DNA of 64,000 nt from a virus. The stretch is taken from the IMG/VR virus record IMGVR_UViG_3300025086_000015, positions 11,870 to 75,869 of that record, one strand, 5' to 3'. Position 1 is the stretch's first letter, and every line of letters begins with the position of its first letter. A model generated the notes under the pieces. The model was not told the origin of the DNA. It did no database searches and was given only the letters and a program-made list of their open reading frames with translations. Both the position numbers and the translations under genes were made by a program. Shown here piece by piece: positions 1-64,000 of this stretch.

Positions 1-549
1 TCCACTATTATCTGTTACCATAACTAAAGGGTCTACTAAACCAAATTCTGGAGCTGCAGTAGAACCATCAACTATTTCTACTTCAGGGGCATACGCCCAA
101 GGTATAGCATTAGTTGTTATTACATTAGTTGATGTATTAGGATTACTCCCAAGTATATCCCAAATACCTGTGTGAGGAAAATCTTTTAAAGGTAAGAAAA
201 CAAGTTGAGTATACCTCATATTGCCGCTAACATTAATATTTGCAGCTTTTTGCTTAATTAAATCCTCAGTGCTTATAGCTAAAGATCTATCTAGTTCTTC
301 TATATTTTCCTGTAACTCTTTAGTTTCGTTTTCAAAGAAACTTGAAACTTCTGGAGGTAATTCACTAAATACCTCTGCCTTTTTTAATTCTTTTTGTAAT
401 CTTTCTTGTAAGTCAGCACGTCTACTAACTTCCTGAATCATCTTAGCTCTTTCTCTCATACGTCTTGAAGCTTCTTTCTCGCCGTATTTCTCAGACTCTT
501 TCTTATATAGTTCCGCGTTTAAGTCTTTTAATTTTTCGTATTCTGCCAT
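1..549 (-). CDS. Virion structural protein, N-terminal part (runs off the left edge of the window)
   Basis: Not in the ORF track. ATG at 549 with an A/T-rich leader; the frame is open to position 1 (MAEYEKLKDLNAELYKKESEKYGEKEASRRMRE...). Charged coiled-coil N-terminus; lies in the late structural operon. Confidence 0.7.
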   Translation of the reverse strand, partial: MAEYEKLKDLNAELYKKESEKYGEKEASRRMRERAKMIQEVSRRADLQERLQKELKKAEVFSELPPEVSSFFENETKELQENIEELDRSLAISTEDLIKQKAANINVSGNMRYTQLVFLPLKDFPHTGIWDILGSNPNTSTNVITTNAIPWAYAPEVEIVDGSTAAPEFGLVDPLVMVTDNSG

Positions 550-561
550 TATATATTTTTA

Positions 562-1080
562 TTAGCAATCACACCCACATGAGTTATCACATAATTCTTT
601 TGCCTTTGAATATTTTTCATATATATCAGAAAAAATACCACCTGACGCATATTGATTTGGTTGATTTACTAAAGAAACAGCTGTGCTAGCTGCATCTAGT
701 AATAAAAATATTTTTTGAGCTTTTGCTAATGCGCTTGAACATTTAGCACAATCACACGCACAATCTAAAAGCTCGTTTGTTAATTTAGCTAAACAACAAT
801 CAATATCACAATGGTTAAATAGAGGTTTCCTTACCTGCTCAGAACCACCTTCAATTAATCGAACTACAAATAGTCCATTCTTATATCCTAAATTTGATAC
901 TGCATCTAAATTTATTCTCCCTACTCCACCTGCACCACTAAAGGTGATTGTAGCTGTATATAAAACAGCTTGGTTTGGGTAATCTAATATTTCTATTGTT
1001 CCTGTAGTTCCACCTACATAGCTCTTTGCGCTTATAGCTACATAGTTACAACTTGAAACGGATTGGACGTTTAAGCTCAT
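562..1080 (-). CDS. Cys-rich putative virion (tail/neck) protein
   Basis: 172 aa; beta-rich N-terminus and a C-terminus with CDIDCC, CACDCAKC and CDNSCGCDC; located downstream of the capsid genes. Confidence 0.55.
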   Translation of the reverse strand: MSLNVQSVSSCNYVAISAKSYVGGTTGTIEILDYPNQAVLYTATITFSGAGGVGRINLDAVSNLGYKNGLFVVRLIEGGSEQVRKPLFNHCDIDCCLAKLTNELLDCACDCAKCSSALAKAQKIFLLLDAASTAVSLVNQPNQYASGGIFSDIYEKYSKAKELCDNSCGCDC

Positions 1081-1101
1081 TTGAGGTTTTTTTAAATTAA
1101 G

Positions 1102-1142
1102 AAAAAAAAGACCAGCAGGGGGACTAAGCCCCCTGATAGTCT
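1102..1142 (-). terminator. Rho-independent terminator
   Basis: CAGGGGG/CCCCCTG stem (1116-1135) with an A8 tract at 1102-1109 that gives a U-tail on the minus strand. Confidence 0.75.
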
Positions 1143-1159
1143 AATTAAATTTGCTGATC

Positions 1160-1516
1160 TTACTCGTCAGCTTCTGTTACGTACTCTACGTGTATGATAG
1201 CATCACTACCACCACTGTAAGTTCCAGTAGTCGTTAATTTTAACGCTCCTGGAGTTGTAATCTTATTTGCTGTTAATGTAAGAGCATTGTAGTCTGCTAT
1301 AGACCCAGTTGCTAATGTGCCCATTAAAGCTGTTGCACCACAATATAATCTTACATTTGTTCCGCCAGCTAAAGCCGTCATTTCGCTTAAATGTGCGCGA
1401 AGAACTAAAGCTCCAGCAGGTAAAACTACATCACTTCCAGCAGAAGGATAATCTCCCGCCGATGTCATAACACCAGTTCTAAATGAAACTGATTTTACAT
1501 TTGATAATTTACTCAT
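1160..1516 (-). CDS. Small beta-sandwich virion protein (capsid decoration / head fibre-like)
   Basis: 118 aa, Gly/Thr/Ala-rich; the LPAGALV...VEYV pattern is typical of phage decoration proteins; follows the capsid genes. Confidence 0.5.
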   Translation of the reverse strand: MSKLSNVKSVSFRTGVMTSAGDYPSAGSDVVLPAGALVLRAHLSEMTALAGGTNVRLYCGATALMGTLATGSIADYNALTLTANKITTPGALKLTTTGTYSGGSDAIIHVEYVTEADE

Positions 1517-1543
1517 TTTAATTTATTTTTTTAAAAGTTAATA

Positions 1544-2536
1544 TTATAGGTTAACTGGAGCGTATCCTACAGATCCTAAGTATCCGTTTAATACTGATTC
1601 CAATGCACCCGTTAATCCTGCTGTTGTATTATCAAAAGCTATATTAACTTCAATAACATTATCAACACCGTTAATCTGAGAAGATGAAGATCCATCTTTA
1701 GTAGCTGCAATATGATACATATCATAAGTTGTTCCTGCTACTGTTGTATTTGCCGGAGTATTTGGTAAGTGAATTCTGTTGTGGTATCCGTACTGGATAG
1801 CTTTGTGATTCTCTTCCATTTCCGCTACATAGAAAGCGTCGCCATAACCTCTGTTTGCTGCTGCAACTAAAGCTAAAGTAGCAACACCACCATTAGATGC
1901 TAATGATAAGTTTTCAGTTACGATTTCAAAAGTTGTTGGGTGCTCTACTACGTTACCTTGTCTGTCTATCTCACCTTTTTTCCATCCTACGAAAGTTAAA
2001 AGATTAGTATTATCCCAAGCGTATGTTTTTATAAAGTCAGGAAGTTGATCAGACTGAGTAGTTGTTACTGCACCACCACCAGAGTTATAAGTTGCATCTA
2101 ACTCATCTACATATGCTTCACCAATTTCTGCTGCAGTATTTAAAGCTGACGCATTAGTTGTAACATTGTAAGACTTCATGTTAAAAGGCTCAGCTCCGTT
2201 AGTTTTGTTAATAAATTTAATGGTAGTTACTACGTCTGCTGTGTTAGTTGCAGCACCAGTAATTTGAACTGTTCTGCTTTCAGCTACTTGAGCTACGTGG
2301 CTTTTACCACTCCAGTCAATAACGTCTTTACCATATATCCACGGACTTACTAAATCTCTTGTTCCATTTCCTTGAACAATTCTAAATTGAGCAGAGTCTG
2401 CTATTGTGTCTCCAGCTACCATTGCTGTTGGTCCTGAAGCGCTTAATTTTTGGATTTCGATAGCACCATTATCCAGTATACCTGCTACTGTTCTAGCTAC
2501 TGCTGTGTCGTTTCCAATGTACAAATGTTTTGCCAT
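1544..2536 (-). CDS. Auxiliary capsid / stabilisation protein (crAss-like)
   Basis: 330 aa, Ala/Thr/Gly-rich; its position three genes downstream of the MCP matches the crAss-like capsid module. Confidence 0.55.
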   Translation of the reverse strand: MAKHLYIGNDTAVARTVAGILDNGAIEIQKLSASGPTAMVAGDTIADSAQFRIVQGNGTRDLVSPWIYGKDVIDWSGKSHVAQVAESRTVQITGAATNTADVVTTIKFINKTNGAEPFNMKSYNVTTNASALNTAAEIGEAYVDELDATYNSGGGAVTTTQSDQLPDFIKTYAWDNTNLLTFVGWKKGEIDRQGNVVEHPTTFEIVTENLSLASNGGVATLALVAAANRGYGDAFYVAEMEENHKAIQYGYHNRIHLPNTPANTTVAGTTYDMYHIAATKDGSSSSQINGVDNVIEVNIAFDNTTAGLTGALESVLNGYLGSVGYAPVNL

Positions 2537-2562
2537 TTTTTTTAATTTTTGTTAATTAATAC

Positions 2563-3720
2563 TTATTCATTTTTCCCAGCCTCTACTGACTGAGATTTAT
2601 ATCGAGGGTCACTAATTCCCTCTAATATGCTACTTACCGTCATATCTACAATTTCTTGATGACAATGTTCAGGTAATTCACAATCGATCGACAAATTTAG
2701 TGAAATATTTGCCGGTTTTCTTATATACGTTATTTTTAGCTTATCTATTATAAATATAGCACTTGTATAGATGTCTATATAACTACCACGTATCGTTGTA
2801 AGTGGTGATGTGTATTTTGTTGTGTTAAAAGGATCATTTAATAATGTAAAAATATCATCATGCTGCACAAATTTATTTACAGCACTTATAGTTGTTCCTC
2901 CAATTATATCTCTCTTATTTCCATACGTACTATCTTCATATTGCGCAGAGGCAGAAACTATGGTATTATTTGTTGCGTCTCTACCAATAAAAGAAGTTGC
3001 TAAATTAGAACCACTAGTTAGATTAGTTACAGACATATCCCAATTAAACCATGGGAATAATGTTGTTGCATCTACCTCAAATATAAAGTTTCCAGGAACT
3101 GTTAGTTCTCCATACTGCTCCCAATACACGTTTATACCCGGAACAGTAATACCTAAAATACTTAATCTAACATTTTCTGTATCTGCTGGATACGTAAATC
3201 CTGAACCACCAGACCAAATTAATTGATCTCCTAAAAGAGGATTATCTGGATCAGCCATCATACGTATTGAGTCAACAAAATCTGTAGATCCATTGTTAGC
3301 ATTATTACATACAAAATCATTTAAACTAATTGTAAAATAATTTAAAGGTTGATTGTTTCTTAAATCCCACGACACACGTTCACAATTGTTAATTTTAACA
3401 TCGGATCTTTGTGACACTAAATACATGTAATCTATAGGTAATTTAAAAGTATCAATCCAAAAATCAGCACTTAATTGATCTTTATATGTTACAGGGTTTT
3501 CATACTCTGTAACTAAAGTTCTTAAGTCATCTATTCTTTTTTGAGATTGTTCAAATCCTTTCCCTAATGCATTGTTTCTACCATATTTTGTATTTATAAA
3601 TTTAATTTGAGCTTTATTCAGCTCTAAATCTATTTCTTCTTGTAGTAGCATATCAGCTTGGAGTGAATTAATTTTATCCACTCCTTGCTGTATTGCTAAA
3701 TGCATTTCGAGTACATTCAT
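2563..3720 (-). CDS. Tail ring / head-tail connector protein (crAss-like)
   Basis: N-terminal EEIDLELNKAQ...GFEQSQKRIDDLRTLV and C-terminal YIRKP...CELPEHCHQEIVDMTV, characteristic of crAss-like ring proteins. Confidence 0.7.
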   Translation of the reverse strand: MNVLEMHLAIQQGVDKINSLQADMLLQEEIDLELNKAQIKFINTKYGRNNALGKGFEQSQKRIDDLRTLVTEYENPVTYKDQLSADFWIDTFKLPIDYMYLVSQRSDVKINNCERVSWDLRNNQPLNYFTISLNDFVCNNANNGSTDFVDSIRMMADPDNPLLGDQLIWSGGSGFTYPADTENVRLSILGITVPGINVYWEQYGELTVPGNFIFEVDATTLFPWFNWDMSVTNLTSGSNLATSFIGRDATNNTIVSASAQYEDSTYGNKRDIIGGTTISAVNKFVQHDDIFTLLNDPFNTTKYTSPLTTIRGSYIDIYTSAIFIIDKLKITYIRKPANISLNLSIDCELPEHCHQEIVDMTVSSILEGISDPRYKSQSVEAGKNE

Positions 3721-3724
3721 ATTA

Positions 3725-4534
3725 TTATACTGCTAATTCTTTAAGTTTAGCTCTTAAAACGGTTAATGTTGAAGAATTTTTCTTATCTCTAAGATAAACA
3801 ACTGCATTATCTAAAGTATCCCCAATTATATCATCTATAAAAATAATTTGGTTTCCTATTTTTCTTAATACACCTGCTGTTATCATTTCTTCTATTTCTG
3901 CCTTTAATTCTAAGTTTTTATCTGAAGCAATTTTTAAGAATTTAGCTGGACTCTTATCTTTGATTTCATAAAGTTGATTCTCTATTTGATCACCTGTTAA
4001 ACGGTCAGGATTAACATTTGCGATCAATCTTAAAATTCTCTTCATAGTTTTTACATCTGCAGAAGCTTTGATAAACATTTTATCTGCATCTTTTCTGAGT
4101 TGAATTTTATTATTTTTAACTTTATCGTCTCTTGTAAGATCTTGAATATAAAATCTTTTTGCAAAATCTTTATCCATTTCATCTTTTGTTAATGCTACAT
4201 GTGGGTGTTTTAAAGCAAATCTGTATTTGATGTAATCGTCAATCTTTACTGGTACACCGTTAGCATCTACTCCAATCTCTAATTCAACTCCCGTAAATCC
4301 TACTGGTACTGTTAAATTAGCCCAAAATTCTTTAGAGTGTTTTGGCCATTCCACATGGTCTGGACTCACATCTAAAAATCCTTTCATAAACTTTTTTTCT
4401 TCCTCTTCATCGAAAGCTTTTAAAGGTTGTCTATTTACATAGACACTGCTGAGTTTTAATACTGCTTCAGCTCGCACTTGTTTTGGGAGATGGTTTAAAA
4501 CCTCTTTTCTCCTTAATGTTACTTTTTTTGTCAT
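3725..4534 (-). CDS. Conserved crAss-like protein downstream of the MCP
   Basis: Probable start MTKKVTL at 4534, because the longer track ORF begins inside the post-MCP hairpin; 269 aa; conserved position next to the capsid gene. Confidence 0.6.
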   Translation of the reverse strand: MTKKVTLRRKEVLNHLPKQVRAEAVLKLSSVYVNRQPLKAFDEEEEKKFMKGFLDVSPDHVEWPKHSKEFWANLTVPVGFTGVELEIGVDANGVPVKIDDYIKYRFALKHPHVALTKDEMDKDFAKRFYIQDLTRDDKVKNNKIQLRKDADKMFIKASADVKTMKRILRLIANVNPDRLTGDQIENQLYEIKDKSPAKFLKIASDKNLELKAEIEEMITAGVLRKIGNQIIFIDDIIGDTLDNAVVYLRDKKNSSTLTVLRAKLKELAV

Positions 4535-4614
4535 TTTCAGTTCTTTTAAATTAATAGTTAAATGTTGAGATGTAAAGAATAACCCTCTCAACCAAGGTAT
4601 ATTATAAATTGATA

Positions 4615-4647
4615 AAGGGGTGGGAGAGAAAATCTCCCCCACATCCT
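4615..4647 (-). terminator. GC-rich hairpin after the MCP (partial terminator / mRNA stabiliser)
   Basis: GGGGTGGGAGAGA...TCTCCCCCAC imperfect inverted repeat about 40 nt past the MCP stop; weak U-tail. Confidence 0.45.
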
Positions 4648-4687
4648 AAATCAAAACCAATATATATAGACGCAAATTAATGCCTAA

Positions 4688-6136
4688 TTAAGATGCTGTA
4701 CAAGTGATGTCAATAGAAGTATCAAATCTACGTAAGCAGATACCAGCTGTTTTCAACATATGTACAGACGCACCATCCACATCAGAAGCTCTAGCATCAG
4801 AACCAGAGAATCCTTTAGGAACTACAGAACCAGCTACACACCATCTCATAGACTCACGACCTTTTTTGTTGATCATTTGTAGGTTGTTTTGTCCATCATA
4901 ATTTGACTGATCAACAAATACCATTCTATAAGATTCTAATGAATATCCAGTTACTGGGTGTTTTGCACGAGCTTGAGCAACAGCACCATGATCAAACAAT
5001 GGTAATTTTACCACGTTTACAGAGTGTCCGTCAATATGCTCGTACGATGTAAAGTATCCTGTCATACCTAAGTTACGACCTGATCCAGTTACAAACTTAC
5101 CGTTATCTACAATTTTAAATGTATTACCAGCAAAGTGCGATTTAAGAGCCTCATCAAATTCTCTAGCTCCACCGATTCCAGTGTAAAGAGTAATTTGTTT
5201 TTTAGAAGCATCTGTCATTTGGTAGAATAAATCACCAATGATGTTCTTTAATTTAGACTCAGTCATTACAGAGTAAGTGTCTTTGTTAACAATTTGCTCT
5301 AAAAGACCTGGGCCTACAATTACTGGCTGACCATTTTCATCTTTCATGAAAGTAGCACCGTTAGCATCATAAGTTTTTTGTCCGTACCAGTAGTACATTT
5401 CACATTCTTCTTTAAAGTCAAGCATGTGTAAGTACTCCTCATAATCCATCCAAAGTTTAGTAGTAGATCCACCTTTAGTTGGTAAAGAGAATTCTGCTAC
5501 AAAATCTTTAGCGTTTCCAGACATGTGGTAAGATTTTCTAACTGTAGTTAGTTTATTTCTTACTAAACCTGGAGTTTCCCAGTTTGAAGCGTTACCTCTA
5601 GAGAAGTCTACTCCTACTGGTGCATACATTTGCGCGAAAAGCGCTCCTGCCGCAACATCCGCTGCTGGCATAGTTGCCGTAGCTGATGGGTTTACTAATT
5701 GTAAAGTGTATTTGTAAGATGTGCTTCCTGCTACTTGAGTAGGCTCCATCATTATACGTGCTTGCACCCCAGACTGAGATACTAATACGTATGGAAATAC
5801 GAAGTGTTTATCAGGAAATTCCAACTCGAAAGTTGCCCCTCCTAATCCTAAATTTGCTGTGCTTGCTGGTACCACTGCTACTGGTCTTGTTCTCAATCTG
5901 TGTGTTGACACACGATATTCATACTCAAGACGGTCAATAGACTTAGTGTTTCCAACACCTTCCGTTAAGAAAGATAAAGGGAATCTAGCGTCATCTTTTC
6001 CTGCTAAATGAGTAATAATCGGAGACAATTCCGTAGGCTTGGATAACAAAGCATTAGATAGACTGTTCATATCAGTCATCTGTGAGTCATTGTAAAACGT
6101 CTTTTGGACGCTTATGTTAGTTCCATTTACTGCCAT
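4688..6136 (-). CDS. Major capsid protein (crAss-like)
   Basis: 482 aa; TDMNSLSNALL, RNKLTTVRKSY, GPGLLEQI, YTGIGGAREFDEAL, HPVTGYSLESYRMVFVD and ASDVDGASVHML motifs typical of Crassvirales MCP; portal-scaffold-MCP order. Confidence 0.9.
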   Translation of the reverse strand: MAVNGTNISVQKTFYNDSQMTDMNSLSNALLSKPTELSPIITHLAGKDDARFPLSFLTEGVGNTKSIDRLEYEYRVSTHRLRTRPVAVVPASTANLGLGGATFELEFPDKHFVFPYVLVSQSGVQARIMMEPTQVAGSTSYKYTLQLVNPSATATMPAADVAAGALFAQMYAPVGVDFSRGNASNWETPGLVRNKLTTVRKSYHMSGNAKDFVAEFSLPTKGGSTTKLWMDYEEYLHMLDFKEECEMYYWYGQKTYDANGATFMKDENGQPVIVGPGLLEQIVNKDTYSVMTESKLKNIIGDLFYQMTDASKKQITLYTGIGGAREFDEALKSHFAGNTFKIVDNGKFVTGSGRNLGMTGYFTSYEHIDGHSVNVVKLPLFDHGAVAQARAKHPVTGYSLESYRMVFVDQSNYDGQNNLQMINKKGRESMRWCVAGSVVPKGFSGSDARASDVDGASVHMLKTAGICLRRFDTSIDITCTAS

Positions 6137-6198
6137 TTTTTTATTATTTTTTTAAAGTTATTATACAAAATTCAAGTTTCCCTGAATAGTTGCCATTA

Positions 6199-7338
6199 TT
6201 AAATTGATAGATCTAAATTTTCTAAATCTACATTACCACCTTTTCTTCGAGTTGATCGCCTTGTACTTTTTACTCGGTCTTCATTTCTACTAATACGGTC
6301 TTTTAAAGATCTTGCGTTTTGTGTTTTAGCTTTTGTTTCTACTATACCACCTAAATCAAAACCTTTATACATTAAATAATCGATAGCTAATTTTACATCC
6401 ATATCAGCATCTCGATGATCTAAATCTCTTTGAGTGTACCCTTCACGTGTAACAGGGGTAGATAGATAATCAAAAAACTTATTCTTATCTCTATCAGGTA
6501 CACTTATTCCTGCAAACTCTCCTGAGTCCTCAATAGTATCAGCCACTCCATTCCAAAATTCTGTTAATTTTGATTCTTTCTGTGCCTGTTGCTGACGTTG
6601 CTCTTCTACCATTTGCGATCTTTGCGCATCTTGTAAATTAGCTAACGCTGTTTTAGCTTGTTCAGCTTTTGAGAACAGTTTACCTGTATCCTCATAATCG
6701 TTTACCATTTCATCGATAAAGTTTTGTTCATGTCCTTTTGTAGCAAAATAATTTGCTAACAATTGTTTTTGCATCCTAACATCGCCCTCATCAATTTGTA
6801 AAAGACTATAATCCGCATTAGGATCATTTGCTTCCATAAATTTTTGAGAATCTCCACCAGCTAACACATAATCTAAATGTTGTTTTACTAATGGGAATGC
6901 TTCCATTACTTCATCAATTCTATCATCGGCAATTTGACTTGCCACATCAGCAGTTAATGCTGCAATACCTTCTGGAGTGTCTTCGTAATCTGCTCCTTCA
7001 ACGTCGTATCCTAATTTTTCCATAACTTCAGAAATAACTGAGTCATCTCTATAGTCTTCTGGATTTAAATCTTCATCGTCGTCGTCGTCATCTTCATACT
7101 CATCCTCTTCATCATCGTATTCATCATCCTCTGCATCTGCATCATCTTCGTAGTCACTTTCAATTGCTAATTCATCTTTAGCCTCATCTTCTGTGTCTAC
7201 TTCATCTAGCTCCTCTAACTCTGGTTCAGGTTGAGGTTCTAGAGGTACTTCTACTTCTGGGGTCGTTGTTACGCCCGCTCCCCCAATAACATCATCAAAT
7301 GTAATGTCATCAAGTTGTATTTTTTCATTAGGTTCCAT
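6199..7338 (-). CDS. Acidic scaffold-like protein preceding the MCP
   Basis: 379 aa; long D/E tract, coiled coil and basic C-terminus; conserved crAss-like position directly upstream of the MCP. Confidence 0.7.
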   Translation of the reverse strand: MEPNEKIQLDDITFDDVIGGAGVTTTPEVEVPLEPQPEPELEELDEVDTEDEAKDELAIESDYEDDADAEDDEYDDEEDEYEDDDDDDEDLNPEDYRDDSVISEVMEKLGYDVEGADYEDTPEGIAALTADVASQIADDRIDEVMEAFPLVKQHLDYVLAGGDSQKFMEANDPNADYSLLQIDEGDVRMQKQLLANYFATKGHEQNFIDEMVNDYEDTGKLFSKAEQAKTALANLQDAQRSQMVEEQRQQQAQKESKLTEFWNGVADTIEDSGEFAGISVPDRDKNKFFDYLSTPVTREGYTQRDLDHRDADMDVKLAIDYLMYKGFDLGGIVETKAKTQNARSLKDRISRNEDRVKSTRRSTRRKGGNVDLENLDLSI

Positions 7339-7362
7339 ATATATATATTGTTTAGTTGGTCA

Positions 7363-7432
7363 CAAAAGTACAGAATTATTTCTTTCTTTTGCGCTTGGTT
7401 ATTTTTTTATCATTTACTTTACTGTATAACAC
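7363..7432 (-). promoter_or_regulatory. Late promoter: Bacteroidota -7 element plus upstream motif
   Basis: TACTTTTG (TAnnTTTG) on the minus strand at 7363-7370, 25 nt above the scaffold ATG; motif CTTTACTGTATAACA at 7417-7431. Confidence 0.65.
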
Positions 7433-8503
7433 TTTGCGGTCTATAAAACCACCCTCTCTCATGCTAACTTCAGGTTGTTTATCTATATTTATAGCAACAG
7501 GTATACCTTCCCCACCTTTAGATAGATATTTTGGGGCAACAGTCCAACGAAGTTGATTGTAAGGATTATCAGCAATCAGCCCATCTTCCATCATTTTTTC
7601 AGCTTTTAGATTTTGGTTAAAATCAAAAGTATCTGTAAGTGTATACCCAGTATCTGTTTCTTCTACATTTCCATACCCAATAGTTGTTTTCAATATTAAA
7701 TTAGGATTTGTAATTTTATCGTACAGATTTGTATTTTGAATACTAAGATTTTTCCCATAATCTGAATAATCTAATATTCTATTATTCAAATCAGCATCAC
7801 CTTCTGTTCGAGAATCTGTTTGTTCTTTTCTTTTCTCGACAATTTTTGTTAATAGTTCAAGCTCTCCTTTAGATAAATCTTTTTCTGTAATTGGCTTTTT
7901 ATACCCTAAACGAGTTTGTATTTTTCTTGGTAAATAAGATAGAGGAGAAAATTTACCTATAGGATTGTCTTTATTAAATAACATATTATCTTGAGCGTCC
8001 TCCATTGTCATCCTAATATTAATCGGTACTAATTCATTATAAGCAGCTTGCGATGCAGACTTGCCGTCAAACCAATTTTTAGGTAATAGTTGTCTCCCAT
8101 ATTCTAATGCTGCATCTTGAAAATCTAAAGACGCATAAACACTTTTAGCTACTCTTCTGTGTTGATAAGCTCCTTTTGATACACGGGAAACAACATCACC
8201 ATCAGAATTAAATACTCCTGAACCTATACCTTTTAAACCGCCCTCGTCATATCTACTAGCATCTTCTAACATTTCAGATTTACCAATTTTATCTCCTGTA
8301 GGTAAATTTTCTAAACTTGGGGGCTGAGATTCATATGATTTAACTAAACCTCCAGTTTCTCGTTGTTCAGATTGTTGCTCTTCCTGAGCAGCAGCAGCTT
8401 GTTTATTAATTGTAGCTTGCTCAATTAATTTATATATAGGCCCCCTGTAATCTTCTGCAAGAGCACCTTTAATTATTTCCATTTGTTCTTTAGAACTTAA
8501 CAC
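7376..8503 (-). CDS. Putative internal virion (cargo) protein with xxxGG motifs
   Basis: 375 aa between portal and scaffold; RETGG, YDEGG and MREGG motifs; basic C-terminus. Confidence 0.5.
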   Translation of the reverse strand: MLSSKEQMEIIKGALAEDYRGPIYKLIEQATINKQAAAAQEEQQSEQRETGGLVKSYESQPPSLENLPTGDKIGKSEMLEDASRYDEGGLKGIGSGVFNSDGDVVSRVSKGAYQHRRVAKSVYASLDFQDAALEYGRQLLPKNWFDGKSASQAAYNELVPINIRMTMEDAQDNMLFNKDNPIGKFSPLSYLPRKIQTRLGYKKPITEKDLSKGELELLTKIVEKRKEQTDSRTEGDADLNNRILDYSDYGKNLSIQNTNLYDKITNPNLILKTTIGYGNVEETDTGYTLTDTFDFNQNLKAEKMMEDGLIADNPYNQLRWTVAPKYLSKGGEGIPVAINIDKQPEVSMREGGFIDRKVLYSKVNDKKITKRKRKK

Positions 8504-10785
8504 TATTTGCTAGAAGGTTTAGGTTTAGACTTAGCTATTTTTACTTTATTCTCACTGTCTCTTTTTTTAATAGATTCTCCAGCTCTGTTAGATCTTTCAG
8601 TTTCATTAGCTTGCTTTTCTTTTAAAGCCATTTCCTGCTCTTTAATATCTAAATCTCGCATTCCTTTTTGTAGGTCTAAGTTAGCTTTTGCATCATTATC
8701 TCTCGCATGAATCATAGCAACTTTAATTTGAGTTTCTCTATCTTTTTCTTTATTCATGTTATCCATCTCAGCCTCTTTAGCTTGTTGTTCAAGCGCTGCT
8801 TGTTGCTGTTGTTGTTGAGCTTCTTGTTGTTGTTGTTGCAATTCTTCCATTGCTTTTTCTGCAGATTTAATTTTAAGTTTAATTTGTGAGAAATTCTCTG
8901 CATCAAACATTTCTGCAATAGTAGAAGCTGGCACACCATTCTGAACCATTGATTGTGAAAGAGCTTTAATTTGTTGTAATTTATCTTGATCTTTACCAGA
9001 GTCTGATAAGAATATACCATATTCAGATTCCATATGTTGCATGCTTTCTATATCTAAAAAGTCAGTAGTTCCATCTGGCATTACATACATAGCTTTTTTA
9101 CCTGTTATCCAAGCTTCTTTAGAATAATCTAATAAAGCCTGTATATCACGTTGTTCCATCCTATTAAATTTTCTAAATATATCTTCTGTAATATGGGATG
9201 ATTGAACAATAGCTTGTTGTGATGTAGCTTTACCTTCATAACTTCCAACCTGCCCTTGTCTTTGTCTATTTACTCCAGACAATTTTTCCCACTCTTGCAT
9301 TATAGAATCTAGTAAAGCAATATATTGTTCTATTGTTTTAATAGACATATCTAATACTGACTGATGTTGAGGATTTAATTGTATTCCTTCTTTATTGTAA
9401 TCTACCCAAGCAATACCAGATCCCTCTACATAGTACATAAATTTATCCATATCCCATTTTTTAGGGATCATATTAATGTCAAATTGTGCAATAATATCTT
9501 TAGATCTTGCAATAGCTAATTCTAACCTGTATTTGTAGATGTTATAATTTAATTGGTAAGGGATTCCAAGCTTAACTAGAGAAATATTAGTTGCATTTAC
9601 ATCAGAATATTTTCTACCATTAATTGGTAATTTACATGTAGAATTATTATCTAAAGAAGTTCTTTGATTAACACAAGCGTGTATTTTAACATACATTCTA
9701 CCATCTATTCTTGTACCCTCCCAAACTTCGTTAACCCATTTCCAAGTTACTTTAGCTCCTACTTGTTTTAACTCTTGAGGCATTCTAAATCCATCTTCAA
9801 CAACTTGTTCTTCTATTCCTCCTGTTTCAGGATTTGTAAAAGTTAAAAATCCTATTCTTTTTCTAGATTTCCAATAAACACTAATAACTTCAATAAGTCT
9901 ATTTCTATATGAGTTTGGATCTTTATGGTGGCTAGAAGCATATAGATAATATGAATCAGACTCAGAATGAGCTGGTTCTTCTAGAGCTAATATTTGCTCA
10001 TCATCTAAATATTCATAATACGCATCAATAACACTAGACGCATGTACAAACTTTTTAACTGTAGCCCAATCTCCATCTTCTACAAATTCTAAATCTGGAT
10101 CTAAATCATAGTCTACATCTAAAGGATTAAGTATTTCAAAAAACGGCTCATTATTTCTAACTCCTCTATGTGTGTAAGCTTCTCCAGAAACTAAAAAGTG
10201 AAACCAAGCTTTTTGCAACTTGTCATACACTTCTTCTTTTTGCATAATATAGTTAATTGCATTTTGTCCTTTGATAGCTCTATTATCTACATAGCTCATT
10301 TCAAATTGTTCTGCAATATGTCCAGGTAATTCAACATCTTGAGTTTCTAACCCAGTGTTCATTCCTCTAGTATTCATTTCATTTACAAACTGCTGTTGTA
10401 AATTTTTATATATTAATTCTTTTTTAGCTTCTTCTTTTACAGAAATACTATCTGCATTTTGAACTGTAACAGTGAAATTGAGAGGCCGCTTGGATTTTTC
10501 ACCAAGGAGAAGATCAATTATAGGTTTAATTATGGGATAGTTACGCATCTGAGAAGGGAAGTTCTTACGACTTTTGCCGTAAGGTTTTAATACGTACCTA
10601 TAATCAGCCTCGTCAATCACACCATTATAGTAATCATATAGCATCTGCATATCATCTCTACGAGATGAGCCAGAGCTACGTCCGTTGTTAGAAAGATCAA
10701 TAAACGCTTCTACGCATTGTTCTCTCCATAATTTATTTTTCTTTGCTATAGACAGTTTCTGTCTAGGTATTTTATTATATCCCAT
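8503..10785 (-). CDS. Portal protein
   Basis: Probable start MGYNKIPRQK at 10785; NYPIIKPIIDLLLGE, WVNEVWEGTRI and LSGVNRQRQGQV motifs; Q-rich C-terminal barrel; directly after TerL. Confidence 0.9.
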   Translation of the reverse strand: MGYNKIPRQKLSIAKKNKLWREQCVEAFIDLSNNGRSSGSSRRDDMQMLYDYYNGVIDEADYRYVLKPYGKSRKNFPSQMRNYPIIKPIIDLLLGEKSKRPLNFTVTVQNADSISVKEEAKKELIYKNLQQQFVNEMNTRGMNTGLETQDVELPGHIAEQFEMSYVDNRAIKGQNAINYIMQKEEVYDKLQKAWFHFLVSGEAYTHRGVRNNEPFFEILNPLDVDYDLDPDLEFVEDGDWATVKKFVHASSVIDAYYEYLDDEQILALEEPAHSESDSYYLYASSHHKDPNSYRNRLIEVISVYWKSRKRIGFLTFTNPETGGIEEQVVEDGFRMPQELKQVGAKVTWKWVNEVWEGTRIDGRMYVKIHACVNQRTSLDNNSTCKLPINGRKYSDVNATNISLVKLGIPYQLNYNIYKYRLELAIARSKDIIAQFDINMIPKKWDMDKFMYYVEGSGIAWVDYNKEGIQLNPQHQSVLDMSIKTIEQYIALLDSIMQEWEKLSGVNRQRQGQVGSYEGKATSQQAIVQSSHITEDIFRKFNRMEQRDIQALLDYSKEAWITGKKAMYVMPDGTTDFLDIESMQHMESEYGIFLSDSGKDQDKLQQIKALSQSMVQNGVPASTIAEMFDAENFSQIKLKIKSAEKAMEELQQQQQEAQQQQQQAALEQQAKEAEMDNMNKEKDRETQIKVAMIHARDNDAKANLDLQKGMRDLDIKEQEMALKEKQANETERSNRAGESIKKRDSENKVKIAKSKPKPSSK

Positions 10786-10791
10786 AATGTG

Positions 10792-10861
10792 CAAATTTAT
10801 TAAAATTATTATTAACTCCTACACTACTTCTAATTTTTATTAACGCCTTTACTATATAGCA
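10792..10861 (-). promoter_or_regulatory. Late promoter: -7 element plus upstream motif
   Basis: TAAATTTG on the minus strand at 10792-10799; motif CTTTACTATATAGCA at 10847-10861, nearly the same offset as in the 7363 promoter. Confidence 0.65.
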
Positions 10862-12826
10862 TTAATAGTAGTTTTTTTCAAACCACTCATTAGATGAATT
10901 ATCTTCTAAAATTTCTTTAACTTCTGCATTGTATAACTCTCTAGTATGGTACATCCCAATCATTAACGACATAACGCGGTCAAAGTTACCTTTATGATTA
11001 AATTTAATTAACTCTTGAAGTAAAGCTAAATCATATATTTTATGTAGATTTAATACTTGCTCTCCTTTTTCGTCTTTAGATCTCACAGAGTTTAGCCAAT
11101 CTCTTATATATATTTCACCTTGTCTTTTCCTTGCTTCAGTCATGTGCATACCATATTGCCTCTTTACAGTTTTACTCCTAAGCTCTCTTTTGTCTAACAT
11201 TTCAAATTCTTCTTGAAGTCTATGCATTTTTCTATGTCGTTTTGCATAAGCTATTACCTCACCACGATCATTCTCAAATCCTATCTTACAATTATAATAA
11301 TCAGCAAGCATAAATAAATTTTTATTATATTCATCTTGTGTATGCGGCCTACCTACATATGAAGCCACTATCATATCATCTGGAGCAGAAATATTATTTA
11401 CTCTTTTTATTACATACGCTGATCCTAACGACATAGAGTCTGCTGATTGATTTTGTCCGTAAGGGTCATGGCATAATACATATAAATTATGAGGAACTTG
11501 CTGTTTTTGGTTTTTATATGGAGCTTCATACATAACTATAGCTCCAGTTTTATCATCATCTTTTCTATGTGGATACCTCATAATTGGTCTTAAATCCCCA
11601 TTAACTTTAAACTGTATTTTATTGTCTTGTCCGTAATATAGATTTCCTGCTGTTCCGATGCTATGTAAATTATTAGCTTTAATTTTATTATACTGTTCTT
11701 GTAAAGATGCTACGTCAAATAAATTAGCTGTAACTCTTAACGTTGCTTCTTGAGGTGAAAAAGGGTGCTCTGCAATATATTGGTCTAATGATTTTGCGTC
11801 TGCAGCACCTTTTTTCTTATTCCTCATCTCTTCCTCATGTTCTATAGCTTTTTCTTTTATAGAGTTACCTTGATTGTCTATAAACCCATCTAAATTAGTT
11901 TGTATGGGAATAAAGTACCCACATTGACTCCCCATAGCTCCTTCATCCCATATATTTTCATAAGACATACAGTCATACGCATCTGGGTTATAAAATATTT
12001 CCTCCATTGCTTCAAAGTCAGAACCTTCTGTACCCCCTGTACCAAATGCTACCATCATACCTAATGTTTTAGCACCTTGACGCATTGTTGGCATCGTTAC
12101 CTCCCAAGCTTTTAATAATCCCGGAAAAGATCCTGCTTCTTCAAAGAATACTAACTCACCAGCCTTACCCCTTACTTTATCTGGATTATCTTTTAGTGAT
12201 ACTCCCATAATTTGAGATTTATTCCCCATTTCAATCTCTAATCCATTTACTTTCTTTTTATACCCAGACATTTTATGCATCTCCCTGTCTTTTAATCTTG
12301 GTTGGGCCCAAGCAGTATGGTCATCAATAAATGCTAAAAAATCCCAAGCTTTTGAAAGAAGTCCATCACCAATTAAAAATTCTTTAGATGCTGCAAATAC
12401 AAAGTTTTTAGAGTTACGTACAAAAAAATAGTTACGAGCTAGCATAGACCCTGCCTTATAAGAGTATCCCTTACGCCTTGCTTTTAAAACAATCATATGT
12501 TTATTATCTGCTCTAGCTTTATCTATTTCATGAAAATATTCATAGTCACCATCATAAAATGCAGGAAATGTACGCTCACGTCTAGCTTGTATAGTTCCGT
12601 CAGGTAATTCTTCGTCGACAGCTCTGTCAATAGGACAATAGTTTAAATAAAAATAATGAAATCCAGTAACTTTAAGTTCATCTATCTCATATCCATACAT
12701 ACACCTATTCTTCTCCTCGTCCCAAAAGTCATAATAATCTTTTGTTCCAGGGAGAGAAGAAGTATAATGTCCCTTCTCTAAAAATGTTAAGGCAGCTGGC
12801 CTTAGTCTGTCTGTGTCTTTAAGCAT
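10862..12826 (-). CDS. terL: Terminase large subunit
   Basis: 654 aa; Walker A LKARRKGYS, Walker B VFFEEAG, FGTGG coupling motif, nuclease HDPY...GNFDRV. Confidence 0.93.
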   Translation of the reverse strand: MLKDTDRLRPAALTFLEKGHYTSSLPGTKDYYDFWDEEKNRCMYGYEIDELKVTGFHYFYLNYCPIDRAVDEELPDGTIQARRERTFPAFYDGDYEYFHEIDKARADNKHMIVLKARRKGYSYKAGSMLARNYFFVRNSKNFVFAASKEFLIGDGLLSKAWDFLAFIDDHTAWAQPRLKDREMHKMSGYKKKVNGLEIEMGNKSQIMGVSLKDNPDKVRGKAGELVFFEEAGSFPGLLKAWEVTMPTMRQGAKTLGMMVAFGTGGTEGSDFEAMEEIFYNPDAYDCMSYENIWDEGAMGSQCGYFIPIQTNLDGFIDNQGNSIKEKAIEHEEEMRNKKKGAADAKSLDQYIAEHPFSPQEATLRVTANLFDVASLQEQYNKIKANNLHSIGTAGNLYYGQDNKIQFKVNGDLRPIMRYPHRKDDDKTGAIVMYEAPYKNQKQQVPHNLYVLCHDPYGQNQSADSMSLGSAYVIKRVNNISAPDDMIVASYVGRPHTQDEYNKNLFMLADYYNCKIGFENDRGEVIAYAKRHRKMHRLQEEFEMLDKRELRSKTVKRQYGMHMTEARKRQGEIYIRDWLNSVRSKDEKGEQVLNLHKIYDLALLQELIKFNHKGNFDRVMSLMIGMYHTRELYNAEVKEILEDNSSNEWFEKNYY

Positions 12827-13074
12827 TCTGTTTTAATCTTTACTAGTACTGCGCATTTTTCATATTCCTCATAAGTTGTAAAATGTTCGATTAACATATC
12901 CAACACATCTTCTGATCTTCCATTTTCAAATGTAGGATCAAAAGGTAATGGATAGTTTTGATTTAAAACATCCATCTGTGTGTATAGTTCTTCTAACGTT
13001 TTTCTTTGAGTAATAAATTCAAACGCATTGTCCATAGCTTGATTATATAATGCTAAGTCTTCTAAAAAATCCAT
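12802..13074 (-). CDS. Hypothetical protein
   Basis: 90 aa; overlaps its neighbours in the packaging operon; C-terminal EEYEKCAVL helix. Confidence 0.6.
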   Translation of the reverse strand: MDFLEDLALYNQAMDNAFEFITQRKTLEELYTQMDVLNQNYPLPFDPTFENGRSEDVLDMLIEHFTTYEEYEKCAVLVKIKTECLKTQTD

Positions 13075-13580
13075 TACATACTATATTTATTTACTTCAAT
13101 TCCACCTCTATTTGTATTGGCAGCTTGCTCTTCTTTTCTTACTATCTCTTCTAATCTACTTAAGCCATCTACTACCTTCCCCATATTAGATAAATTAGCT
13201 ATTAAATCTTTAGCATGAAATATAGGTTTACCATGATCATCCATCATTTGTAAATCCACACTTCTAAAATACTTTTCTAATTTAATTATAGATTCTCTTG
13301 CAGCTTTTAATAATCTAACTGCAGATGTTTCTATTAATTTATCATAAGCATCACATCCTCCTAAAACTTTTGGGGATGGAGTCCATTTCTTTTCTCCAAA
13401 AATACTAAGTTTTACTTCTTTTAATCTTTGATCCCATTCATATACAGAAAATGGAGACCTATGATCCACCATAAAGTATATATAAGCTAATTCTTCTACT
13501 TTTAAATCTTTAAATTCTTTTATAGACAACGCATAAGGACTTAACACTCCTTTATTATTATCGATTTGTATTAAGTCCAT
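13074..13580 (-). CDS. Conserved crAss-like protein, candidate terminase small subunit
   Basis: 168 aa; ELAYIYFMVDHRSPF and C-terminal RGG; two genes upstream of TerL. The function is inferred from position. Confidence 0.5.
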   Translation of the reverse strand: MDLIQIDNNKGVLSPYALSIKEFKDLKVEELAYIYFMVDHRSPFSVYEWDQRLKEVKLSIFGEKKWTPSPKVLGGCDAYDKLIETSAVRLLKAARESIIKLEKYFRSVDLQMMDDHGKPIFHAKDLIANLSNMGKVVDGLSRLEEIVRKEEQAANTNRGGIEVNKYSM

Positions 13581-14173
13581 AACTCTGAAAATTTTTTATC
13601 CCCTTCTTTTCTTTTCTTTTGTGGGAGTTGTTTATTTTTTAACATATCTTCTAACTGTTCACTAGAAGGCGCATAAGTTTTACTTTTTATTCTTTGTTTT
13701 GCTAGTAAAAATTCTTTTTTTAAATCGTAGTAATTAAAACCTTTATTCCTATACACATCTCCATATTTTCCTAAAATATAACAAGGCACACTAGCATTTC
13801 TACCATACATACACTCAAACAGCTTTGTTCTGTGATAGCCATCTCTTATACTATATTTAAAAGGAGCATTTTCGCGTGAAGGAACAGGTACAACTATAAT
13901 AGGATTTTTAAGTCCATGTTTTTTTACACTATCACGTAAACCTTGCCAATCGTATTCAGGGTCATGAGATTCTAAAGCATCCCAATTTTCAGTACGGTCA
14001 GCATTTAGATCTTTGATTGGTATTTCTCTAGAATCTATATACACGTATAAACCATCATATCTAACATCGCCCCCTAGTCTACGAGCCATGTTTACAAAAA
14101 ATCCAATTAAAAAATGACGAATTTTAAATTTATAGTTTTCTATATGAAGCGCTATTAATTTTTTATTTACCAT
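13571..14173 (-). CDS. ParB/Sulfiredoxin-fold domain protein
   Basis: LRDSVKKHGLKNPIIV...YSIRDGYHRT matches the ParB-N/Srx signature. Confidence 0.7.
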   Translation of the reverse strand: MVNKKLIALHIENYKFKIRHFLIGFFVNMARRLGGDVRYDGLYVYIDSREIPIKDLNADRTENWDALESHDPEYDWQGLRDSVKKHGLKNPIIVVPVPSRENAPFKYSIRDGYHRTKLFECMYGRNASVPCYILGKYGDVYRNKGFNYYDLKKEFLLAKQRIKSKTYAPSSEQLEDMLKNKQLPQKKRKEGDKKFSELWT

Positions 14174-14381
14174 CTTTTGATAATTTTTTTATATACGCTA
14201 ATCGTTTACGGTTAACTGTAAATTTTCCAAAATATGGGAGACGTGTAGTTTCAAATTTGCCAGCTTTCATTTTACTAGCTACAAATTTAAATTGATATTC
14301 TACTATTTCTTTTACCTTACTTAAAGGCAGATTATACTTAGTAGCTAAATGGTGGATTATTGCTTCTTTATTCTTTGGCAT
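14163..14381 (-). CDS. HU/IHF-like DNA-binding protein
   Basis: 72 aa, basic; helix-helix followed by RLPYFGKFTV, an HU-family beta motif. Confidence 0.7.
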   Translation of the reverse strand: MPKNKEAIIHHLATKYNLPLSKVKEIVEYQFKFVASKMKAGKFETTRLPYFGKFTVNRKRLAYIKKLSKDGK

Positions 14382-14730
14382 CTTTGTCCCATTTATTTAA
14401 AGGGCATTCAGAAGTTTTCATTCTTGCTTTATACTCTACCATACATCCACACTCCATACATCTATTTTGTCTCTCATTAAATTTATCACAAACGTGGCAA
14501 GTTATAATTCTATCTGCAAATTCTTTTGGAGTAACTACAGGAGCACCTTCTTTTATCCATCCTGTAAAAGCTTTAGCAAAACTTACAAGCTGAGTTTTTA
14601 ATGAGGGTGGTTTTTGATACTCCCCTTCAGTAGGTTCTTCTTTTTTAATCTCCTCTTCAGGATTAGTAGGATTTTCAAACTTAGGTTCGTCACCTATATA
14701 TATTTTTTTATTTGGTATCTTGTCTTTCAT
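14368..14730 (-). CDS. Zn-finger protein (DUF6171-like)
   Basis: RIITCHVC...RCMECGCMVEYKARMKTSECPLNKW. Confidence 0.65.
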   Translation of the reverse strand: MKDKIPNKKIYIGDEPKFENPTNPEEEIKKEEPTEGEYQKPPSLKTQLVSFAKAFTGWIKEGAPVVTPKEFADRIITCHVCDKFNERQNRCMECGCMVEYKARMKTSECPLNKWDKDAKE

Positions 14731-14835
14731 ATATTGTTCATATTATATTGTACATCCATATACAAATACTTTCCTTGACTATTTTGGACAATTACAATAT
14801 AATAAATGTCACAATCAAAAGTACTGATAACACAA

Positions 14836-15168
14836 TTAATGTCTAGTAAACTTGATTTCAATTGTATCTGTATCTGTTTCTAATAACGTGTTGACTGTAT
14901 AGTTGTTTCCTTCTTTTTTAAAAACCCCTTTGTCTTTAAATCTTTTAATATAATTATTTAAAGTGTTTGGATCTTTAATACCTACAGCTGCCGCCACTAA
15001 TTTTTTATTCTTCATCGAACAAAGATTTTTAGTCTCTGTTACTTTACCAGTATCTACAAAAGTAGATAAAATTTCTAGTTCTTTATTAGTTAAGTTAAAA
15101 ATACCATTCCAAACTTGTAAAAATTTGTAAGTTGTATTTACGTTAACTGTTATTTTTTTTGTTTTCAT
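14836..15168 (-). CDS. Winged-helix DNA-binding protein
   Basis: Probable start MKTKKITV at 15168; LTNKELEIL...VAAAVGIKDPNTLNNYIKRFKDKGVF...YTVN is a wHTH pattern. Confidence 0.65.
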   Translation of the reverse strand: MKTKKITVNVNTTYKFLQVWNGIFNLTNKELEILSTFVDTGKVTETKNLCSMKNKKLVAAAVGIKDPNTLNNYIKRFKDKGVFKKEGNNYTVNTLLETDTDTIEIKFTRH

Positions 15169-15355
15169 AATTTTCTTCCAATATTTTAAGTAAAGACTTA
15201 TCTCCATACATAGTTCTTGCAGATTTAAACTTTACATACTCTTCAGGTTTGAATATCATTTTAACTTCTGTTATAAAACCTTCATCATCTTGACGTATTG
15301 TCCAACGTCTACCTCTTACTGTCTTATTATTTTTAAGTGTTGTTCTCAAACTCAT
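15143..15355 (-). CDS. Hypothetical protein
   Basis: 70 aa; overlaps both neighbours in the operon. Confidence 0.55.
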   Translation of the reverse strand: MSLRTTLKNNKTVRGRRWTIRQDDEGFITEVKMIFKPEEYVKFKSARTMYGDKSLLKILEENYENKKNNS

Positions 15356-15597
15356 AATTCGTCTTTAAATTTAATTTTAGCAAAGCCATTTTCTATTACT
15401 ATCTCAGAAGTTCTAGATTGTTTATTAAATTCTGCAACAAACGGTTCTATATCTACTCTAGTACATAAGTATGATAAAAAAACTTGTAATTCTTTAGCTG
15501 CTTTTTTAACGTTAGAGATGCGATTATCTGCATCTATCTTTACATCTATAAGAGCTTGAAAATCTTTGATGGTTATAGTAACAGTCCCTTCTACCAC
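15352..15597 (-). CDS. Hypothetical protein
   Basis: 81 aa; translationally coupled to the groES-like gene. Confidence 0.55.
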   Translation of the reverse strand: MVEGTVTITIKDFQALIDVKIDADNRISNVKKAAKELQVFLSYLCTRVDIEPFVAEFNKQSRTSEIVIENGFAKIKFKDEL

Positions 15598-15860
15598 TTA
15601 CCTAATATTTGATGTTCATTAATTAGTAAGTAATTTTTTCCGTCAATAGGAGCTTTTACAGCTTCTGTTCTAGGATCAATCATTACAGTATCGCCTTTTT
15701 TTACAAAATGACACTGATCTCCCGCAGCAATTACTTTTAAAACATTAGATTTTTTAGCGTTAGACTTAGCCGTTTCTTCATCTAAGATGATTCCAGATTT
15801 TGTTTCAGTTACTATTGGATCAGGCACTACTATCCAACTTCCGTGTGGTTTAAATTTCAT
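15591..15860 (-). CDS. groES: Co-chaperonin GroES (Cpn10)
   Basis: MKFKPHGSWIVV...ETKSGIIL...KVIAAG...VKKGDTV...IDGKNYLLINEHQILG matches the Cpn10 pattern. Confidence 0.88.
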   Translation of the reverse strand: MKFKPHGSWIVVPDPIVTETKSGIILDEETAKSNAKKSNVLKVIAAGDQCHFVKKGDTVMIDPRTEAVKAPIDGKNYLLINEHQILGKW

Positions 15861-15880
15861 AATATATATTTTTGTTTGGG

Positions 15881-15913
15881 CAAAGATATAAATTATTATT
15901 TTATAAAAACAAA
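15881..15913 (-). promoter_or_regulatory. Bacteroidota sigma-type promoter (-33 TTTG / -7 TATCTTTG) for the packaging operon
   Basis: On the minus strand, TTTG at 15910-15913 and TATCTTTG at 15881-15888 with a 21 nt spacer, 20 nt above the groES ATG. Confidence 0.75.
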
Positions 15914-15942
15914 TCTTTTGTAGTATTTTTCAAGTGGATATA

Positions 15943-16174
15943 GTTATCCCCCTTGGAGTCTCTTTTTCAAACTTGGATTTTACTCTAGCAGTGCTTCTCA
16001 AAAAGAGACCAAAGGATAGTAAGACTGATGTTAATTCACCGCACATACCTGTGTGCAATCTATCCTAACTAGAGTTTATACACTCGTTCTTTTCCAACTA
16101 CCGGAGAAAATCTCACTCTTATTTAGAGTTACCAATCCGATGTCTAATCCCTTTTATGGTTACCGGGGGATGAT
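15943..16174 (+). ncRNA. Putative structured RNA, ~230 nt, with two potential pseudoknots
   Basis: Closing stem GTTATCCCCC/GGGGGATGAT; inner stems GTCTCTTTT/AAAAGAGAC, AGGATAG/CTATCCT and GCACAT/GTGTGC; loop segments ACTCTAG and TTGGATT pair downstream; G-U pairs favour the plus strand. Confidence 0.5.
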
Positions 16175-16186
16175 ATTGTTGGACTG

Positions 16187-16194
16187 CAAAGATA
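16187..16194 (-). promoter_or_regulatory. Second leftward -7 element (TATCTTTG)
   Basis: GCAAAGATATAAA context identical to the 15881 promoter; no clear -33 box. Confidence 0.5.
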
Positions 16195-16358
16195 TAAAAA
16201 GTTTAATAAAAAAAATAAAATAACTAAAAAATTTTTTTTGGGGTTTATTTGTGAGCGTACGGACCTCCTCAAAACAACACCCCGTCTTGTAATAGGGTTT
16301 GCAAGCACCCCCTATTAAAGCCAAAAGATGGCTTTAATTTAATTAAATACTTAATCAA

Positions 16359-16565
16359 ATGGCACAAACTTATGACAAGAATGGTAAGTGGTCTAAGACC
16401 ACAACATTCACAACACCTTCGGGTTGGCACATCAGCACTTCGTTATCTCACACTAAAGGTGAGACTGATGTTAAAAAGTCTCAAGACTTTACTAAACTTG
16501 ATGAATTACCAGAGGAAATTCAACAAGGCATCATGGATGGTACTCTTTCAATAAAATTGAAATAG
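16359..16565 (+). CDS. First early gene, hypothetical protein
   Basis: 68 aa; A-rich leader; followed by its own terminator. Confidence 0.65.
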   Translation: MAQTYDKNGKWSKTTTFTTPSGWHISTSLSHTKGETDVKKSQDFTKLDELPEEIQQGIMDGTLSIKLK

Positions 16566-16569
16566 CACT

Positions 16570-16591
16570 AAAGGGACTTTGTCCCTTTTTT
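16570..16591 (+). terminator. Rho-independent terminator
   Basis: AAAGGGAC-TTT-GTCCCTTTTTT. Confidence 0.75.
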
Positions 16592-16598
16592 AATATAT

Positions 16599-16655
16599 AT
16601 GGTAGTAATCAATTTGTAGTTGTGAGTGTGGCTTCGTGGTCACATTCACTACTAT
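16599..16655 (+). other. Long imperfect hairpin
   Basis: GTGAGTGTGGC/GTCACATTCAC stem containing G-U pairs, closed by ATGGT/ACCAT. Confidence 0.5.
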
Positions 16656-16711
16656 TTCCACCATTTATACAATCAATCAAATCGTTAACATTATAATAAT
16701 ATAACACTAAC

Positions 16712-16831
16712 ATGAAAACACTACTTATATTACTATTAGTAGCAGTATTCTTTGGCAGCTGCGCATCAACTTGCCAATATTCTAATAGTCATTCATATAA
16801 AATGAGAAATAATTGTGCAGCATATAGATAG
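16712..16831 (+). CDS. 39 aa lipoprotein (below the ORF-track cutoff)
   Basis: MKTLLILLLVAVFFGSCASTCQYSNSHSYKMRNNCAAYR: signal peptide with FGS-C lipobox; A-rich leader. Confidence 0.65.
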   Translation: MKTLLILLLVAVFFGSCASTCQYSNSHSYKMRNNCAAYR

Positions 16832-16841
16832 TACAAAACAT

Positions 16842-16930
16842 AAATAACAAGGTTTATGATGTGAAATTCATCTCGTGGCCTCTTGACCAATCAGCCGTTA
16901 AATGCGGTAATAGATAGAGACTTGTTATTT
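16842..16930 (+). ncRNA. Structured element D1: long stem capped by a four-way junction
   Basis: AAATAACAAG/CTTGTTATTT and GTTTAT/ATAGAT stems, then three hairpins GATG/CATC, TGG/CCA and GCCGT/GCGGT. Confidence 0.5.
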
Positions 16931-16934
16931 TTAT

Positions 16935-17011
16935 TAGAAAGCATAAACATTAAATTGGGTATGAACATGGAGGTAGACACTATGCAGGTGTTCACATGTT
17001 CTAACTTTCTA
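16935..17011 (+). ncRNA. Structured element D2
   Basis: Nested stems TAGAAAG/CTTTCTA, GAACATG/CATGTTC and GACAC/GTGTT. Confidence 0.4.
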
Positions 17012-17018
17012 TATACAT

Positions 17019-17094
17019 AAATAAAGAATAGTAGAACGTCTTGGATAACAACCTGCAGTGGTAAACCGTAAGGCATGTGGACTATTCTTTATTT
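17019..17094 (+). ncRNA. Structured element D3: 14 bp stem capped by a four-way junction
   Basis: AAATAAAGAATAGT/ACTATTCTTTATTT and ACGT/ATGT stems; small hairpins TTG/CAA, ACC/GGT and CC-GTAA-GG. Confidence 0.5.
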
Positions 17095-17099
17095 TAAAA

Positions 17100-17496
17100 T
17101 ACAGTTGTAAGGTATTTATAGATAAACCTTGTTTTCTAGATAAACAAAACTAATCTTGACACTGATTGACTTGCAAGCAATCACCTATCTGGTTTAAAGA
17201 AGAAACTTTGATTTCATTCTTTACCGTGGATTTAAAATGGTAAACGTGTCCTAAAATATGGATGTGTGTCCATACTGATGATTCCAAAAGGATGAATTTA
17301 GAAAGATTTTGGGGCTTAACCCGATAAGTATAGTAATATACTTAAAGACATAGTGTGGAATCTATGTTGCCAGCAATGGTCAATTTAAGCAAGCAGGATA
17401 CTACACGGCACCAATGGACAAATGTCTGAGGGTATGTGTATCGCTTCTATTTTAGTTGGAGTGATGAGCTAGTGATAGCAATAGGAAATAACTGTA
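17100..17496 (+). ncRNA. Large structured ncRNA candidate D4 (~400 nt)
   Basis: Closing stem TACAGTTGT/ATAACTGTA; more than 10 nested helices; GNRA loops (GTAA, GCAA); no ORF in the track. Confidence 0.6.
17251..17301 (+). ncRNA. Hammerhead-ribozyme-like three-way junction (type III topology, variant core)
   Basis: CTAAA-A-TATGGAT(GTGT)GTCCATA-CTGATGA-TTCC(AAAA)GGAT-GAA-TTTAG. Confidence 0.55.
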
Positions 17497-17500
17497 GATT

Positions 17501-17993
17501 TAGTTTTGAGTTAACTGTCGAGTTAATAAAGAGTATAAATCAGTATGATGGGCAATCTTAGGGAATAAGATATAACCTGAAATACCATAACGATGAAAAG
17601 TTATACTTGAGTAGTTTAGTATTTTGTCTCTCAAAAGGAGGCGAAACTAATGAATAACCGCTACTTGAACCATAAATAATAACAATATTTATACAACTAA
17701 AAAAGAACAAGTGTTGTTCCGTTAAACATTGAAAGATGACTAAGTCTGAACACGTATGCGTATGTGAATTCAGTTGCATTGATCCCTCAAGGTGATATGT
17801 ATTTCAAGTGAAAGTCAGGTATGGGCCCTAGAACCCATCACCTCGTATGAGTAGTTTGTGAGTAAATGTTTATTGTTAAGAGTGGTTAGCTATACTAACC
17901 GTCATTACACAATACTATTGGAGACGATAGTGGATACGTTGCTAACTCATAAGGCAACAAAAGATGTGTACTATTAGCTATAATCTCAGGCTA
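17501..17993 (+). ncRNA. Large structured ncRNA candidate D5 (~490 nt)
   Basis: Long-range stems TAGTTTTGAG/CTCAGGCTA, AGTTAATA/TATTAGCT, GATGGG/CCCATC, ACCTGA/TCAGGT and GAAATAC/GTATTTC; many local hairpins, some with GAAA/GAGA loops. Confidence 0.6.
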
Positions 17994-18022
17994 TATTTTA
18001 TTAACCTTTTAATCTAAATACT

Positions 18023-18160
18023 ATGAACAACAAGAAATTACTCAAGAATATAACTTGGGAGCTCAAAAGAGCTGAAAAATATTGTACAATATCAATGATA
18101 CTAAATGTATTATTTATATTAATAATAGCAATACAAGCAATTCAATTATATATTAACTAA
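18023..18160 (+). CDS. 45 aa single-pass membrane protein
   Basis: MNNKKLLKNITWELKRAEKYCTISMILNVLFILIIAIQAIQLYIN; CTAAATACT leader. Confidence 0.55.
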   Translation: MNNKKLLKNITWELKRAEKYCTISMILNVLFILIIAIQAIQLYIN

Positions 18161-18173
18161 ATACTAAATAAAC

Positions 18174-18317
18174 ATGGAAACAGATCAAAGAATTTTGAAA
18201 AAGAATTTAGAGATAACTAAACTATCTCAACAAGTAGATAAACTAACATCAGAGTTAGTTAATCTAAAAGAAGAGTATAAACAATTAAAAAACAACACTC
18301 ATGAAGAAGAAAGATGA
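18174..18317 (+). CDS. 47 aa coiled-coil protein
   Basis: METDQRILKKNLEITKLSQQVDKLTSELVNLKEEYKQLKNNTHEEER; fills the gap in the operon. Confidence 0.55.
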   Translation: METDQRILKKNLEITKLSQQVDKLTSELVNLKEEYKQLKNNTHEEER

Positions 18318-18594
18318 AGTATGGTACTGTGAAAACAGTAAGGGACAAAAGATTCCACCTTATAAAAGTACTTATATTGTACCTAAACCTAAGAAATGGA
18401 CATTTGAACGTATCTTAAATAGAATAGGTGTTGTCATTGGCATAGCTATGCTTGTAGCTATTGCATTTAGCTTGACATCTTGCGGGTCATTAAAAATGAC
18501 TGAGAAAGATAAACAAGTAAATTATGAAATTGAGAAGTTATATATTAAATATACTTATCAAAGAGATTCAATACTAATCGAGAATTATAAATAA
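18301..18594 (+). CDS. Membrane protein / lipoprotein
   Basis: Hydrophobic helix IGVVIGIAMLVAIAFS followed by an LTS-C lipobox. Confidence 0.6.
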   Translation: MKKKDEVWYCENSKGQKIPPYKSTYIVPKPKKWTFERILNRIGVVIGIAMLVAIAFSLTSCGSLKMTEKDKQVNYEIEKLYIKYTYQRDSILIENYK

Positions 18595-18609
18595 CTTAAA
18601 TATTACATT

Positions 18610-18762
18610 ATGAAAACAAAAACTAAGATTGAAATTAAAACTGAGTTTATACCTATAGTAGGGTTAGCAGCTGGTTACAGGTCGCGTGAATTAATATTTG
18701 TATTACCATTTATATCTATTGAGATAAATTTTGGTAAACGTAAAGATAAATACGACTTATGA
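18610..18762 (+). CDS. 50 aa hypothetical protein
   Basis: MKTKTKIEIKTEFIPIVGLAAGYRSRELIFVLPFISIEINFGKRKDKYDL; ATGA overlap with the next gene. Confidence 0.55.
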   Translation: MKTKTKIEIKTEFIPIVGLAAGYRSRELIFVLPFISIEINFGKRKDKYDL

Positions 18763-18959
18763 TGGCAGAACTGTTTCAAGTGTGTGTTGACTTGTTAAGA
18801 GACTTGTCATCATACCTTGGATGTACTTATGAAGAAATAAATATTATTATATTTATTATTCTACATCCAACGATCACATTACATTTTATCCTTAAATATA
18901 GAAAAGCTAATAAAGAATTTTATAAACTAAGAGAAATGTACTGGAAACTTAAAAATTAA
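18759..18959 (+). CDS. Small membrane protein
   Basis: 66 aa; LFQVCVDLL...GCTYEEINIIIFIILHP. Confidence 0.65.
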   Translation: MMAELFQVCVDLLRDLSSYLGCTYEEINIIIFIILHPTITLHFILKYRKANKEFYKLREMYWKLKN

Positions 18960-18977
18960 TCTAACCTAAATACTATT

Positions 18978-19241
18978 ATGAAAGAAACCAAAATTATTAC
19001 TATCACATATGAGTGTGACGCTTATGGTAATCACGATTGTCTTGTTGAGGCAATCTGTGATACCAGTGAGCAACAATTTACAGATAAAATGGACGCTATT
19101 CATTTTATTGGTGAGTGTACATCTTGCAAGCATAACTTAAAAGACATACATCCAGATCTCTTCTTCTGGGAAAATAATGAAGAACAACATGATATTCCTA
19201 ACAAGGTGTTAGAAGAATATAGAATTAACAATAATTATTAA
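18978..19241 (+). CDS. Hypothetical Cys/His-rich protein
   Basis: 87 aa; CxxC; CTAAATACT leader. Confidence 0.6.
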   Translation: MKETKIITITYECDAYGNHDCLVEAICDTSEQQFTDKMDAIHFIGECTSCKHNLKDIHPDLFFWENNEEQHDIPNKVLEEYRINNNY

Positions 19242-19260
19242 TAAACAAAAACAATTAAAC

Positions 19261-19854
19261 ATGGACAAGAAAAATGAGTTAAACAGTGGATCATTAGATA
19301 CACTAAAAGTAGGTGAAACATTATTGATTTCAGCTAGACAAATTAACAATGGTAAAATATCATTAGAATTTGCAGAGAAAATAACAGCTAAAGATAGACC
19401 AGTTAGTGCATTAACAGTATTAAATGCAAGTGATGATAGATTTAGTTCAGGTGCTAGACGTGGTTGGGCAACTGCAGAACCATTAGATGCATCTAAAGCA
19501 TTTGATGTAAATTTTGGTGATGATGGTGAATGGTATACATCTGAAAGAGGTGAAATGATGGATTTAGATATTTTAAATCCTACATTTAATGATGTTAGAT
19601 TTAGAGTTCAAATTACAGAAACAACTGAGCCAACGGAATGGCAGGCTGAAAATCTGGAAAGAGCTGCTAAACGTGCAGGTAAAGATGGAGATTATATTAC
19701 ACATAAAGGTGATTATATTTTCTCTAACTCTGATATAATATTATTACCAGAAGGAGAGGATGCTAACCATACATGGTTAACACCAGACACAGAAAGAATG
19801 GCTTCTAAGACAAAAGTTGTTGTAGAAGCAGATGAGGTTGAGGATATGATGTAA
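19261..19854 (+). CDS. Hypothetical acidic protein (possible ssDNA-binding protein)
   Basis: 197 aa; acidic C-terminal tail VEADEVEDMM. The function is a guess. Confidence 0.55.
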   Translation: MDKKNELNSGSLDTLKVGETLLISARQINNGKISLEFAEKITAKDRPVSALTVLNASDDRFSSGARRGWATAEPLDASKAFDVNFGDDGEWYTSERGEMMDLDILNPTFNDVRFRVQITETTEPTEWQAENLERAAKRAGKDGDYITHKGDYIFSNSDIILLPEGEDANHTWLTPDTERMASKTKVVVEADEVEDMM

Positions 19855-19872
19855 ATAAAATAAATACATTAC

Positions 19873-19903
19873 TTGCATAATGTACTTATTTTTCATATAT
19901 TTG
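19873..19903 (+). promoter_or_regulatory. Bacteroidota-type promoter (-33 TTG / -7 TATATTTG)
   Basis: TTG at 19873-19875, 20 nt spacer, TATATTTG at 19896-19903. Confidence 0.7.
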
Positions 19904-20032
19904 TGGCAGATTTAGATATAGACTATAAAAGTTTTATTTATATACTGCCATAAATAATTGAAACTGAGCATCTTAAATTCAAAACCAAAACAGTCACCAC
20001 AGACTATAAAAGGAGTATTTAGTAGATGATAT

Positions 20033-20066
20033 AGAGAGGGCTTCTTCATAAGGGAGCTCTCTTTTT
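20033..20066 (+). terminator. Rho-independent terminator
   Basis: GAGGGCTTCTT-CATA-AGGGAGCTCTC stem-loop with G-U pairs, followed by TTTTT. Confidence 0.65.
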
Positions 20067-20105
20067 ATCTATATACTCAAACAAACATTAATTAAAACAA
20101 GTATT

Positions 20106-20354
20106 ATGGGACATATGAAATGGATCTTCGACATGATTGTAGACGGATCATATGAAGATTTTAAAAAAGAATATATTAAATGTGTATTAACAAAACAAGA
20201 CACATTTAATTGGGGCAGTAAAAATATTGCCAAAAGTTATGGTAAGAGTGTGGTTAAATATGTAGATGAACATTTAATACATGAATACGACAAACATATT
20301 GATCAATGCATTGAATCAGAAGCAACAATGCGTGAATCATATGCAAATTATTAA
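20106..20354 (+). CDS. Hypothetical protein
   Basis: 82 aa; A-rich leader. Confidence 0.6.
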   Translation: MGHMKWIFDMIVDGSYEDFKKEYIKCVLTKQDTFNWGSKNIAKSYGKSVVKYVDEHLIHEYDKHIDQCIESEATMRESYANY

Positions 20355-20369
20355 TTTAAATATATAATC

Positions 20370-20513
20370 ATGGATAGACATAGAAAAACGATTAGCATTA
20401 TCTGCATAACAGTGGTTCTGTTATTGATAGTATGGAATTGCTTTTCACCTAAACAATCTCCTATAGTTTCTGATGAAGATTTAAAAGAACTTATAAAATT
20501 AACATCAGAATGA
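20370..20513 (+). CDS. 47 aa membrane protein
   Basis: MDRHRKTISIICITVVLLLIVWNCFSPKQ...; ATGA overlap with polA. Confidence 0.55.
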   Translation: MDRHRKTISIICITVVLLLIVWNCFSPKQSPIVSDEDLKELIKLTSE

Positions 20514-22411
20514 TTACGTTAGTAGATAATACAATAGCCAACCTACCTACATCACATTATCAGTTGGGAACGATTGATGATGTGGTGAGCTATTGTGCTG
20601 ATAAAACAGTATTAGGGGTAGATACAGAGACTGAAGGATTTGATTTTACATGTAAGAAAATGATTATGTTTCAAATTGGAGATGAGAATCAACAGTTTGT
20701 GATAGATACTAGAGTAGTTAGTATTGAACCGTTACGAAATATATTAGAGAGCAGAGAAATTATAAAAATATTTCACAATGCTAAATTTGATTATAAATTT
20801 ATTCGTAGATGGGCAGATATTAAATGTGAAGGTATTTACGACACATTCTTAACAGAACTAGTTATTAGTTGTGGTAAGAGTTTAGGTTATGGGCTTAAAG
20901 ATTTATGTAAACGCTATTTAAATGTAGACTTAAATAAAGAAGTTCGTAATCAGTTTATAGGTTTAACTGGACAACCATTTAGATCTGATCAGATAGTTTA
21001 TGGTGCTAAAGATGTAGAGTATTTATGTAAGATTAAAAACTTACAACAGCCTGATATAGATAAGTATAAATTACAAAATGTAGTTAACTTAGAAAATGAA
21101 GCTGTACTTGCATTTGCAGACATGGAGTATAATGGATTAGATTTAGATGTACTTGAATGGAATAAACTTGAACAAGGTAATAAAGAAGGAGCATTAGCTT
21201 TAAGTAATGAATTAGATTTAATGATTACAGAAGATGCTAGATTACAAAGATTTGTAAAGAAATATGTACAATCAGACATGTTTACACCAATTGAAGATAT
21301 AAGAAAAATTGATGTTAAATGGTCATCTCCTAAACAGGTTCTTGAAGTTTTTCAAGTACTTGTTCCAGGACTCGACAATGTTAACGGTAAACAGATGTAC
21401 AAATATCGCTTTAAGCTTCCACTTATTGATAAATATGTAAAATATAAGGAAGCTATGAAGTTATGTACATCATATGGTGATGCATTTCTTAAGAATTTGT
21501 CAGGAGACAACAAGATCCATACAGGTTTTCATCAAATACTAGACACAGGGCGGGTAAGCTCTTCCAAACCTAACATGCAGCAGATACCTGCTGATAATAG
21601 ATTTAGGAATTGCTTTACTGCACCATCAGGTTGGAAATATGTAAGTGCAGATTATTCTTCACAAGAGTTGAATGTCATCGCTTTTGGTAGTAACGATCCA
21701 GTTTGGATAAATGCATTGAAGAATGACGAGGATTTACACTCAACTTGTGCTGAATTAGTATACGGTGAAACATGGATGAACAGTGGTGAAGATGATTGCG
21801 CTTACTTTGAACGTAGAGGTAAGTGCAATTGTCCATCACATAAAAAACTAAGAACAAATGTTAAAACTATTAATTTTGGTCTGGCTTATGGTATGGGCCC
21901 TAATAAGCTTTCTGATACTCTTAATATTAGTGTGGATGAAGCTAAAGGGCTTATCGAAAAGTATTTCACGGCCTTCCCAGCAATCAAAGGATTCTTAGAG
22001 AAACTAGGCAATTTTGGTAAAAGGTATGGTTATATTAAAACATTTCCACCTTATAACAGAAGGCGTTGGTTTACTAATTGGTATCCTAAAATATGGGACA
22101 ACAAATCATCAGTTATGGAGCTTGGCAGTATAGAGCGTGCTAGTAAAAATACGCCTATACAAGGAGCTAGTGCAGACATGACTAAAAAAGCTTTGGTTTT
22201 ATTACGTAGCTTAATAAAAGAAAACAAGTTAGAAAACCAAGTTAAATTAGTAATGACTGTACATGACCAGATAGATACTATATGTGAGAGTAGATTTGCA
22301 GATAGTTGGGGTCGATTGATGAAAATGACAATGGAAGAAGCTGCATTGGAAATAGTAACAAACGGTTTGCTAAAAGCTGAAGTAACAATTAGCAACTGTT
22401 GGGAAAAATAA
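20510..22411 (+). CDS. polA: Family A DNA polymerase with 3'-5' exonuclease domain
   Basis: Exo motifs DTET, HNAKFD and YGAKD; TGRVSSSKPNMQQIP; motif A DYSSQEL, motif B KTINFGLAYG, motif C VHDQI. Confidence 0.95.
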   Translation: MITLVDNTIANLPTSHYQLGTIDDVVSYCADKTVLGVDTETEGFDFTCKKMIMFQIGDENQQFVIDTRVVSIEPLRNILESREIIKIFHNAKFDYKFIRRWADIKCEGIYDTFLTELVISCGKSLGYGLKDLCKRYLNVDLNKEVRNQFIGLTGQPFRSDQIVYGAKDVEYLCKIKNLQQPDIDKYKLQNVVNLENEAVLAFADMEYNGLDLDVLEWNKLEQGNKEGALALSNELDLMITEDARLQRFVKKYVQSDMFTPIEDIRKIDVKWSSPKQVLEVFQVLVPGLDNVNGKQMYKYRFKLPLIDKYVKYKEAMKLCTSYGDAFLKNLSGDNKIHTGFHQILDTGRVSSSKPNMQQIPADNRFRNCFTAPSGWKYVSADYSSQELNVIAFGSNDPVWINALKNDEDLHSTCAELVYGETWMNSGEDDCAYFERRGKCNCPSHKKLRTNVKTINFGLAYGMGPNKLSDTLNISVDEAKGLIEKYFTAFPAIKGFLEKLGNFGKRYGYIKTFPPYNRRRWFTNWYPKIWDNKSSVMELGSIERASKNTPIQGASADMTKKALVLLRSLIKENKLENQVKLVMTVHDQIDTICESRFADSWGRLMKMTMEEAALEIVTNGLLKAEVTISNCWEK

Positions 22412-22605
22412 ATAGAGGGGAGGTTAGTAATTTAAAGGGCGCTATTGCCCAACATAACTCAGCGGTTATACTTTGTGAACAATTACAATTCCTCCCCTTT
22501 ATTTTAATATATACGAGGGGGCTACGGGCATAAAGGATATAGAACTACACGAAGTAGTGACTAGTCTACAACCAGGTTAATACTTTGTCTAGCCCCTAAG
22601 TATAA
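22410..22605 (+). ncRNA. Two adjacent multi-branched stem structures after polA
   Basis: AATAGAGGGGAGG/CCTCCCCTTTATT enclosing GGGCG/TGCCC and ATAACT/GGTTAT; GGGGCTA/TAGCCCC enclosing ACTAC/GTAGT. Confidence 0.45.
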
Positions 22606-22621
22606 CTATAAAATATAAAAC

Positions 22622-22879
22622 ATGGATAAAAAATTAGTAGAAGCATTTGTATTAGAATGTAAACAAGAACAAGAGTGGAAAGAAAGATTCAAAGCTAATC
22701 ACATTGATTTTAATGACTACTTTAAATATAGTGGTAAGATTGAAGAGGTTAGTGATGAGTATAAAGAATATTTAGGAGCACAAACTTATGCTGCAATTAA
22801 AGCAACTGTAAGAGAATCAGCTGGTAGAAAGGAGTACTTTAGACAATACTGGTTAAAATATAAATTAAATCAAATATAA
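22622..22879 (+). CDS. Hypothetical protein
   Basis: 85 aa ORF in the operon. Confidence 0.6.
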   Translation: MDKKLVEAFVLECKQEQEWKERFKANHIDFNDYFKYSGKIEEVSDEYKEYLGAQTYAAIKATVRESAGRKEYFRQYWLKYKLNQI

Positions 22880-22880
22880 T

Positions 22881-23144
22881 ATGAAAAAGATAAGACAAAC
22901 TCAAGTAGATTCATTCAATGAATTGAAAAAAGACATGAGTGACAGACAAAAATCTGTATACTCTGTTCTACTTGTGCATGGAGACTGCACAAATAGAGAA
23001 TTAGCTAGATATTTAGGATGGGATATAAATAGAGTAACAGGTAGAGTTACAGAACTAGTAAATCTAGGGATGGTAAATACAAATGGAACTAGATTTGATC
23101 ATGAAACTAATAGAACAGTTACACTATGGAAAGTATCGAAATGA
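22881..23144 (+). CDS. Winged-helix DNA-binding protein
   Basis: TNRELARYLGWDINRVTGRVTELVNLGMV. Confidence 0.75.
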   Translation: MKKIRQTQVDSFNELKKDMSDRQKSVYSVLLVHGDCTNRELARYLGWDINRVTGRVTELVNLGMVNTNGTRFDHETNRTVTLWKVSK

Positions 23145-24289
23145 AAAAGATAAATGCAATAAGAGATAAACAGCAAAGACTTGCATTGAATTCTTGGGCA
23201 CAGAGTGACTTTAAAGGCTCTGTTATTGCTGGTACAGGTTTTGGTAAATCTAGGTGTGGTGTGTTAGCAGTAGAGCACGCACTTAAAAATGGAGGTAAAG
23301 CTTTATTGCTTGTTCCTACTACTCAACTACAAGATCAGTTTATAGAAGAGTTTAACAAATGGGGTGTAAGTACTGAAAATGTAGAAGTTTTATGTTATCA
23401 GAGTGCTTATAAGTTAAAAGACAAACATTATGATATAGTTGTGTGTGACGAGGTCCATTTAGGATTGAGTATTAAATATCGTGAGTTTTTTGTAAATAAT
23501 ACTTATGATAAACTATTATGTATGACTGCTACATTGCCAGAAGAGCCTGAATACAAAGTAAAATTACACATGTTAGCACCTACTGTATATGAAATTTCAT
23601 TAGACCAATGTGTAGCATTAGGTATTGTTGCTCCATATAAAATATACTGCAAACCTTTAGAACTAACACCTACAGAAGCACAAGATTATAAAAGTATAAA
23701 TAATAAATTTATTTATTATAAATATAAACTTGGGCAATTTGACGCCTTTAATGAAGCTAAAAGAATAATATCTGATAAAAATGCTAGTGGAGAAGAGAAA
23801 GCTAGTGCAGCTCAATTTTACAGATGTATAAGAGAGCGTAAAAAGATAGTAGACTTTGCTGCAAATAAAATAACAGAGTTTCAAAATCTTGTTAAGTCTA
23901 ACTTAGATAAGAAAATATTAGCATTTTCTGGAGCTAATGAATTTACAGATAAATTATGTGATTCTGTAGATCCTTATAGTGTTGCGTATCACAGTAAAAA
24001 GACCAAAAAACAAAAAGCAAGTGCCTTAGAAGCATTTAACGATGGGTCTAAAAATGTATTGTGTTCAACAAAAGCATTAAATCAAGGTTTTGATGTTCCT
24101 GATGCTAATATGGGGATTATATGTGGTTTAACTAGTAAATCTTTATCTATGATACAACGTGTAGGTAGGTTAATTAGATTTCAAGAAGGTAAAGTTGGGG
24201 ACATATATATACTGTATGTTAAGAATAGTCAAGAAGAAAAATGGCTAAAAAGTGCAGTAAAAAATTTAAATAATATTAATTGGCTTTAG
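23126..24289 (+). CDS. SF2 helicase (UvsW / type III Res-like)
   Basis: GTGFGKS, DEVH, TAT, QGFDVPD and QRVGRLIR motifs. Confidence 0.9.
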   Translation: MESIEMKKINAIRDKQQRLALNSWAQSDFKGSVIAGTGFGKSRCGVLAVEHALKNGGKALLLVPTTQLQDQFIEEFNKWGVSTENVEVLCYQSAYKLKDKHYDIVVCDEVHLGLSIKYREFFVNNTYDKLLCMTATLPEEPEYKVKLHMLAPTVYEISLDQCVALGIVAPYKIYCKPLELTPTEAQDYKSINNKFIYYKYKLGQFDAFNEAKRIISDKNASGEEKASAAQFYRCIRERKKIVDFAANKITEFQNLVKSNLDKKILAFSGANEFTDKLCDSVDPYSVAYHSKKTKKQKASALEAFNDGSKNVLCSTKALNQGFDVPDANMGIICGLTSKSLSMIQRVGRLIRFQEGKVGDIYILYVKNSQEEKWLKSAVKNLNNINWL

Positions 24290-24300
24290 CCTATAAAAAA

Positions 24301-24332
24301 TTTGATTATGATACAAGAAACTATTATATTTG
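24301..24332 (+). promoter_or_regulatory. Bacteroidota-type promoter (-33 TTTG / -7 TATATTTG)
   Basis: TTTG at 24301-24304, 20 nt spacer, TATATTTG at 24325-24332; upstream of the replication genes. Confidence 0.7.
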
Positions 24333-24511
24333 CCATCCTTTTATATTTAATAGCTACAAATTCGTTTTGTAAATTATTTATAGATCAATACGGTATATAT
24401 TTAATCTTAAAGAAGAAAGATTATATATCTACACCAACGGGGATAACAGAGCAAGAGAAAATAAAAATTAAAACATTGATTCAATTTACGAATCAACAAA
24501 AACCATTTTAA
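24302..24511 (+). CDS. Possible small membrane protein (overlaps the promoter)
   Basis: 69 aa track ORF with a hydrophobic N-terminus; start uncertain. Confidence 0.35.
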   Translation: MIMIQETIIFAILLYLIATNSFCKLFIDQYGIYLILKKKDYISTPTGITEQEKIKIKTLIQFTNQQKPF

Positions 24512-24512
24512 T

Positions 24513-25064
24513 ATGACAATAAATATAGATTTAAATCTACTTAAAGATACCAAGATGAGTGCTGATGAATTTTTAGCACTTTATCTTGTGTATCGTAAAG
24601 GGTATGGATATTTGTATGAGCTTGACTTAAACATTGACTGGACTAAATTAGAAAAAGATAGTTACGTAAAATTAGGAGAAACTATAGAGGAGAATACAGT
24701 TAGACAAGAGTTCATAGATTTATTTATTAAAGATTTCGATTCTATGTTTGCCCAGTTAATCTCTACTTACCCTATGAAAGTAAGTACTAATAATGGTATC
24801 CGAGTGTTACATGCCTCTAATCCAGATGCTAAGTCTAATGATAAAGCACGAAATAAATATCGTAAGCTTGTAGACGGTAAAGCACATGTTCATAAAAGAA
24901 TAATGGCTTTACTAGATGTACAGTTAACAGTAGAGAAGAATAATCTTCAATACTTACAGAACTTAGAAACATGGATTAATAACCATACTTGGGAAAAGTA
25001 TGAAAATATAACAGAAAATGACACAAAAGATAACGAACGACCAAGGATCACAAGATCCCTTTAA
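24513..25064 (+). CDS. Putative replication initiator / helicase-associated protein
   Basis: 183 aa; FAQLISTYP...YLQNLETWINNHTWE resembles phage initiator C-termini; directly upstream of dnaB. Confidence 0.5.
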   Translation: MTINIDLNLLKDTKMSADEFLALYLVYRKGYGYLYELDLNIDWTKLEKDSYVKLGETIEENTVRQEFIDLFIKDFDSMFAQLISTYPMKVSTNNGIRVLHASNPDAKSNDKARNKYRKLVDGKAHVHKRIMALLDVQLTVEKNNLQYLQNLETWINNHTWEKYENITENDTKDNERPRITRSL

Positions 25065-25968
25065 AGAGAAAGGCTTTAAAAGTATAAACAAAGCTATTAG
25101 TGCTTCTTTATATCAAGTAGAAAGTGGTATTAAAGGACAAAGACAAGTTTATAAAACAAAATGGGCTAGACTAAACAAAAATTTATTAGGTGGGTTACAA
25201 CCTGGTAAAATGTATGTAATTGCAGGTAGACCTGGTGTAGGTAAATCAGCATTTAGTAACCAATTAATTTTTGACTTATTAGATAATAATAAACATAAGA
25301 AACTGCTAGTTTTATATTGGAGCTTTGAGATGCCAGGCTATCAGCAAATTTTGCGTGCTGGCGCTAAAGGTTCAGGTAAACAAGTTAGTGAGTTATTATC
25401 AGTAGAACAAAAATTAGAGCATGAAGAGTATCAAAGATTTAAAGCAGAGGTATTGAAGTATGCACATTATCCTATTTATTTTAATAATGTTCCTAGAGAT
25501 ATGGAGTTTATTAAAGAGGCTAATGTAGATATAACTAACAAAAGACCTGATCATACTATTGTAAATGTGTTTGACCATTCTCGTTTAATTCTAAGCAGTA
25601 AAGAGATGGAATTGCAAAAACTTAATGAAGTATCTAAAGGATGTATGTGGATGCAATCAAAAATGGGAACAATTAACATTTTATTATCACAACTTAACCG
25701 TAACATAGAGCAAGAGCACCGTGCTAAGGCGCAGTATCAGCCATTGCTTACAGATTTATTTGGTGGTGATTCTATTGGTCAAGATGCACATGTAGTTATG
25801 ATGATACAACGTCCTTATGATTTATATGGTATTACTGATTTATATTGTGGTGAAGATCCTATTGGTCTTTTAGCAGTGCATGTAGAAAAGAACCGTGACG
25901 GCTTATTAGGAATGATACCTTTTGAAGCTGAGATGTCAACATTTACTATTAACGAAAGAAAGAAATAA
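25018..25968 (+). CDS. dnaB: DnaB-like replicative helicase (C-terminal ATPase domain only)
   Basis: AGRPGVGKS, SFEM, LSQLNRNIE, SIGQDAHVV and KNRDG motifs. Confidence 0.92.
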   Translation: MTQKITNDQGSQDPFKEKGFKSINKAISASLYQVESGIKGQRQVYKTKWARLNKNLLGGLQPGKMYVIAGRPGVGKSAFSNQLIFDLLDNNKHKKLLVLYWSFEMPGYQQILRAGAKGSGKQVSELLSVEQKLEHEEYQRFKAEVLKYAHYPIYFNNVPRDMEFIKEANVDITNKRPDHTIVNVFDHSRLILSSKEMELQKLNEVSKGCMWMQSKMGTINILLSQLNRNIEQEHRAKAQYQPLLTDLFGGDSIGQDAHVVMMIQRPYDLYGITDLYCGEDPIGLLAVHVEKNRDGLLGMIPFEAEMSTFTINERKK

Positions 25969-25969
25969 A

Positions 25970-26155
25970 ATGGATGAAAAAGAAAGAGCTATACATATTT
26001 GTAAAAATTTAGACCACACAATTAAAAATACCAAAAATGAAGGTATAAGAAGTGAGTTTGAATGGGCAAATTCAAGAGCCACAGTAAAAGACCTTAAAAG
26101 AAAAAAGGCAAATCTTATGAATAAATATAATTTAACCTCTAAAGACTTAAAATAA
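25970..26155 (+). CDS. Hypothetical basic protein
   Basis: Probable start MDEKER immediately after the dnaB stop. Confidence 0.55.
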   Translation: MDEKERAIHICKNLDHTIKNTKNEGIRSEFEWANSRATVKDLKRKKANLMNKYNLTSKDLK

Positions 26156-26331
26156 TGGAAGAAATAACACACGCTAGTATTAGATTTTTACTATATGGTA
26201 TTTTATTTGGCATGATGATAGTCATGTTTATAAGTACTATTCAATTTAGATCTTCTACCAAAAGCAATAACAAATTAATTGATAACATGAATAAAATGAA
26301 AGACAATGGAACTACCAAAAGCAAAGGTTAA
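26155..26331 (+). CDS. 58 aa membrane protein
   Basis: MEEITHASIRFLLYGILFGMMIVMFISTIQF...; TAATG coupling with the previous gene. Confidence 0.5.
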   Translation: MEEITHASIRFLLYGILFGMMIVMFISTIQFRSSTKSNNKLIDNMNKMKDNGTTKSKG

Positions 26332-27004
26332 AGCGAGCCGTAAATCGCCTAAAAACATGATAATATATGGTCCCCCTAAGATAGGTAAGACTACAGTATT
26401 GTCACAGTTAGATGATTGTTTAATTATTGACTTGGAAGATGGTTCAGACATGGTTGACGCTTTAAAAGTAAAAGCTAATAGTTTGAAAGACTTACAAGCA
26501 GTTGGTACAGCAATTATGAAGGAAGGGAGACCTTATAAATATATAGCTATTGACACTATTTCTAAATTAGAAGAAATGTGTGAATCATATGCTAAGCAAA
26601 TTTATATGAAAACTCCAATGGGTAAAAACTTTGAAACTAAGAACCCTGGTGCATCAGTACTATCATTGCCTAATGGCGCTGGCTACTTATATTTAAGAAT
26701 GGCCTACAAAGAATGGATAGATAAATTGAATAAACTAGCGGATCATATTATCTTAGTTGGACACTTAAAAGATAAGATGCTTGAGAAGAAAGGTAAAGAG
26801 GTTGCTGTTAAGGACCTTGATTTAACTGGTAAGATCAAGCAGATTACTTGTGCTAATGCTGATGCAGTTGGTTACATATTTAGAGAAGGAGATGAAACTA
26901 AGATTTCATTTGATTCAATGGATGATATAACTGCTGGTAGTAGATGCGAACACTTAAAGGGTAAGACCATGCCTTTAGAATGGTCAAAAATATTTATAGA
27001 TTAA
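26306..27004 (+). CDS. AAA_24 / Sak4-like ATPase
   Basis: IIYGPPKIGKTT, IIDLEDG, IAIDTISKLE and ADAVGY motifs. Confidence 0.85.
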   Translation: MELPKAKVKASRKSPKNMIIYGPPKIGKTTVLSQLDDCLIIDLEDGSDMVDALKVKANSLKDLQAVGTAIMKEGRPYKYIAIDTISKLEEMCESYAKQIYMKTPMGKNFETKNPGASVLSLPNGAGYLYLRMAYKEWIDKLNKLADHIILVGHLKDKMLEKKGKEVAVKDLDLTGKIKQITCANADAVGYIFREGDETKISFDSMDDITAGSRCEHLKGKTMPLEWSKIFID

Positions 27005-27015
27005 ACACAAAAAAA

Positions 27016-27384
27016 ATGATTGAATCAAGAAGCGCTGTAGAGCCTAGTACTACGACGGGAACAAAACCTACCAAAATAACAACTAGTATGATTATTGCTG
27101 ATTTAGAAAATGGCATAGATCGTAATGGTATCAAAGACAAGTATTCTTTAGAAGCTTGGGAAGTTAAACAAATGTTTATCCACCCTGCATTAAAAGGTAA
27201 GAAAGCTAAGAAAGTTAGAAAATTATCTTTTGAATTTGTAGATGATACTGAAAATGCTGTAGATCCTAATCAAACTAGCATTGAAGTACCTACAATTGAG
27301 GATACTTTAGATTTAGTAAAAGAACAACAAGCTGAAGAGTTTGGAGAAGACTTTGACAACGAGTCAGACGAATTTGAATATTAA
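27016..27384 (+). CDS. Hypothetical protein with acidic tail
   Basis: Probable start MIESRS at 27016; HTH-like core followed by a D/E-rich C-terminus. Confidence 0.6.
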   Translation: MIESRSAVEPSTTTGTKPTKITTSMIIADLENGIDRNGIKDKYSLEAWEVKQMFIHPALKGKKAKKVRKLSFEFVDDTENAVDPNQTSIEVPTIEDTLDLVKEQQAEEFGEDFDNESDEFEY

Positions 27385-27404
27385 TAATTAAAACCGATAA
27401 AAAA

Positions 27405-28190
27405 ATGGCAATACAAAGTAATGCAAGTACAGAAGAAGTAATGGGCGGAATGAAAACATTCTCAGGCCTAACAAATGTTAGTGTAGTAGCAGTAAATCCA
27501 ACAATGGCGGAATTACATGCAATGGACATTAATGTTAAACAAGAACCTAATTATACAGTAGAATTTAGTGGTGAATCATACAATAAAATTGTATTCTGGC
27601 TAAATAATTCTGATGGTAATTTTAGGTTAGAAATTTTAATGCAAAATAAACCTAAAGTTTCTCAAACTGGCAAACACCAGTGGATGAATGCAATTGGCCA
27701 ATCTACGTGGTCTACTGACGAACCAACTTATGACTGGTGGAAAACAGAAGGACAGCGTAAAGCTTATACAGGTGAGGAGACTCTAATTAATTTTGTTAAA
27801 GCATGGGCTAACGTAGCATCAGGTGACGAAGTAACATTTGACACTATGCCAGCTATTGCAAACGGCACTACAGCAGAAATTAAATCTTTAGTTGAGGCTC
27901 TTAAAGGAAATCAAGTTAGAGTTCTTATAGGTGTTAAAGATAGTAAATACCAACAAGTATATACTAAGTATTTTGGTAGAATTAAGCCACAAAGAGATGA
28001 TTTATTTATCAAAGCGCTTAATGATGACTATGGTTCATTTAATGCTGACTTTAATGCAGATTTAGTTTGGGGTACACATGTTGCAACTACTAAACTAGTA
28101 GCTCCAGACACTATTGCAGAAGAAGATGACTGGACAATGCCTGATGAGCCTCAAAATGGTGTTAAAGCAACAGAAAACGCGCCGTTCTAA
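27405..28190 (+). CDS. Single-stranded DNA-binding protein (crAss-like)
   Basis: 261 aa between the Sak4-like ATPase and primase; acidic tail ending in PF. Confidence 0.6.
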   Translation: MAIQSNASTEEVMGGMKTFSGLTNVSVVAVNPTMAELHAMDINVKQEPNYTVEFSGESYNKIVFWLNNSDGNFRLEILMQNKPKVSQTGKHQWMNAIGQSTWSTDEPTYDWWKTEGQRKAYTGEETLINFVKAWANVASGDEVTFDTMPAIANGTTAEIKSLVEALKGNQVRVLIGVKDSKYQQVYTKYFGRIKPQRDDLFIKALNDDYGSFNADFNADLVWGTHVATTKLVAPDTIAEEDDWTMPDEPQNGVKATENAPF

Positions 28191-29191
28191 TGGCTATACG
28201 CAGTAGAAGCAGCGACGATCATTTACATACTGATGTCATACTTGGAAAAATTTCTGAGTATGACATTTTTGTGTATTATGTTCCTAGCTTTAAGAAGCTT
28301 GGTAAGAAGTTTAATAGTGAACTGCGGGAGGATAAAACTCCTACAGTTTCTATTATTCCTTACAACGGCAGATTATTATACAAGGATTTCGGTCATTCTG
28401 AACACGCTTTTAACTGCTTTAGTTATATACAGTATAAATACAATTGCTCTTTTATTGATGCTTTGCGAATTATCGATTGTGATTTTAAGTTAGGACTATC
28501 TTCTAATGCTTCAGGTAAAAAATTTACTATGGGTATAATGGGATATAGACAAACTAAAACTCCACGATTTGAAAAACCTGAAGTTATTATTCAAAAACGT
28601 AAACGTCTTTGGTCTTCTGAAGATGCGAAATTTTGGTCTAAATACTTTGTCAGTAAAAAAGTTTTACGTAGTTTTGCCGTAGAACCGATAAGTCATTTCT
28701 GGGTAAATGGTACTAGATTCAGTTGTAAATCAATTACTTACGCTTTTAAATTTAATAATCGGTATAAGATCTATTCTCCTTATGATGAACAAAATAAATG
28801 GTTAAGCAACACGAAAAAAACAGACGTGCAAGGCTATAATCAACTCCCAGATACTGGTGAGCGACTAATCATCACTTCTTCACTAAAAGATGTTATGTGT
28901 TTACATAGCGCAGGTTATCATTCGATAGCTATGCAAAGTGAAATGCAACTTCCAGAGGAAAAATTAATAAGTGAGCTTAAACAAAGATTCAATACAATAG
29001 ACATTTTATACGATAATGATTTTGACAAAGAAACTAATCCAGGTCAAACAATGGCCAAAAAGATTTGTGACTTATATGGTTTTAAAAATGTATGCATCCC
29101 TGACAAATTCAAATCTAAGGACCCTTCTGATTTGGTTAACAAGGTAGGTGCTTTAACTGAACTTAAAAACATATTAAATGACAAGAGATGA
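28190..29191 (+). CDS. dnaG: DNA primase (TOPRIM, crAss-like)
   Basis: SELREDKTPT, YKDFG, IITSSLKDVMCL, ILYDND and KDPSD motifs. Confidence 0.85.
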   Translation: MAIRSRSSDDHLHTDVILGKISEYDIFVYYVPSFKKLGKKFNSELREDKTPTVSIIPYNGRLLYKDFGHSEHAFNCFSYIQYKYNCSFIDALRIIDCDFKLGLSSNASGKKFTMGIMGYRQTKTPRFEKPEVIIQKRKRLWSSEDAKFWSKYFVSKKVLRSFAVEPISHFWVNGTRFSCKSITYAFKFNNRYKIYSPYDEQNKWLSNTKKTDVQGYNQLPDTGERLIITSSLKDVMCLHSAGYHSIAMQSEMQLPEEKLISELKQRFNTIDILYDNDFDKETNPGQTMAKKICDLYGFKNVCIPDKFKSKDPSDLVNKVGALTELKNILNDKR

Positions 29192-30347
29192 AATTATTGA
29201 AAAACTGAGAACAAGAAAAGGTTTCTTAAAAAAAGGAGCACAATGGTTAGCCGATAAATGGGAAACAGATATAGCAATTATTAGAGATTGTAAAAAGCTT
29301 GTAACTTCTGAAGAGTGGGTACAAGAGAGAATGAATAATGATAATGGTCACGAGTTGACTGAGAGTCAAGCATTCTCAAAACATTTATTGGATAATGGAT
29401 TGACAATGGCAGATGTAAAGTCTGTTAAATTTTGGCAAAACTTTAATGGAGAGCAAAGATATAGTATAGTAACTCATAACCAATGGCATGAACAGCCGCA
29501 GGTTAAAGAGGAGTTATTAGATTATTTTAGATCTAAATCACATAAAGTTAAAAAGCTTAAATATACTAAACCTAAAGACCCTGTATTATATGAAATATCA
29601 TTACCAGATATACATTATGGTAAGATAACAGAAGATGACCCGGGAACTATAGAAGATCATTATATGAAAGCTATAGTAGATTTACATAGAAAAGCAGATG
29701 GAATTGAGATAGATAGATTTTTATTGCCTGTAGGTAATGATGGTCTTAACTCTGAAGGTTATTCTAGAGCTACTACTAAAGGGACACCTCAACAAGATCA
29801 TATGTTATGGCGTCAATCTTTTAGAGGTTATTGGCATTTAGTTATGAAAGCTATTGACTACTTAGCACAATTTGCACCGGTAGATGTTGTAGTTGTACAG
29901 GGTAATCATGACTTTGAACGTATGTTTTATGTGGGAGAAGTTTTAGATGCTATGTATCATAACAATAAAAATGTAACAATAGATAATAGTTTAGATACTC
30001 GTAAGTATTATGAGTATGGGACTAATATGATTATGTTTACACATGGTGATAAAGAAAAATCTCAAGAACTTCCGCTATTAATTGCCACTGAGCAGCCAGA
30101 GATGTGGAGCAGATGTAAAGTTAGGGAAGTACATTGTGGACATAAGCATAAAGAGATGCTAAATGAATACATGGGAACTAAAGTTAGATTTATCCCATCT
30201 ATATGTGGTAACGATGCTTGGCATAAAACTCAAGGATATGTTGGTACATTAAGATGTGGGCAAGCATTTATCTGGAATAAAAATAGAGGTCTGGAAGGGT
30301 ACCTTCAAACTAACATCATGAATTATGGCGTGGAAAAGAAGAGCTAA
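29178..30347 (+). CDS. Calcineurin-like metallophosphoesterase / nuclease
   Basis: DIHYG, GND, GNHD, THGD and GHKH motifs. Confidence 0.85.
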   Translation: MTRDEIIEKLRTRKGFLKKGAQWLADKWETDIAIIRDCKKLVTSEEWVQERMNNDNGHELTESQAFSKHLLDNGLTMADVKSVKFWQNFNGEQRYSIVTHNQWHEQPQVKEELLDYFRSKSHKVKKLKYTKPKDPVLYEISLPDIHYGKITEDDPGTIEDHYMKAIVDLHRKADGIEIDRFLLPVGNDGLNSEGYSRATTKGTPQQDHMLWRQSFRGYWHLVMKAIDYLAQFAPVDVVVVQGNHDFERMFYVGEVLDAMYHNNKNVTIDNSLDTRKYYEYGTNMIMFTHGDKEKSQELPLLIATEQPEMWSRCKVREVHCGHKHKEMLNEYMGTKVRFIPSICGNDAWHKTQGYVGTLRCGQAFIWNKNRGLEGYLQTNIMNYGVEKKS

Positions 30348-30771
30348 AAAACCTGGAAGAAGTAAAGTTAAGAATGCTAAAAAATCTACTTATGACGGTA
30401 AAAACTTTCAATCTAATTTAGAGCTATATTGCTATAAACAATTAAAAGAAGCTGAAATAATAGTAGAATATGAAGAAACTACATTTACAATATTTGAAGG
30501 AGTTGTATATCCGCAAGCGTGTTATGAAGGAACAGCTAAAAAGTTATATAACAAAGGATCTAAAATCCGGCCGATTACATACACTCCTGACTTTGTAGAT
30601 CCTAACGGTAAGTTTATTATAGAAACAAAAGGCTATGCAAATGAGTCTTTTCCTTTAAGGTGGAAATTATTTAAAAAACATCTTAAAGATAACAATCATC
30701 ACTATGTGCTATTTATGCCTCGGAATAAAAAGCAAGTAGATGAAGTTGTTTCACTTATCAAACAATTATAA
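30325..30771 (+). CDS. PD-(D/E)xK endonuclease (DUF1064 / T7 endonuclease I-like)
   Basis: FQSNLE...YTPDF...IIETKG. Confidence 0.85.
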   Translation: MAWKRRAKKPGRSKVKNAKKSTYDGKNFQSNLELYCYKQLKEAEIIVEYEETTFTIFEGVVYPQACYEGTAKKLYNKGSKIRPITYTPDFVDPNGKFIIETKGYANESFPLRWKLFKKHLKDNNHHYVLFMPRNKKQVDEVVSLIKQL

Positions 30772-30772
30772 C

Positions 30773-30796
30773 AAGGGCCCTTCGGGGCTCTTTTTT
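30773..30796 (+). terminator. Rho-independent terminator
   Basis: GGGCCC-TTCG-GGGCTC followed by TTTTTT. Confidence 0.85.
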
Positions 30797-30820
30797 ATTA
30801 ACCAATTAAACACTAAAATT

Positions 30821-31036
30821 ATGAATTATGATGACTGGAAACTATCCAATCCAATAGATGATGGGTATGGATACAACATGGTAAGCAATTGCTGTGGAGC
30901 AAGAATGGATGAAGACCAAGGTCTTTGTTATGAATGTAAAGAGCACTGTGAACCTATGGAAGATTATGAATATGCAGAAAGAATGCATGATAATTATCTA
31001 GAAGACAGAATGGACGAAGAAAGATTAGGGCTATGA
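30821..31036 (+). CDS. Small Zn-ribbon protein
   Basis: Probable start MNYDDWKL at 30821; SNCCGA...CYECKEHC. Confidence 0.65.
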   Translation: MNYDDWKLSNPIDDGYGYNMVSNCCGARMDEDQGLCYECKEHCEPMEDYEYAERMHDNYLEDRMDEERLGL

Positions 31037-31431
31037 AAAATGTTAATTATAAAAAATGGGTTCAATCTCTTAAAGAGGGAGATCTTGTATTAGCATTAGA
31101 TGGGCAATGGAGTGGACCGGTTTTGTTCCTAGCATGGAATGGAGACAGTGCTACTAATGGGTACAGAGCTCAACATTTATTTATTCCTGATTGGAATATA
31201 CATCATCACTGGTACGGACGACAAGACGATCCTCAACAAGCTTGTGATGAACAATGGGAATCAACATTGACTGAGCTTAAACAGCAAGGAGCTAAGTCTC
31301 GAAGCTTTTATGTAACAACAGTTAATGCAAGAGCAGAAGAACGATATTTCCCATTTCCAACTGAGTTCTTAGATAAGAATCAAATTAAATTTATTAAATT
31401 AATAAACAAAATAAAAGGATATGAGTATTAA
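31033..31431 (+). CDS. Hypothetical protein
   Basis: 132 aa; ATGA-coupled to the previous gene; overlaps the rIIA start. Confidence 0.6.
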   Translation: MKNVNYKKWVQSLKEGDLVLALDGQWSGPVLFLAWNGDSATNGYRAQHLFIPDWNIHHHWYGRQDDPQQACDEQWESTLTELKQQGAKSRSFYVTTVNARAEERYFPFPTEFLDKNQIKFIKLINKIKGYEY

Positions 31432-34183
31432 AACAATTGATAAACCTATGCAGGGCAGCGCCGGCATAGCTAAAAAGATAAACAAAGGCGCTGAGAAGAT
31501 GGTATTTGACATTCTTCAATCTACACAATATTCTATGCCAGTTCAGTCTACAGTTAGAGAGCTTGTAACAAATGCATGTGACTCTCAACGTGAGAAAGAA
31601 GTAGCTAGAGAAATATTGTTGGGCACAAAGAAAGTTGAAGACTATTATATTGAACGTCATGGCGCTCAGTATGAAGATAGTAATTTTGATAAAGATTATT
31701 ATAGCATTGGATACCTCAACACTGAAGCTAATCATATAGATTTAGTATATGAAAAAAATGAAGGTGTAAGTTATTGTGATGTATTTAAAATTACTGACTA
31801 TGGTGTAGGTATTGGAGCAAGACGTTTAGAAGGTATATTGGAACTAGGTTATTCTACGAAAAGAAATACTAGTGAAAATTTTGGTGCCTTTGGTCTTGGT
31901 GCTAAAGCTGCGCTATCAACAGGAGTAGATTTTTATACAATTGAAACTGTATATAATGGTATGAGGTTTAAATGTAATTGTTATAATTACAAAACTGATT
32001 TCATTATACCTGCTTTTAATGTAGAAGAAGGCAAACCTAATCCATTTATTACTTTTAGTGATGGCACTAAAGTATATTATGAAAACTATGGTGGAGATGA
32101 TATAGATGGCGGTAAAAATAGAACTACTGTATCATTTGGTGTTAAGAAACACAATCGTAATAAGTTTGAAGAAGCTATTGAAGAGCAGTTAATGTACTTT
32201 GACAACGTTAACTTTAAAATTATTGATAATGAGGATGAAGGGTATGAAAGAACTGTTAAATTTAAAGCTGAAGTAATTTATAATTCTAAAAACCTGATTG
32301 TTTCTGATTCATATTACTTTAATAAGCCACATATTGTACTTGTTAAAGATGAGAATGCTACTACAGGTATTAACTATGGTTATATTGACTTTCGTGAACT
32401 AGAAATGGAGCAGATGTATGGTTCTATTGCGTTTAAATGCCCAGCTCGTCAAGTTATTACTAATGATGATGGAACAGAAACTGTTTTACAAGATGGTGTA
32501 GATGTTACTCCGTCTCGTGAGAAAGTGATATGGAATGAAGCTACTAAGAATTATATTAAAGGTGTTGTTATGGCAGCAGCTCAAGAAGCTAGTGAGATTA
32601 TTCAAGAAGAGTTACAAGAAACTGACTTTCTTAAATGGATTGATGCTTGTAGGTCAATTATCACCGGGAACAGTAGCGAGAACAGAATTCTTAATAAGTT
32701 AGCACGTATTATTAATACTGAAGATCTTAAGCCTAAGTTTGGGCCTGATCCTCGAATTAAATATGGTCCCGCTAATAAGTTATTTGAAGGTTTAAATATT
32801 ATGAAACCTTATATGTTAAATAGCGAAATGAAAAGAGAGTCTATTAAGGATTGGCAAGGATTTGATGCTAAGCATTTTTATGAAAGAGAAGAAAAGTGGT
32901 CTAAATATAAAGATATGTATCTTCTAGAATTAAACCAAGAAACTTCTTATAATAAAAATTACGTTTGTACTTACACTTTAGAAGACTTAGAGACAAGGTT
33001 TAATAGCGCTCTTGCAAAAGCTGCAGGTAATCCTGATGCTATTAAGAAAGTTATGAAAGAAAAATCTAGAGTTACAGCTAAGCGTCGAGCTATTCTTAAA
33101 CTTATTGAAGAATCTGAATGGTATAAGAATTACGATGAGGTTGAAATTCCTGAAGAATGGTTGAAAGGCCGTAAAGAGGAAGAAGCTCAAGAAGAAGAAA
33201 AAGCTAAATTTTCTAATTTATCTCCTGCAGAACGTAGAGAGATAGAAAAGAGAATAGTTGCCTACACTGTTAGATATGATGATAAGAAAGATGATTATTT
33301 TACTATGGATAAGATTGAACCTAAAACGGTTGATATTATGAATAGTAAATATCGTACTTATTATTGTACTAAAGAAGATGAAGGTAAGATGAAAAAAGCT
33401 GCTTTACTTCTTAAAGAAATTCAGCCTAAGCATAATCAAGTATATGCTAACAGTAATCTTAGTACTTGGGATAAAGGACATAAATACCCAGTTTACTGGT
33501 TTGATAATCCTCCAGTTAGTATGATGAAATGGAATTCTGATGAATACGAAGATTGGGCTACACCCGCTCAAGGATGGGATGCACCTCAGCTTATTCGTGT
33601 AAGTCAGAATAAAGTTAAGTTTATCACTAAGAATCCTAATGTTAGACATATTGATGACCTATTTTTACAAACGAACGACAAAAATGAATATATTATGGAC
33701 GAAACATTAGTAAATTATTACACAGCACATAAACTAAAAAGGATAAATGAATTTAAATTTATGCAAGGTTTAGGCTGTATACACGACCAATTACAAAAAG
33801 ACTATTGTAAACTACAAGACATGAGGAATGATACTTATGCTGAGTTTGAGTATAGACGAGTGAGAGATGTAGCACCAGCTATAACTGATCACATGGATAA
33901 ACTATATGAGTTCCAAAAGTTTTGTAATGAGTGTGACGATGCAGAGCTAATACAAGAAAAGTCAAAAGAGATGTTTGTTTTGGCTGATATTAGTAATGCC
34001 AGGGCTGCAGATTTAGACATACTAAAAAAGTATGAGAATCTAATTGAATTTGCAGAGGAAATTAAACCGCTTTTAGATGAGCTAGATTGTCTTAGAGAAC
34101 GCCAGTGTGATATGACACCTGAGCTAGAGAAAGAAATCAGAATCTACCTAAGAGCAAAATCCCGTGAGACATGGGACTCATAA
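31421..34183 (+). CDS. rIIA: rIIA-like protein with GHKL/HSP90-type ATPase
   Basis: RELVTNACDS, DYGVGIG, STKR...GAFGLGAK and DVTPSRE motifs. Confidence 0.82.
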   Translation: MSIKTIDKPMQGSAGIAKKINKGAEKMVFDILQSTQYSMPVQSTVRELVTNACDSQREKEVAREILLGTKKVEDYYIERHGAQYEDSNFDKDYYSIGYLNTEANHIDLVYEKNEGVSYCDVFKITDYGVGIGARRLEGILELGYSTKRNTSENFGAFGLGAKAALSTGVDFYTIETVYNGMRFKCNCYNYKTDFIIPAFNVEEGKPNPFITFSDGTKVYYENYGGDDIDGGKNRTTVSFGVKKHNRNKFEEAIEEQLMYFDNVNFKIIDNEDEGYERTVKFKAEVIYNSKNLIVSDSYYFNKPHIVLVKDENATTGINYGYIDFRELEMEQMYGSIAFKCPARQVITNDDGTETVLQDGVDVTPSREKVIWNEATKNYIKGVVMAAAQEASEIIQEELQETDFLKWIDACRSIITGNSSENRILNKLARIINTEDLKPKFGPDPRIKYGPANKLFEGLNIMKPYMLNSEMKRESIKDWQGFDAKHFYEREEKWSKYKDMYLLELNQETSYNKNYVCTYTLEDLETRFNSALAKAAGNPDAIKKVMKEKSRVTAKRRAILKLIEESEWYKNYDEVEIPEEWLKGRKEEEAQEEEKAKFSNLSPAERREIEKRIVAYTVRYDDKKDDYFTMDKIEPKTVDIMNSKYRTYYCTKEDEGKMKKAALLLKEIQPKHNQVYANSNLSTWDKGHKYPVYWFDNPPVSMMKWNSDEYEDWATPAQGWDAPQLIRVSQNKVKFITKNPNVRHIDDLFLQTNDKNEYIMDETLVNYYTAHKLKRINEFKFMQGLGCIHDQLQKDYCKLQDMRNDTYAEFEYRRVRDVAPAITDHMDKLYEFQKFCNECDDAELIQEKSKEMFVLADISNARAADLDILKKYENLIEFAEEIKPLLDELDCLRERQCDMTPELEKEIRIYLRAKSRETWDS

Positions 34184-35031
34184 CAAAGGACACTAGGAAG
34201 ACGTTTAAAATACGTTTTTCTGGTAGGTCCACAGATTTTATTAGTCCTAGTTTTGGTTATGGATGCTTATACAATTGCTCATATTGTTACATGAAGCGCC
34301 ATAAACCCAAGGGATTATCTATTGCTGTGAATACGGGTGATATATTGACTGAAATCAATAATCATGCGTATTTCACTCCAGTGGAGAAACCTAATCAGAC
34401 ACATGCAGAATTTACTACTTACGACATTAGTTGTAACGAAGATTTTGCATTACATGCTAAGTATCATGATTGGCAAAAAGTGTTTGAGTTTTTCAGAGAT
34501 CATCCTGTAGCAATGGCTAGCTTTGCAACTAAATATGTAAATCCAGACTTAACTACATTTGATCCTCAAGGAAAAGTACGTGTTAGATTTAGTCTTATGC
34601 CTCAGCATAAATCAGATCTACATGAACCAGGCACCTCTAAAATAATTGATAGAATAAAAGCTATCGATGCATTTATAGATGCAGGGTATGATGTACATGT
34701 TAACTACAGCCCTATTATTGTGTATGATGGGTGGCTAGATGACTATGAAGAAATATTTGACATGATGAATAACTATGTTGAATATAAAGACCAAGTATTA
34801 GCAGAATGTATCTTTTTAACGCATAATTTTAAGAAACATGTTGTAAATTTGCAAAACCATCCTAAGACAGAAGTAGACTTGTGGGTTCTTGATAAACAAG
34901 AAGTTAAGACGTCTCAATATGGTGGAGAAAATGTGAGATACAAGCTTGGTCTTAAATCTGAGTACATAAAAGAATTTAAAATTTTACACAATTCCAAAAT
35001 ACCGTGGAATAAAATACGGTATATTTTTTAA
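34171..35031 (+). CDS. splB: Spore photoproduct lyase-like radical SAM enzyme
   Basis: GCLYNCSYCYM (CxxxCxxC); DISCNED resembles the SPL catalytic Cys region; ATKY, RVRFSL and QYGG...RY motifs. Confidence 0.8.
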   Translation: MGLITKDTRKTFKIRFSGRSTDFISPSFGYGCLYNCSYCYMKRHKPKGLSIAVNTGDILTEINNHAYFTPVEKPNQTHAEFTTYDISCNEDFALHAKYHDWQKVFEFFRDHPVAMASFATKYVNPDLTTFDPQGKVRVRFSLMPQHKSDLHEPGTSKIIDRIKAIDAFIDAGYDVHVNYSPIIVYDGWLDDYEEIFDMMNNYVEYKDQVLAECIFLTHNFKKHVVNLQNHPKTEVDLWVLDKQEVKTSQYGGENVRYKLGLKSEYIKEFKILHNSKIPWNKIRYIF

Positions 35032-35049
35032 CCAATTAAATATTTAATT

Positions 35050-36216
35050 ATGATTACAATTAATGTCATTGATGACAAAATCTGTGGTTCATACGGAGAT
35101 ACTCCGTTCACAGTTGAGTATAGTAAAGAGCTATACGATAGAATGCAACAACTTAGCCATAAGGCTCAAGGTGTTAGTACAGTAGAAGAATACAACGAAG
35201 TAATGGAAGAGTTTGCTCCTTTATGTGTTGTAGACTATACTAAAACCATTGAAACACAATGTGAATACATTCATGTTAACAAGGCTACAGGAGAATTCTT
35301 TCTTAAGCATAATGGAGTGGTATCGACGATACCTATGCCACAAGCGTTAGTAGATAGAATATTTGATTCCTTAGATAAAGATCTAGACTTTATGCCTTTA
35401 GTTAAGATGTGGACTAGATGGTTGCGTAACCCAATCTTGTGGAGAAAGATGAGACAAGGTCATGGGAACGATTTCTGTGAGAGATTCTTTAACTTTGTAA
35501 ACTTGCAATATGAGCATCCAAAGTTTAAAGAAGAACTTATAGAACAAGGTCTTACTGATGAAGCAGCTTCTAAAAGAGCAATGATGTACCAAATGAAAAT
35601 CACCCATGAGGGATTACTAAATGGTTACAAGGTCTCTAGAGAAGTGCTTCATAAGTTTGACAAAGAAACCGGTGAGCAAATTGATAGATACAAACGTACT
35701 TTCAATCCTGACACTGGTGAGATAGAAGGTAACGGATTACCAGAACATGTAGAAGACAGATTATTTGAACCAGCCGTTATGGGTAATGGTGGAGATGCTT
35801 TCTTCTGTGAAGGAGCTAATGGCTTTTCTGGTCCAGGACATTTTATCAAAGTTGGATGTACTCATAGATTACCTGAGTGGACTCAAATTAACGTTAATGA
35901 TACTGTATCATGTGTTAAGGGTCTTCATATTGGTGGCCTTAAGTACATTGCTTATTATAGTGGTGAAATTCACAATATATTTGTTGACCCTATGCATATA
36001 GGTGCAGTACCTTGTGATGAAGATGGTGCTATTAGATGTAAGCAGTATTTTGTTCATTCTTCCTTAGTAGGTGTGAATGGATCAATATACCACAGCTCTA
36101 GCTACGCAGCTATGACTGATGCAGAATGGGATCAGATAAGAGAAGAAGCAGTTCAGTTCAAATCTGATGTCAAAGTTCAGTGCGACAAGGAAGTTGCAGA
36201 GATTAATGCTCTGTAG
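35050..36216 (+). CDS. rIIB: rIIB-like protein
   Basis: C-terminal SCVKGLHIGGLKY...VDPMHIGAVPCD...IRCKQY resembles T4 rIIB; downstream of rIIA. Confidence 0.75.
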   Translation: MITINVIDDKICGSYGDTPFTVEYSKELYDRMQQLSHKAQGVSTVEEYNEVMEEFAPLCVVDYTKTIETQCEYIHVNKATGEFFLKHNGVVSTIPMPQALVDRIFDSLDKDLDFMPLVKMWTRWLRNPILWRKMRQGHGNDFCERFFNFVNLQYEHPKFKEELIEQGLTDEAASKRAMMYQMKITHEGLLNGYKVSREVLHKFDKETGEQIDRYKRTFNPDTGEIEGNGLPEHVEDRLFEPAVMGNGGDAFFCEGANGFSGPGHFIKVGCTHRLPEWTQINVNDTVSCVKGLHIGGLKYIAYYSGEIHNIFVDPMHIGAVPCDEDGAIRCKQYFVHSSLVGVNGSIYHSSSYAAMTDAEWDQIREEAVQFKSDVKVQCDKEVAEINAL

Positions 36217-36232
36217 CTAGTGTTTAATTGGT

Positions 36233-36266
36233 GATATAGGGGGTTAACGCCCCCTTTATCTACTTT
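36233..36266 (+). terminator. Terminator hairpin
   Basis: AGGGGGT-TAAC-GCCCCCT followed by TTATCTACTTT. Confidence 0.6.
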
Positions 36267-36281
36267 AATAAAAATTATAAT

Positions 36282-37007
36282 ATGAAAACTTTATTAATAG
36301 ATGGGGATAGTCTTATTTACTTTGAAATGGGTAAAGAGACTTTAGAAGAAGCTTTAACTAGCTTAGATGGTCGTATACTAGAAATGTTGAATCAAAGTGA
36401 AGCTGACAAATATGCTGGATTTATGACAATAGGTAAATGTTTTAGATATAAAGAAGCTAAAACTAGAAAGTATAAAGGAAATAGAAAACATGGCGACAAG
36501 CCTATTATTTTCTATGCTTTAAAACAATATTTATTGCAACATTGGAAATTTGAGTACGTTTCAGAGTTAGAAGCTGATGATTTAGTAGCAGTATATGGTG
36601 AAGGATTAGATGGTAATACAGTTATATGCAGTCCTGATAAAGATGTTTTATATCAAGTTGAGGGCAAGCATTATAATTATAGAACTGCTGAATTTATACA
36701 CACTACACCAACTGAAGCTGAGTTATTTCTTTGGAAGCAAATGCTTATGGGGGACTCAACAGATGGTATTCCTGGAATACCTAAAGTAGGTGAAAAAACT
36801 GCAGCCGCATGGTTAAATGACGTACAATTACAGGAAATGCCTGCTTTTGTTTTAAATAAATACATAGAAAAATTTGGTAACTTGGAAGGAATTAGTAGAT
36901 TTGCAGAGACATTCAAACTTGTATATATCTTAAAATCCAAAGAAGACGTTCTGAGGATGACTGGCATCGAACTACCTGAATTAGTTACTAATGTCGTAAA
37001 TATTTAA
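36282..37007 (+). CDS. 5'-3' exonuclease / flap nuclease (T7 gp6-like)
   Basis: LLIDGDS, YKGNR, LEADD, SPDKD and GDSTDGIPGIPKVGEKTA motifs. Confidence 0.92.
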   Translation: MKTLLIDGDSLIYFEMGKETLEEALTSLDGRILEMLNQSEADKYAGFMTIGKCFRYKEAKTRKYKGNRKHGDKPIIFYALKQYLLQHWKFEYVSELEADDLVAVYGEGLDGNTVICSPDKDVLYQVEGKHYNYRTAEFIHTTPTEAELFLWKQMLMGDSTDGIPGIPKVGEKTAAAWLNDVQLQEMPAFVLNKYIEKFGNLEGISRFAETFKLVYILKSKEDVLRMTGIELPELVTNVVNI

Positions 37008-37008
37008 T

Positions 37009-37785
37009 ATGTCAATAAAATGCAAAGAAGTAATTCTAACACCAACTGGTCCTCTAGGATTTAAAATTCACGGAGGAACTTCAGCTATTGTACCACAACT
37101 TCAGGAAGATAAAATAGTATCGCTAGCAATGCCTGGTGACTATTTTATTGCAATAGGTGATTCTATTAAAATTAAGAAAAAGCCATACAAAGTCAATATA
37201 ATTGAAAAATCACTAAAACATGGTACTCTTAGTTTTAATTTAAAAATCGCAGAACGAACAAAAAGCTCTCTATTTCTAATGCCTATGCTTGGCGGAAATA
37301 GACATTTATTTATGTATAACAACCAGCTGTTAAATTGTTTTGTAGGCTGGGAGGAATATACTGATAAAATTGTTTTACTTTACAGATGGTCTAGCGACCC
37401 TTTGTTTGCAAAGTTTGAGCAAGCTTTAAAACAATTTGAAGCATTTGAACATTCGTTTGATCCTGACCCATATCATGTAGTGTTTATTTTTAATATACCA
37501 AAAGTACACACTAGAAATTTTTACAATTTTAAAGAAAGTAAATATTCTAAGTTAGATGATGTTTATAAACTTAGGATATTAGATTTCCATGAAATGGATA
37601 TAGATCAAGCTTTAGGTCAAATATTATTTAGATCAGAAGAAAGACGATTAAATTTAGAAGAAAAATTAGACGCAGAGATAGATAAAAATTCAGAGTTACT
37701 CAGTGCATTAGACATGCAAAAAGAAATGTTAAACTTAAAATATTATTTAAATGAAAAAAAAGAAATGCCAGGACTCGAATACTAA
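37009..37785 (+). CDS. Hypothetical protein
   Basis: 258 aa ORF in the operon; no motif recognised. Confidence 0.65.
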   Translation: MSIKCKEVILTPTGPLGFKIHGGTSAIVPQLQEDKIVSLAMPGDYFIAIGDSIKIKKKPYKVNIIEKSLKHGTLSFNLKIAERTKSSLFLMPMLGGNRHLFMYNNQLLNCFVGWEEYTDKIVLLYRWSSDPLFAKFEQALKQFEAFEHSFDPDPYHVVFIFNIPKVHTRNFYNFKESKYSKLDDVYKLRILDFHEMDIDQALGQILFRSEERRLNLEEKLDAEIDKNSELLSALDMQKEMLNLKYYLNEKKEMPGLEY

Positions 37786-38155
37786 TGTAACAATGTCTGT
37801 TCCAGAAGGACTAGAGTTCGATACTCCATATAGTATGCATAATAAACATTATTGGGACACAGAAAGAAATAAACCTTGGAAAGTTCCTGAAAAAGCGGAT
37901 TTTGCTTGGCATCTAGATAAGGTTACAGAGCAAATTACTTCTTTATTAAAAGAAAAGAATGCTGCTTACGGAGACAGTGCCTTGAAGCCTTTAAATATTT
38001 TTAGTAAATTAGATGCGGTAGAATCTTTATGTTGTAGATTAGATGATAAGATTGCTAGAATAAGTAATAAAGGTATTAATGATCAAACAGAAGATACAGT
38101 TGATGATTTGATTGGATATTTATTGCTACTGAAAATGGCTATGGAAAGAAAATGA
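37751..38155 (+). CDS. DUF1599 / nucleotide-modification-associated helical domain protein
   Basis: KNAAYGDS...RLDDKIARI...EDTVDDLIGYLLL. Confidence 0.75.
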   Translation: MKKKKCQDSNTNVTMSVPEGLEFDTPYSMHNKHYWDTERNKPWKVPEKADFAWHLDKVTEQITSLLKEKNAAYGDSALKPLNIFSKLDAVESLCCRLDDKIARISNKGINDQTEDTVDDLIGYLLLLKMAMERK

Positions 38156-38180
38156 TGGTAGTTATTTGGCCATCATAGAG

Positions 38181-38211
38181 ATAAGGGGGTTATATACCCC
38201 CTTATTTTTTT
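38181..38211 (+). terminator. Terminator at the convergence of the replication and ejection blocks
   Basis: ATAAGGGGGT-TATAT-ACCCCCTTAT followed by a T-tract. Confidence 0.8.
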
Positions 38212-38247
38212 CTAACAACACAACGCATATTTTTTTTCTAACGCCTC

Positions 38248-41200
38248 TTAATACCTGTCGTATTTGTATTGATCACTAGTTTCAAAAGTTTTAGCAAATG
38301 CATTTAAACCAGGTATCATTTTAAAAGTATAGTGGAATCTATTATTTCTATCTCTATTACTATCTTCTCCTAATAGATCATCTCTCATCTCGTCTACAGT
38401 ATTACTACTAAGTTTCATAACTTCTCTACCTAAAGATAGTAATGGTATACCTGTAGCCCTTCCTGATTCTAAGAATTCTTGTGGTTGTGTAAATACTGCA
38501 ACTTCACGATAAGTTCTATTTACTACTGCGTATAGTTTTCTACCCGCATAACTTTGTCTTATATCAATTTTACCATCATCATCATAATCTCCACCCATTA
38601 ACATTAGTAATGACATAAATAATAATGTTAATCTCATTTCCATTAAATGTGCTCTAATATTTGCTCTTTTCATTTCAAGGTAATCTTGAAACATCGCCTC
38701 TCTTTGAGAAAGATCTTTAAGTCTATCGCTGAATTCTGGATTGTCTGCATTATTAGCGGCCCATTGATCAAACTTAGCACGAGCTAAATCTTCTTTTATT
38801 TTAAATTGATTAGTAAGTCCAAATGTAATAACATCTGTTCCAATATTTACTAGATCTTTTCCTAATACTCCTACATAATCTAGTAAAGCAACTTCCTTAT
38901 CTAGTGCCTCTGCAGGTCCCATAACTTCGCTAAGCCCTAAGTTACCCCAAGTGCTCATCCATGTACCCTCATCAAATGTTTTTAGTATATTATCATATCT
39001 CTGTCTACCAAACCTTTCCATTGCTATACCTGGCAGCCAAGATTTATAGTGCATCATAAATCTCATTAATAGTGTATTGTTATACAATGCTATATCTTCA
39101 TCAGTCATTGTACCTTTTACTTTATCACTTATACGTCTAGTTACATTACGAAAATGTCTTTCTTGTTTTTCAGTCATCCCTGGTATAGTAACTATATACC
39201 TATCTACTGCTTTGTTAGATATATTAGTTGCTGTACCTTCCCAAGCAGGATTTTCTTTAATCTCCATTAACTCTAGAAGAGATTTTGTTCCTTCTGGTAA
39301 TTTAGAGAGTACTTCTACTTCATTAGTTTCAGGATCTAACCCATAATTCTGTGCAAGACTATATATTACAGTAGCATCAATACCACGGTCAGCGGTAGAT
39401 AAAAATGAGAACCATTTATCATTAGTCATATGCCTTGTAACATAATTAGCTGATAAAGTATCTGCTCTATTTTGAGCATCATCTCTTTGATAAATCATAA
39501 AATGCTCTGCTAATGCTCTCATTTTAGGATCTGCCTTCATTAAAGCGCCTTGAGCTGTTTTTAAAGCTTTTTTAGTAATAAACCTACCTTTTGCTGCTTG
39601 TTGGTATAATCCAAATTGTCCTGCAAAAAATGCACCTGCTGCTACTGGCATTTTTATACCAAGCGCCATCATCGAGTGATATTGTTTTAAAGCTAATACT
39701 GTTTTAAGTCCACTTAGTTTTCCTATTTTGAAATCCTTAGCATCTAAAGTATTTCCAAAAAAGTATTGATCAATATATCCTGTAAACACGTCTGCATTAC
39801 TTCTAGTTTCAAATAACTTCCTAGTAGCTCCAGATAATGTAGGTATCACATTACCAAATGCATCTGTATCAATTTCTTTAGATACATTATCTTTTAAAAG
39901 TTGTTCCATTGCCATTACTTCGGGGAGAACTTCCATTTTCATTTTATAGTCTGTTGCTGCATTTAAAAGTAATAATAAACCTTTACCTAAATCTCTACTT
40001 TTTAAAGAAGGGTCTACGTTACCATTTGCATCTACAATAGGCCTAATAAATAATTTAGGTATTTTTCTAATAAGTTTACCAGTATTTTCATCTCTTAAAC
40101 CTAGAGATAAGTCATGTTCTCTTACTTGTAAATTCTCAAGTATTGCATCCATACCCAATTTGTGAGTCCCATTTTGTTGGTGCTCTAGCATATCTTTACT
40201 AATATTAGCTATAAAGTTTGGTCCTAATGTTTGGCCAAACATTTCTTCTATTAATCTAATTTTATCTTGGTAGTATTCATAGAATTCTCTTAAAGCTGGA
40301 TTAGCTTGTATTCTACCATATTCTTCAGTTAACCATTTTTCATTTGGCTTTAAAAAATATTTACCCCCTAAAGATACAGAAGCTGTATTATAGAATTTTA
40401 CAATATCATGCTGTTTATCCCAAGCAAGTAATTCTCTTGTTATAGCTTTATCATTTTTACCGTATTTTCTTTTTAGAAATTTTTCTTTATTTTTTCTATA
40501 AGTTTTAAAATTCTTATCATAAGCTTCTTGATTTATAACAGTATTTTCTTTCATCCACTTATACTCTCCTTTTTGTATAGCTCTATCTTTACCTTCGTAA
40601 TATTCTGTTTGATATTTAGCAACAAAGTTTCCAGTTTTATTATTAATTAAAGGAGCGAAAGCTTCGATTGGATTAGATCCTGTATATTGAGAAAGAATAG
40701 CATCTTGTAACGCTTGTATTTCTCCTGCAGCTTGCTTTATAGATTTTCTTCTACCATAGTTTAGTTCATCTACAATTTCCCACAAGTTTCTTAAGTACGG
40801 ATTATTTTGCTTTGATAGAGTTACAAAAGATCCCGTCATATAGTCAATACCTGGGTTGTAATTTTTAATACCTTTAACTCCTCTTTCATTAGCTTTCTCT
40901 GCAACACGGTCCCTAATCTTTGATTCTATCATAGACTGTGCATTTGTAACTGTTCTCCCTACTTCTTCTTGTAATTTAACTGTTTTAGCATATTCTGTAG
41001 GGTTGTTTTTTTGAAGATCTGCCATGTAATCATCTAACCTGAATAGATTCTTATAGAATATTAAATCATTATTTAAATCAACTAATTCTTCCATTGTTAA
41101 ATACATTGGATTAGCATCCCCTAATTTAGTAGTAGGATCATTTTCTTGAATCTTCTTTTCTATATCTTTTAGATCTCTTTTAAGATTATTTAATACATAT

Positions 41201-43419
41201 GCTACATCTTGGTTTAACTGTAGCTTACGCAATTGTTTCTCCATTCTCTCTTTAGCAGCTTTAGCTTTTTCAAAAGTTTCACCAACTTGAAAGTTTTTGT
41301 TTCGTAATCTCTCTTCTACTTGTTTTTTACGGCTTATAAGTTTTACTATTGTATCATTAACTTTATCGAAATCTGTCATTTCTTCAGCTACAGGTATTTG
41401 CTCTAAGAACTCACTAAATTTAGCGCCCATTTGAACAGTAGTAATGTTGCTAGTCATACCTCCTTGGGTATTATACTTATATCTAACATGTATAGGCACA
41501 ATTCTAGATTGTCTTACTTTAGATATACCGTATTCATTTAAAAGTGTTTGTTTATAGGCCCCCATTTGTATGTTATAGGTATCCATTTTTACAGCAAATG
41601 GGTCATTAACTATTTTATATTGACCTCCCATATATTTAACGTATCCAGCTTCTATTGATGGAGATACAAATTTATAATCATAAATACCTGCAGTTCCATC
41701 ACTATACAATACTAATAAATCTATAGTACCTCCAGTTTCAGCTCCTGAATCAATTATTAATTGCTCTGTTTTAAATACTGCCTTACCGTTTGTATTGTTT
41801 TCTTCGTTTATTCTTTTTTGCTGTGCTTTACTTTGTGCAATAATATCTTTAATTCCATTTTCAATTCTTTTAAATTGAAATTCATTAAATGGAGAGTTGG
41901 CTAGAATTTGTGATCTAGACCCTTTACCATTTGCATATAATTCTACTAAGTCTTGCATAGTAGCATGTCCAGCGGTACCTGTTTCTTTTCTTATGTTCTC
42001 TGTAGAGATTCTTCTTTTTCGTTGCTCATCCGTTTCAGGTCTTTTAGCAATTTTCATTGAGTAAAAATATTTCTTTACTTCATCAGAAACCCTACCTTTA
42101 ATTACTACTCCTTCATACGGTGTTCCCGGTTTACCTACATATCTTTCTAGCTTATCACTTCCTGGTTCTACGATCCATTTTTCTTTTATACCTTGCTCTT
42201 CAGCACTAACTTGATCTAAGATATAAGATTGTGTAGTTTTATCTAATTTTTCTAGAATAGTTTCTCTAGGGTCATCTACAGTTCTAGTATCCATTTCGTA
42301 ATATTCCCCAGCTTCTAATCCGCCCATTTGCTTTTCAGCGTTTAAATAGGTGCTAGCACTTTCACTTAGCATAATATATGCTGCTCTAGAGTATGGATCT
42401 CTAGTTACTTTTGCAAAAAAGTTTCTAACTGCTTGCAGCACTCTTTCAAACCACGTTTTAGCCCTATCCATCTGTGCTGGAGAGTCATTTCCTTGTATGT
42501 TCTTTACTAGTTGCTGTGCAATAAGTTTTCCCACAGCTTCTTTTTTCAATTTATTTACATCTCCTTGATATGCTTCTTGGTATCTTGGATCATTTACCAC
42601 ATCATCGTATACACTGTACCTTTCTATGTTATTCATCATAGAGGTAAATAATGGGTTACCGCTAGAACTTAAAAGTTCTACAAAAAAGTGAGCTGCTTCT
42701 TCTGGTAATGTATCTATTCCTGCTTTATTATTTATTACTTGAACTACTTTTCTGAGCATGTCTGCTTTTGCAACAGCATTTATTAATTTACCTTCTTTGT
42801 TTCTTATTTCACTTACAGATTCTACTTTAACCCCAATACTATCTAGAAAATTACGTATAGATTGATCTATTTGTTTGTCGGCTTTTTGCAGTACTTCATT
42901 TTCCATTTGATGGTAAATACTATCTGGATTTAAATTAGTACTTACACTTAAATGTATAATATCTCCTTTAAAATCTTTACCTACTGTAGCGTATATACCA
43001 GGGTATTCTTTTTCAATTCTTTCAGCAAGTTGGTAAGCCCCATAAGGAATATTAATCGCTGCTCCACTAGGAGTTCTTAATTTAAATCTTTCATTAATTC
43101 TATCTATCAACTCAGATGACCTAGGATTGTTAAAACTTCCTAAGTTTTCTGTAGCATGCTTTATTGTTTTATCTTCAGCTATAAATACTGGATCACCATT
43201 TACATTAACAATTCTAGGCTCTCCATTAGAGTCTACATCACCTGCTTGAAACCAATTTTTAAATGTAGGTGTATAAGTTACAGCCCATTTTTTTAAAGCA
43301 GCTTCTTTATCTAGACCTAACTCAACTATACTATTAAAAAGTTTAGATGTTTTACCATTCTCTGCAACTACTTTATCAATTTCCTGATTAACAGGGTTTC
43401 TATATACTGTACATGCCAT
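38248..43419 (-). CDS. Giant virion cargo protein with metallopeptidase-like and PD-(D/E)xK nuclease domains
   Basis: 1723 aa; TPTFKNWF...DSNGEP, EEAAHFFV, GTAGHATMQ...GGTIDLLV...IYDYKF...QMGAYK; hydrophobic C-terminal helices. Confidence 0.75.
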   Translation of the reverse strand: MACTVYRNPVNQEIDKVVAENGKTSKLFNSIVELGLDKEAALKKWAVTYTPTFKNWFQAGDVDSNGEPRIVNVNGDPVFIAEDKTIKHATENLGSFNNPRSSELIDRINERFKLRTPSGAAINIPYGAYQLAERIEKEYPGIYATVGKDFKGDIIHLSVSTNLNPDSIYHQMENEVLQKADKQIDQSIRNFLDSIGVKVESVSEIRNKEGKLINAVAKADMLRKVVQVINNKAGIDTLPEEAAHFFVELLSSSGNPLFTSMMNNIERYSVYDDVVNDPRYQEAYQGDVNKLKKEAVGKLIAQQLVKNIQGNDSPAQMDRAKTWFERVLQAVRNFFAKVTRDPYSRAAYIMLSESASTYLNAEKQMGGLEAGEYYEMDTRTVDDPRETILEKLDKTTQSYILDQVSAEEQGIKEKWIVEPGSDKLERYVGKPGTPYEGVVIKGRVSDEVKKYFYSMKIAKRPETDEQRKRRISTENIRKETGTAGHATMQDLVELYANGKGSRSQILANSPFNEFQFKRIENGIKDIIAQSKAQQKRINEENNTNGKAVFKTEQLIIDSGAETGGTIDLLVLYSDGTAGIYDYKFVSPSIEAGYVKYMGGQYKIVNDPFAVKMDTYNIQMGAYKQTLLNEYGISKVRQSRIVPIHVRYKYNTQGGMTSNITTVQMGAKFSEFLEQIPVAEEMTDFDKVNDTIVKLISRKKQVEERLRNKNFQVGETFEKAKAAKERMEKQLRKLQLNQDVAYVLNNLKRDLKDIEKKIQENDPTTKLGDANPMYLTMEELVDLNNDLIFYKNLFRLDDYMADLQKNNPTEYAKTVKLQEEVGRTVTNAQSMIESKIRDRVAEKANERGVKGIKNYNPGIDYMTGSFVTLSKQNNPYLRNLWEIVDELNYGRRKSIKQAAGEIQALQDAILSQYTGSNPIEAFAPLINNKTGNFVAKYQTEYYEGKDRAIQKGEYKWMKENTVINQEAYDKNFKTYRKNKEKFLKRKYGKNDKAITRELLAWDKQHDIVKFYNTASVSLGGKYFLKPNEKWLTEEYGRIQANPALREFYEYYQDKIRLIEEMFGQTLGPNFIANISKDMLEHQQNGTHKLGMDAILENLQVREHDLSLGLRDENTGKLIRKIPKLFIRPIVDANGNVDPSLKSRDLGKGLLLLLNAATDYKMKMEVLPEVMAMEQLLKDNVSKEIDTDAFGNVIPTLSGATRKLFETRSNADVFTGYIDQYFFGNTLDAKDFKIGKLSGLKTVLALKQYHSMMALGIKMPVAAGAFFAGQFGLYQQAAKGRFITKKALKTAQGALMKADPKMRALAEHFMIYQRDDAQNRADTLSANYVTRHMTNDKWFSFLSTADRGIDATVIYSLAQNYGLDPETNEVEVLSKLPEGTKSLLELMEIKENPAWEGTATNISNKAVDRYIVTIPGMTEKQERHFRNVTRRISDKVKGTMTDEDIALYNNTLLMRFMMHYKSWLPGIAMERFGRQRYDNILKTFDEGTWMSTWGNLGLSEVMGPAEALDKEVALLDYVGVLGKDLVNIGTDVITFGLTNQFKIKEDLARAKFDQWAANNADNPEFSDRLKDLSQREAMFQDYLEMKRANIRAHLMEMRLTLLFMSLLMLMGGDYDDDGKIDIRQSYAGRKLYAVVNRTYREVAVFTQPQEFLESGRATGIPLLSLGREVMKLSSNTVDEMRDDLLGEDSNRDRNNRFHYTFKMIPGLNAFAKTFETSDQYKYDRY

Positions 43420-43424
43420 ATTTA

Positions 43425-46400
43425 TTATTTACTTTTTTTACAATTATCTTTTTCCTTAAGAACTTGATTAACTTCGTTAGAAATTGCATCTTTACTTTTA
43501 AATAATTGCTCTGTTCCTTGTTGTCTTGTAGGATCGTAACCAAAGTCATCATAAGAATCTTTGGTAGTATAGTTGCTTGAATCTAAAGTTGTTGCTCTGT
43601 ACAAAACTACACTTTTTCTGTCAACTAATTGTTTATTAGCTTTAGCTTTTTTAGCTGCTTCCCAATTTCTATACCCCATTGCTACTGCTAACTCTTCTAA
43701 TCCTTCTCTGCCTTTAAGGGTAAGTCCAGCTGCTATAGCTTTTTTAGAGCCTTTATAAATATCATTAATACTTAATGTACCTATTATATCTAAGTGTACT
43801 CTCGCATCCCCATTAGTTAAATACATTCCGCTTGGCATAAGTGTTTTTGCTATAATTACAGCGCTTCCTACTTTATCTAAAACTTGTTCAGTGCCTTTAG
43901 ATATGTCTAATGTATCAAGTCCAAATTTAGATACATTTGATTTTAATAAAGAATCTGTATTAGATTCAATTAAATTCATACCCATACCTCTTTTAGGTAT
44001 TGCAGTAAACACATTCATAGAAGGTGTTTTTTTAGATGGTCCTGTATTTATAAATAGTTTAGTTTCGTACACAGGCTTTGTTATACTACCAACTGTTTTA
44101 ACTGCCCCAGTAGGTGCTGATATACTAACATATTCATGTTGTGAATTATGAATTATGGTACCATCTTTAAATGATTGTTTTCTTTTTTCATTTATTCTAT
44201 AAGGTAACCTTGGAACTATCTTGCCGTCTGATGAAGAATTTTGTATAAAATCTTCCCAAACATTATCTAAGTTTAAATTAAACTCTTCTGAATATCTATT
44301 AAAATATGGAGAGATTATATTTAATACTTCAGTACTTGGCAGCACTTGAAAAAATGCATTAGGACTAAAGTGGAATCCAGATTGTAACACACTAAATTCA
44401 ACTAAGTCTTTAGCTAATTGAGGTGCAATCTCTTGTAATTCTAAATACGAGTCTGATAATAAATCAATATCAAATGTTTGTAATTTTTTACTAAACAGCT
44501 TCATATTATCTATGCTGTATTCAGGATGCTTTGGATCTTGGAACGTTTGAAGTAGAGGATATAACTCTTGTATTAATAGATTATCTTTCAATCTTGGAGA
44601 ACCCTTAGCTGCTAAAATTCTTCTAGGTAAACTATTGTCTCCTCTAAATAAACTACTTATTTTGTTTTTTAAGTACGATCTCTGTAAAGGTGTATTTTGT
44701 ACTATATAAGAAGATAGATGAGAGTCAAATCTTTTCATTACATATCCTATTTCATCAGCGCTTCTTCTTAATGTTGGATTTGTTAACTCGTATATTTTAT
44801 CATATGTCCATTTAGAAATATATGGGTGGTATTCTTTCATATCTAATGAAGAGAACATTTTAGAACCTGCATCAAACCCTTCTCTAAAAGCAGACATAAG
44901 TGAGTATTTCCCATTTTGATTATAAATTAAATTATCTACATTTACAAATGCTTGTGTGTCTTCTACTCTTGCTAGTGCTGCTTTCATGTATTTTATAGCT
45001 GTAGGGCCACTTAATTTACTAGTATCAAATTTAGTAGCTGTTGTTAGTAAGAATAAAAAATCTGCGTATTCTTGATACCTTATAAAATCATCTAAAATTT
45101 GACTTTGCATTTGTTTTTCAACACGGCTTAACTCAGAAATATCTTTTCCAACCATATCTTTTAAAACATCAGCATTAAATTTAACAGGCTCTGATTCAGG
45201 CCTTGCTCCATATTTTGTTTTTAATGTAGAATACATATCTTCTTTACCCATGTAAGATTTACCTCCACTATATTGAGCAGCTAAAGATCTTTGAGTTTCA
45301 TTTAGATTTACATAGTCATCTATAATTGGCTGTGACATAAAGTATGCAACTTGGTCTAACGGAACTCCCGATCTAACTAACATCATATGTATTGGTGCAT
45401 ATTCTACACCAGCATTAATATCAAATACAAAATCTTCTTTCGTTACATCAACATACCCGGTAACGTACTGAGCTAAAACAGAAGATATTTTCATTCCACC
45501 ATTTACATCACTAACTCTAGATAAAGAGTATCCTGTTCCTGCAAAGTTTAATTGTAGATCTATTTCAGGGCTCCAATCTAGCCCCGCTCTTTGTGCTTTA
45601 GCGTGTTGTGTTGCTGTTACAGCTACAATACCTACACCCCCTAAACCAGACCACATACGGTAAGAAGTGTTAACTAAATTTCCAAAGCTTAATTTTTTAT
45701 TAAACATGGTAGATTGGCCTTTACCTTTACCTCTCTTATCTCTAAGTGCAGCAATTTCTCTTGCTACATTCTTAACTTCAAATGCACCAACAGGCGTTAT
45801 AAGCTGATCAAAACTTTGTGGATTTTCTAAAACAGTTTTAATTATTTCTTGTACTCTATTTTGTAAAGCTACTTGTATATTTTGGTCAGATATTGGAAGC
45901 TTACTGAATTGACTTAAAGTCAAATCTCTAGGCTCTTCTTGCTTCATAACTTCATACCTTTCTTCAACTGTTGAATTTTCATCTGTTAAATAAGGTATTC
46001 TAGAAACAGTATTACTTTCTTCATTATATGTATAGTTAGGGAAGTATAGAGTTAATTTATCAATATCATAATCCGATCCAGACTTTCCTACTATTTCAGA
46101 AGGTACTATAATTGTAGACCCCGCTGATGGTGGTAGGTATCCTACTACTTCTATAAAATCTATAGAATTTAATCCCTCTGTAGGAATACGGAATCCTATT
46201 AATTGCTTAAGTCCTTCATCAATATTATTGGCATCTATTAAGTTACCTAAACCTAACTCTTTAAATCTATGCGGAAGCATTACCTGCATAGCTAATGTTT
46301 TGTCTTTTCCAGGTCTGTAGAACTTTAAAGGTTTAAGCATAGCTATATCGATGTTATCTTTATTTGCTTGCTCGTAATCTTTTTGTTTTATTGCTCTTGC

Positions 46401-49400
46401 TTGAATCTCTAAACCGGTTGCAGCTTGTAATACCATCATATCACCAGGCATCTTTCTTTTGATAACTGAGTTTGTTACAATAGCATATAGTATTGATTCT
46501 ATTTTATCTCTTTCAAATAATTGATTTATAAATGGATTATCACTTTTAAGCAATGCTAATATACCGTTCTTTGTGTGCATTGGCATATCACGCTTATCAA
46601 GCTCTGATATAATAGCATCAGATAGAACTTTCATATCTTTAGCTAAATATCTCCCATCATCTTGCATTTCAAGATTTAATCTTTTAGTAAGTTTTTCTAT
46701 ATCTCTCTTAATTAGTTGATAACTAACTTCGTGATATTCGTCGATTACACTTTCCAGACCCGCTTCTTTATATACTTCACTAACCTGTCCATTTTCATAT
46801 ATATTTATAGGAAGCAATGATGTAAGCTGTGTTCCTGCAGATACTTTGTTTTTTATTTTAGGTGCTATCTCTACTTGTATTCCTACTTGAGAAAAATCAA
46901 ACTCTAATAATCCTAAAGGCTCTCCATCTTCTTCAGATAATTCCATCGGCTTGTAACTTGAGTAGTTACCATCTTCTTGATAAAAAGAATCAAAGTTTTG
47001 ACCATCGATTGTAGGAGCCCCCACTTTAACTACAGAGTTAAATACCATATAGTCTATATCATTATCAACCATATCTTGATTAATATCATCATAAGTTCTA
47101 CCTGGCATTAATTGAGGTATTAATGGGAACAATGCAAATTTGTGGAATGTCATAAGTCTTACATTATCCTCTATAAAAGGAGCAAATACTTGCGGCTTTA
47201 ATGCTGGGAAATATGCTAAGTCTTCATTGGCTATAGTATCACCATTCATTATTTTTTGATACAAGTTTTCTTGTGCATCAGTCCATTTACCTGCTCTCCA
47301 CAATAAACTTCTATAAGCATCTAAATGCATAAATCCACCGCCATCAAACTCATCCATGTTATTATAAGTTTGCTCTAAAATATTTTCACCCTTTTCATTT
47401 AAATTATCTAACATGCTAGGGTTTAATACTCTCACAACATCTATATAATCTTGTAAATACGGAGAATCTACTTTAACATCTCCTCTAACGACTGTCTTTA
47501 TTTTAGAAGAATGCTCTTTATTCATACCTAAATTTTCCATATTGTTATTCATCCACTCTAATAAGTGTGGGTCAGATGATGGGTAAATTTTAGTACCTGA
47601 TACTCCTGAAGTTCTTTTAAATAGATCTTTATACAATGCTAAGTCACCTAAAAATAATTTACTTTGTTCAATAACACCAGTCATGTGCTCATATGTTAAT
47701 TGTTCTGAGAGAACTCTAACAGTACTTGGCATTAAAGTAGATGTGTCTGTAGTATTGTCTTGTGACACCATTTTTAGTTTAGATACTAATTGGCTATTAA
47801 TACCTACATTATACGAGCTTCCTTGTTTGCCCGGTCTAATGATATTAAAATCTAGTAATGAATTAGTAACCTCTTGAACTCGTACTTCTAAAAATTCATT
47901 AAGTTTTGACTCTACTTCTGGACTAGAAACGATCTGTGCTATCTTTTCATCTGAAAGTTTTTTAGATAAATCTTTACGGCTAATATCAATTATACCTTTA
48001 AAGAATCTAAGTTCCCCTCCTTGATCTGCATAGTTTTCTATTCTCCTTAACTTACTTGTTTTATTTGAATTAAATATAGTTGCAGTTTTTATTTCATCAA
48101 ATAGGTATCCCTGAAGCCTTTTTACCATATCTTGTTTAGATAAAGTTAAACTAGCAGGAACTCCAAAGCCTATTCCATACTCTGTTTTTTTATCTGCTGT
48201 TCTTATAAACGGCATAATACCATTCCCTAATATAGCGTTAACTTGCATACCTGCTATATCAGACGGTGTGCTTTTAGATAATCCTTTACTTCTACCAAAC
48301 TCTTGTTTTATATCTTCTAAGACTGATATTTCTAATTTTCTACCTTGCTGTGCCATACCCTGTAAGTATACAGAATTAGCTAAGTTAGCATGACCTAATA
48401 ATTCTACTACTCTTTCAGGATTGTTATTTAATTCTGAAGCCGTTACATCTAAATGATTCTTTAGACTAATTCCATAAACTTTTTTACCTGCTGCATTTAT
48501 ATGGATTAAATCTACAGCGTAGTTTGTTTTTTCTATCTCTACATTCATTAAGACTTTTAACCTACCTTGTATGTCTCCCTCGTATAAATCGCTTATTGGA
48601 TTTGATAATACTTCATTCAATGTCCAAGTTACAGCATCTTTAATCTCATTACTGTCCTCATATTTCTCCATAAACGCTGGAGTATCTGAAAATTTAATTC
48701 CTATAGCAGATAATAAAGCCGCTGCTTGTAGAGAGTCTTTTGGAACTTTAGACCACTCTTCTAAAGATTTTGTTACTTTATTGATTGTAACTTTAGCATT
48801 TTTATCTACTACCATTTTACCATCTTTAAGAACACCTACACCATCTATAATAGATTTTCTAAAGTTTAATTTCCATGTATTTCTAACAAGATCATCTATT
48901 CTACTAGAATTATTATCCAGTAAAAATCTACCTCCTTGTCTATCTATAGATTGCATATGGAAAGTTCTATTAGCTTGATTAAATTGTTGAACAACTCTAG
49001 TAATCATTCTAACTTGAGGTCCAGTTTTATCTGACCAGTCATTAGTACTTAAACCTAATCTTTTAACAAGCATTTTTAACTCAGGTCTAGTTTGAGTAAG
49101 CTCTAATAGTTCTTCTACTATAAACTCAGGATCTGTATTAGCTAGCTCTTTGTATAAAAAGGCCATAGTTGAACCAAAATCTACTAGTTTTGGGAATCCG
49201 CTATTATTATATACTAATTGTCTTTTACCATTTATTTCTTGTGTTGCAGGTAGCGTAGATATTAATAATCTAACCGGATGTGGTAAAGTTAAATTAGGAT
49301 CTATTTCTGATTGCGCAGTATCAAACCCTACTCCAGTTCGCTCATCTTCACTTATCTCTAGATCATCTAGTATTTCCATTTTGAATCTTTGTAAATACGC

Positions 49401-52400
49401 TTTATGCTGATCTTGGAAAAACTCCCAATTACTTTTAATTAATCCTCTTGTATTTTGTACTTTATTTATTTGATCTTGTACAAATTCTTTTTGTGTTTTA
49501 CTTTTAGCTACTGCTAACTGCTGCTGAAGAGCTGTTTCTCTGTTCTGTAGAGACCCTAGCATTTTATTATATACAGTATTAGACTGTCCAGGTCCCCCGT
49601 AAAGACTGTTAATTGCAGAACTTACCTTATCTTGTTTAGATGTATCAAATATATCTTCTATTTCAAATAATCCTTTTTCAGCTGCTAAATGGAATAGCTG
49701 TACTGTCATTCCTTCTACAGTATTATTTATTAAGGTAGGGCTAATTGCTGCACCTTCCATGTAAGCTTCCTCATTTGAATCGTACAAAGTAATTTCTGTT
49801 GTAGGATTTGCAAAGTATCCTCCATGTATTTTAGACATTAAGTTTTCTACTCCAGATGTAGAGTCTGTAAAGAAATTTAAAGCTGCAAATATTTTATCAA
49901 ATAATCTATCTAACCAAGATTTTTTTACATTTTGACCTACTCTGTAATCTCCATCAGCTAAAACATACGCTCTAAACTCTTCAGCTAACCACTCATCTAT
50001 CTCTCTATCTGTAAACTCAGATAATTTTTTAACATCTCCTTTAAATGTTCTAGCAGTCCCTCTAAGCTTTCTAGCTTCGTCATACATCTTAAACCTATCC
50101 TCTTTAGAAATAAGCCTTCTAGTAACACCATGCCATGTTTCATGGTACACTACACCATCTACATCCATTTCACTAGATAATAATATATTACCATCTTTAG
50201 TGAACTTACCGTATCCTTTACCGTCTATAAGACCTTTTACTAAATTGATACCAATTAATGGATTTCCATTTTTATCTTTAGGCATATTAGCATTAAACCA
50301 TTTAAGTTGTCCGTCTAGGTCTACTAGCTGTTCATTTTCAAATTCTACAGAAGACTTTAATAAAAATGGAGAATCATCTTCCGCATCCTCATCTTTATTA
50401 GGATCATAGTTAGTAAACGGACTGTTTTCCATATTTTGTTTACCTTGATCCATATTTACTTTTTGAATAACTTTTGATTCTTGTGTAGGAACTAAGGCGC
50501 CTCTAAGAGCTTCAGCTATACCCGCCGGAAGATCTTTACCTTTAGCTACATTAATTATACCTTCAAAAATTACATTACCTTCGTTGTCTAAAACTTGAAC
50601 TGGAGTAGGCTTTAACTGTTCTTCTACAATTTTTGAAGCTTCTTCCTCAGTCATTAATGATTTTTCTGTAGTGGTTACTACAACTTCTCCTGTATCTGTT
50701 ACTGTAGCCTCAACTACAGTTGGTGAATTTTCTTCCGCATTCTCTTGATTTTCTATCCCATTTAATATTTCATCTTTTGTTTCAGGATTACCATTATGCT
50801 TAAGATACATATTCATAAATTGTGGTACTGTACTTTGCTCAACGTCTTTAGATTGCGAAGAGTCTAAGTTCATATTTACTGTTACTGGAATATCCGTTAT
50901 GTCTCTACCTTTAGTAGATAATAAATACTCTGTGTAATTTGCCCACTCTATTGTTTCTACTTCTAGATCATTATTTACTATAACTTCTACATGCGCTTCA
51001 TACTCAGGAGGGAAGTTTTTCTTTTTAGCATATAGTTTAGCTTTTCCTTTAGCTGCTTTTATTGCTTTTGATTTAGCAGCAGTTGCTGAAGTTCTAGCTT
51101 TCTCATCACGTCCTAACCTAGTACTATTAGCATTATGTATAAGTAAAGGTAAAAACTCTAAAAGCTCAGTGTGCTCCGCTGCATACTGCTTAGGATCTGA
51201 TAATTGCTCTAAAGTAATTTTTTGTCCTTTGTTTCCATAGTGTATAGCGTCTGTTTCTAGCCAAATAGAATACTCTTTTAATTTTCTATCCTTAGCTTGC
51301 TTACCAAAAAATATCATTTCAGACAATATAGTAGTAAGTCCTTTGCCTCCAATTAGAGCAGCTTCTTCTCCACTCATCTGATCTTGTGCCACTAACTTTT
51401 GTCTAGTAGCAAATAGTCTTAATAGATTGTAAACATTATTTTGCGCATTTTCTCCTAAGTTTTGAGGCCATCCTCTAACTAGGTTACCTTTAATTCCAGA
51501 CATACCTGGTTTAGATAAGTATAAAAATCCGTTTGGAACATTCCATGAGTTCCCACCAATATTTATATTAGCTCTACTTTCACCCTTTGTTCCTAAAGCT
51601 GCTTTAAGTTGGATGTCTTGCACATGTTTTTCATCTTGAACTAATCTCCCTAAAACAGACCCTCTAGATTGAGGATTACCGTTTTCCCAAATAGTCATAC
51701 TTTTTGACTTTCCAGATATTCTATAGTACAAAGGAACCTGCGCAGTTAATAGCTTTTGTCTATCTTCACTATGTCTATCTGAAACTTCTTTAACAGCTGC
51801 TTTTATAGAGCCATCTTCATTTAAATCTCTATCTACATTGTATCTATACTCTCCTTCTGGGCCTGTTAATTTAGCAGTAGGCATATCAGTATATGCTAGT
51901 TTACCATCAATCAATACAGGATTAAGATCTTTATCTACAAGAACAAGTTTTATGTTTTCATTTTCTTCAGTTGTAGCATCTTTAAGGTCTTTTAAATATA
52001 CAAACTTTTTAGTGTAGTCTATATCTCCAGTATTAGAGTCAAAAAATATTATTTGATCCTGCAGCTCAGCAGGAATATTATTTCTATGTATAACCATTAA
52101 TCTGTTTCCAGATTTCTTTGACCAATCAGTTACATTCTCAGTAGCTCTAAAGAATCTCATTTGAGACATTACATGCTCGTAGTGCATTTTTTCAGATTCT
52201 GTTAAATCTCTCTCTGCTAATATTTCTTGATAATCTGCAAATGCTGTAAGAGCTGCTTTATGATTTCCAGCTGTTTTTGTAAAAGGAATATCTAAAATAC
52301 TAGGTCTGTTGTTATCAGTAACACCATTGTCAGACCATAACTGATCATCTGTATATTCTACATTTATATTTGTATTTTTTCCTTTGTCGTCTCTAACCTC

Positions 52401-55400
52401 TTTTTCAGCGGGAGTCATAACACCCTCTTGCCACCTTATAAATTCTGACAAGGTATTTGTAATAGCCTGCTGCAGTACTTGGGCTTTGCCTTGGTTATCT
52501 AGTTGAGTTTTGACTCTACCTAAATCTTCAGTTAAAGATTCTTTAGTAGAGGCTTGCATTTCTTTAATCTGGTTTTGTAAGGTTGCTATATCTCTATCGA
52601 TACTTACCAACTCGTTAGAAAGCCATGCCTGGTCCTCCATTGTTAATCCTTCTGGTGGGAACATCTTAACGTTACCACTCTCATCAGTAAATTTATTTAA
52701 AACATTTTCTACATCTTTTCTATGCTCAGAAAGTTTAGTAAGCTCTTTTTGAAATTTTGCTAAGTCTTCATTAATTAATTCTAAGAATTCATTAGGCACA
52801 TTATCAGATGCAAACATATTTAAAAGTTCTTTTAGAACTTGTTTGTCTACTTCTTTACCCTCTTCTTTACTAGTTAAAGCTAAATCTGTTAGAGTATTCT
52901 TATCAAAATATCCTTGATCTACAAGACCTTTATAGAAATCTTCTTCAGATATTAACCCTAAGAATTCATTAATTAATTCAAATGCATCCTCTTGTGTAGC
53001 AGGTCTTTCTAATATATCACTAACTGATTCTGGGTTAGTTAATAGATTATGTATTACTTGTATTTTTAAAGAGTGTTCTTCTAGCGTAGCTATTGCATCT
53101 ACTAATTGACTTTCTTTGCCTTTTAATTCGTTTTCTTTTGCTAAGATCTCTGCTAATGCTTTTTGAGCACCTTCAATGCCAAATTTACCTTTCTTACCTA
53201 TAGCATTTAGATTAACATACAGCTGATTATTTTTATCTCTTTTAGCATTTTGTATTGCACTTAATACTTCTTGAGCGTTTTCTGCAATCTCTAATAGTTG
53301 AAATTGAGTTTCATAAACTTCTTCATTAACTGCTTCTAGATTAGCTACCAAGTCTCTTTCCAGAACATCTATACTGGCCTGTAATCCTTCTAACTGCATC
53401 GATGCTCTATCTACTATCTTCCAATTCTCTAATGACTTATTTGATGGGTCAAAGGTTTGGAATTTAGTTTGTTTAGTTTCTAGAGCTTCAGTAAGTTTAT
53501 CAATTTCTTCTTGATCTCTTGGAGTTTTATTAACTTTACCTGACAACTGCTCTAAACGCTTAAGCATTTTAAAAGTTTCTGAATCTGGAATAACAACTAA
53601 ACCTTTATCTCCTTGTTCTTTATAGTATGCTCTATAAGTTTTCTTTTCTCCATTTTTATTAGTATAATCAAACTCTACTATCTTACCTCTATATTTTCTA
53701 GCTAGATTTTTTTCATAGTCTGATAACCCTTTAAACTCCTCAGATTGTGTTACATCTTCTATGTATTGTTCTACTTGTTGTATCTTATCTTCTCTAGCAT
53801 CTGGGTCTATTAGTTGTTGAACTAGATTTAACATTCTATGTCTTTGCGCTCTAATATTTCTAAGATCCTGTAACTTCTGTATATACTCGTCTTTCTTCTT
53901 TAAGTATTGCGCTGGATTTTCTTTTTCAAATTTATCTAAAACTTGTTGTTCTTCAGAAGATAGGTTAGGCGCTACTCCTTGTTTCATAGCTATAGCTAAA
54001 TCTACCATTTGCTCCCTAACTTCATCAAGCTCGTATAAAACTTCTAAAGCTTCTATATCTTTACCTGAGTTTTCTAAAGCTTCAGCTTTCTTTTCTAATT
54101 TACTAGCTTTTTCTGAAAGACCTTGCAATACTAGTTGCGGGTGTGCTGGCTCAGTAAATTGCTTTATACCTAACTGCTTTTTAATTTCTTTCCCTACTTT
54201 AGAATTTTCCATTACATCGACAGCTTTCTGCCCTAGCTTATCCATTGTAAAGTTTTTAACTCTTTGTAAGAAGCTTTCATTTTCTGCTTTATCGTTTGCA
54301 GGAATATCTTCTATTTGTTCTGCTGATAAATCTAAACCTTCGTTAGTTAATTCTTCAATTAATAATTCTTCTCTAGCATCTAAATCTTTTGCAGACGAGT
54401 ACGCGTGTACTAATGCTTTTCTATAATTATCATTTACATTTATACCATCTGTAGAAGACATAAGCTCTTTAATTGCATGAGCCCTTTCTTTATGTTGCTC
54501 AATAACTTTATTTTTTCTATCTTCTAAAAATTCAGCTCTTTCTTTTGTAGACATATTTGATGTCATGTCTCCATAATCAAACATCTCTTCAAATGCATCG
54601 TTCTCCATACTACGAATATCTTCAAGACTTTCTATTACATCTCCAAAGTAACCTGCTTTCATTCTATGGTATACATAACTAAAAAATGCATCATGGTCAG
54701 CATTTTTATACGCAAAATTATTATCTGTTAGTAAAGCATACTCTCTACTTTTATCAGCACTAGTCATGTCTGAAGCCATCTCAAAATTAGTTTTTATGGC
54801 TTGAAGAGCATCAGGATTTTTATTCATGTAATCAGCTAGATCGCTTAAATCTTTTCGTTCTCTTATACGCTCTTGGATAGATTCCTTAATACCTCCTTGC
54901 CATCCTAATCCAAATTCTCTTTGTCCTGTATCTGGGTTAGTTTTAACAAATGTTGGAAGACCTAATCCACCTAAAATAAAGCCCATAAAAATTTCCTTTT
55001 GTCCTTCAGGGCTACCATACGCTTCTCCAAAAGAATCGTAAGTATTACTTAACAATCCTCCTAAAGCTTCAAGAGAAGTTGGGTTTTTACCATCAATATA
55101 ATACTGTTCTGCTGCTTTTTGTCCTGCAATATCTGCTAATTTTTGCCCACCCTCTTCTACAAATCCTTCATACAATGGTCTTTTAAGCACAGTATACAAA
55201 CCTCCACTTATTTTTCTAAATGTATTGTAATCTTTATATTTAGGTAATAAGCTAGTTACACCATCTTTTTTAACTTTTTTAAATTTTCCAGATAGATTCT
55301 TTTTCATTCCGGCTGCTCCTTTACCAAATATTTTTGGAAACATTAACATGTTGCTGTAGCCTACTAATGCTGCATTAGCGGCAAACACACCATTAGCTGT

Positions 55401-56381
55401 AGAATAAGCTATTTGATTTATGTTTAGCATGTCTTGTTCTGTAGGAGCTTCTCCTGTTCGTTCAGTATGTAGATCTACTAAATTAGAAACTGTACTATCA
55501 AAATTATGTCTTGCCTCTACTCCAGACTCATACATTGCACCGGTAGCAAATCTACGAGCAGCAACTAATCCTTGATATATTTTTTCATTTCTATTTATTC
55601 TTTGTAGGTTAGCATTTCCTTGGATAGCTTTTTGACCATAAGATGTGTTTCTTAACGCAGCTATTCTCTTCATGTGGTTAGCAGCTTTTGCTGGTATTAG
55701 AGCGCTAGCTAATCCAGCTGTAGCAAATTCTGATATAACAGCACCTGCCACAAAAGATAATCCGTTTGCCATACCATCTGTCCAAAAGTTTGCAGCTCCC
55801 GGTCCAAATGCAGCTTTAAATGCCCCATATTCAGCTTCTTTTGATGTGTAGTAATTTGGAAGCGATTCTCTAACAGATTCATTTATATCATCTAAACTCC
55901 TTTGAAAATCGTTATTAAAAAACTTACCCCAAGTAGAGCTCTTACCAAATCCATCTCTAAACCCTGAATCAATAACTTCTGCTAACCCTACACCTAACCC
56001 CACAGTATTACCTAAGACGTTAGTGAATATACCTACTGGTAATTGTGCTCCATAAGATCTTGTAAATTTTTCACCAAAGCTTTGTCCTTCTGCTCTAGTA
56101 TCATCTATATCGCTTTCATTTATAGAAAAAGGTCTGTCAATATACTTATCATATTCATCATAATCAACACTAGAAACTTGAGTCCCTCCTGTAAAAGGAT
56201 TGGCTATACCTCTAGAAATTTCACCTGCTCCAGGACCAAAAAAGTTTTGACCTAAAACACTTTCAGGTTCTTTTTCATCTTTAGTAGTGTCAATAATGTT
56301 GTTAGAATTTAACTCTGTACCATCTCCAGGTTGAAGTAAACTATCATCTGTTAATCCACCTATTTCTTTTTTTTCTTGCAT
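43425..56381 (-). CDS. Virion-packaged DNA-dependent RNA polymerase polyprotein (crAss-like)
   Basis: 4318 aa; catalytic GSDYDIDKL (DxDxD, ~46060-46080), GFRIPTEG, DEFDGGGF and KRTSG motifs; zincin HETWH (~50130-50145). Confidence 0.9.
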   Translation of the reverse strand: MQEKKEIGGLTDDSLLQPGDGTELNSNNIIDTTKDEKEPESVLGQNFFGPGAGEISRGIANPFTGGTQVSSVDYDEYDKYIDRPFSINESDIDDTRAEGQSFGEKFTRSYGAQLPVGIFTNVLGNTVGLGVGLAEVIDSGFRDGFGKSSTWGKFFNNDFQRSLDDINESVRESLPNYYTSKEAEYGAFKAAFGPGAANFWTDGMANGLSFVAGAVISEFATAGLASALIPAKAANHMKRIAALRNTSYGQKAIQGNANLQRINRNEKIYQGLVAARRFATGAMYESGVEARHNFDSTVSNLVDLHTERTGEAPTEQDMLNINQIAYSTANGVFAANAALVGYSNMLMFPKIFGKGAAGMKKNLSGKFKKVKKDGVTSLLPKYKDYNTFRKISGGLYTVLKRPLYEGFVEEGGQKLADIAGQKAAEQYYIDGKNPTSLEALGGLLSNTYDSFGEAYGSPEGQKEIFMGFILGGLGLPTFVKTNPDTGQREFGLGWQGGIKESIQERIRERKDLSDLADYMNKNPDALQAIKTNFEMASDMTSADKSREYALLTDNNFAYKNADHDAFFSYVYHRMKAGYFGDVIESLEDIRSMENDAFEEMFDYGDMTSNMSTKERAEFLEDRKNKVIEQHKERAHAIKELMSSTDGINVNDNYRKALVHAYSSAKDLDAREELLIEELTNEGLDLSAEQIEDIPANDKAENESFLQRVKNFTMDKLGQKAVDVMENSKVGKEIKKQLGIKQFTEPAHPQLVLQGLSEKASKLEKKAEALENSGKDIEALEVLYELDEVREQMVDLAIAMKQGVAPNLSSEEQQVLDKFEKENPAQYLKKKDEYIQKLQDLRNIRAQRHRMLNLVQQLIDPDAREDKIQQVEQYIEDVTQSEEFKGLSDYEKNLARKYRGKIVEFDYTNKNGEKKTYRAYYKEQGDKGLVVIPDSETFKMLKRLEQLSGKVNKTPRDQEEIDKLTEALETKQTKFQTFDPSNKSLENWKIVDRASMQLEGLQASIDVLERDLVANLEAVNEEVYETQFQLLEIAENAQEVLSAIQNAKRDKNNQLYVNLNAIGKKGKFGIEGAQKALAEILAKENELKGKESQLVDAIATLEEHSLKIQVIHNLLTNPESVSDILERPATQEDAFELINEFLGLISEEDFYKGLVDQGYFDKNTLTDLALTSKEEGKEVDKQVLKELLNMFASDNVPNEFLELINEDLAKFQKELTKLSEHRKDVENVLNKFTDESGNVKMFPPEGLTMEDQAWLSNELVSIDRDIATLQNQIKEMQASTKESLTEDLGRVKTQLDNQGKAQVLQQAITNTLSEFIRWQEGVMTPAEKEVRDDKGKNTNINVEYTDDQLWSDNGVTDNNRPSILDIPFTKTAGNHKAALTAFADYQEILAERDLTESEKMHYEHVMSQMRFFRATENVTDWSKKSGNRLMVIHRNNIPAELQDQIIFFDSNTGDIDYTKKFVYLKDLKDATTEENENIKLVLVDKDLNPVLIDGKLAYTDMPTAKLTGPEGEYRYNVDRDLNEDGSIKAAVKEVSDRHSEDRQKLLTAQVPLYYRISGKSKSMTIWENGNPQSRGSVLGRLVQDEKHVQDIQLKAALGTKGESRANINIGGNSWNVPNGFLYLSKPGMSGIKGNLVRGWPQNLGENAQNNVYNLLRLFATRQKLVAQDQMSGEEAALIGGKGLTTILSEMIFFGKQAKDRKLKEYSIWLETDAIHYGNKGQKITLEQLSDPKQYAAEHTELLEFLPLLIHNANSTRLGRDEKARTSATAAKSKAIKAAKGKAKLYAKKKNFPPEYEAHVEVIVNNDLEVETIEWANYTEYLLSTKGRDITDIPVTVNMNLDSSQSKDVEQSTVPQFMNMYLKHNGNPETKDEILNGIENQENAEENSPTVVEATVTDTGEVVVTTTEKSLMTEEEASKIVEEQLKPTPVQVLDNEGNVIFEGIINVAKGKDLPAGIAEALRGALVPTQESKVIQKVNMDQGKQNMENSPFTNYDPNKDEDAEDDSPFLLKSSVEFENEQLVDLDGQLKWFNANMPKDKNGNPLIGINLVKGLIDGKGYGKFTKDGNILLSSEMDVDGVVYHETWHGVTRRLISKEDRFKMYDEARKLRGTARTFKGDVKKLSEFTDREIDEWLAEEFRAYVLADGDYRVGQNVKKSWLDRLFDKIFAALNFFTDSTSGVENLMSKIHGGYFANPTTEITLYDSNEEAYMEGAAISPTLINNTVEGMTVQLFHLAAEKGLFEIEDIFDTSKQDKVSSAINSLYGGPGQSNTVYNKMLGSLQNRETALQQQLAVAKSKTQKEFVQDQINKVQNTRGLIKSNWEFFQDQHKAYLQRFKMEILDDLEISEDERTGVGFDTAQSEIDPNLTLPHPVRLLISTLPATQEINGKRQLVYNNSGFPKLVDFGSTMAFLYKELANTDPEFIVEELLELTQTRPELKMLVKRLGLSTNDWSDKTGPQVRMITRVVQQFNQANRTFHMQSIDRQGGRFLLDNNSSRIDDLVRNTWKLNFRKSIIDGVGVLKDGKMVVDKNAKVTINKVTKSLEEWSKVPKDSLQAAALLSAIGIKFSDTPAFMEKYEDSNEIKDAVTWTLNEVLSNPISDLYEGDIQGRLKVLMNVEIEKTNYAVDLIHINAAGKKVYGISLKNHLDVTASELNNNPERVVELLGHANLANSVYLQGMAQQGRKLEISVLEDIKQEFGRSKGLSKSTPSDIAGMQVNAILGNGIMPFIRTADKKTEYGIGFGVPASLTLSKQDMVKRLQGYLFDEIKTATIFNSNKTSKLRRIENYADQGGELRFFKGIIDISRKDLSKKLSDEKIAQIVSSPEVESKLNEFLEVRVQEVTNSLLDFNIIRPGKQGSSYNVGINSQLVSKLKMVSQDNTTDTSTLMPSTVRVLSEQLTYEHMTGVIEQSKLFLGDLALYKDLFKRTSGVSGTKIYPSSDPHLLEWMNNNMENLGMNKEHSSKIKTVVRGDVKVDSPYLQDYIDVVRVLNPSMLDNLNEKGENILEQTYNNMDEFDGGGFMHLDAYRSLLWRAGKWTDAQENLYQKIMNGDTIANEDLAYFPALKPQVFAPFIEDNVRLMTFHKFALFPLIPQLMPGRTYDDINQDMVDNDIDYMVFNSVVKVGAPTIDGQNFDSFYQEDGNYSSYKPMELSEEDGEPLGLLEFDFSQVGIQVEIAPKIKNKVSAGTQLTSLLPINIYENGQVSEVYKEAGLESVIDEYHEVSYQLIKRDIEKLTKRLNLEMQDDGRYLAKDMKVLSDAIISELDKRDMPMHTKNGILALLKSDNPFINQLFERDKIESILYAIVTNSVIKRKMPGDMMVLQAATGLEIQARAIKQKDYEQANKDNIDIAMLKPLKFYRPGKDKTLAMQVMLPHRFKELGLGNLIDANNIDEGLKQLIGFRIPTEGLNSIDFIEVVGYLPPSAGSTIIVPSEIVGKSGSDYDIDKLTLYFPNYTYNEESNTVSRIPYLTDENSTVEERYEVMKQEEPRDLTLSQFSKLPISDQNIQVALQNRVQEIIKTVLENPQSFDQLITPVGAFEVKNVAREIAALRDKRGKGKGQSTMFNKKLSFGNLVNTSYRMWSGLGGVGIVAVTATQHAKAQRAGLDWSPEIDLQLNFAGTGYSLSRVSDVNGGMKISSVLAQYVTGYVDVTKEDFVFDINAGVEYAPIHMMLVRSGVPLDQVAYFMSQPIIDDYVNLNETQRSLAAQYSGGKSYMGKEDMYSTLKTKYGARPESEPVKFNADVLKDMVGKDISELSRVEKQMQSQILDDFIRYQEYADFLFLLTTATKFDTSKLSGPTAIKYMKAALARVEDTQAFVNVDNLIYNQNGKYSLMSAFREGFDAGSKMFSSLDMKEYHPYISKWTYDKIYELTNPTLRRSADEIGYVMKRFDSHLSSYIVQNTPLQRSYLKNKISSLFRGDNSLPRRILAAKGSPRLKDNLLIQELYPLLQTFQDPKHPEYSIDNMKLFSKKLQTFDIDLLSDSYLELQEIAPQLAKDLVEFSVLQSGFHFSPNAFFQVLPSTEVLNIISPYFNRYSEEFNLNLDNVWEDFIQNSSSDGKIVPRLPYRINEKRKQSFKDGTIIHNSQHEYVSISAPTGAVKTVGSITKPVYETKLFINTGPSKKTPSMNVFTAIPKRGMGMNLIESNTDSLLKSNVSKFGLDTLDISKGTEQVLDKVGSAVIIAKTLMPSGMYLTNGDARVHLDIIGTLSINDIYKGSKKAIAAGLTLKGREGLEELAVAMGYRNWEAAKKAKANKQLVDRKSVVLYRATTLDSSNYTTKDSYDDFGYDPTRQQGTEQLFKSKDAISNEVNQVLKEKDNCKKSK

Positions 56382-56388
56382 ATATATA

Positions 56389-58815
56389 TTATTTGTAAGC
56401 TACTTCGTCTGTGCTTCTGCCCCTCATTTTAGCTCTCAGTTGTGATACTAAAGTAGGGTTTTGTTTTTGATATAAAGCCCATACAGATTCATTTAATTTA
56501 CCATTTACTAGCCACGGTAAGTTCTTACCTTCATGCTGCAAATATAACATTCCTTGCTGATCTTTTACAAATTGATTGCTATATTCTGGCTTTCCTAGAA
56601 TAATGTCAAGTAAATATTGATCTTCATACATTCTTTGGTATTGTAAAACAGTTTCTTGAGTACCTCCAACACCTGCAGCTGAATACTGCGCCTGTAGGTC
56701 AATATACTCTCCTAAGTTTGCACTTCTACCTGTAGATCTTTTAATTTGAACTAGCTGTTGTCTTATAGCTTCTTGGTACGCTAAATTAGGTAAGCCCATT
56801 TTTAGCGCAGTGTTTCCTAATAATCCAGACTGTAGTTGTTGTTGTAAATCTCTACCTGGTTTTAACTCCATAATTTTAGATACTCCATTTTTATTTCTAA
56901 ATTGGAATCTTAAAGGTTGATTTGTTAAAGGATCAGCCTCGTACACATCTGTAACTTGACCTCCTTGCCATAAATCCATATTAAGATTACCATTTTTATC
57001 TGTACCTAAAAACTCTTTTAAATCTTCTTCACTAGTAACTCCCATGATATTCCAATCTTGGAATGGGTCAGAATTAATAATAGTTTTATTTATAGATTTT
57101 TGTATTTTTTCTCCATCAGCACCACCGTCAGTAGTATATCCATTTTGAGTTAATGTCATACCATTCTTTTCAATATGATCCATTACAGCATCTCCTGTTA
57201 TACCATTATCTTCAGCGGCAAACCAGCTATATGTACCCATAGCTAACTCTTTTAACCTTGGAATATCTTCTTTAGTATAGTTAGTACCTAAAGCCTCATT
57301 AATCTTTTTAACATCCATGTCTTTATCATCCTCATCACCAAACAATTCCTCCATTAACTGATCTTCTTCACTATCTACAAGAGCTCCCCACAAACCTTCT
57401 AAAGTGCTTAATTCACCGCTATGGTTGTTAGCAGCACTAGCTCTGTGCCAGTCTCTTACATTTCTAAATTTATCCATTTCCATAGCAACACCTTCTGCTA
57501 CACCACTAATAAATCCAGTAGCACCACCTATAAGTCCTCCACCTAGACCTCCACCAAGAGCTCCAGCAGCAGTACCTACACCCGGAACGATAAATGTTCC
57601 TCCAGCCGCACCATATCCTGCACCAGTAGTACCACCAACAGCAATTCCTTGTAGACCTCTAGTACTTGCATTACCAAACACATTACCATAATCAGTATCA
57701 CTGTCGTAAGTATTAATAGTTAGCATTTTAGTTAACTCAAAGAATTTCTCATCTCCATCTTGGTTATGTGCTCTTTGTAATTCATTCCATCTATCTAATT
57801 TTGCTTGGCCTCCTTCTCCTTGGTTTAGTAAATAAGCCTTTACAGAATCATCTAACATGCTTTGATTAAATGCAAGTCTAGCCATTTTATCTTCATCTGA
57901 CATATTTGGATTTTGCAAAATAGATAAATTTTGTAGTGCATTTAACTGAGGCTTATCATTTGTTATACCTTTAGTTGAAGTTGTTCCAGAAGTCATAATA
58001 CCAAGAGGTAATCCTAAAGAAGATGTTCCTCCTTCTCCTTTCTTTGGAGCTGTTACTTTATCGTATACATATTGTCTAGTAAATCCTTTAAGACGATGCA
58101 TTATATCTTTTTTAGCTAAAACTTGTTTTTGCTCATCACTTAAATTATCTGGAAGTTCTAATTCTACAAGTCTTCTAAAATCTTGTTTTCCTGCATCACT
58201 TTCTATATAGTTATTATACATCATAGCAGCTACTCTGTCTGCTTTACCTACAGTAATTCCTTCCCAATTATAATTAGTATCTGCTTTAATAGTCTTAAGT
58301 AATCCAGACATTTCTGCATCATAATCTAATCTTTGCTCAACCATTGGTTCATATATATTACTTCGGAATATTTCAGCTTCTTTATCAAAATAGTAAGATA
58401 CGTGATTCTTTGCAGCTCCTTGACCAAAGTCTAAAACTTGCTTTCCTTCCATTCTAGCCTTTCTTAAAAACTCTAATTCTTGAGCTCTATTTACGTATGA
58501 TTTTTTAGCTGCTATAAGTCCAGGATCTTGATCTACATGGTTAGCAGCATCTTGTATTGCAAGTCCCGCATTCTCATAATCACCCTGTTCATTAACATTA
58601 TTTAAAAACCCTTTTACTTCTTTTTTAGCCGCTTCTACTAAAGCTTTATCTCCATCCATTACTTCTAATTGCGCTAAAGTACGATCAATCATATCTTTAC
58701 CTTGCTTGTTTTGATCGTATCTTTGTCTAAGAACTTGATTTACTTGAACAGATTGAGGGTCAACATACTGACTTACAAAAGGTTTTAATTCGTATCTACT
58801 ATATTTATTTGCCAT
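56389..58815 (-). CDS. Ejection (cargo) protein with glycine-zipper membrane segment
   Basis: 808 aa; GGTTGAGYGAAGGTFIVPGVGTAAGALGGGLGGGLIGG; directly upstream of the RNAP gene. Confidence 0.65.
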   Translation of the reverse strand: MANKYSRYELKPFVSQYVDPQSVQVNQVLRQRYDQNKQGKDMIDRTLAQLEVMDGDKALVEAAKKEVKGFLNNVNEQGDYENAGLAIQDAANHVDQDPGLIAAKKSYVNRAQELEFLRKARMEGKQVLDFGQGAAKNHVSYYFDKEAEIFRSNIYEPMVEQRLDYDAEMSGLLKTIKADTNYNWEGITVGKADRVAAMMYNNYIESDAGKQDFRRLVELELPDNLSDEQKQVLAKKDIMHRLKGFTRQYVYDKVTAPKKGEGGTSSLGLPLGIMTSGTTSTKGITNDKPQLNALQNLSILQNPNMSDEDKMARLAFNQSMLDDSVKAYLLNQGEGGQAKLDRWNELQRAHNQDGDEKFFELTKMLTINTYDSDTDYGNVFGNASTRGLQGIAVGGTTGAGYGAAGGTFIVPGVGTAAGALGGGLGGGLIGGATGFISGVAEGVAMEMDKFRNVRDWHRASAANNHSGELSTLEGLWGALVDSEEDQLMEELFGDEDDKDMDVKKINEALGTNYTKEDIPRLKELAMGTYSWFAAEDNGITGDAVMDHIEKNGMTLTQNGYTTDGGADGEKIQKSINKTIINSDPFQDWNIMGVTSEEDLKEFLGTDKNGNLNMDLWQGGQVTDVYEADPLTNQPLRFQFRNKNGVSKIMELKPGRDLQQQLQSGLLGNTALKMGLPNLAYQEAIRQQLVQIKRSTGRSANLGEYIDLQAQYSAAGVGGTQETVLQYQRMYEDQYLLDIILGKPEYSNQFVKDQQGMLYLQHEGKNLPWLVNGKLNESVWALYQKQNPTLVSQLRAKMRGRSTDEVAYK

Positions 58816-61516
58816 ATCGTCTCATTTTTTTCTTATACCCTCCCATTCTTGCTAATGTACTTTCTTCCTCTTTCTTTTCTTTTTCCTTTTTAGGGGGTAT
58901 TACTGGTTTATTTCTCTTGTTGAATTCAGTCATTAAAGAATTATAATCATCATCTCCAACATTGTATCCTGCAGCTATTAAGTCTTCGCTGTAAGCTTCT
59001 CTATTATATACACCTGTTTGACCTGAAATAGCTCTTGCCATCCTTTCTTGAGCGTCATATGCAAGCTTATCTTTACGCATAGATGCAATACCTTTAACAG
59101 CATTATCTACAGCCATTAAACGTCTGTCTTTAGTAGCCGCTTTAGCTGCCGCATTAAACTCATCTACAGTCATTTTATTTTTAGCATTTTCTATAGAAGC
59201 TCTTTGTTGAGATTGTGCGTTAGCTTGACTAGCATTTAATGCGTTACCAGCATTTGTTGCTCTTCTTTGTGCCTCTAAAGAAGCTTCTTGATTTGCAATT
59301 GCTGTGTTAGCTCTAGCCTCTTGAGCTTTAATTTTCATATCCGCATCTTGCTTTTTACTATAAGATGCCATTCTATTTATCATAGAAGCTGGACCGCCCC
59401 CAGAAGTTTCTATAAATCTATTTAACGCATTAGCGTCATTTGCATTTCTAGCTAATTGATCATTAAAATCTACTCGATCTAATCTAACTTTAGCCATTCT
59501 TTCTGGTATAATAGTTCCAGGTTTAACTAAATCCGCTTTATCCATATAATCAGGCTTTTCTAAAAATGCCATTGCTGCAGGTAAAAATTGTGCAGCATTA
59601 ACTAAAGCTCCAGACCAATCTCTCTTTTTCTTTTTCTTTTCTGGATCAGTTGGGTCTGGATCATCTGGATCAGTTTCTGGAGTTTCTTCCGGATCTTCAG
59701 GAACCTCTTCTGGAGCATCTCCAGCTTTAAATCCTGTTCTAATAGTTTGCTCTCCAAATTTACTATCTTCTTGTATTTTGTTTTCTGGGTTTAACTTATT
59801 CCAAGCTTTTTGATATTTTAATACAAACGCAGGATCATTCATTTGGCTATAGTCTGTAATCCCCGCTAATTTTAATACTTCTGGATTAATATTTGACATC
59901 CACTCAGCTCCAAAGTCTTCATGTCCTGTAATATACTTTTGAAGCTCTGCATCATCCATATAGTATTGCATATCATTATGATTTACTCCTGGCTGGTATC
60001 CTGGAATATCTCCATAGTCAGACAAATAAACATCAGAAGCTACAGTTAAATTATCTTTCTTCTTTTTCTCTTCCATTTTATTTAAAGTAGAAGTATTTGA
60101 TTTTTTGTCTTCTGACTCTGATTCACTGTCTGTAGCATTTGGATCAGGTCCTTTTTTATAAGACTCTGTTTCCGGATCCCAATAAAATCCTCTGTCAAGA
60201 CGTTTTCTATGAAAATCTTTTTGCCTGTCAGTCATTTCTTTACCTTTAACTAAAGGGTATTGATCGTTATCTTCAAAAGTATTAGTTTCTCTATCTAATG
60301 TAGTATTAGTTTCTTCTTCTTTCTTTTTAACTTGATCTGCTATATCTTTATTTTCCATGATAGTTCTTGTAACATTGTTGACAGTATTATTATAGGTAGT
60401 AATACCTTGTGTTTGATCATCTATACCATCCATGTTTAAGTCTTGATAAAGAATTCTACCTGCTGAATCATAAACTGTTCCGTCTTGCTCAAAAGCTCCT
60501 TCTACTTTTAAAGCATCTTCTTTAGCTCCTCCTTTTTTATATCTTTGTCCACCAGTGCTAGCGATTTTACTTACATCTCTACCAGCTGCATGTTCTTGCA
60601 TTCTAGCTAGCAAATCAATATCTTCTTGACTGCCTCCGTCTTGTAAAATCTTTTTATGATGATCAGCGTAAGACATTCCACCTTTCTTTAAATGGTCTGA
60701 GAAAAAATAATCTTTTCTTTGTCCACCATTTTTAGCGGATACAGTTACTTTGTCCATAGTTTCTCCATCTTCAACTTCAGTTTTATCATCTAAAAGAATA
60801 CCACTCTTAGAACCCATTCCGGATTCGTCATGCTTATTCCCAATAAACTCTACAGCATCTGAATTTGGAATAGGAGATACTACTCCTCCTGGCACTGTCT
60901 CAGCCTGCTGTTCTTCTGCTGCTATATTAGAGAGTGATTCACCACCTGTATTATATCTCTCCATCTGGTCCATATATCCACCTGTTTGTCTATTCTGAAC
61001 CGTCATAGCATTAGCTATTTTCTTAGCTTTAAATCCTTTAGCTATTTTAGTACCTCCCATAAAAGCCAAAGCATCATCTGCTTTACGTAATAAAGGCCCA
61101 ACTCCTTTAGCTGCACCTGTAAGTATTTTACCAAAAGGAATTACTCCTACAGTGTTACCTGCGGCAGCTAGTATATTTTTTCCACTTGGCTCATTTTTAA
61201 CATTTTTATAAGATTGTGCTAGCCTTAACGCAGAAGGTATTCCTGTCATTTCTGCTATAAGTTGAGTTGGAGCTCCATGAGTACTTCCTCCGGGAGCCAT
61301 ACTAAAATTTGTTATTTTATTAGCCGCTCTATTTAATTTAGCAGATATACTATCATCTGTTGCTGTAATAGTTCCTTTTGCTTTATCCAAATCTTCTTGA
61401 GAAATTACAGGCATATCTGGATGTCTAGGTATATTCATATGAGGCCCACCATGGTTATACCTACGTTTCATTTTAGCTCTTTGAGCTAATTTATCTAAAA
61501 GTCTAATGTTTTTCAT
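58805..61516 (-). CDS. Cargo/ejection protein with repeated xxxGG motifs
   Basis: 903 aa; GNKHDESG...EVEDGE...YFFSDHL domain, repeated GG motifs, A/N/Q-rich coiled coil. Confidence 0.65.
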   Translation of the reverse strand: MKNIRLLDKLAQRAKMKRRYNHGGPHMNIPRHPDMPVISQEDLDKAKGTITATDDSISAKLNRAANKITNFSMAPGGSTHGAPTQLIAEMTGIPSALRLAQSYKNVKNEPSGKNILAAAGNTVGVIPFGKILTGAAKGVGPLLRKADDALAFMGGTKIAKGFKAKKIANAMTVQNRQTGGYMDQMERYNTGGESLSNIAAEEQQAETVPGGVVSPIPNSDAVEFIGNKHDESGMGSKSGILLDDKTEVEDGETMDKVTVSAKNGGQRKDYFFSDHLKKGGMSYADHHKKILQDGGSQEDIDLLARMQEHAAGRDVSKIASTGGQRYKKGGAKEDALKVEGAFEQDGTVYDSAGRILYQDLNMDGIDDQTQGITTYNNTVNNVTRTIMENKDIADQVKKKEEETNTTLDRETNTFEDNDQYPLVKGKEMTDRQKDFHRKRLDRGFYWDPETESYKKGPDPNATDSESESEDKKSNTSTLNKMEEKKKKDNLTVASDVYLSDYGDIPGYQPGVNHNDMQYYMDDAELQKYITGHEDFGAEWMSNINPEVLKLAGITDYSQMNDPAFVLKYQKAWNKLNPENKIQEDSKFGEQTIRTGFKAGDAPEEVPEDPEETPETDPDDPDPTDPEKKKKKRDWSGALVNAAQFLPAAMAFLEKPDYMDKADLVKPGTIIPERMAKVRLDRVDFNDQLARNANDANALNRFIETSGGGPASMINRMASYSKKQDADMKIKAQEARANTAIANQEASLEAQRRATNAGNALNASQANAQSQQRASIENAKNKMTVDEFNAAAKAATKDRRLMAVDNAVKGIASMRKDKLAYDAQERMARAISGQTGVYNREAYSEDLIAAGYNVGDDDYNSLMTEFNKRNKPVIPPKKEKEKKEEESTLARMGGYKKKMRRYGK

Positions 61517-61527
61517 ATATAATTTTT

Positions 61528-62784
61528 TTAAGCGTAAGCATATCTAGGCATACCTCTATACCCTCCACGTCTTGCTGTTACATTTCTACCTAAGTCGTAT
61601 CCAGAATAAGATTTTTGTTTAACTTCTCCTGCTCTTTTTCTTACCATCTGAGCTCCTAAATCCTCTCCAACTTCTTTGTTAAATGCTTTAATTTTTTCTG
61701 CTCTTTCATGCTTTAAGTTACTTGCTGCTTTCTTAGCTTTGGCTTGTCCGTAAAGTCCTTTTCCTAATCCATATAAACCACCTACAATTGCTCCTGCTAC
61801 ATTTCCTACACCTGGAACAACTGTTCCTAATGCAGCTGCAGTTGACATACCTGTACCTACACCAGATAAAATATCTCCAGTAACTTCTCCTGCGTTGTAT
61901 TTAGTATCGTCATCATCTCCCCAAATCTTTTTAGCCGCATATCCAGCCCCTGAAGCAATTAAACCTATACCTGCCCCAGATGTAGCAAAGTCTTTTAGAC
62001 CTTTTCCTATTGCAGATCCTTTAGCCATAGCTTGAGTACTTTTAGATGCTGCCATATATCCATCTTTACCCATAGTTGTAGACATTTCTACTAATGGTGT
62101 TTTTAACAGTGAAGTGGATTGTTTTATCTGATCTGCAGTTTTAAACCCGTCCAGAGTCATCTTTCCAGTTTTATAAGTATCAAGCATACTTTTAGTAGCA
62201 TCAAGACTTTGTTTAGCTCCTTCAAAAGTTTTTTTCATTTTCCAGGCTTGTTCTCCCATCTTAAGTCTTTGACTTACATCAAAAGCAGTTTTTGCTTTAT
62301 TAAACCCTTGAACCATGTCCATAGTTTTCTTAGCACTTCTAGTTCCTTGGTATATATTTCTTGCAGATTTTAAAGCACCTAAAGTACTTTGCTTATCTTT
62401 TTTAGCTTGTGTTGCAGCATCAAAATTTCCTTCTCCAAAAAGTCCTGCACCTTCTCCTAGAGTTAAAGCTTGGTTAGTCATTCCAACTACACCTTCAGAT
62501 TGAGCGTCAGCTTCTTGCTTGGCTGCAGCAATTTTATCTGCGTCTTGTGCTTTTTCTGCATCAATTTCTTTAGCCATATCTTCTGTCTTAGTAATAGCTC
62601 CCTCTGTTTCTGCTTGTAGTGCCGCTTCTCTCTTAGCTTGAATTTCAGGATTATCTTCTTGGTACACAGTCATAGCAGTAGATCCTATACCCGCTGGAAT
62701 TTGATTTTCAGCATACATACCTGCAGTAGCATATCTTTTCCTTCTTGTTACTTTTTTCTTATTTCTTTTATTTAGTTTTTTCAT
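61528..62784 (-). CDS. Ejection/pilot protein with Gly/Ala-rich transmembrane segments
   Basis: 418 aa; GVGTGMSTAAALGTVVPGVGNVAGAIVGGLYGLG; basic N-terminus. Confidence 0.6.
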   Translation of the reverse strand: MKKLNKRNKKKVTRRKRYATAGMYAENQIPAGIGSTAMTVYQEDNPEIQAKREAALQAETEGAITKTEDMAKEIDAEKAQDADKIAAAKQEADAQSEGVVGMTNQALTLGEGAGLFGEGNFDAATQAKKDKQSTLGALKSARNIYQGTRSAKKTMDMVQGFNKAKTAFDVSQRLKMGEQAWKMKKTFEGAKQSLDATKSMLDTYKTGKMTLDGFKTADQIKQSTSLLKTPLVEMSTTMGKDGYMAASKSTQAMAKGSAIGKGLKDFATSGAGIGLIASGAGYAAKKIWGDDDDTKYNAGEVTGDILSGVGTGMSTAAALGTVVPGVGNVAGAIVGGLYGLGKGLYGQAKAKKAASNLKHERAEKIKAFNKEVGEDLGAQMVRKRAGEVKQKSYSGYDLGRNVTARRGGYRGMPRYAYA

Positions 62785-62785
62785 T

Positions 62786-64000
62786 TTATCTGTATAGTTT
62801 TTTTGCTCCTACTGCTGTAGAATGCAAATTTATTAAATTATTTGATATATTGTTATATATTAAGCGTATTCCTAACCATCTATCTATAAACTTCTTTCTT
62901 TGGAAAAAAGGTTTAACAGCTGGAGGTAGTATCATATACGCTGGTGTAGGAGTTTCTACCATACCTGCATAAGTAAACATTGGTATAGTGCTTGACGTAG
63001 TTAATGTCCCTGTACTTATTGCTCCTACAACATTTGGTGTTCCTGGAGTATAGTAAGCAGAAGCGTCAACCGCTAAGTCTGCTAAGTCTCTAAACTTATT
63101 TATATTCCACTGATTTCCTATTCTTCTTATATTTACTAAATACTCTATAGGACTAGACTCTTTATCTCCTGAAATTTGAAATGTGTTAAATACATAAAAA
63201 CTTGTAAATCCTGCATCTAGTATAAGATTGTTATCATTATCATAGACATCAGCTACATATGAAATATTATGATACACAGAGTCTGCTTGTCTTAATTCAT
63301 TGTGGATAGGCTCAAATTCAAAGTTATAGTAATTTCTATCTAAACTAAATTGCTCTTGATATAAAATTCCTTTTTCTCCTTCGTTATGTTTCCACACACC
63401 CGAATTACCGTAACTTGTAAATGGGTCGTCAGCACCAGATGACATGTTAACTCCTCCAGTACCAATAATACCATTTAAATGATTTGTGTATAAATCTGTA
63501 AAAGAATAAAAAGTTTTTGTAGTATTAAAATATCTATATGGAATATAGTCATGAAAACTTGACCATACAGCTAATTCTGGGAAATATGATATAGTCCATC
63601 CTGTAGGCGTAAAGTAATTAGTATCATCCCAAGCTAAAGGAACAACATCAAGACACGGCTGTCCAGGAAGAGCTAAACAAGGAATGTACATTGTGTACTG
63701 ACATAAATTTTTATTCCAAGCAATTTTTCCTGGAGGAGTTGGGATTGTATTTGGCAAATTCCATCCTGTAAGAAAAGCAGCTGTAGGTTCTAAATCTCGT
63801 TTTGTTAGTATAATTCTTTTATATTTAGGATCATATATTGAAGTTAATCCTATCCCTATTGTTGGGTTATCCATAATCCCACACGGTGCAGCGCTAAACC
63901 CGCCGTAGCCTGATAACATCGTTCCTAAATTTTCTCTAAACCAAGCCTCCATTCCTACTTTACTAATTTCAACTAGCTTGTCTTGCATTAAGAAAACTTT
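62786..64000 (-). CDS. Tail muzzle / stabilisation protein, C-terminal part (begins beyond the right edge)
   Basis: IYDPKYKRIILTKRD, WTISY...WSSFHDYIP and WNINKFRD motifs; directly upstream of the cargo genes as in crAss-like phages; the frame is open at the window edge. Confidence 0.7.
   Translation of the reverse strand, partial: KVFLMQDKLVEISKVGMEAWFRENLGTMLSGYGGFSAAPCGIMDNPTIGIGLTSIYDPKYKRIILTKRDLEPTAAFLTGWNLPNTIPTPPGKIAWNKNLCQYTMYIPCLALPGQPCLDVVPLAWDDTNYFTPTGWTISYFPELAVWSSFHDYIPYRYFNTTKTFYSFTDLYTNHLNGIIGTGGVNMSSGADDPFTSYGNSGVWKHNEGEKGILYQEQFSLDRNYYNFEFEPIHNELRQADSVYHNISYVADVYDNDNNLILDAGFTSFYVFNTFQISGDKESSPIEYLVNIRRIGNQWNINKFRDLADLAVDASAYYTPGTPNVVGAISTGTLTTSSTIPMFTYAGMVETPTPAYMILPPAVKPFFQRKKFIDRWLGIRLIYNNISNNLINLHSTAVGAKKLYR

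What the first reader, a model, noticed from the sequence alone, without database searches (positions are those of the whole stretch)
17501..17993. D5: ~490 nt RNA with hierarchical long-range pairing
Seen: nested long-range helices bring the ends together (TAGTTTTGAG/CTCAGGCTA, AGTTAATA/TATTAGCT, AGTATA/TGTACT, GATGGG/CCCATC, ACCTGA/TCAGGT, GAAATAC/GTATTTC, CAACT/AGTTG). Local hairpins include ATCTTA/TAAGAT, ATAAC/GTTAT, TTGAGTAG/CTACTTGA, GAACAA/TTGTTC, CTGAA/TTCAG, GGTTAG/CTAACC, ACTATTG-GAGA-CGATAGT and GTTGCT/GGCAAC. Size and complexity are in the range of ROOL-type RNAs or large ribozymes, but I cannot assign a family, and I see no sequence similarity to D4.
Basis: partly seen in the sequence, partly recalled or inferred. 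Interest (0 to 1): 0.78.

Follow-up and report, generated by a model that had tools for sequence, protein, structure and literature searches.

The report
GOLLD RNA of marine crAss-like phage
The stretch is the back three-quarters of a known giant phage RNA called GOLLD, which builds RNA cages and has no known function, so this is a new example of a known family.

Summary
Window 17607-17992 (+) matches Rfam GOLLD (RF02032) end to end at 222.4 bits (cut-off 150). Seventeen distinct homologues from marine viral and metagenome contigs show that conservation starts sharply at 17311 and ends at 17992. The real unit is therefore a 682-nt RNA, and the finding (17501-17993) covers only its 3' 72%.

A combined structure of 170 pairs is 95.2% paired, 85 pairs covary, and 0 of 500 shuffles reach it. 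Seven of the eight local hairpins are real. The minus-strand 73-aa ORF is open in 0 of 17 homologues.

Metatranscriptome contigs from two studies cover only the RNA, not its flanks. This is a weak hint of a discrete transcript.

The carrier is a marine crAss-like phage, and 10 of 10 related phage records lack the RNA.

This clade is compact. It lacks one hairpin, and one loop switches among the palindromes CUAG, GAUC and GGCC. Directly upstream lie a variant hammerhead here, and Pistol ribozymes or tRNA-like modules in relatives.

This scan has already noted GOLLD RNAs, and ribozyme-bearing RNA islands of marine crAss-like phages, on other DNA.

The parts
17311..17992 (+). Whole GOLLD RNA, 682 nt, as delimited by conservation
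   Evidence: In alignments A2 and A3, similarity among 18 sequences begins at GGGGCUU (17311) and ends at CUCAGGCU (17992), and the flanks are unrelated. Clade members are 662-722 nt long.
17311..17606 (+). 5' domain (296 nt), not covered by the Rfam model; 13 helices
   Evidence: Helices 1-13 hold 77 pairs, 40 of them changed on both sides, and each helix is 95.6-100% paired. Several G-U pairs are invariant in all 18 sequences, which fixes the + strand.
17607..17992 (+). 3' domain, the conserved GOLLD core
   Evidence: Rfam RF02032, model positions 1-416 of 416, 222.4 bits, E 1e-61. Covariation is shown in helices 14-25.
17669..17704 (+). Variable A-rich linker (36 nt here, 20-53 nt in relatives); no tRNA inside
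   Evidence: This is the indel-rich, unalignable block of A3; lengths are. ARAGORN finds no tRNA in the window.
17654..17717 (+). Pseudoknot AUAAC (17654-17658) with GUUGU (17713-17717), which closes the linker into a loop
   Evidence: 5 pairs, 3 columns with changes on both sides, and no unpaired cell in 18 sequences.
17720..17875 (+). Rfam pseudoknot helix: 17720-17729 with 17866-17875
   Evidence: The pairs of the cmscan alignment. Helix 16 is 96.1% paired, with 5 of 10 pairs covarying.
17735..17906 (+). Long-range helix GAUGAC (17735-17740) with GUCAUU (17901-17906)
   Evidence: 6 pairs with 1 unpaired cell. One column changes on both sides (A-U to G-C) in 1 of 18 sequences. The same complementary words (guga C / G ucac) appear in the Rfam consensus line.
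17822..17837 (+). Hairpin whose 8-nt loop (17826-17833) carries the palindrome CUAG (17828-17831); taken to be the L21a self-kissing loop
   Evidence: 16 of 18 sequences have a 4-nt palindrome in this loop: CUAG in 7, GAUC/UCGA in 7, GGCC in 3. A random 8-mer has one with probability 0.30. The equation with L21a is my inference from residue numbers in the text of PMC12286853.
17977..17991 (+). 3'-terminal hairpin with the invariant loop UAAUCUCA (Rfam's last helix)
Evidence: Helix 25 is 100% paired, with C-G to G-C covariation in 4 of 18 sequences.
17251..17301 (+). Type III hammerhead-like element 9 nt upstream of the RNA; predicted cut after A17256; the 15.1-16.1 pair is U-A instead of A-U
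   Evidence: Rfam Hammerhead_3, 24.2 bits (cut-off 48.5), E 0.0081 in a 501-nt search. The same core occurs in more than 117 viral contigs. Two of them (L159, L148) carry the same swap, with stem III covarying.
17158..17250 (+). Unassigned ~93-nt stem-closed module (GACAC 17158-17162 with GUGUC 17246-17250) abutting the hammerhead
   Evidence: It shares a core with the region upstream of the GOLLD RNA in L091, L051, L082 and L087 (A4), and with the region upstream of hammerheads in L213, L141 and L168. There is no Rfam match.
17558..17779 (-). 73-aa ORF: a chance open frame, not a gene
   Evidence: It is open in 0 of 17 homologues. The first stop falls at or before codon 34 in all, and the segment length is not a multiple of three in 10 of 17.

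Best explanation
Window 17311-17992 (+) encodes a 682-nt GOLLD RNA (Rfam RF02032) carried as an accessory gene by an uncultured marine crAss-like phage. The finding is its 3' 72%.

Shown here:
- Family membership.
- The true boundaries.
- A two-domain secondary structure with pseudoknots, supported by covariation.
- A variable linker closed into a loop by a pseudoknot.
- Presence of the RNA, without its flanks, in marine RNA libraries.

Inferred:
- The RNA is made as part of a longer transcript of a non-coding RNA island at the head of the plus-strand gene block.
- It is separated from upstream RNA by a processing element. Here that is a variant hammerhead. In relatives it is a Pistol ribozyme or a tRNA-like module that host tRNA-end-processing enzymes could cut (my knowledge of tRNA maturation, not tested).
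- Like GOLLD env-38 in the cryo-EM work (PMC12286853), copies then assemble through loop-loop and A-minor contacts into a closed RNA-only cage with the linker inside. The loop at 17826-17833, which stays self-complementary while its sequence changes, would be one cage-closing contact.

What the cage does for the phage is unknown. The cited paper proposes enclosing or sequestering tRNAs, ribosomes or other molecules during infection as a guess.
For: - Rfam GOLLD, full-length match at 222.4 bits against a cut-off of 150. All 15 homologue loci scanned also pass, at 186.6-215.9 bits.
- Conservation across 18 distinct sequences has sharp edges at 17311 and 17992.
- The structure has 170 pairs in 25 helices, 95.2% of cells paired and 85 pairs changed on both sides. 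0 of 500 shuffles reach it, and slid controls are 33.7-43.5% paired. Two further covarying tertiary helices were found.
- The linker varies from 20 to 53 nt.
- The loop palindrome switches among CUAG, GAUC and GGCC in 16 of 18 sequences. The paper uses the same kind of evidence for bridge B8.
- RNA-library contigs X4 (17280-17925), X5 (17396-17917) and X7 (17331-17991) cover only the RNA. X4 and X5 are one sample and X7 a second study. DNA run X3 covers all 30 bins of 15800-19800.
- The upstream elements are a hammerhead-like match, Pistol at 69.4 bits ending 44 nt upstream in L083 and L112, and tmRNA-like tRNA-shaped modules ending 3-4 nt upstream in L062 and L092-L095.
- Cage formation by GOLLD is from PMC12286853 (abstract, section 7 and passages read).
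Against: - No experiment here shows oligomerisation of this compact clade. Its 5' domain is 296 nt against 420 nt in env-38.
- Only 7 of 115 other GOLLD loci match the clade's 5'-domain profile, and only 2 of those strongly.
- The clade lacks one of the two hairpins that close the env-38 cage. The assembly could therefore differ or be absent.
- Contigs cannot show RNA ends, strand or level, so the expression evidence is only a weak hint.
- The hammerhead scores below Rfam's cut-off and has a swapped core pair that, as I recall from the older mutagenesis literature (not checked here), lowers activity.
- Upstream elements are heterogeneous. Five relatives have an unassigned hairpin module, three a plain hairpin, one direct repeats and one nothing I could recognise.
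- In a wider GOLLD sample, a crude hammerhead-core pattern and ARAGORN found ordinary tRNAs but no convincing ribozyme.
- No promoter or terminator could be assigned.
Confidence: 0.9

Rival explanations
1. The functional RNA is longer, about 17100-17992. It would include the upstream stem-closed module and the hammerhead as internal parts of one giant GOLLD-like RNA, as another first-stage note on this stretch proposed.
For: The upstream module (17158-17250) is shared with the five relatives L091, L085, L051, L082 and L087, directly upstream of their GOLLD RNAs. RNA contig X4 begins at 17280, inside the hammerhead. Canonical GOLLD 5' domains are about 120 nt longer than this one.
Against: Twelve of the 17 homologues have quite different sequence upstream of the same conserved start: tRNA-like modules, Pistol, plain hairpins, repeats. 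The same module plus hammerhead also occurs in contigs found through the hammerhead alone (L213, L141, L168). I did not check those contigs for a GOLLD RNA. A hammerhead cut after 17256 would separate the module from the GOLLD RNA.
Confidence: 0.07
2. One reading: an independent ~490-nt RNA (17501-17993) of a new family, closed by nested long-range helices, possibly a large ribozyme or ROOL-like RNA.
For: The complementary words exist, and the minimum-free-energy fold of the isolated stretch pairs some of them.
Against: The long-range helices do no better than shuffles on 18 homologues. They compete with helices that covary. The stretch matches GOLLD, not a new family. Position 17501 lies inside a covarying helix (17497-17541).
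Confidence: 0.01
3. The conserved feature is the minus-strand 73-aa ORF (17558-17779), or the stretch is merely an untranslated leader of the downstream small genes.
For: The ORF is open in the window. Small genes follow at 18023 onward.
Against: The ORF is broken in 17 of 17 homologues. The downstream genes differ among GOLLD-bearing loci: the 45-aa ORF at 18023 has a weak match in 1 of 17, and the others in 2-3 of 17. Invariant G-U pairs and the Rfam match fix a structured + strand RNA.
Confidence: 0.02

Closest known systems
GOLLD RNA (Rfam RF02032; Weinberg et al. 2009 as cited in PMC12286853), in particular marine env-38, solved as a 14-mer cage (PMC12286853)
   Same: Full-length match to the family's 3'-domain model, including its pseudoknot. 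It also has a variable linker after the first 3'-domain hairpin, a separate and less conserved 5' domain, a phage origin and a marine source. A self-complementary loop covaries as described for bridge B8.
   Different: It is shorter: 682 nt against 833 nt, with a 5' domain of 296 against 420 nt. One hairpin of the GAAAG...UGAGUA segment is missing: the segment is 33-34 nt in 18 of 18 clade members, against 47-48 nt in 31 and 39-44 nt in 21 of 70 other GOLLD RNAs. The palindrome in the retained loop is 4 nt, where the paper describes a dinucleotide. There is no tRNA beside or inside it. The carrier is a crAss-like phage.
GOLLD RNAs of tRNA islands (Lactobacillales prophages; Mycobacterium tRNA arrays, Morgado et al. 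2020, seen only as a reference in PMC12286853)
   Same: Same family. In relatives of this RNA, a tRNA-shaped module sits 3-4 nt upstream. In my wider sample of viral GOLLD loci, tRNAs lie directly after the RNA in 10 loci, in the linker in 3 and upstream in 4, out of 62 loci with enough flank.
   Different: The window has no tRNA at all. The neighbours are ribozyme-like and unassigned small RNA modules.
ROOL RNA (octameric cage; PMC5737381, PMC12286853)
   Same: A large ornate phage RNA of unknown function that forms an RNA-only cage, in a similar genomic setting.
   Different: There is no Rfam ROOL match in the window. The sequence and fold are unrelated.
Type III hammerhead ribozymes of phages (Rfam RF00008), for the element just upstream
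   Same: CUGAUGA core, GAA, three stems in type III order, and the same stem II (UUCC-loop-GGAU) as more than 100 phage examples.
   Different: The 15.1-16.1 pair is U-A instead of A-U (3 of the 119 occurrences examined: the window, L159 and L148). The score is below Rfam's cut-off (24.2 against 48.5).

Membership tests
GOLLD RNA (RF02032) | Score at or above the curated gathering cut-off of the family's covariance model, over the whole model | tested here: met
   222.4 bits against 150, model positions 1-416 of 416, not truncated.
GOLLD RNA (RF02032) | The 3'-domain helices and pseudoknot are kept by compensatory change | tested here: met
   Helices 14-25 are 72.5-100% paired. The pseudoknot is 96.1% paired with 5 covarying pairs.
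GOLLD RNA (RF02032) | A variable linker after the first hairpin of the 3' domain | tested here: met
   17669-17704; 20-53 nt in 18 members and unalignable.
GOLLD RNA (RF02032) | A large structured 5' domain, less conserved than the 3' domain | tested here: met
   296 nt, 13 helices, 40 of 77 pairs covary. The clade's 5'-domain profile hits 7 of 115 other GOLLD loci, against 81 of 115 for its 3'-domain profile.
GOLLD RNA (RF02032) | Phage or prophage setting, often beside tRNAs | tested here: inconclusive
   Phage setting: met (TerL, portal and major head protein; crAss-like TerL). tRNA neighbour: none in the window, but tRNA-like modules occur in five relatives.
GOLLD RNA (RF02032) | Both hairpins (L21a, L21b) that close the env-38 cage | tested here: not met
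   Only one hairpin is present; Rfam model positions 250-268 are deleted. This is a feature of env-38 and of the majority of GOLLD RNAs, not a family criterion: other one-hairpin GOLLD RNAs appear.
GOLLD RNA (RF02032) | Homo-oligomeric cage | not testable with these tools
   There is only indirect support, from the palindrome switching in the loop.
ROOL, OLE, RNase P, group I and II introns | Match to the Rfam model | tested here: not met
   No match at gathering score in 64 kb. None at E<=1 in 16000-18400. A group I hit at 11.4 bits, E 2.8, on the minus strand of 17055-17206 is noise.
Hammerhead ribozyme type III (RF00008), for 17251-17301 | CUGANGA and GAAA core with an A15.1-U16.1 pair, three stems, and a score at or above the cut-off | tested here: not met
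   CUGAUGA, GAA and stems I-III are present, but the 15.1-16.1 pair is U-A and the score is 24.2 against 48.5. It works like, and is clearly derived from, the phage hammerhead family. Activity is untested.

The most novel reading that the evidence does not exclude
Marine crAss-like phages carry a compact GOLLD subclass (662-722 nt). Its shortened cap domain, missing second equatorial hairpin and lengthened self-complementary loop would give a cage of different geometry or copy number from the 14-mer. Its 5' end would be set by interchangeable upstream cutters: a natural hammerhead variant with a U15.1-A16.1 pair, Pistol ribozymes, or tRNA-like modules. GOLLD would then be a product released from a polycistronic non-coding RNA island.
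Probability: 0.3. Interest if true: 0.5.

Novelty: new member of a known kind. Interest (0 to 1): 0.3.

Why it matters
GOLLD is one of the few natural RNAs known to build a closed cage without protein, and its function is still unknown.

This example adds a short, well-delimited clade of 18 sequences with a covariation-supported 5' domain and two extra pseudoknots. It also adds a loop whose palindrome changes while staying self-complementary, and a setting in crAss-like phages, where the RNA is present in some relatives and absent from others.

That makes a compact construct for structural work. The near-isogenic phages with and without the RNA would be a natural comparison if a host is ever cultured.

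The upstream hammerhead variant and the Pistol ribozymes suggest how the RNA is released from a longer transcript.

None of this overturns what is known.

Tried and rejected
- **Phage DNA search.** A blastn search (distant mode) of 15800-18100 against the GenBank phage collection found nothing.
- **tRNA and tmRNA.** ARAGORN found no tRNA or tmRNA in the window, or in L051 and L062. The tRNA-like modules upstream of some relatives were seen only by eye and through Rfam's tmRNA model.
- **Promoters and terminators.** The sigma-70 promoter scan gave 10 sites against 13.4 expected. It found no terminator next to the RNA. A Bacteroidota-type promoter pattern gave 8 matches against 4.78 expected. 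None lies on the + strand between 15914 and 24300. I assign no promoter or terminator.
- **Canonical cellular GOLLD RNAs.** The single genome-contig scan, with a pattern taken from the Rfam consensus line, returned two chance matches. Neither has a GOLLD RNA by Rfam or nhmmer. I therefore could not compare this RNA with GOLLD RNAs of cellular genomes.
- **Unassigned upstream module.** Rfam at E<=10 on the module upstream of L051's GOLLD RNA gave only noise.
- **Other long-range contacts.** A covariation scan for further contacts, such as the L20 to J13/15 contact of the paper, found only the two helices reported and no 5'-domain partner. With 18 partly redundant sequences, this is weak evidence of absence.
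- **Linked protein genes.** No neighbouring small protein is consistently linked to the RNA.
- **RNA-library cover.** The lack of RNA-library contigs over the flanks is only a weak hint, as the tool itself states.
- **Helix numbering.** The mapping of the paper's helix numbers (L21a, L21b) onto Rfam positions is my inference from residue numbers in the text.
- **Literature.**
  - Searches for GOLLD with phage (25 papers, 20 listed), with ribozyme or pistol and with hammerhead (3 papers) showed no title or abstract about ribozymes flanking GOLLD.
  - Searches for GOLLD with crAss terms showed no title or abstract about GOLLD in crAss-like phages. One search was swamped by unrelated plant papers. 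In one search, the ten listed papers hold no 'GOLLD RNA'.
  - I read passages only of PMC12286853 and PMC5737381. This is not proof that the points are not in print.

Full report
**What the stretch is.** A scan of the whole 64-kb window against Rfam 15 at curated thresholds gives a single match. It is GOLLD (RF02032) at 17607-17992 on the + strand, with 222.4 bits against a cut-off of 150, E 1e-61, and model positions 1-416 of 416. A more permissive scan of 16000-18400 and a search of the window's own record repeat it. No other large-RNA family appears: no ROOL, OLE, RNase P or group I/II intron. The finding's 3' end (17993) coincides with the end of the match. Its 5' end (17501) lies 106 nt upstream of the model's start.

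The Rfam model covers only the conserved 3' half of GOLLD. In the solved env-38 RNA, the 5' region is residues 1-420 and the 3' region 421-833, with a disordered linker at 497-538 (PMC12286853, section 7 read). The question then became where this RNA really starts.

**Homologues and boundaries.**
- The window is part of a 75.9-kb viral record estimated 87% complete.
- Loci around relatives of its large terminase (80 loci) held the RNA in only two, L051 and L062 (blastn).
- Pattern scans with motifs of the upstream part found more copies in viral contigs and in marine metagenome contigs. A profile search confirmed them.
- After removing duplicates, 17 distinct homologues remained. I aligned them with the window as A3.
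- Similarity begins abruptly at GGGGCUU (17311) and ends at CUCAGGCU (17992). The flanks on both sides are unrelated between groups of sequences.
- All 15 homologue loci that I scanned pass the GOLLD cut-off, at 186.6-215.9 bits.
- The unit is therefore 682 nt here and 662-722 nt in the clade. The 5' domain is 292-318 nt, the 3' domain 370-406 nt and the linker 20-53 nt.

**Structure.** I combined the RNAalifold helices of the 5' domain with the Rfam helices and pseudoknot of the 3' domain, transferred by hand from the cmscan alignment and checked by script.
- On 18 sequences, the 170 pairs in 25 helices are 95.2% paired, and 85 pairs show changes on both sides. No shuffle of 500 reaches any of the five measures. 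Sliding the partners by 1-3 columns drops pairing to 33.7-43.5%.
- Within the 5' domain, 40 of 77 pairs covary.
- Several G-U pairs are invariant in all 18 sequences, which fixes the + strand.
- A scan of unpaired columns found two more helices. AUAAC (17654-17658) pairs with GUUGU (17713-17717), with three covarying columns and no unpaired cell. This helix closes the variable linker (17669-17704) into a loop. GAUGAC (17735-17740) pairs with GUCAUU (17901-17906).

- The eight local hairpins are 92.2% paired, with 21 of 49 pairs covarying. Seven are Rfam or 5'-domain helices.
- The eighth, GAACAA/TTGTTC, is 70.4% paired. Its bases are used by the linker-closing pseudoknot.
- The seven nested long-range helices are 62.7% paired against 62.3% in shuffles, and 203 of 500 shuffles reach the covariation score. 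They use bases that belong to supported helices. For example, CUCAGGCU is the loop and 3' strand of the terminal hairpin, whose stem covaries C-G to G-C.
- Energy alone is unimpressive: z -2.04 and z -2.21.

**The ORF.** The minus-strand 73-aa frame at 17558-17779 is open in 0 of 17 homologues. The first stop falls at or before codon 34 in every one. The aligned segment length is not a multiple of three in 10 of 17.

**Expression.** Twenty public runs hold part of the stretch, and 13 of them are on record as RNA. I laid 15800-19800 on three metatranscriptome runs and one DNA run, all held as contigs.
- X4 has one 647-nt contig on 17280-17925.
- X5, from the same sample as X4, has one 524-nt contig on 17396-17917.
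- X7, from another study, has pieces on 17331-17991.
- None of the three has anything on the other 3.3 kb, while DNA run X3 covers all 30 bins.

Contigs cannot show ends, strand or level. The runs were also found through this very stretch.

**Host and distribution.**
- PHROG profiles name a large terminase, a portal, a major head protein, a DNA polymerase and a helicase.
- The terminase is 40-43% identical to those of uncultured crAss-like phages. Bacteroides, Flavobacterium and Cellulophaga phages are among the 160 matching records.
- All homologues come from marine samples.
- GOLLD is absent at E<=0.001 from 10 of 10 related phage records. Two of these are estimated 95% and 100% complete. 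The same tool finds the RNA in the window's own record. It is therefore an accessory gene of this lineage.
- It sits in an almost gene-free 1.2 kb (about 16833-18022) at the head of the plus-strand block.

- The clade's 3'-domain profile hits 81 of the 115. Its 5'-domain profile hits 7, and only 2 of those strongly. This agrees with the published statement that the 5' region is less conserved.
- The segment between GAAAG and UGAGUA is 33-34 nt in 18 of 18 clade members. In 70 measurable others it is 47-48 nt in 31 and 39-44 nt in 21. The others mostly carry two hairpins there, and this clade carries one. Rfam likewise deletes model positions 250-268.
- The retained hairpin's loop holds a 4-nt palindrome in 16 of 18 sequences: CUAG in 7, GAUC/UCGA in 7, GGCC in 3. 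A random loop has one with probability 0.30.
- The cryo-EM paper reports that two self-kissing loops (L21a, L21b) and an A-minor contact join the two half-shells. It also reports that L21a covaries between GC and CG.
- By residue numbers, I equate the retained loop with L21a and the missing hairpin with L21b.
- Single-hairpin variants also occur in other lineages, so the trait is not unique.

**What lies just upstream.** A note by another first-stage reader pointed to a hammerhead-like core at 17251-17301.
- Rfam's type III model scores it at 24.2 bits (cut-off 48.5), E 0.0081 in a 501-nt search.
- Its core and stem II (CUGAUGA-UUCC-loop-GGAU-GAA) occur in more than 117 viral contigs. Of the 118 matches, 111 have the canonical A after GAA.
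- Two of those contigs (L159, L148) and the window instead have U15.1-A16.1. Their stem III covaries: CUAAA/UUUAG, CUAUA/UAUAG, CUGAA/UUCAG. This looks like a natural variant kept by selection. Its activity is untested.
- The predicted cut after A17256 would leave the ribozyme body on the 5' end of the GOLLD RNA and free the 93-nt stem-closed module at 17158-17250.
- That module is shared with the upstream regions of five relatives, and with three hammerhead-bearing contigs.
- In relatives, the same position holds a Pistol ribozyme (69.4 bits against 34.5, ending 44 nt upstream; L083 and L112, which have identical flanks), or an 80-nt tmRNA-like tRNA-shaped module ending 3-4 nt upstream (L062, L092-L095; Rfam tmRNA 48.7-50 bits in two of them).
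- The remaining relatives have an unassigned hairpin module (5), a plain hairpin (3), direct repeats (1) or nothing recognisable (1).
- In the wider sample, ARAGORN and a crude core pattern found ordinary tRNAs after (10 loci), inside (3) or before (4) the RNA, among 62 loci, but no convincing hammerhead.
- Release by an upstream cutter is thus a reasonable but unproven reading for this clade.

**Comparison and verdict.** This is a member of a known family and meets every family criterion I could test.

New here are the compact clade, its covariation-supported 5' domain and pseudoknots, the palindrome-switching loop, the crAss-like carrier with patchy presence, and the ribozyme-like neighbours. 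Earlier reports of this scan (AI notes) describe GOLLD RNAs in many other genomes, and ribozyme-bearing RNA islands next to GOLLD in other marine crAss-like phages. The kind of locus is therefore not new to the scan either. The function of GOLLD remains unknown.

Noticed in passing
window 17251-17301 (+): A type III hammerhead-like element with a swapped U15.1-A16.1 pair, 9 nt upstream of the GOLLD RNA. The same swap, with covarying stem III, occurs in L159 and L148. The core is otherwise that of more than 100 phage hammerheads.
   Followed up: partly
window 17158-17250 (+): A ~93-nt stem-closed module with a conserved core (UUUGAAAG..AAACUUUGA..UUUAC.GU.GA). It is shared with the regions upstream of the GOLLD RNA in L091, L085, L051, L082 and L087, and upstream of hammerheads in L213, L141 and L168. 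No Rfam family matches it.
   Followed up: partly
window 16842-17098 (+): Three back-to-back ~80-90-nt stem-closed modules. Each recurs on its own in other related phage contigs at higher identity than the flanks: 16842-16932 in L006 and L073 (83-89%), 16935-17012 in L051 (98.7%), and 17010-17098 in L028 and L035 (97.7%). No Rfam match at E<=10.
   Followed up: partly
window 15860-16300: A block without a long ORF, between the two divergent gene blocks, that is conserved at 68-88% identity in most terminase-related loci. A Bacteroidota-type promoter pattern lies at 15881-15913 on the minus strand.
   Followed up: no
L083:837-912 (-), L112:11396-11471 (-), L101:858-931 (+): Pistol ribozymes well above Rfam's cut-off. 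In L083 and L112 they end 44 nt upstream of the GOLLD start. In L101 the ribozyme is 1.27 kb upstream.
   Followed up: partly
L112:8287-8713 (-), L114:744-1158 (-); L093:961-1040, L094:1103-1183: Full-length tmRNA genes on two GOLLD-bearing phage contigs. Separately, ~80-nt modules with only the tRNA-like part of tmRNA (acceptor stem, T arm, no encoded CCA) sit directly upstream of the GOLLD RNA in five relatives.
   Followed up: partly
L091:10586-10640 (-), and the same place in L085, L051, L082 and L087: A hairpin with a covarying 7-bp stem (CUUCAUC/GAUGAAG, CUACAUC/GAUGUGG, CUCUAUC/GAUGGAG) around a conserved 22-nt loop (A.AAUACAAGCCUUGACGUGGC). It lies between the upstream module and the GOLLD RNA. 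It is unassigned and could be another processing element.
   Followed up: no
window 16359-16588 (+): A 68-aa ORF followed at once by a terminator-like hairpin (16570-16588). It is probably a real small gene at the start of the plus-strand block.
   Followed up: no
window 38248-56381 (-): Two very long ORFs (1723 aa and 4318 aa). The 1723-aa one has no PHROG match, and the 4318-aa one was not searched. Their size fits the giant proteins of crAss-like phages; that resemblance is recalled, not tested.
   Followed up: no
window 17956-18033 (-): A weak match to the Bacteroidetes FopS small RNA model (24.8 bits against a cut-off of 56, E 0.68) overlapping the 3' end of the GOLLD RNA. Most likely chance.
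   Followed up: no
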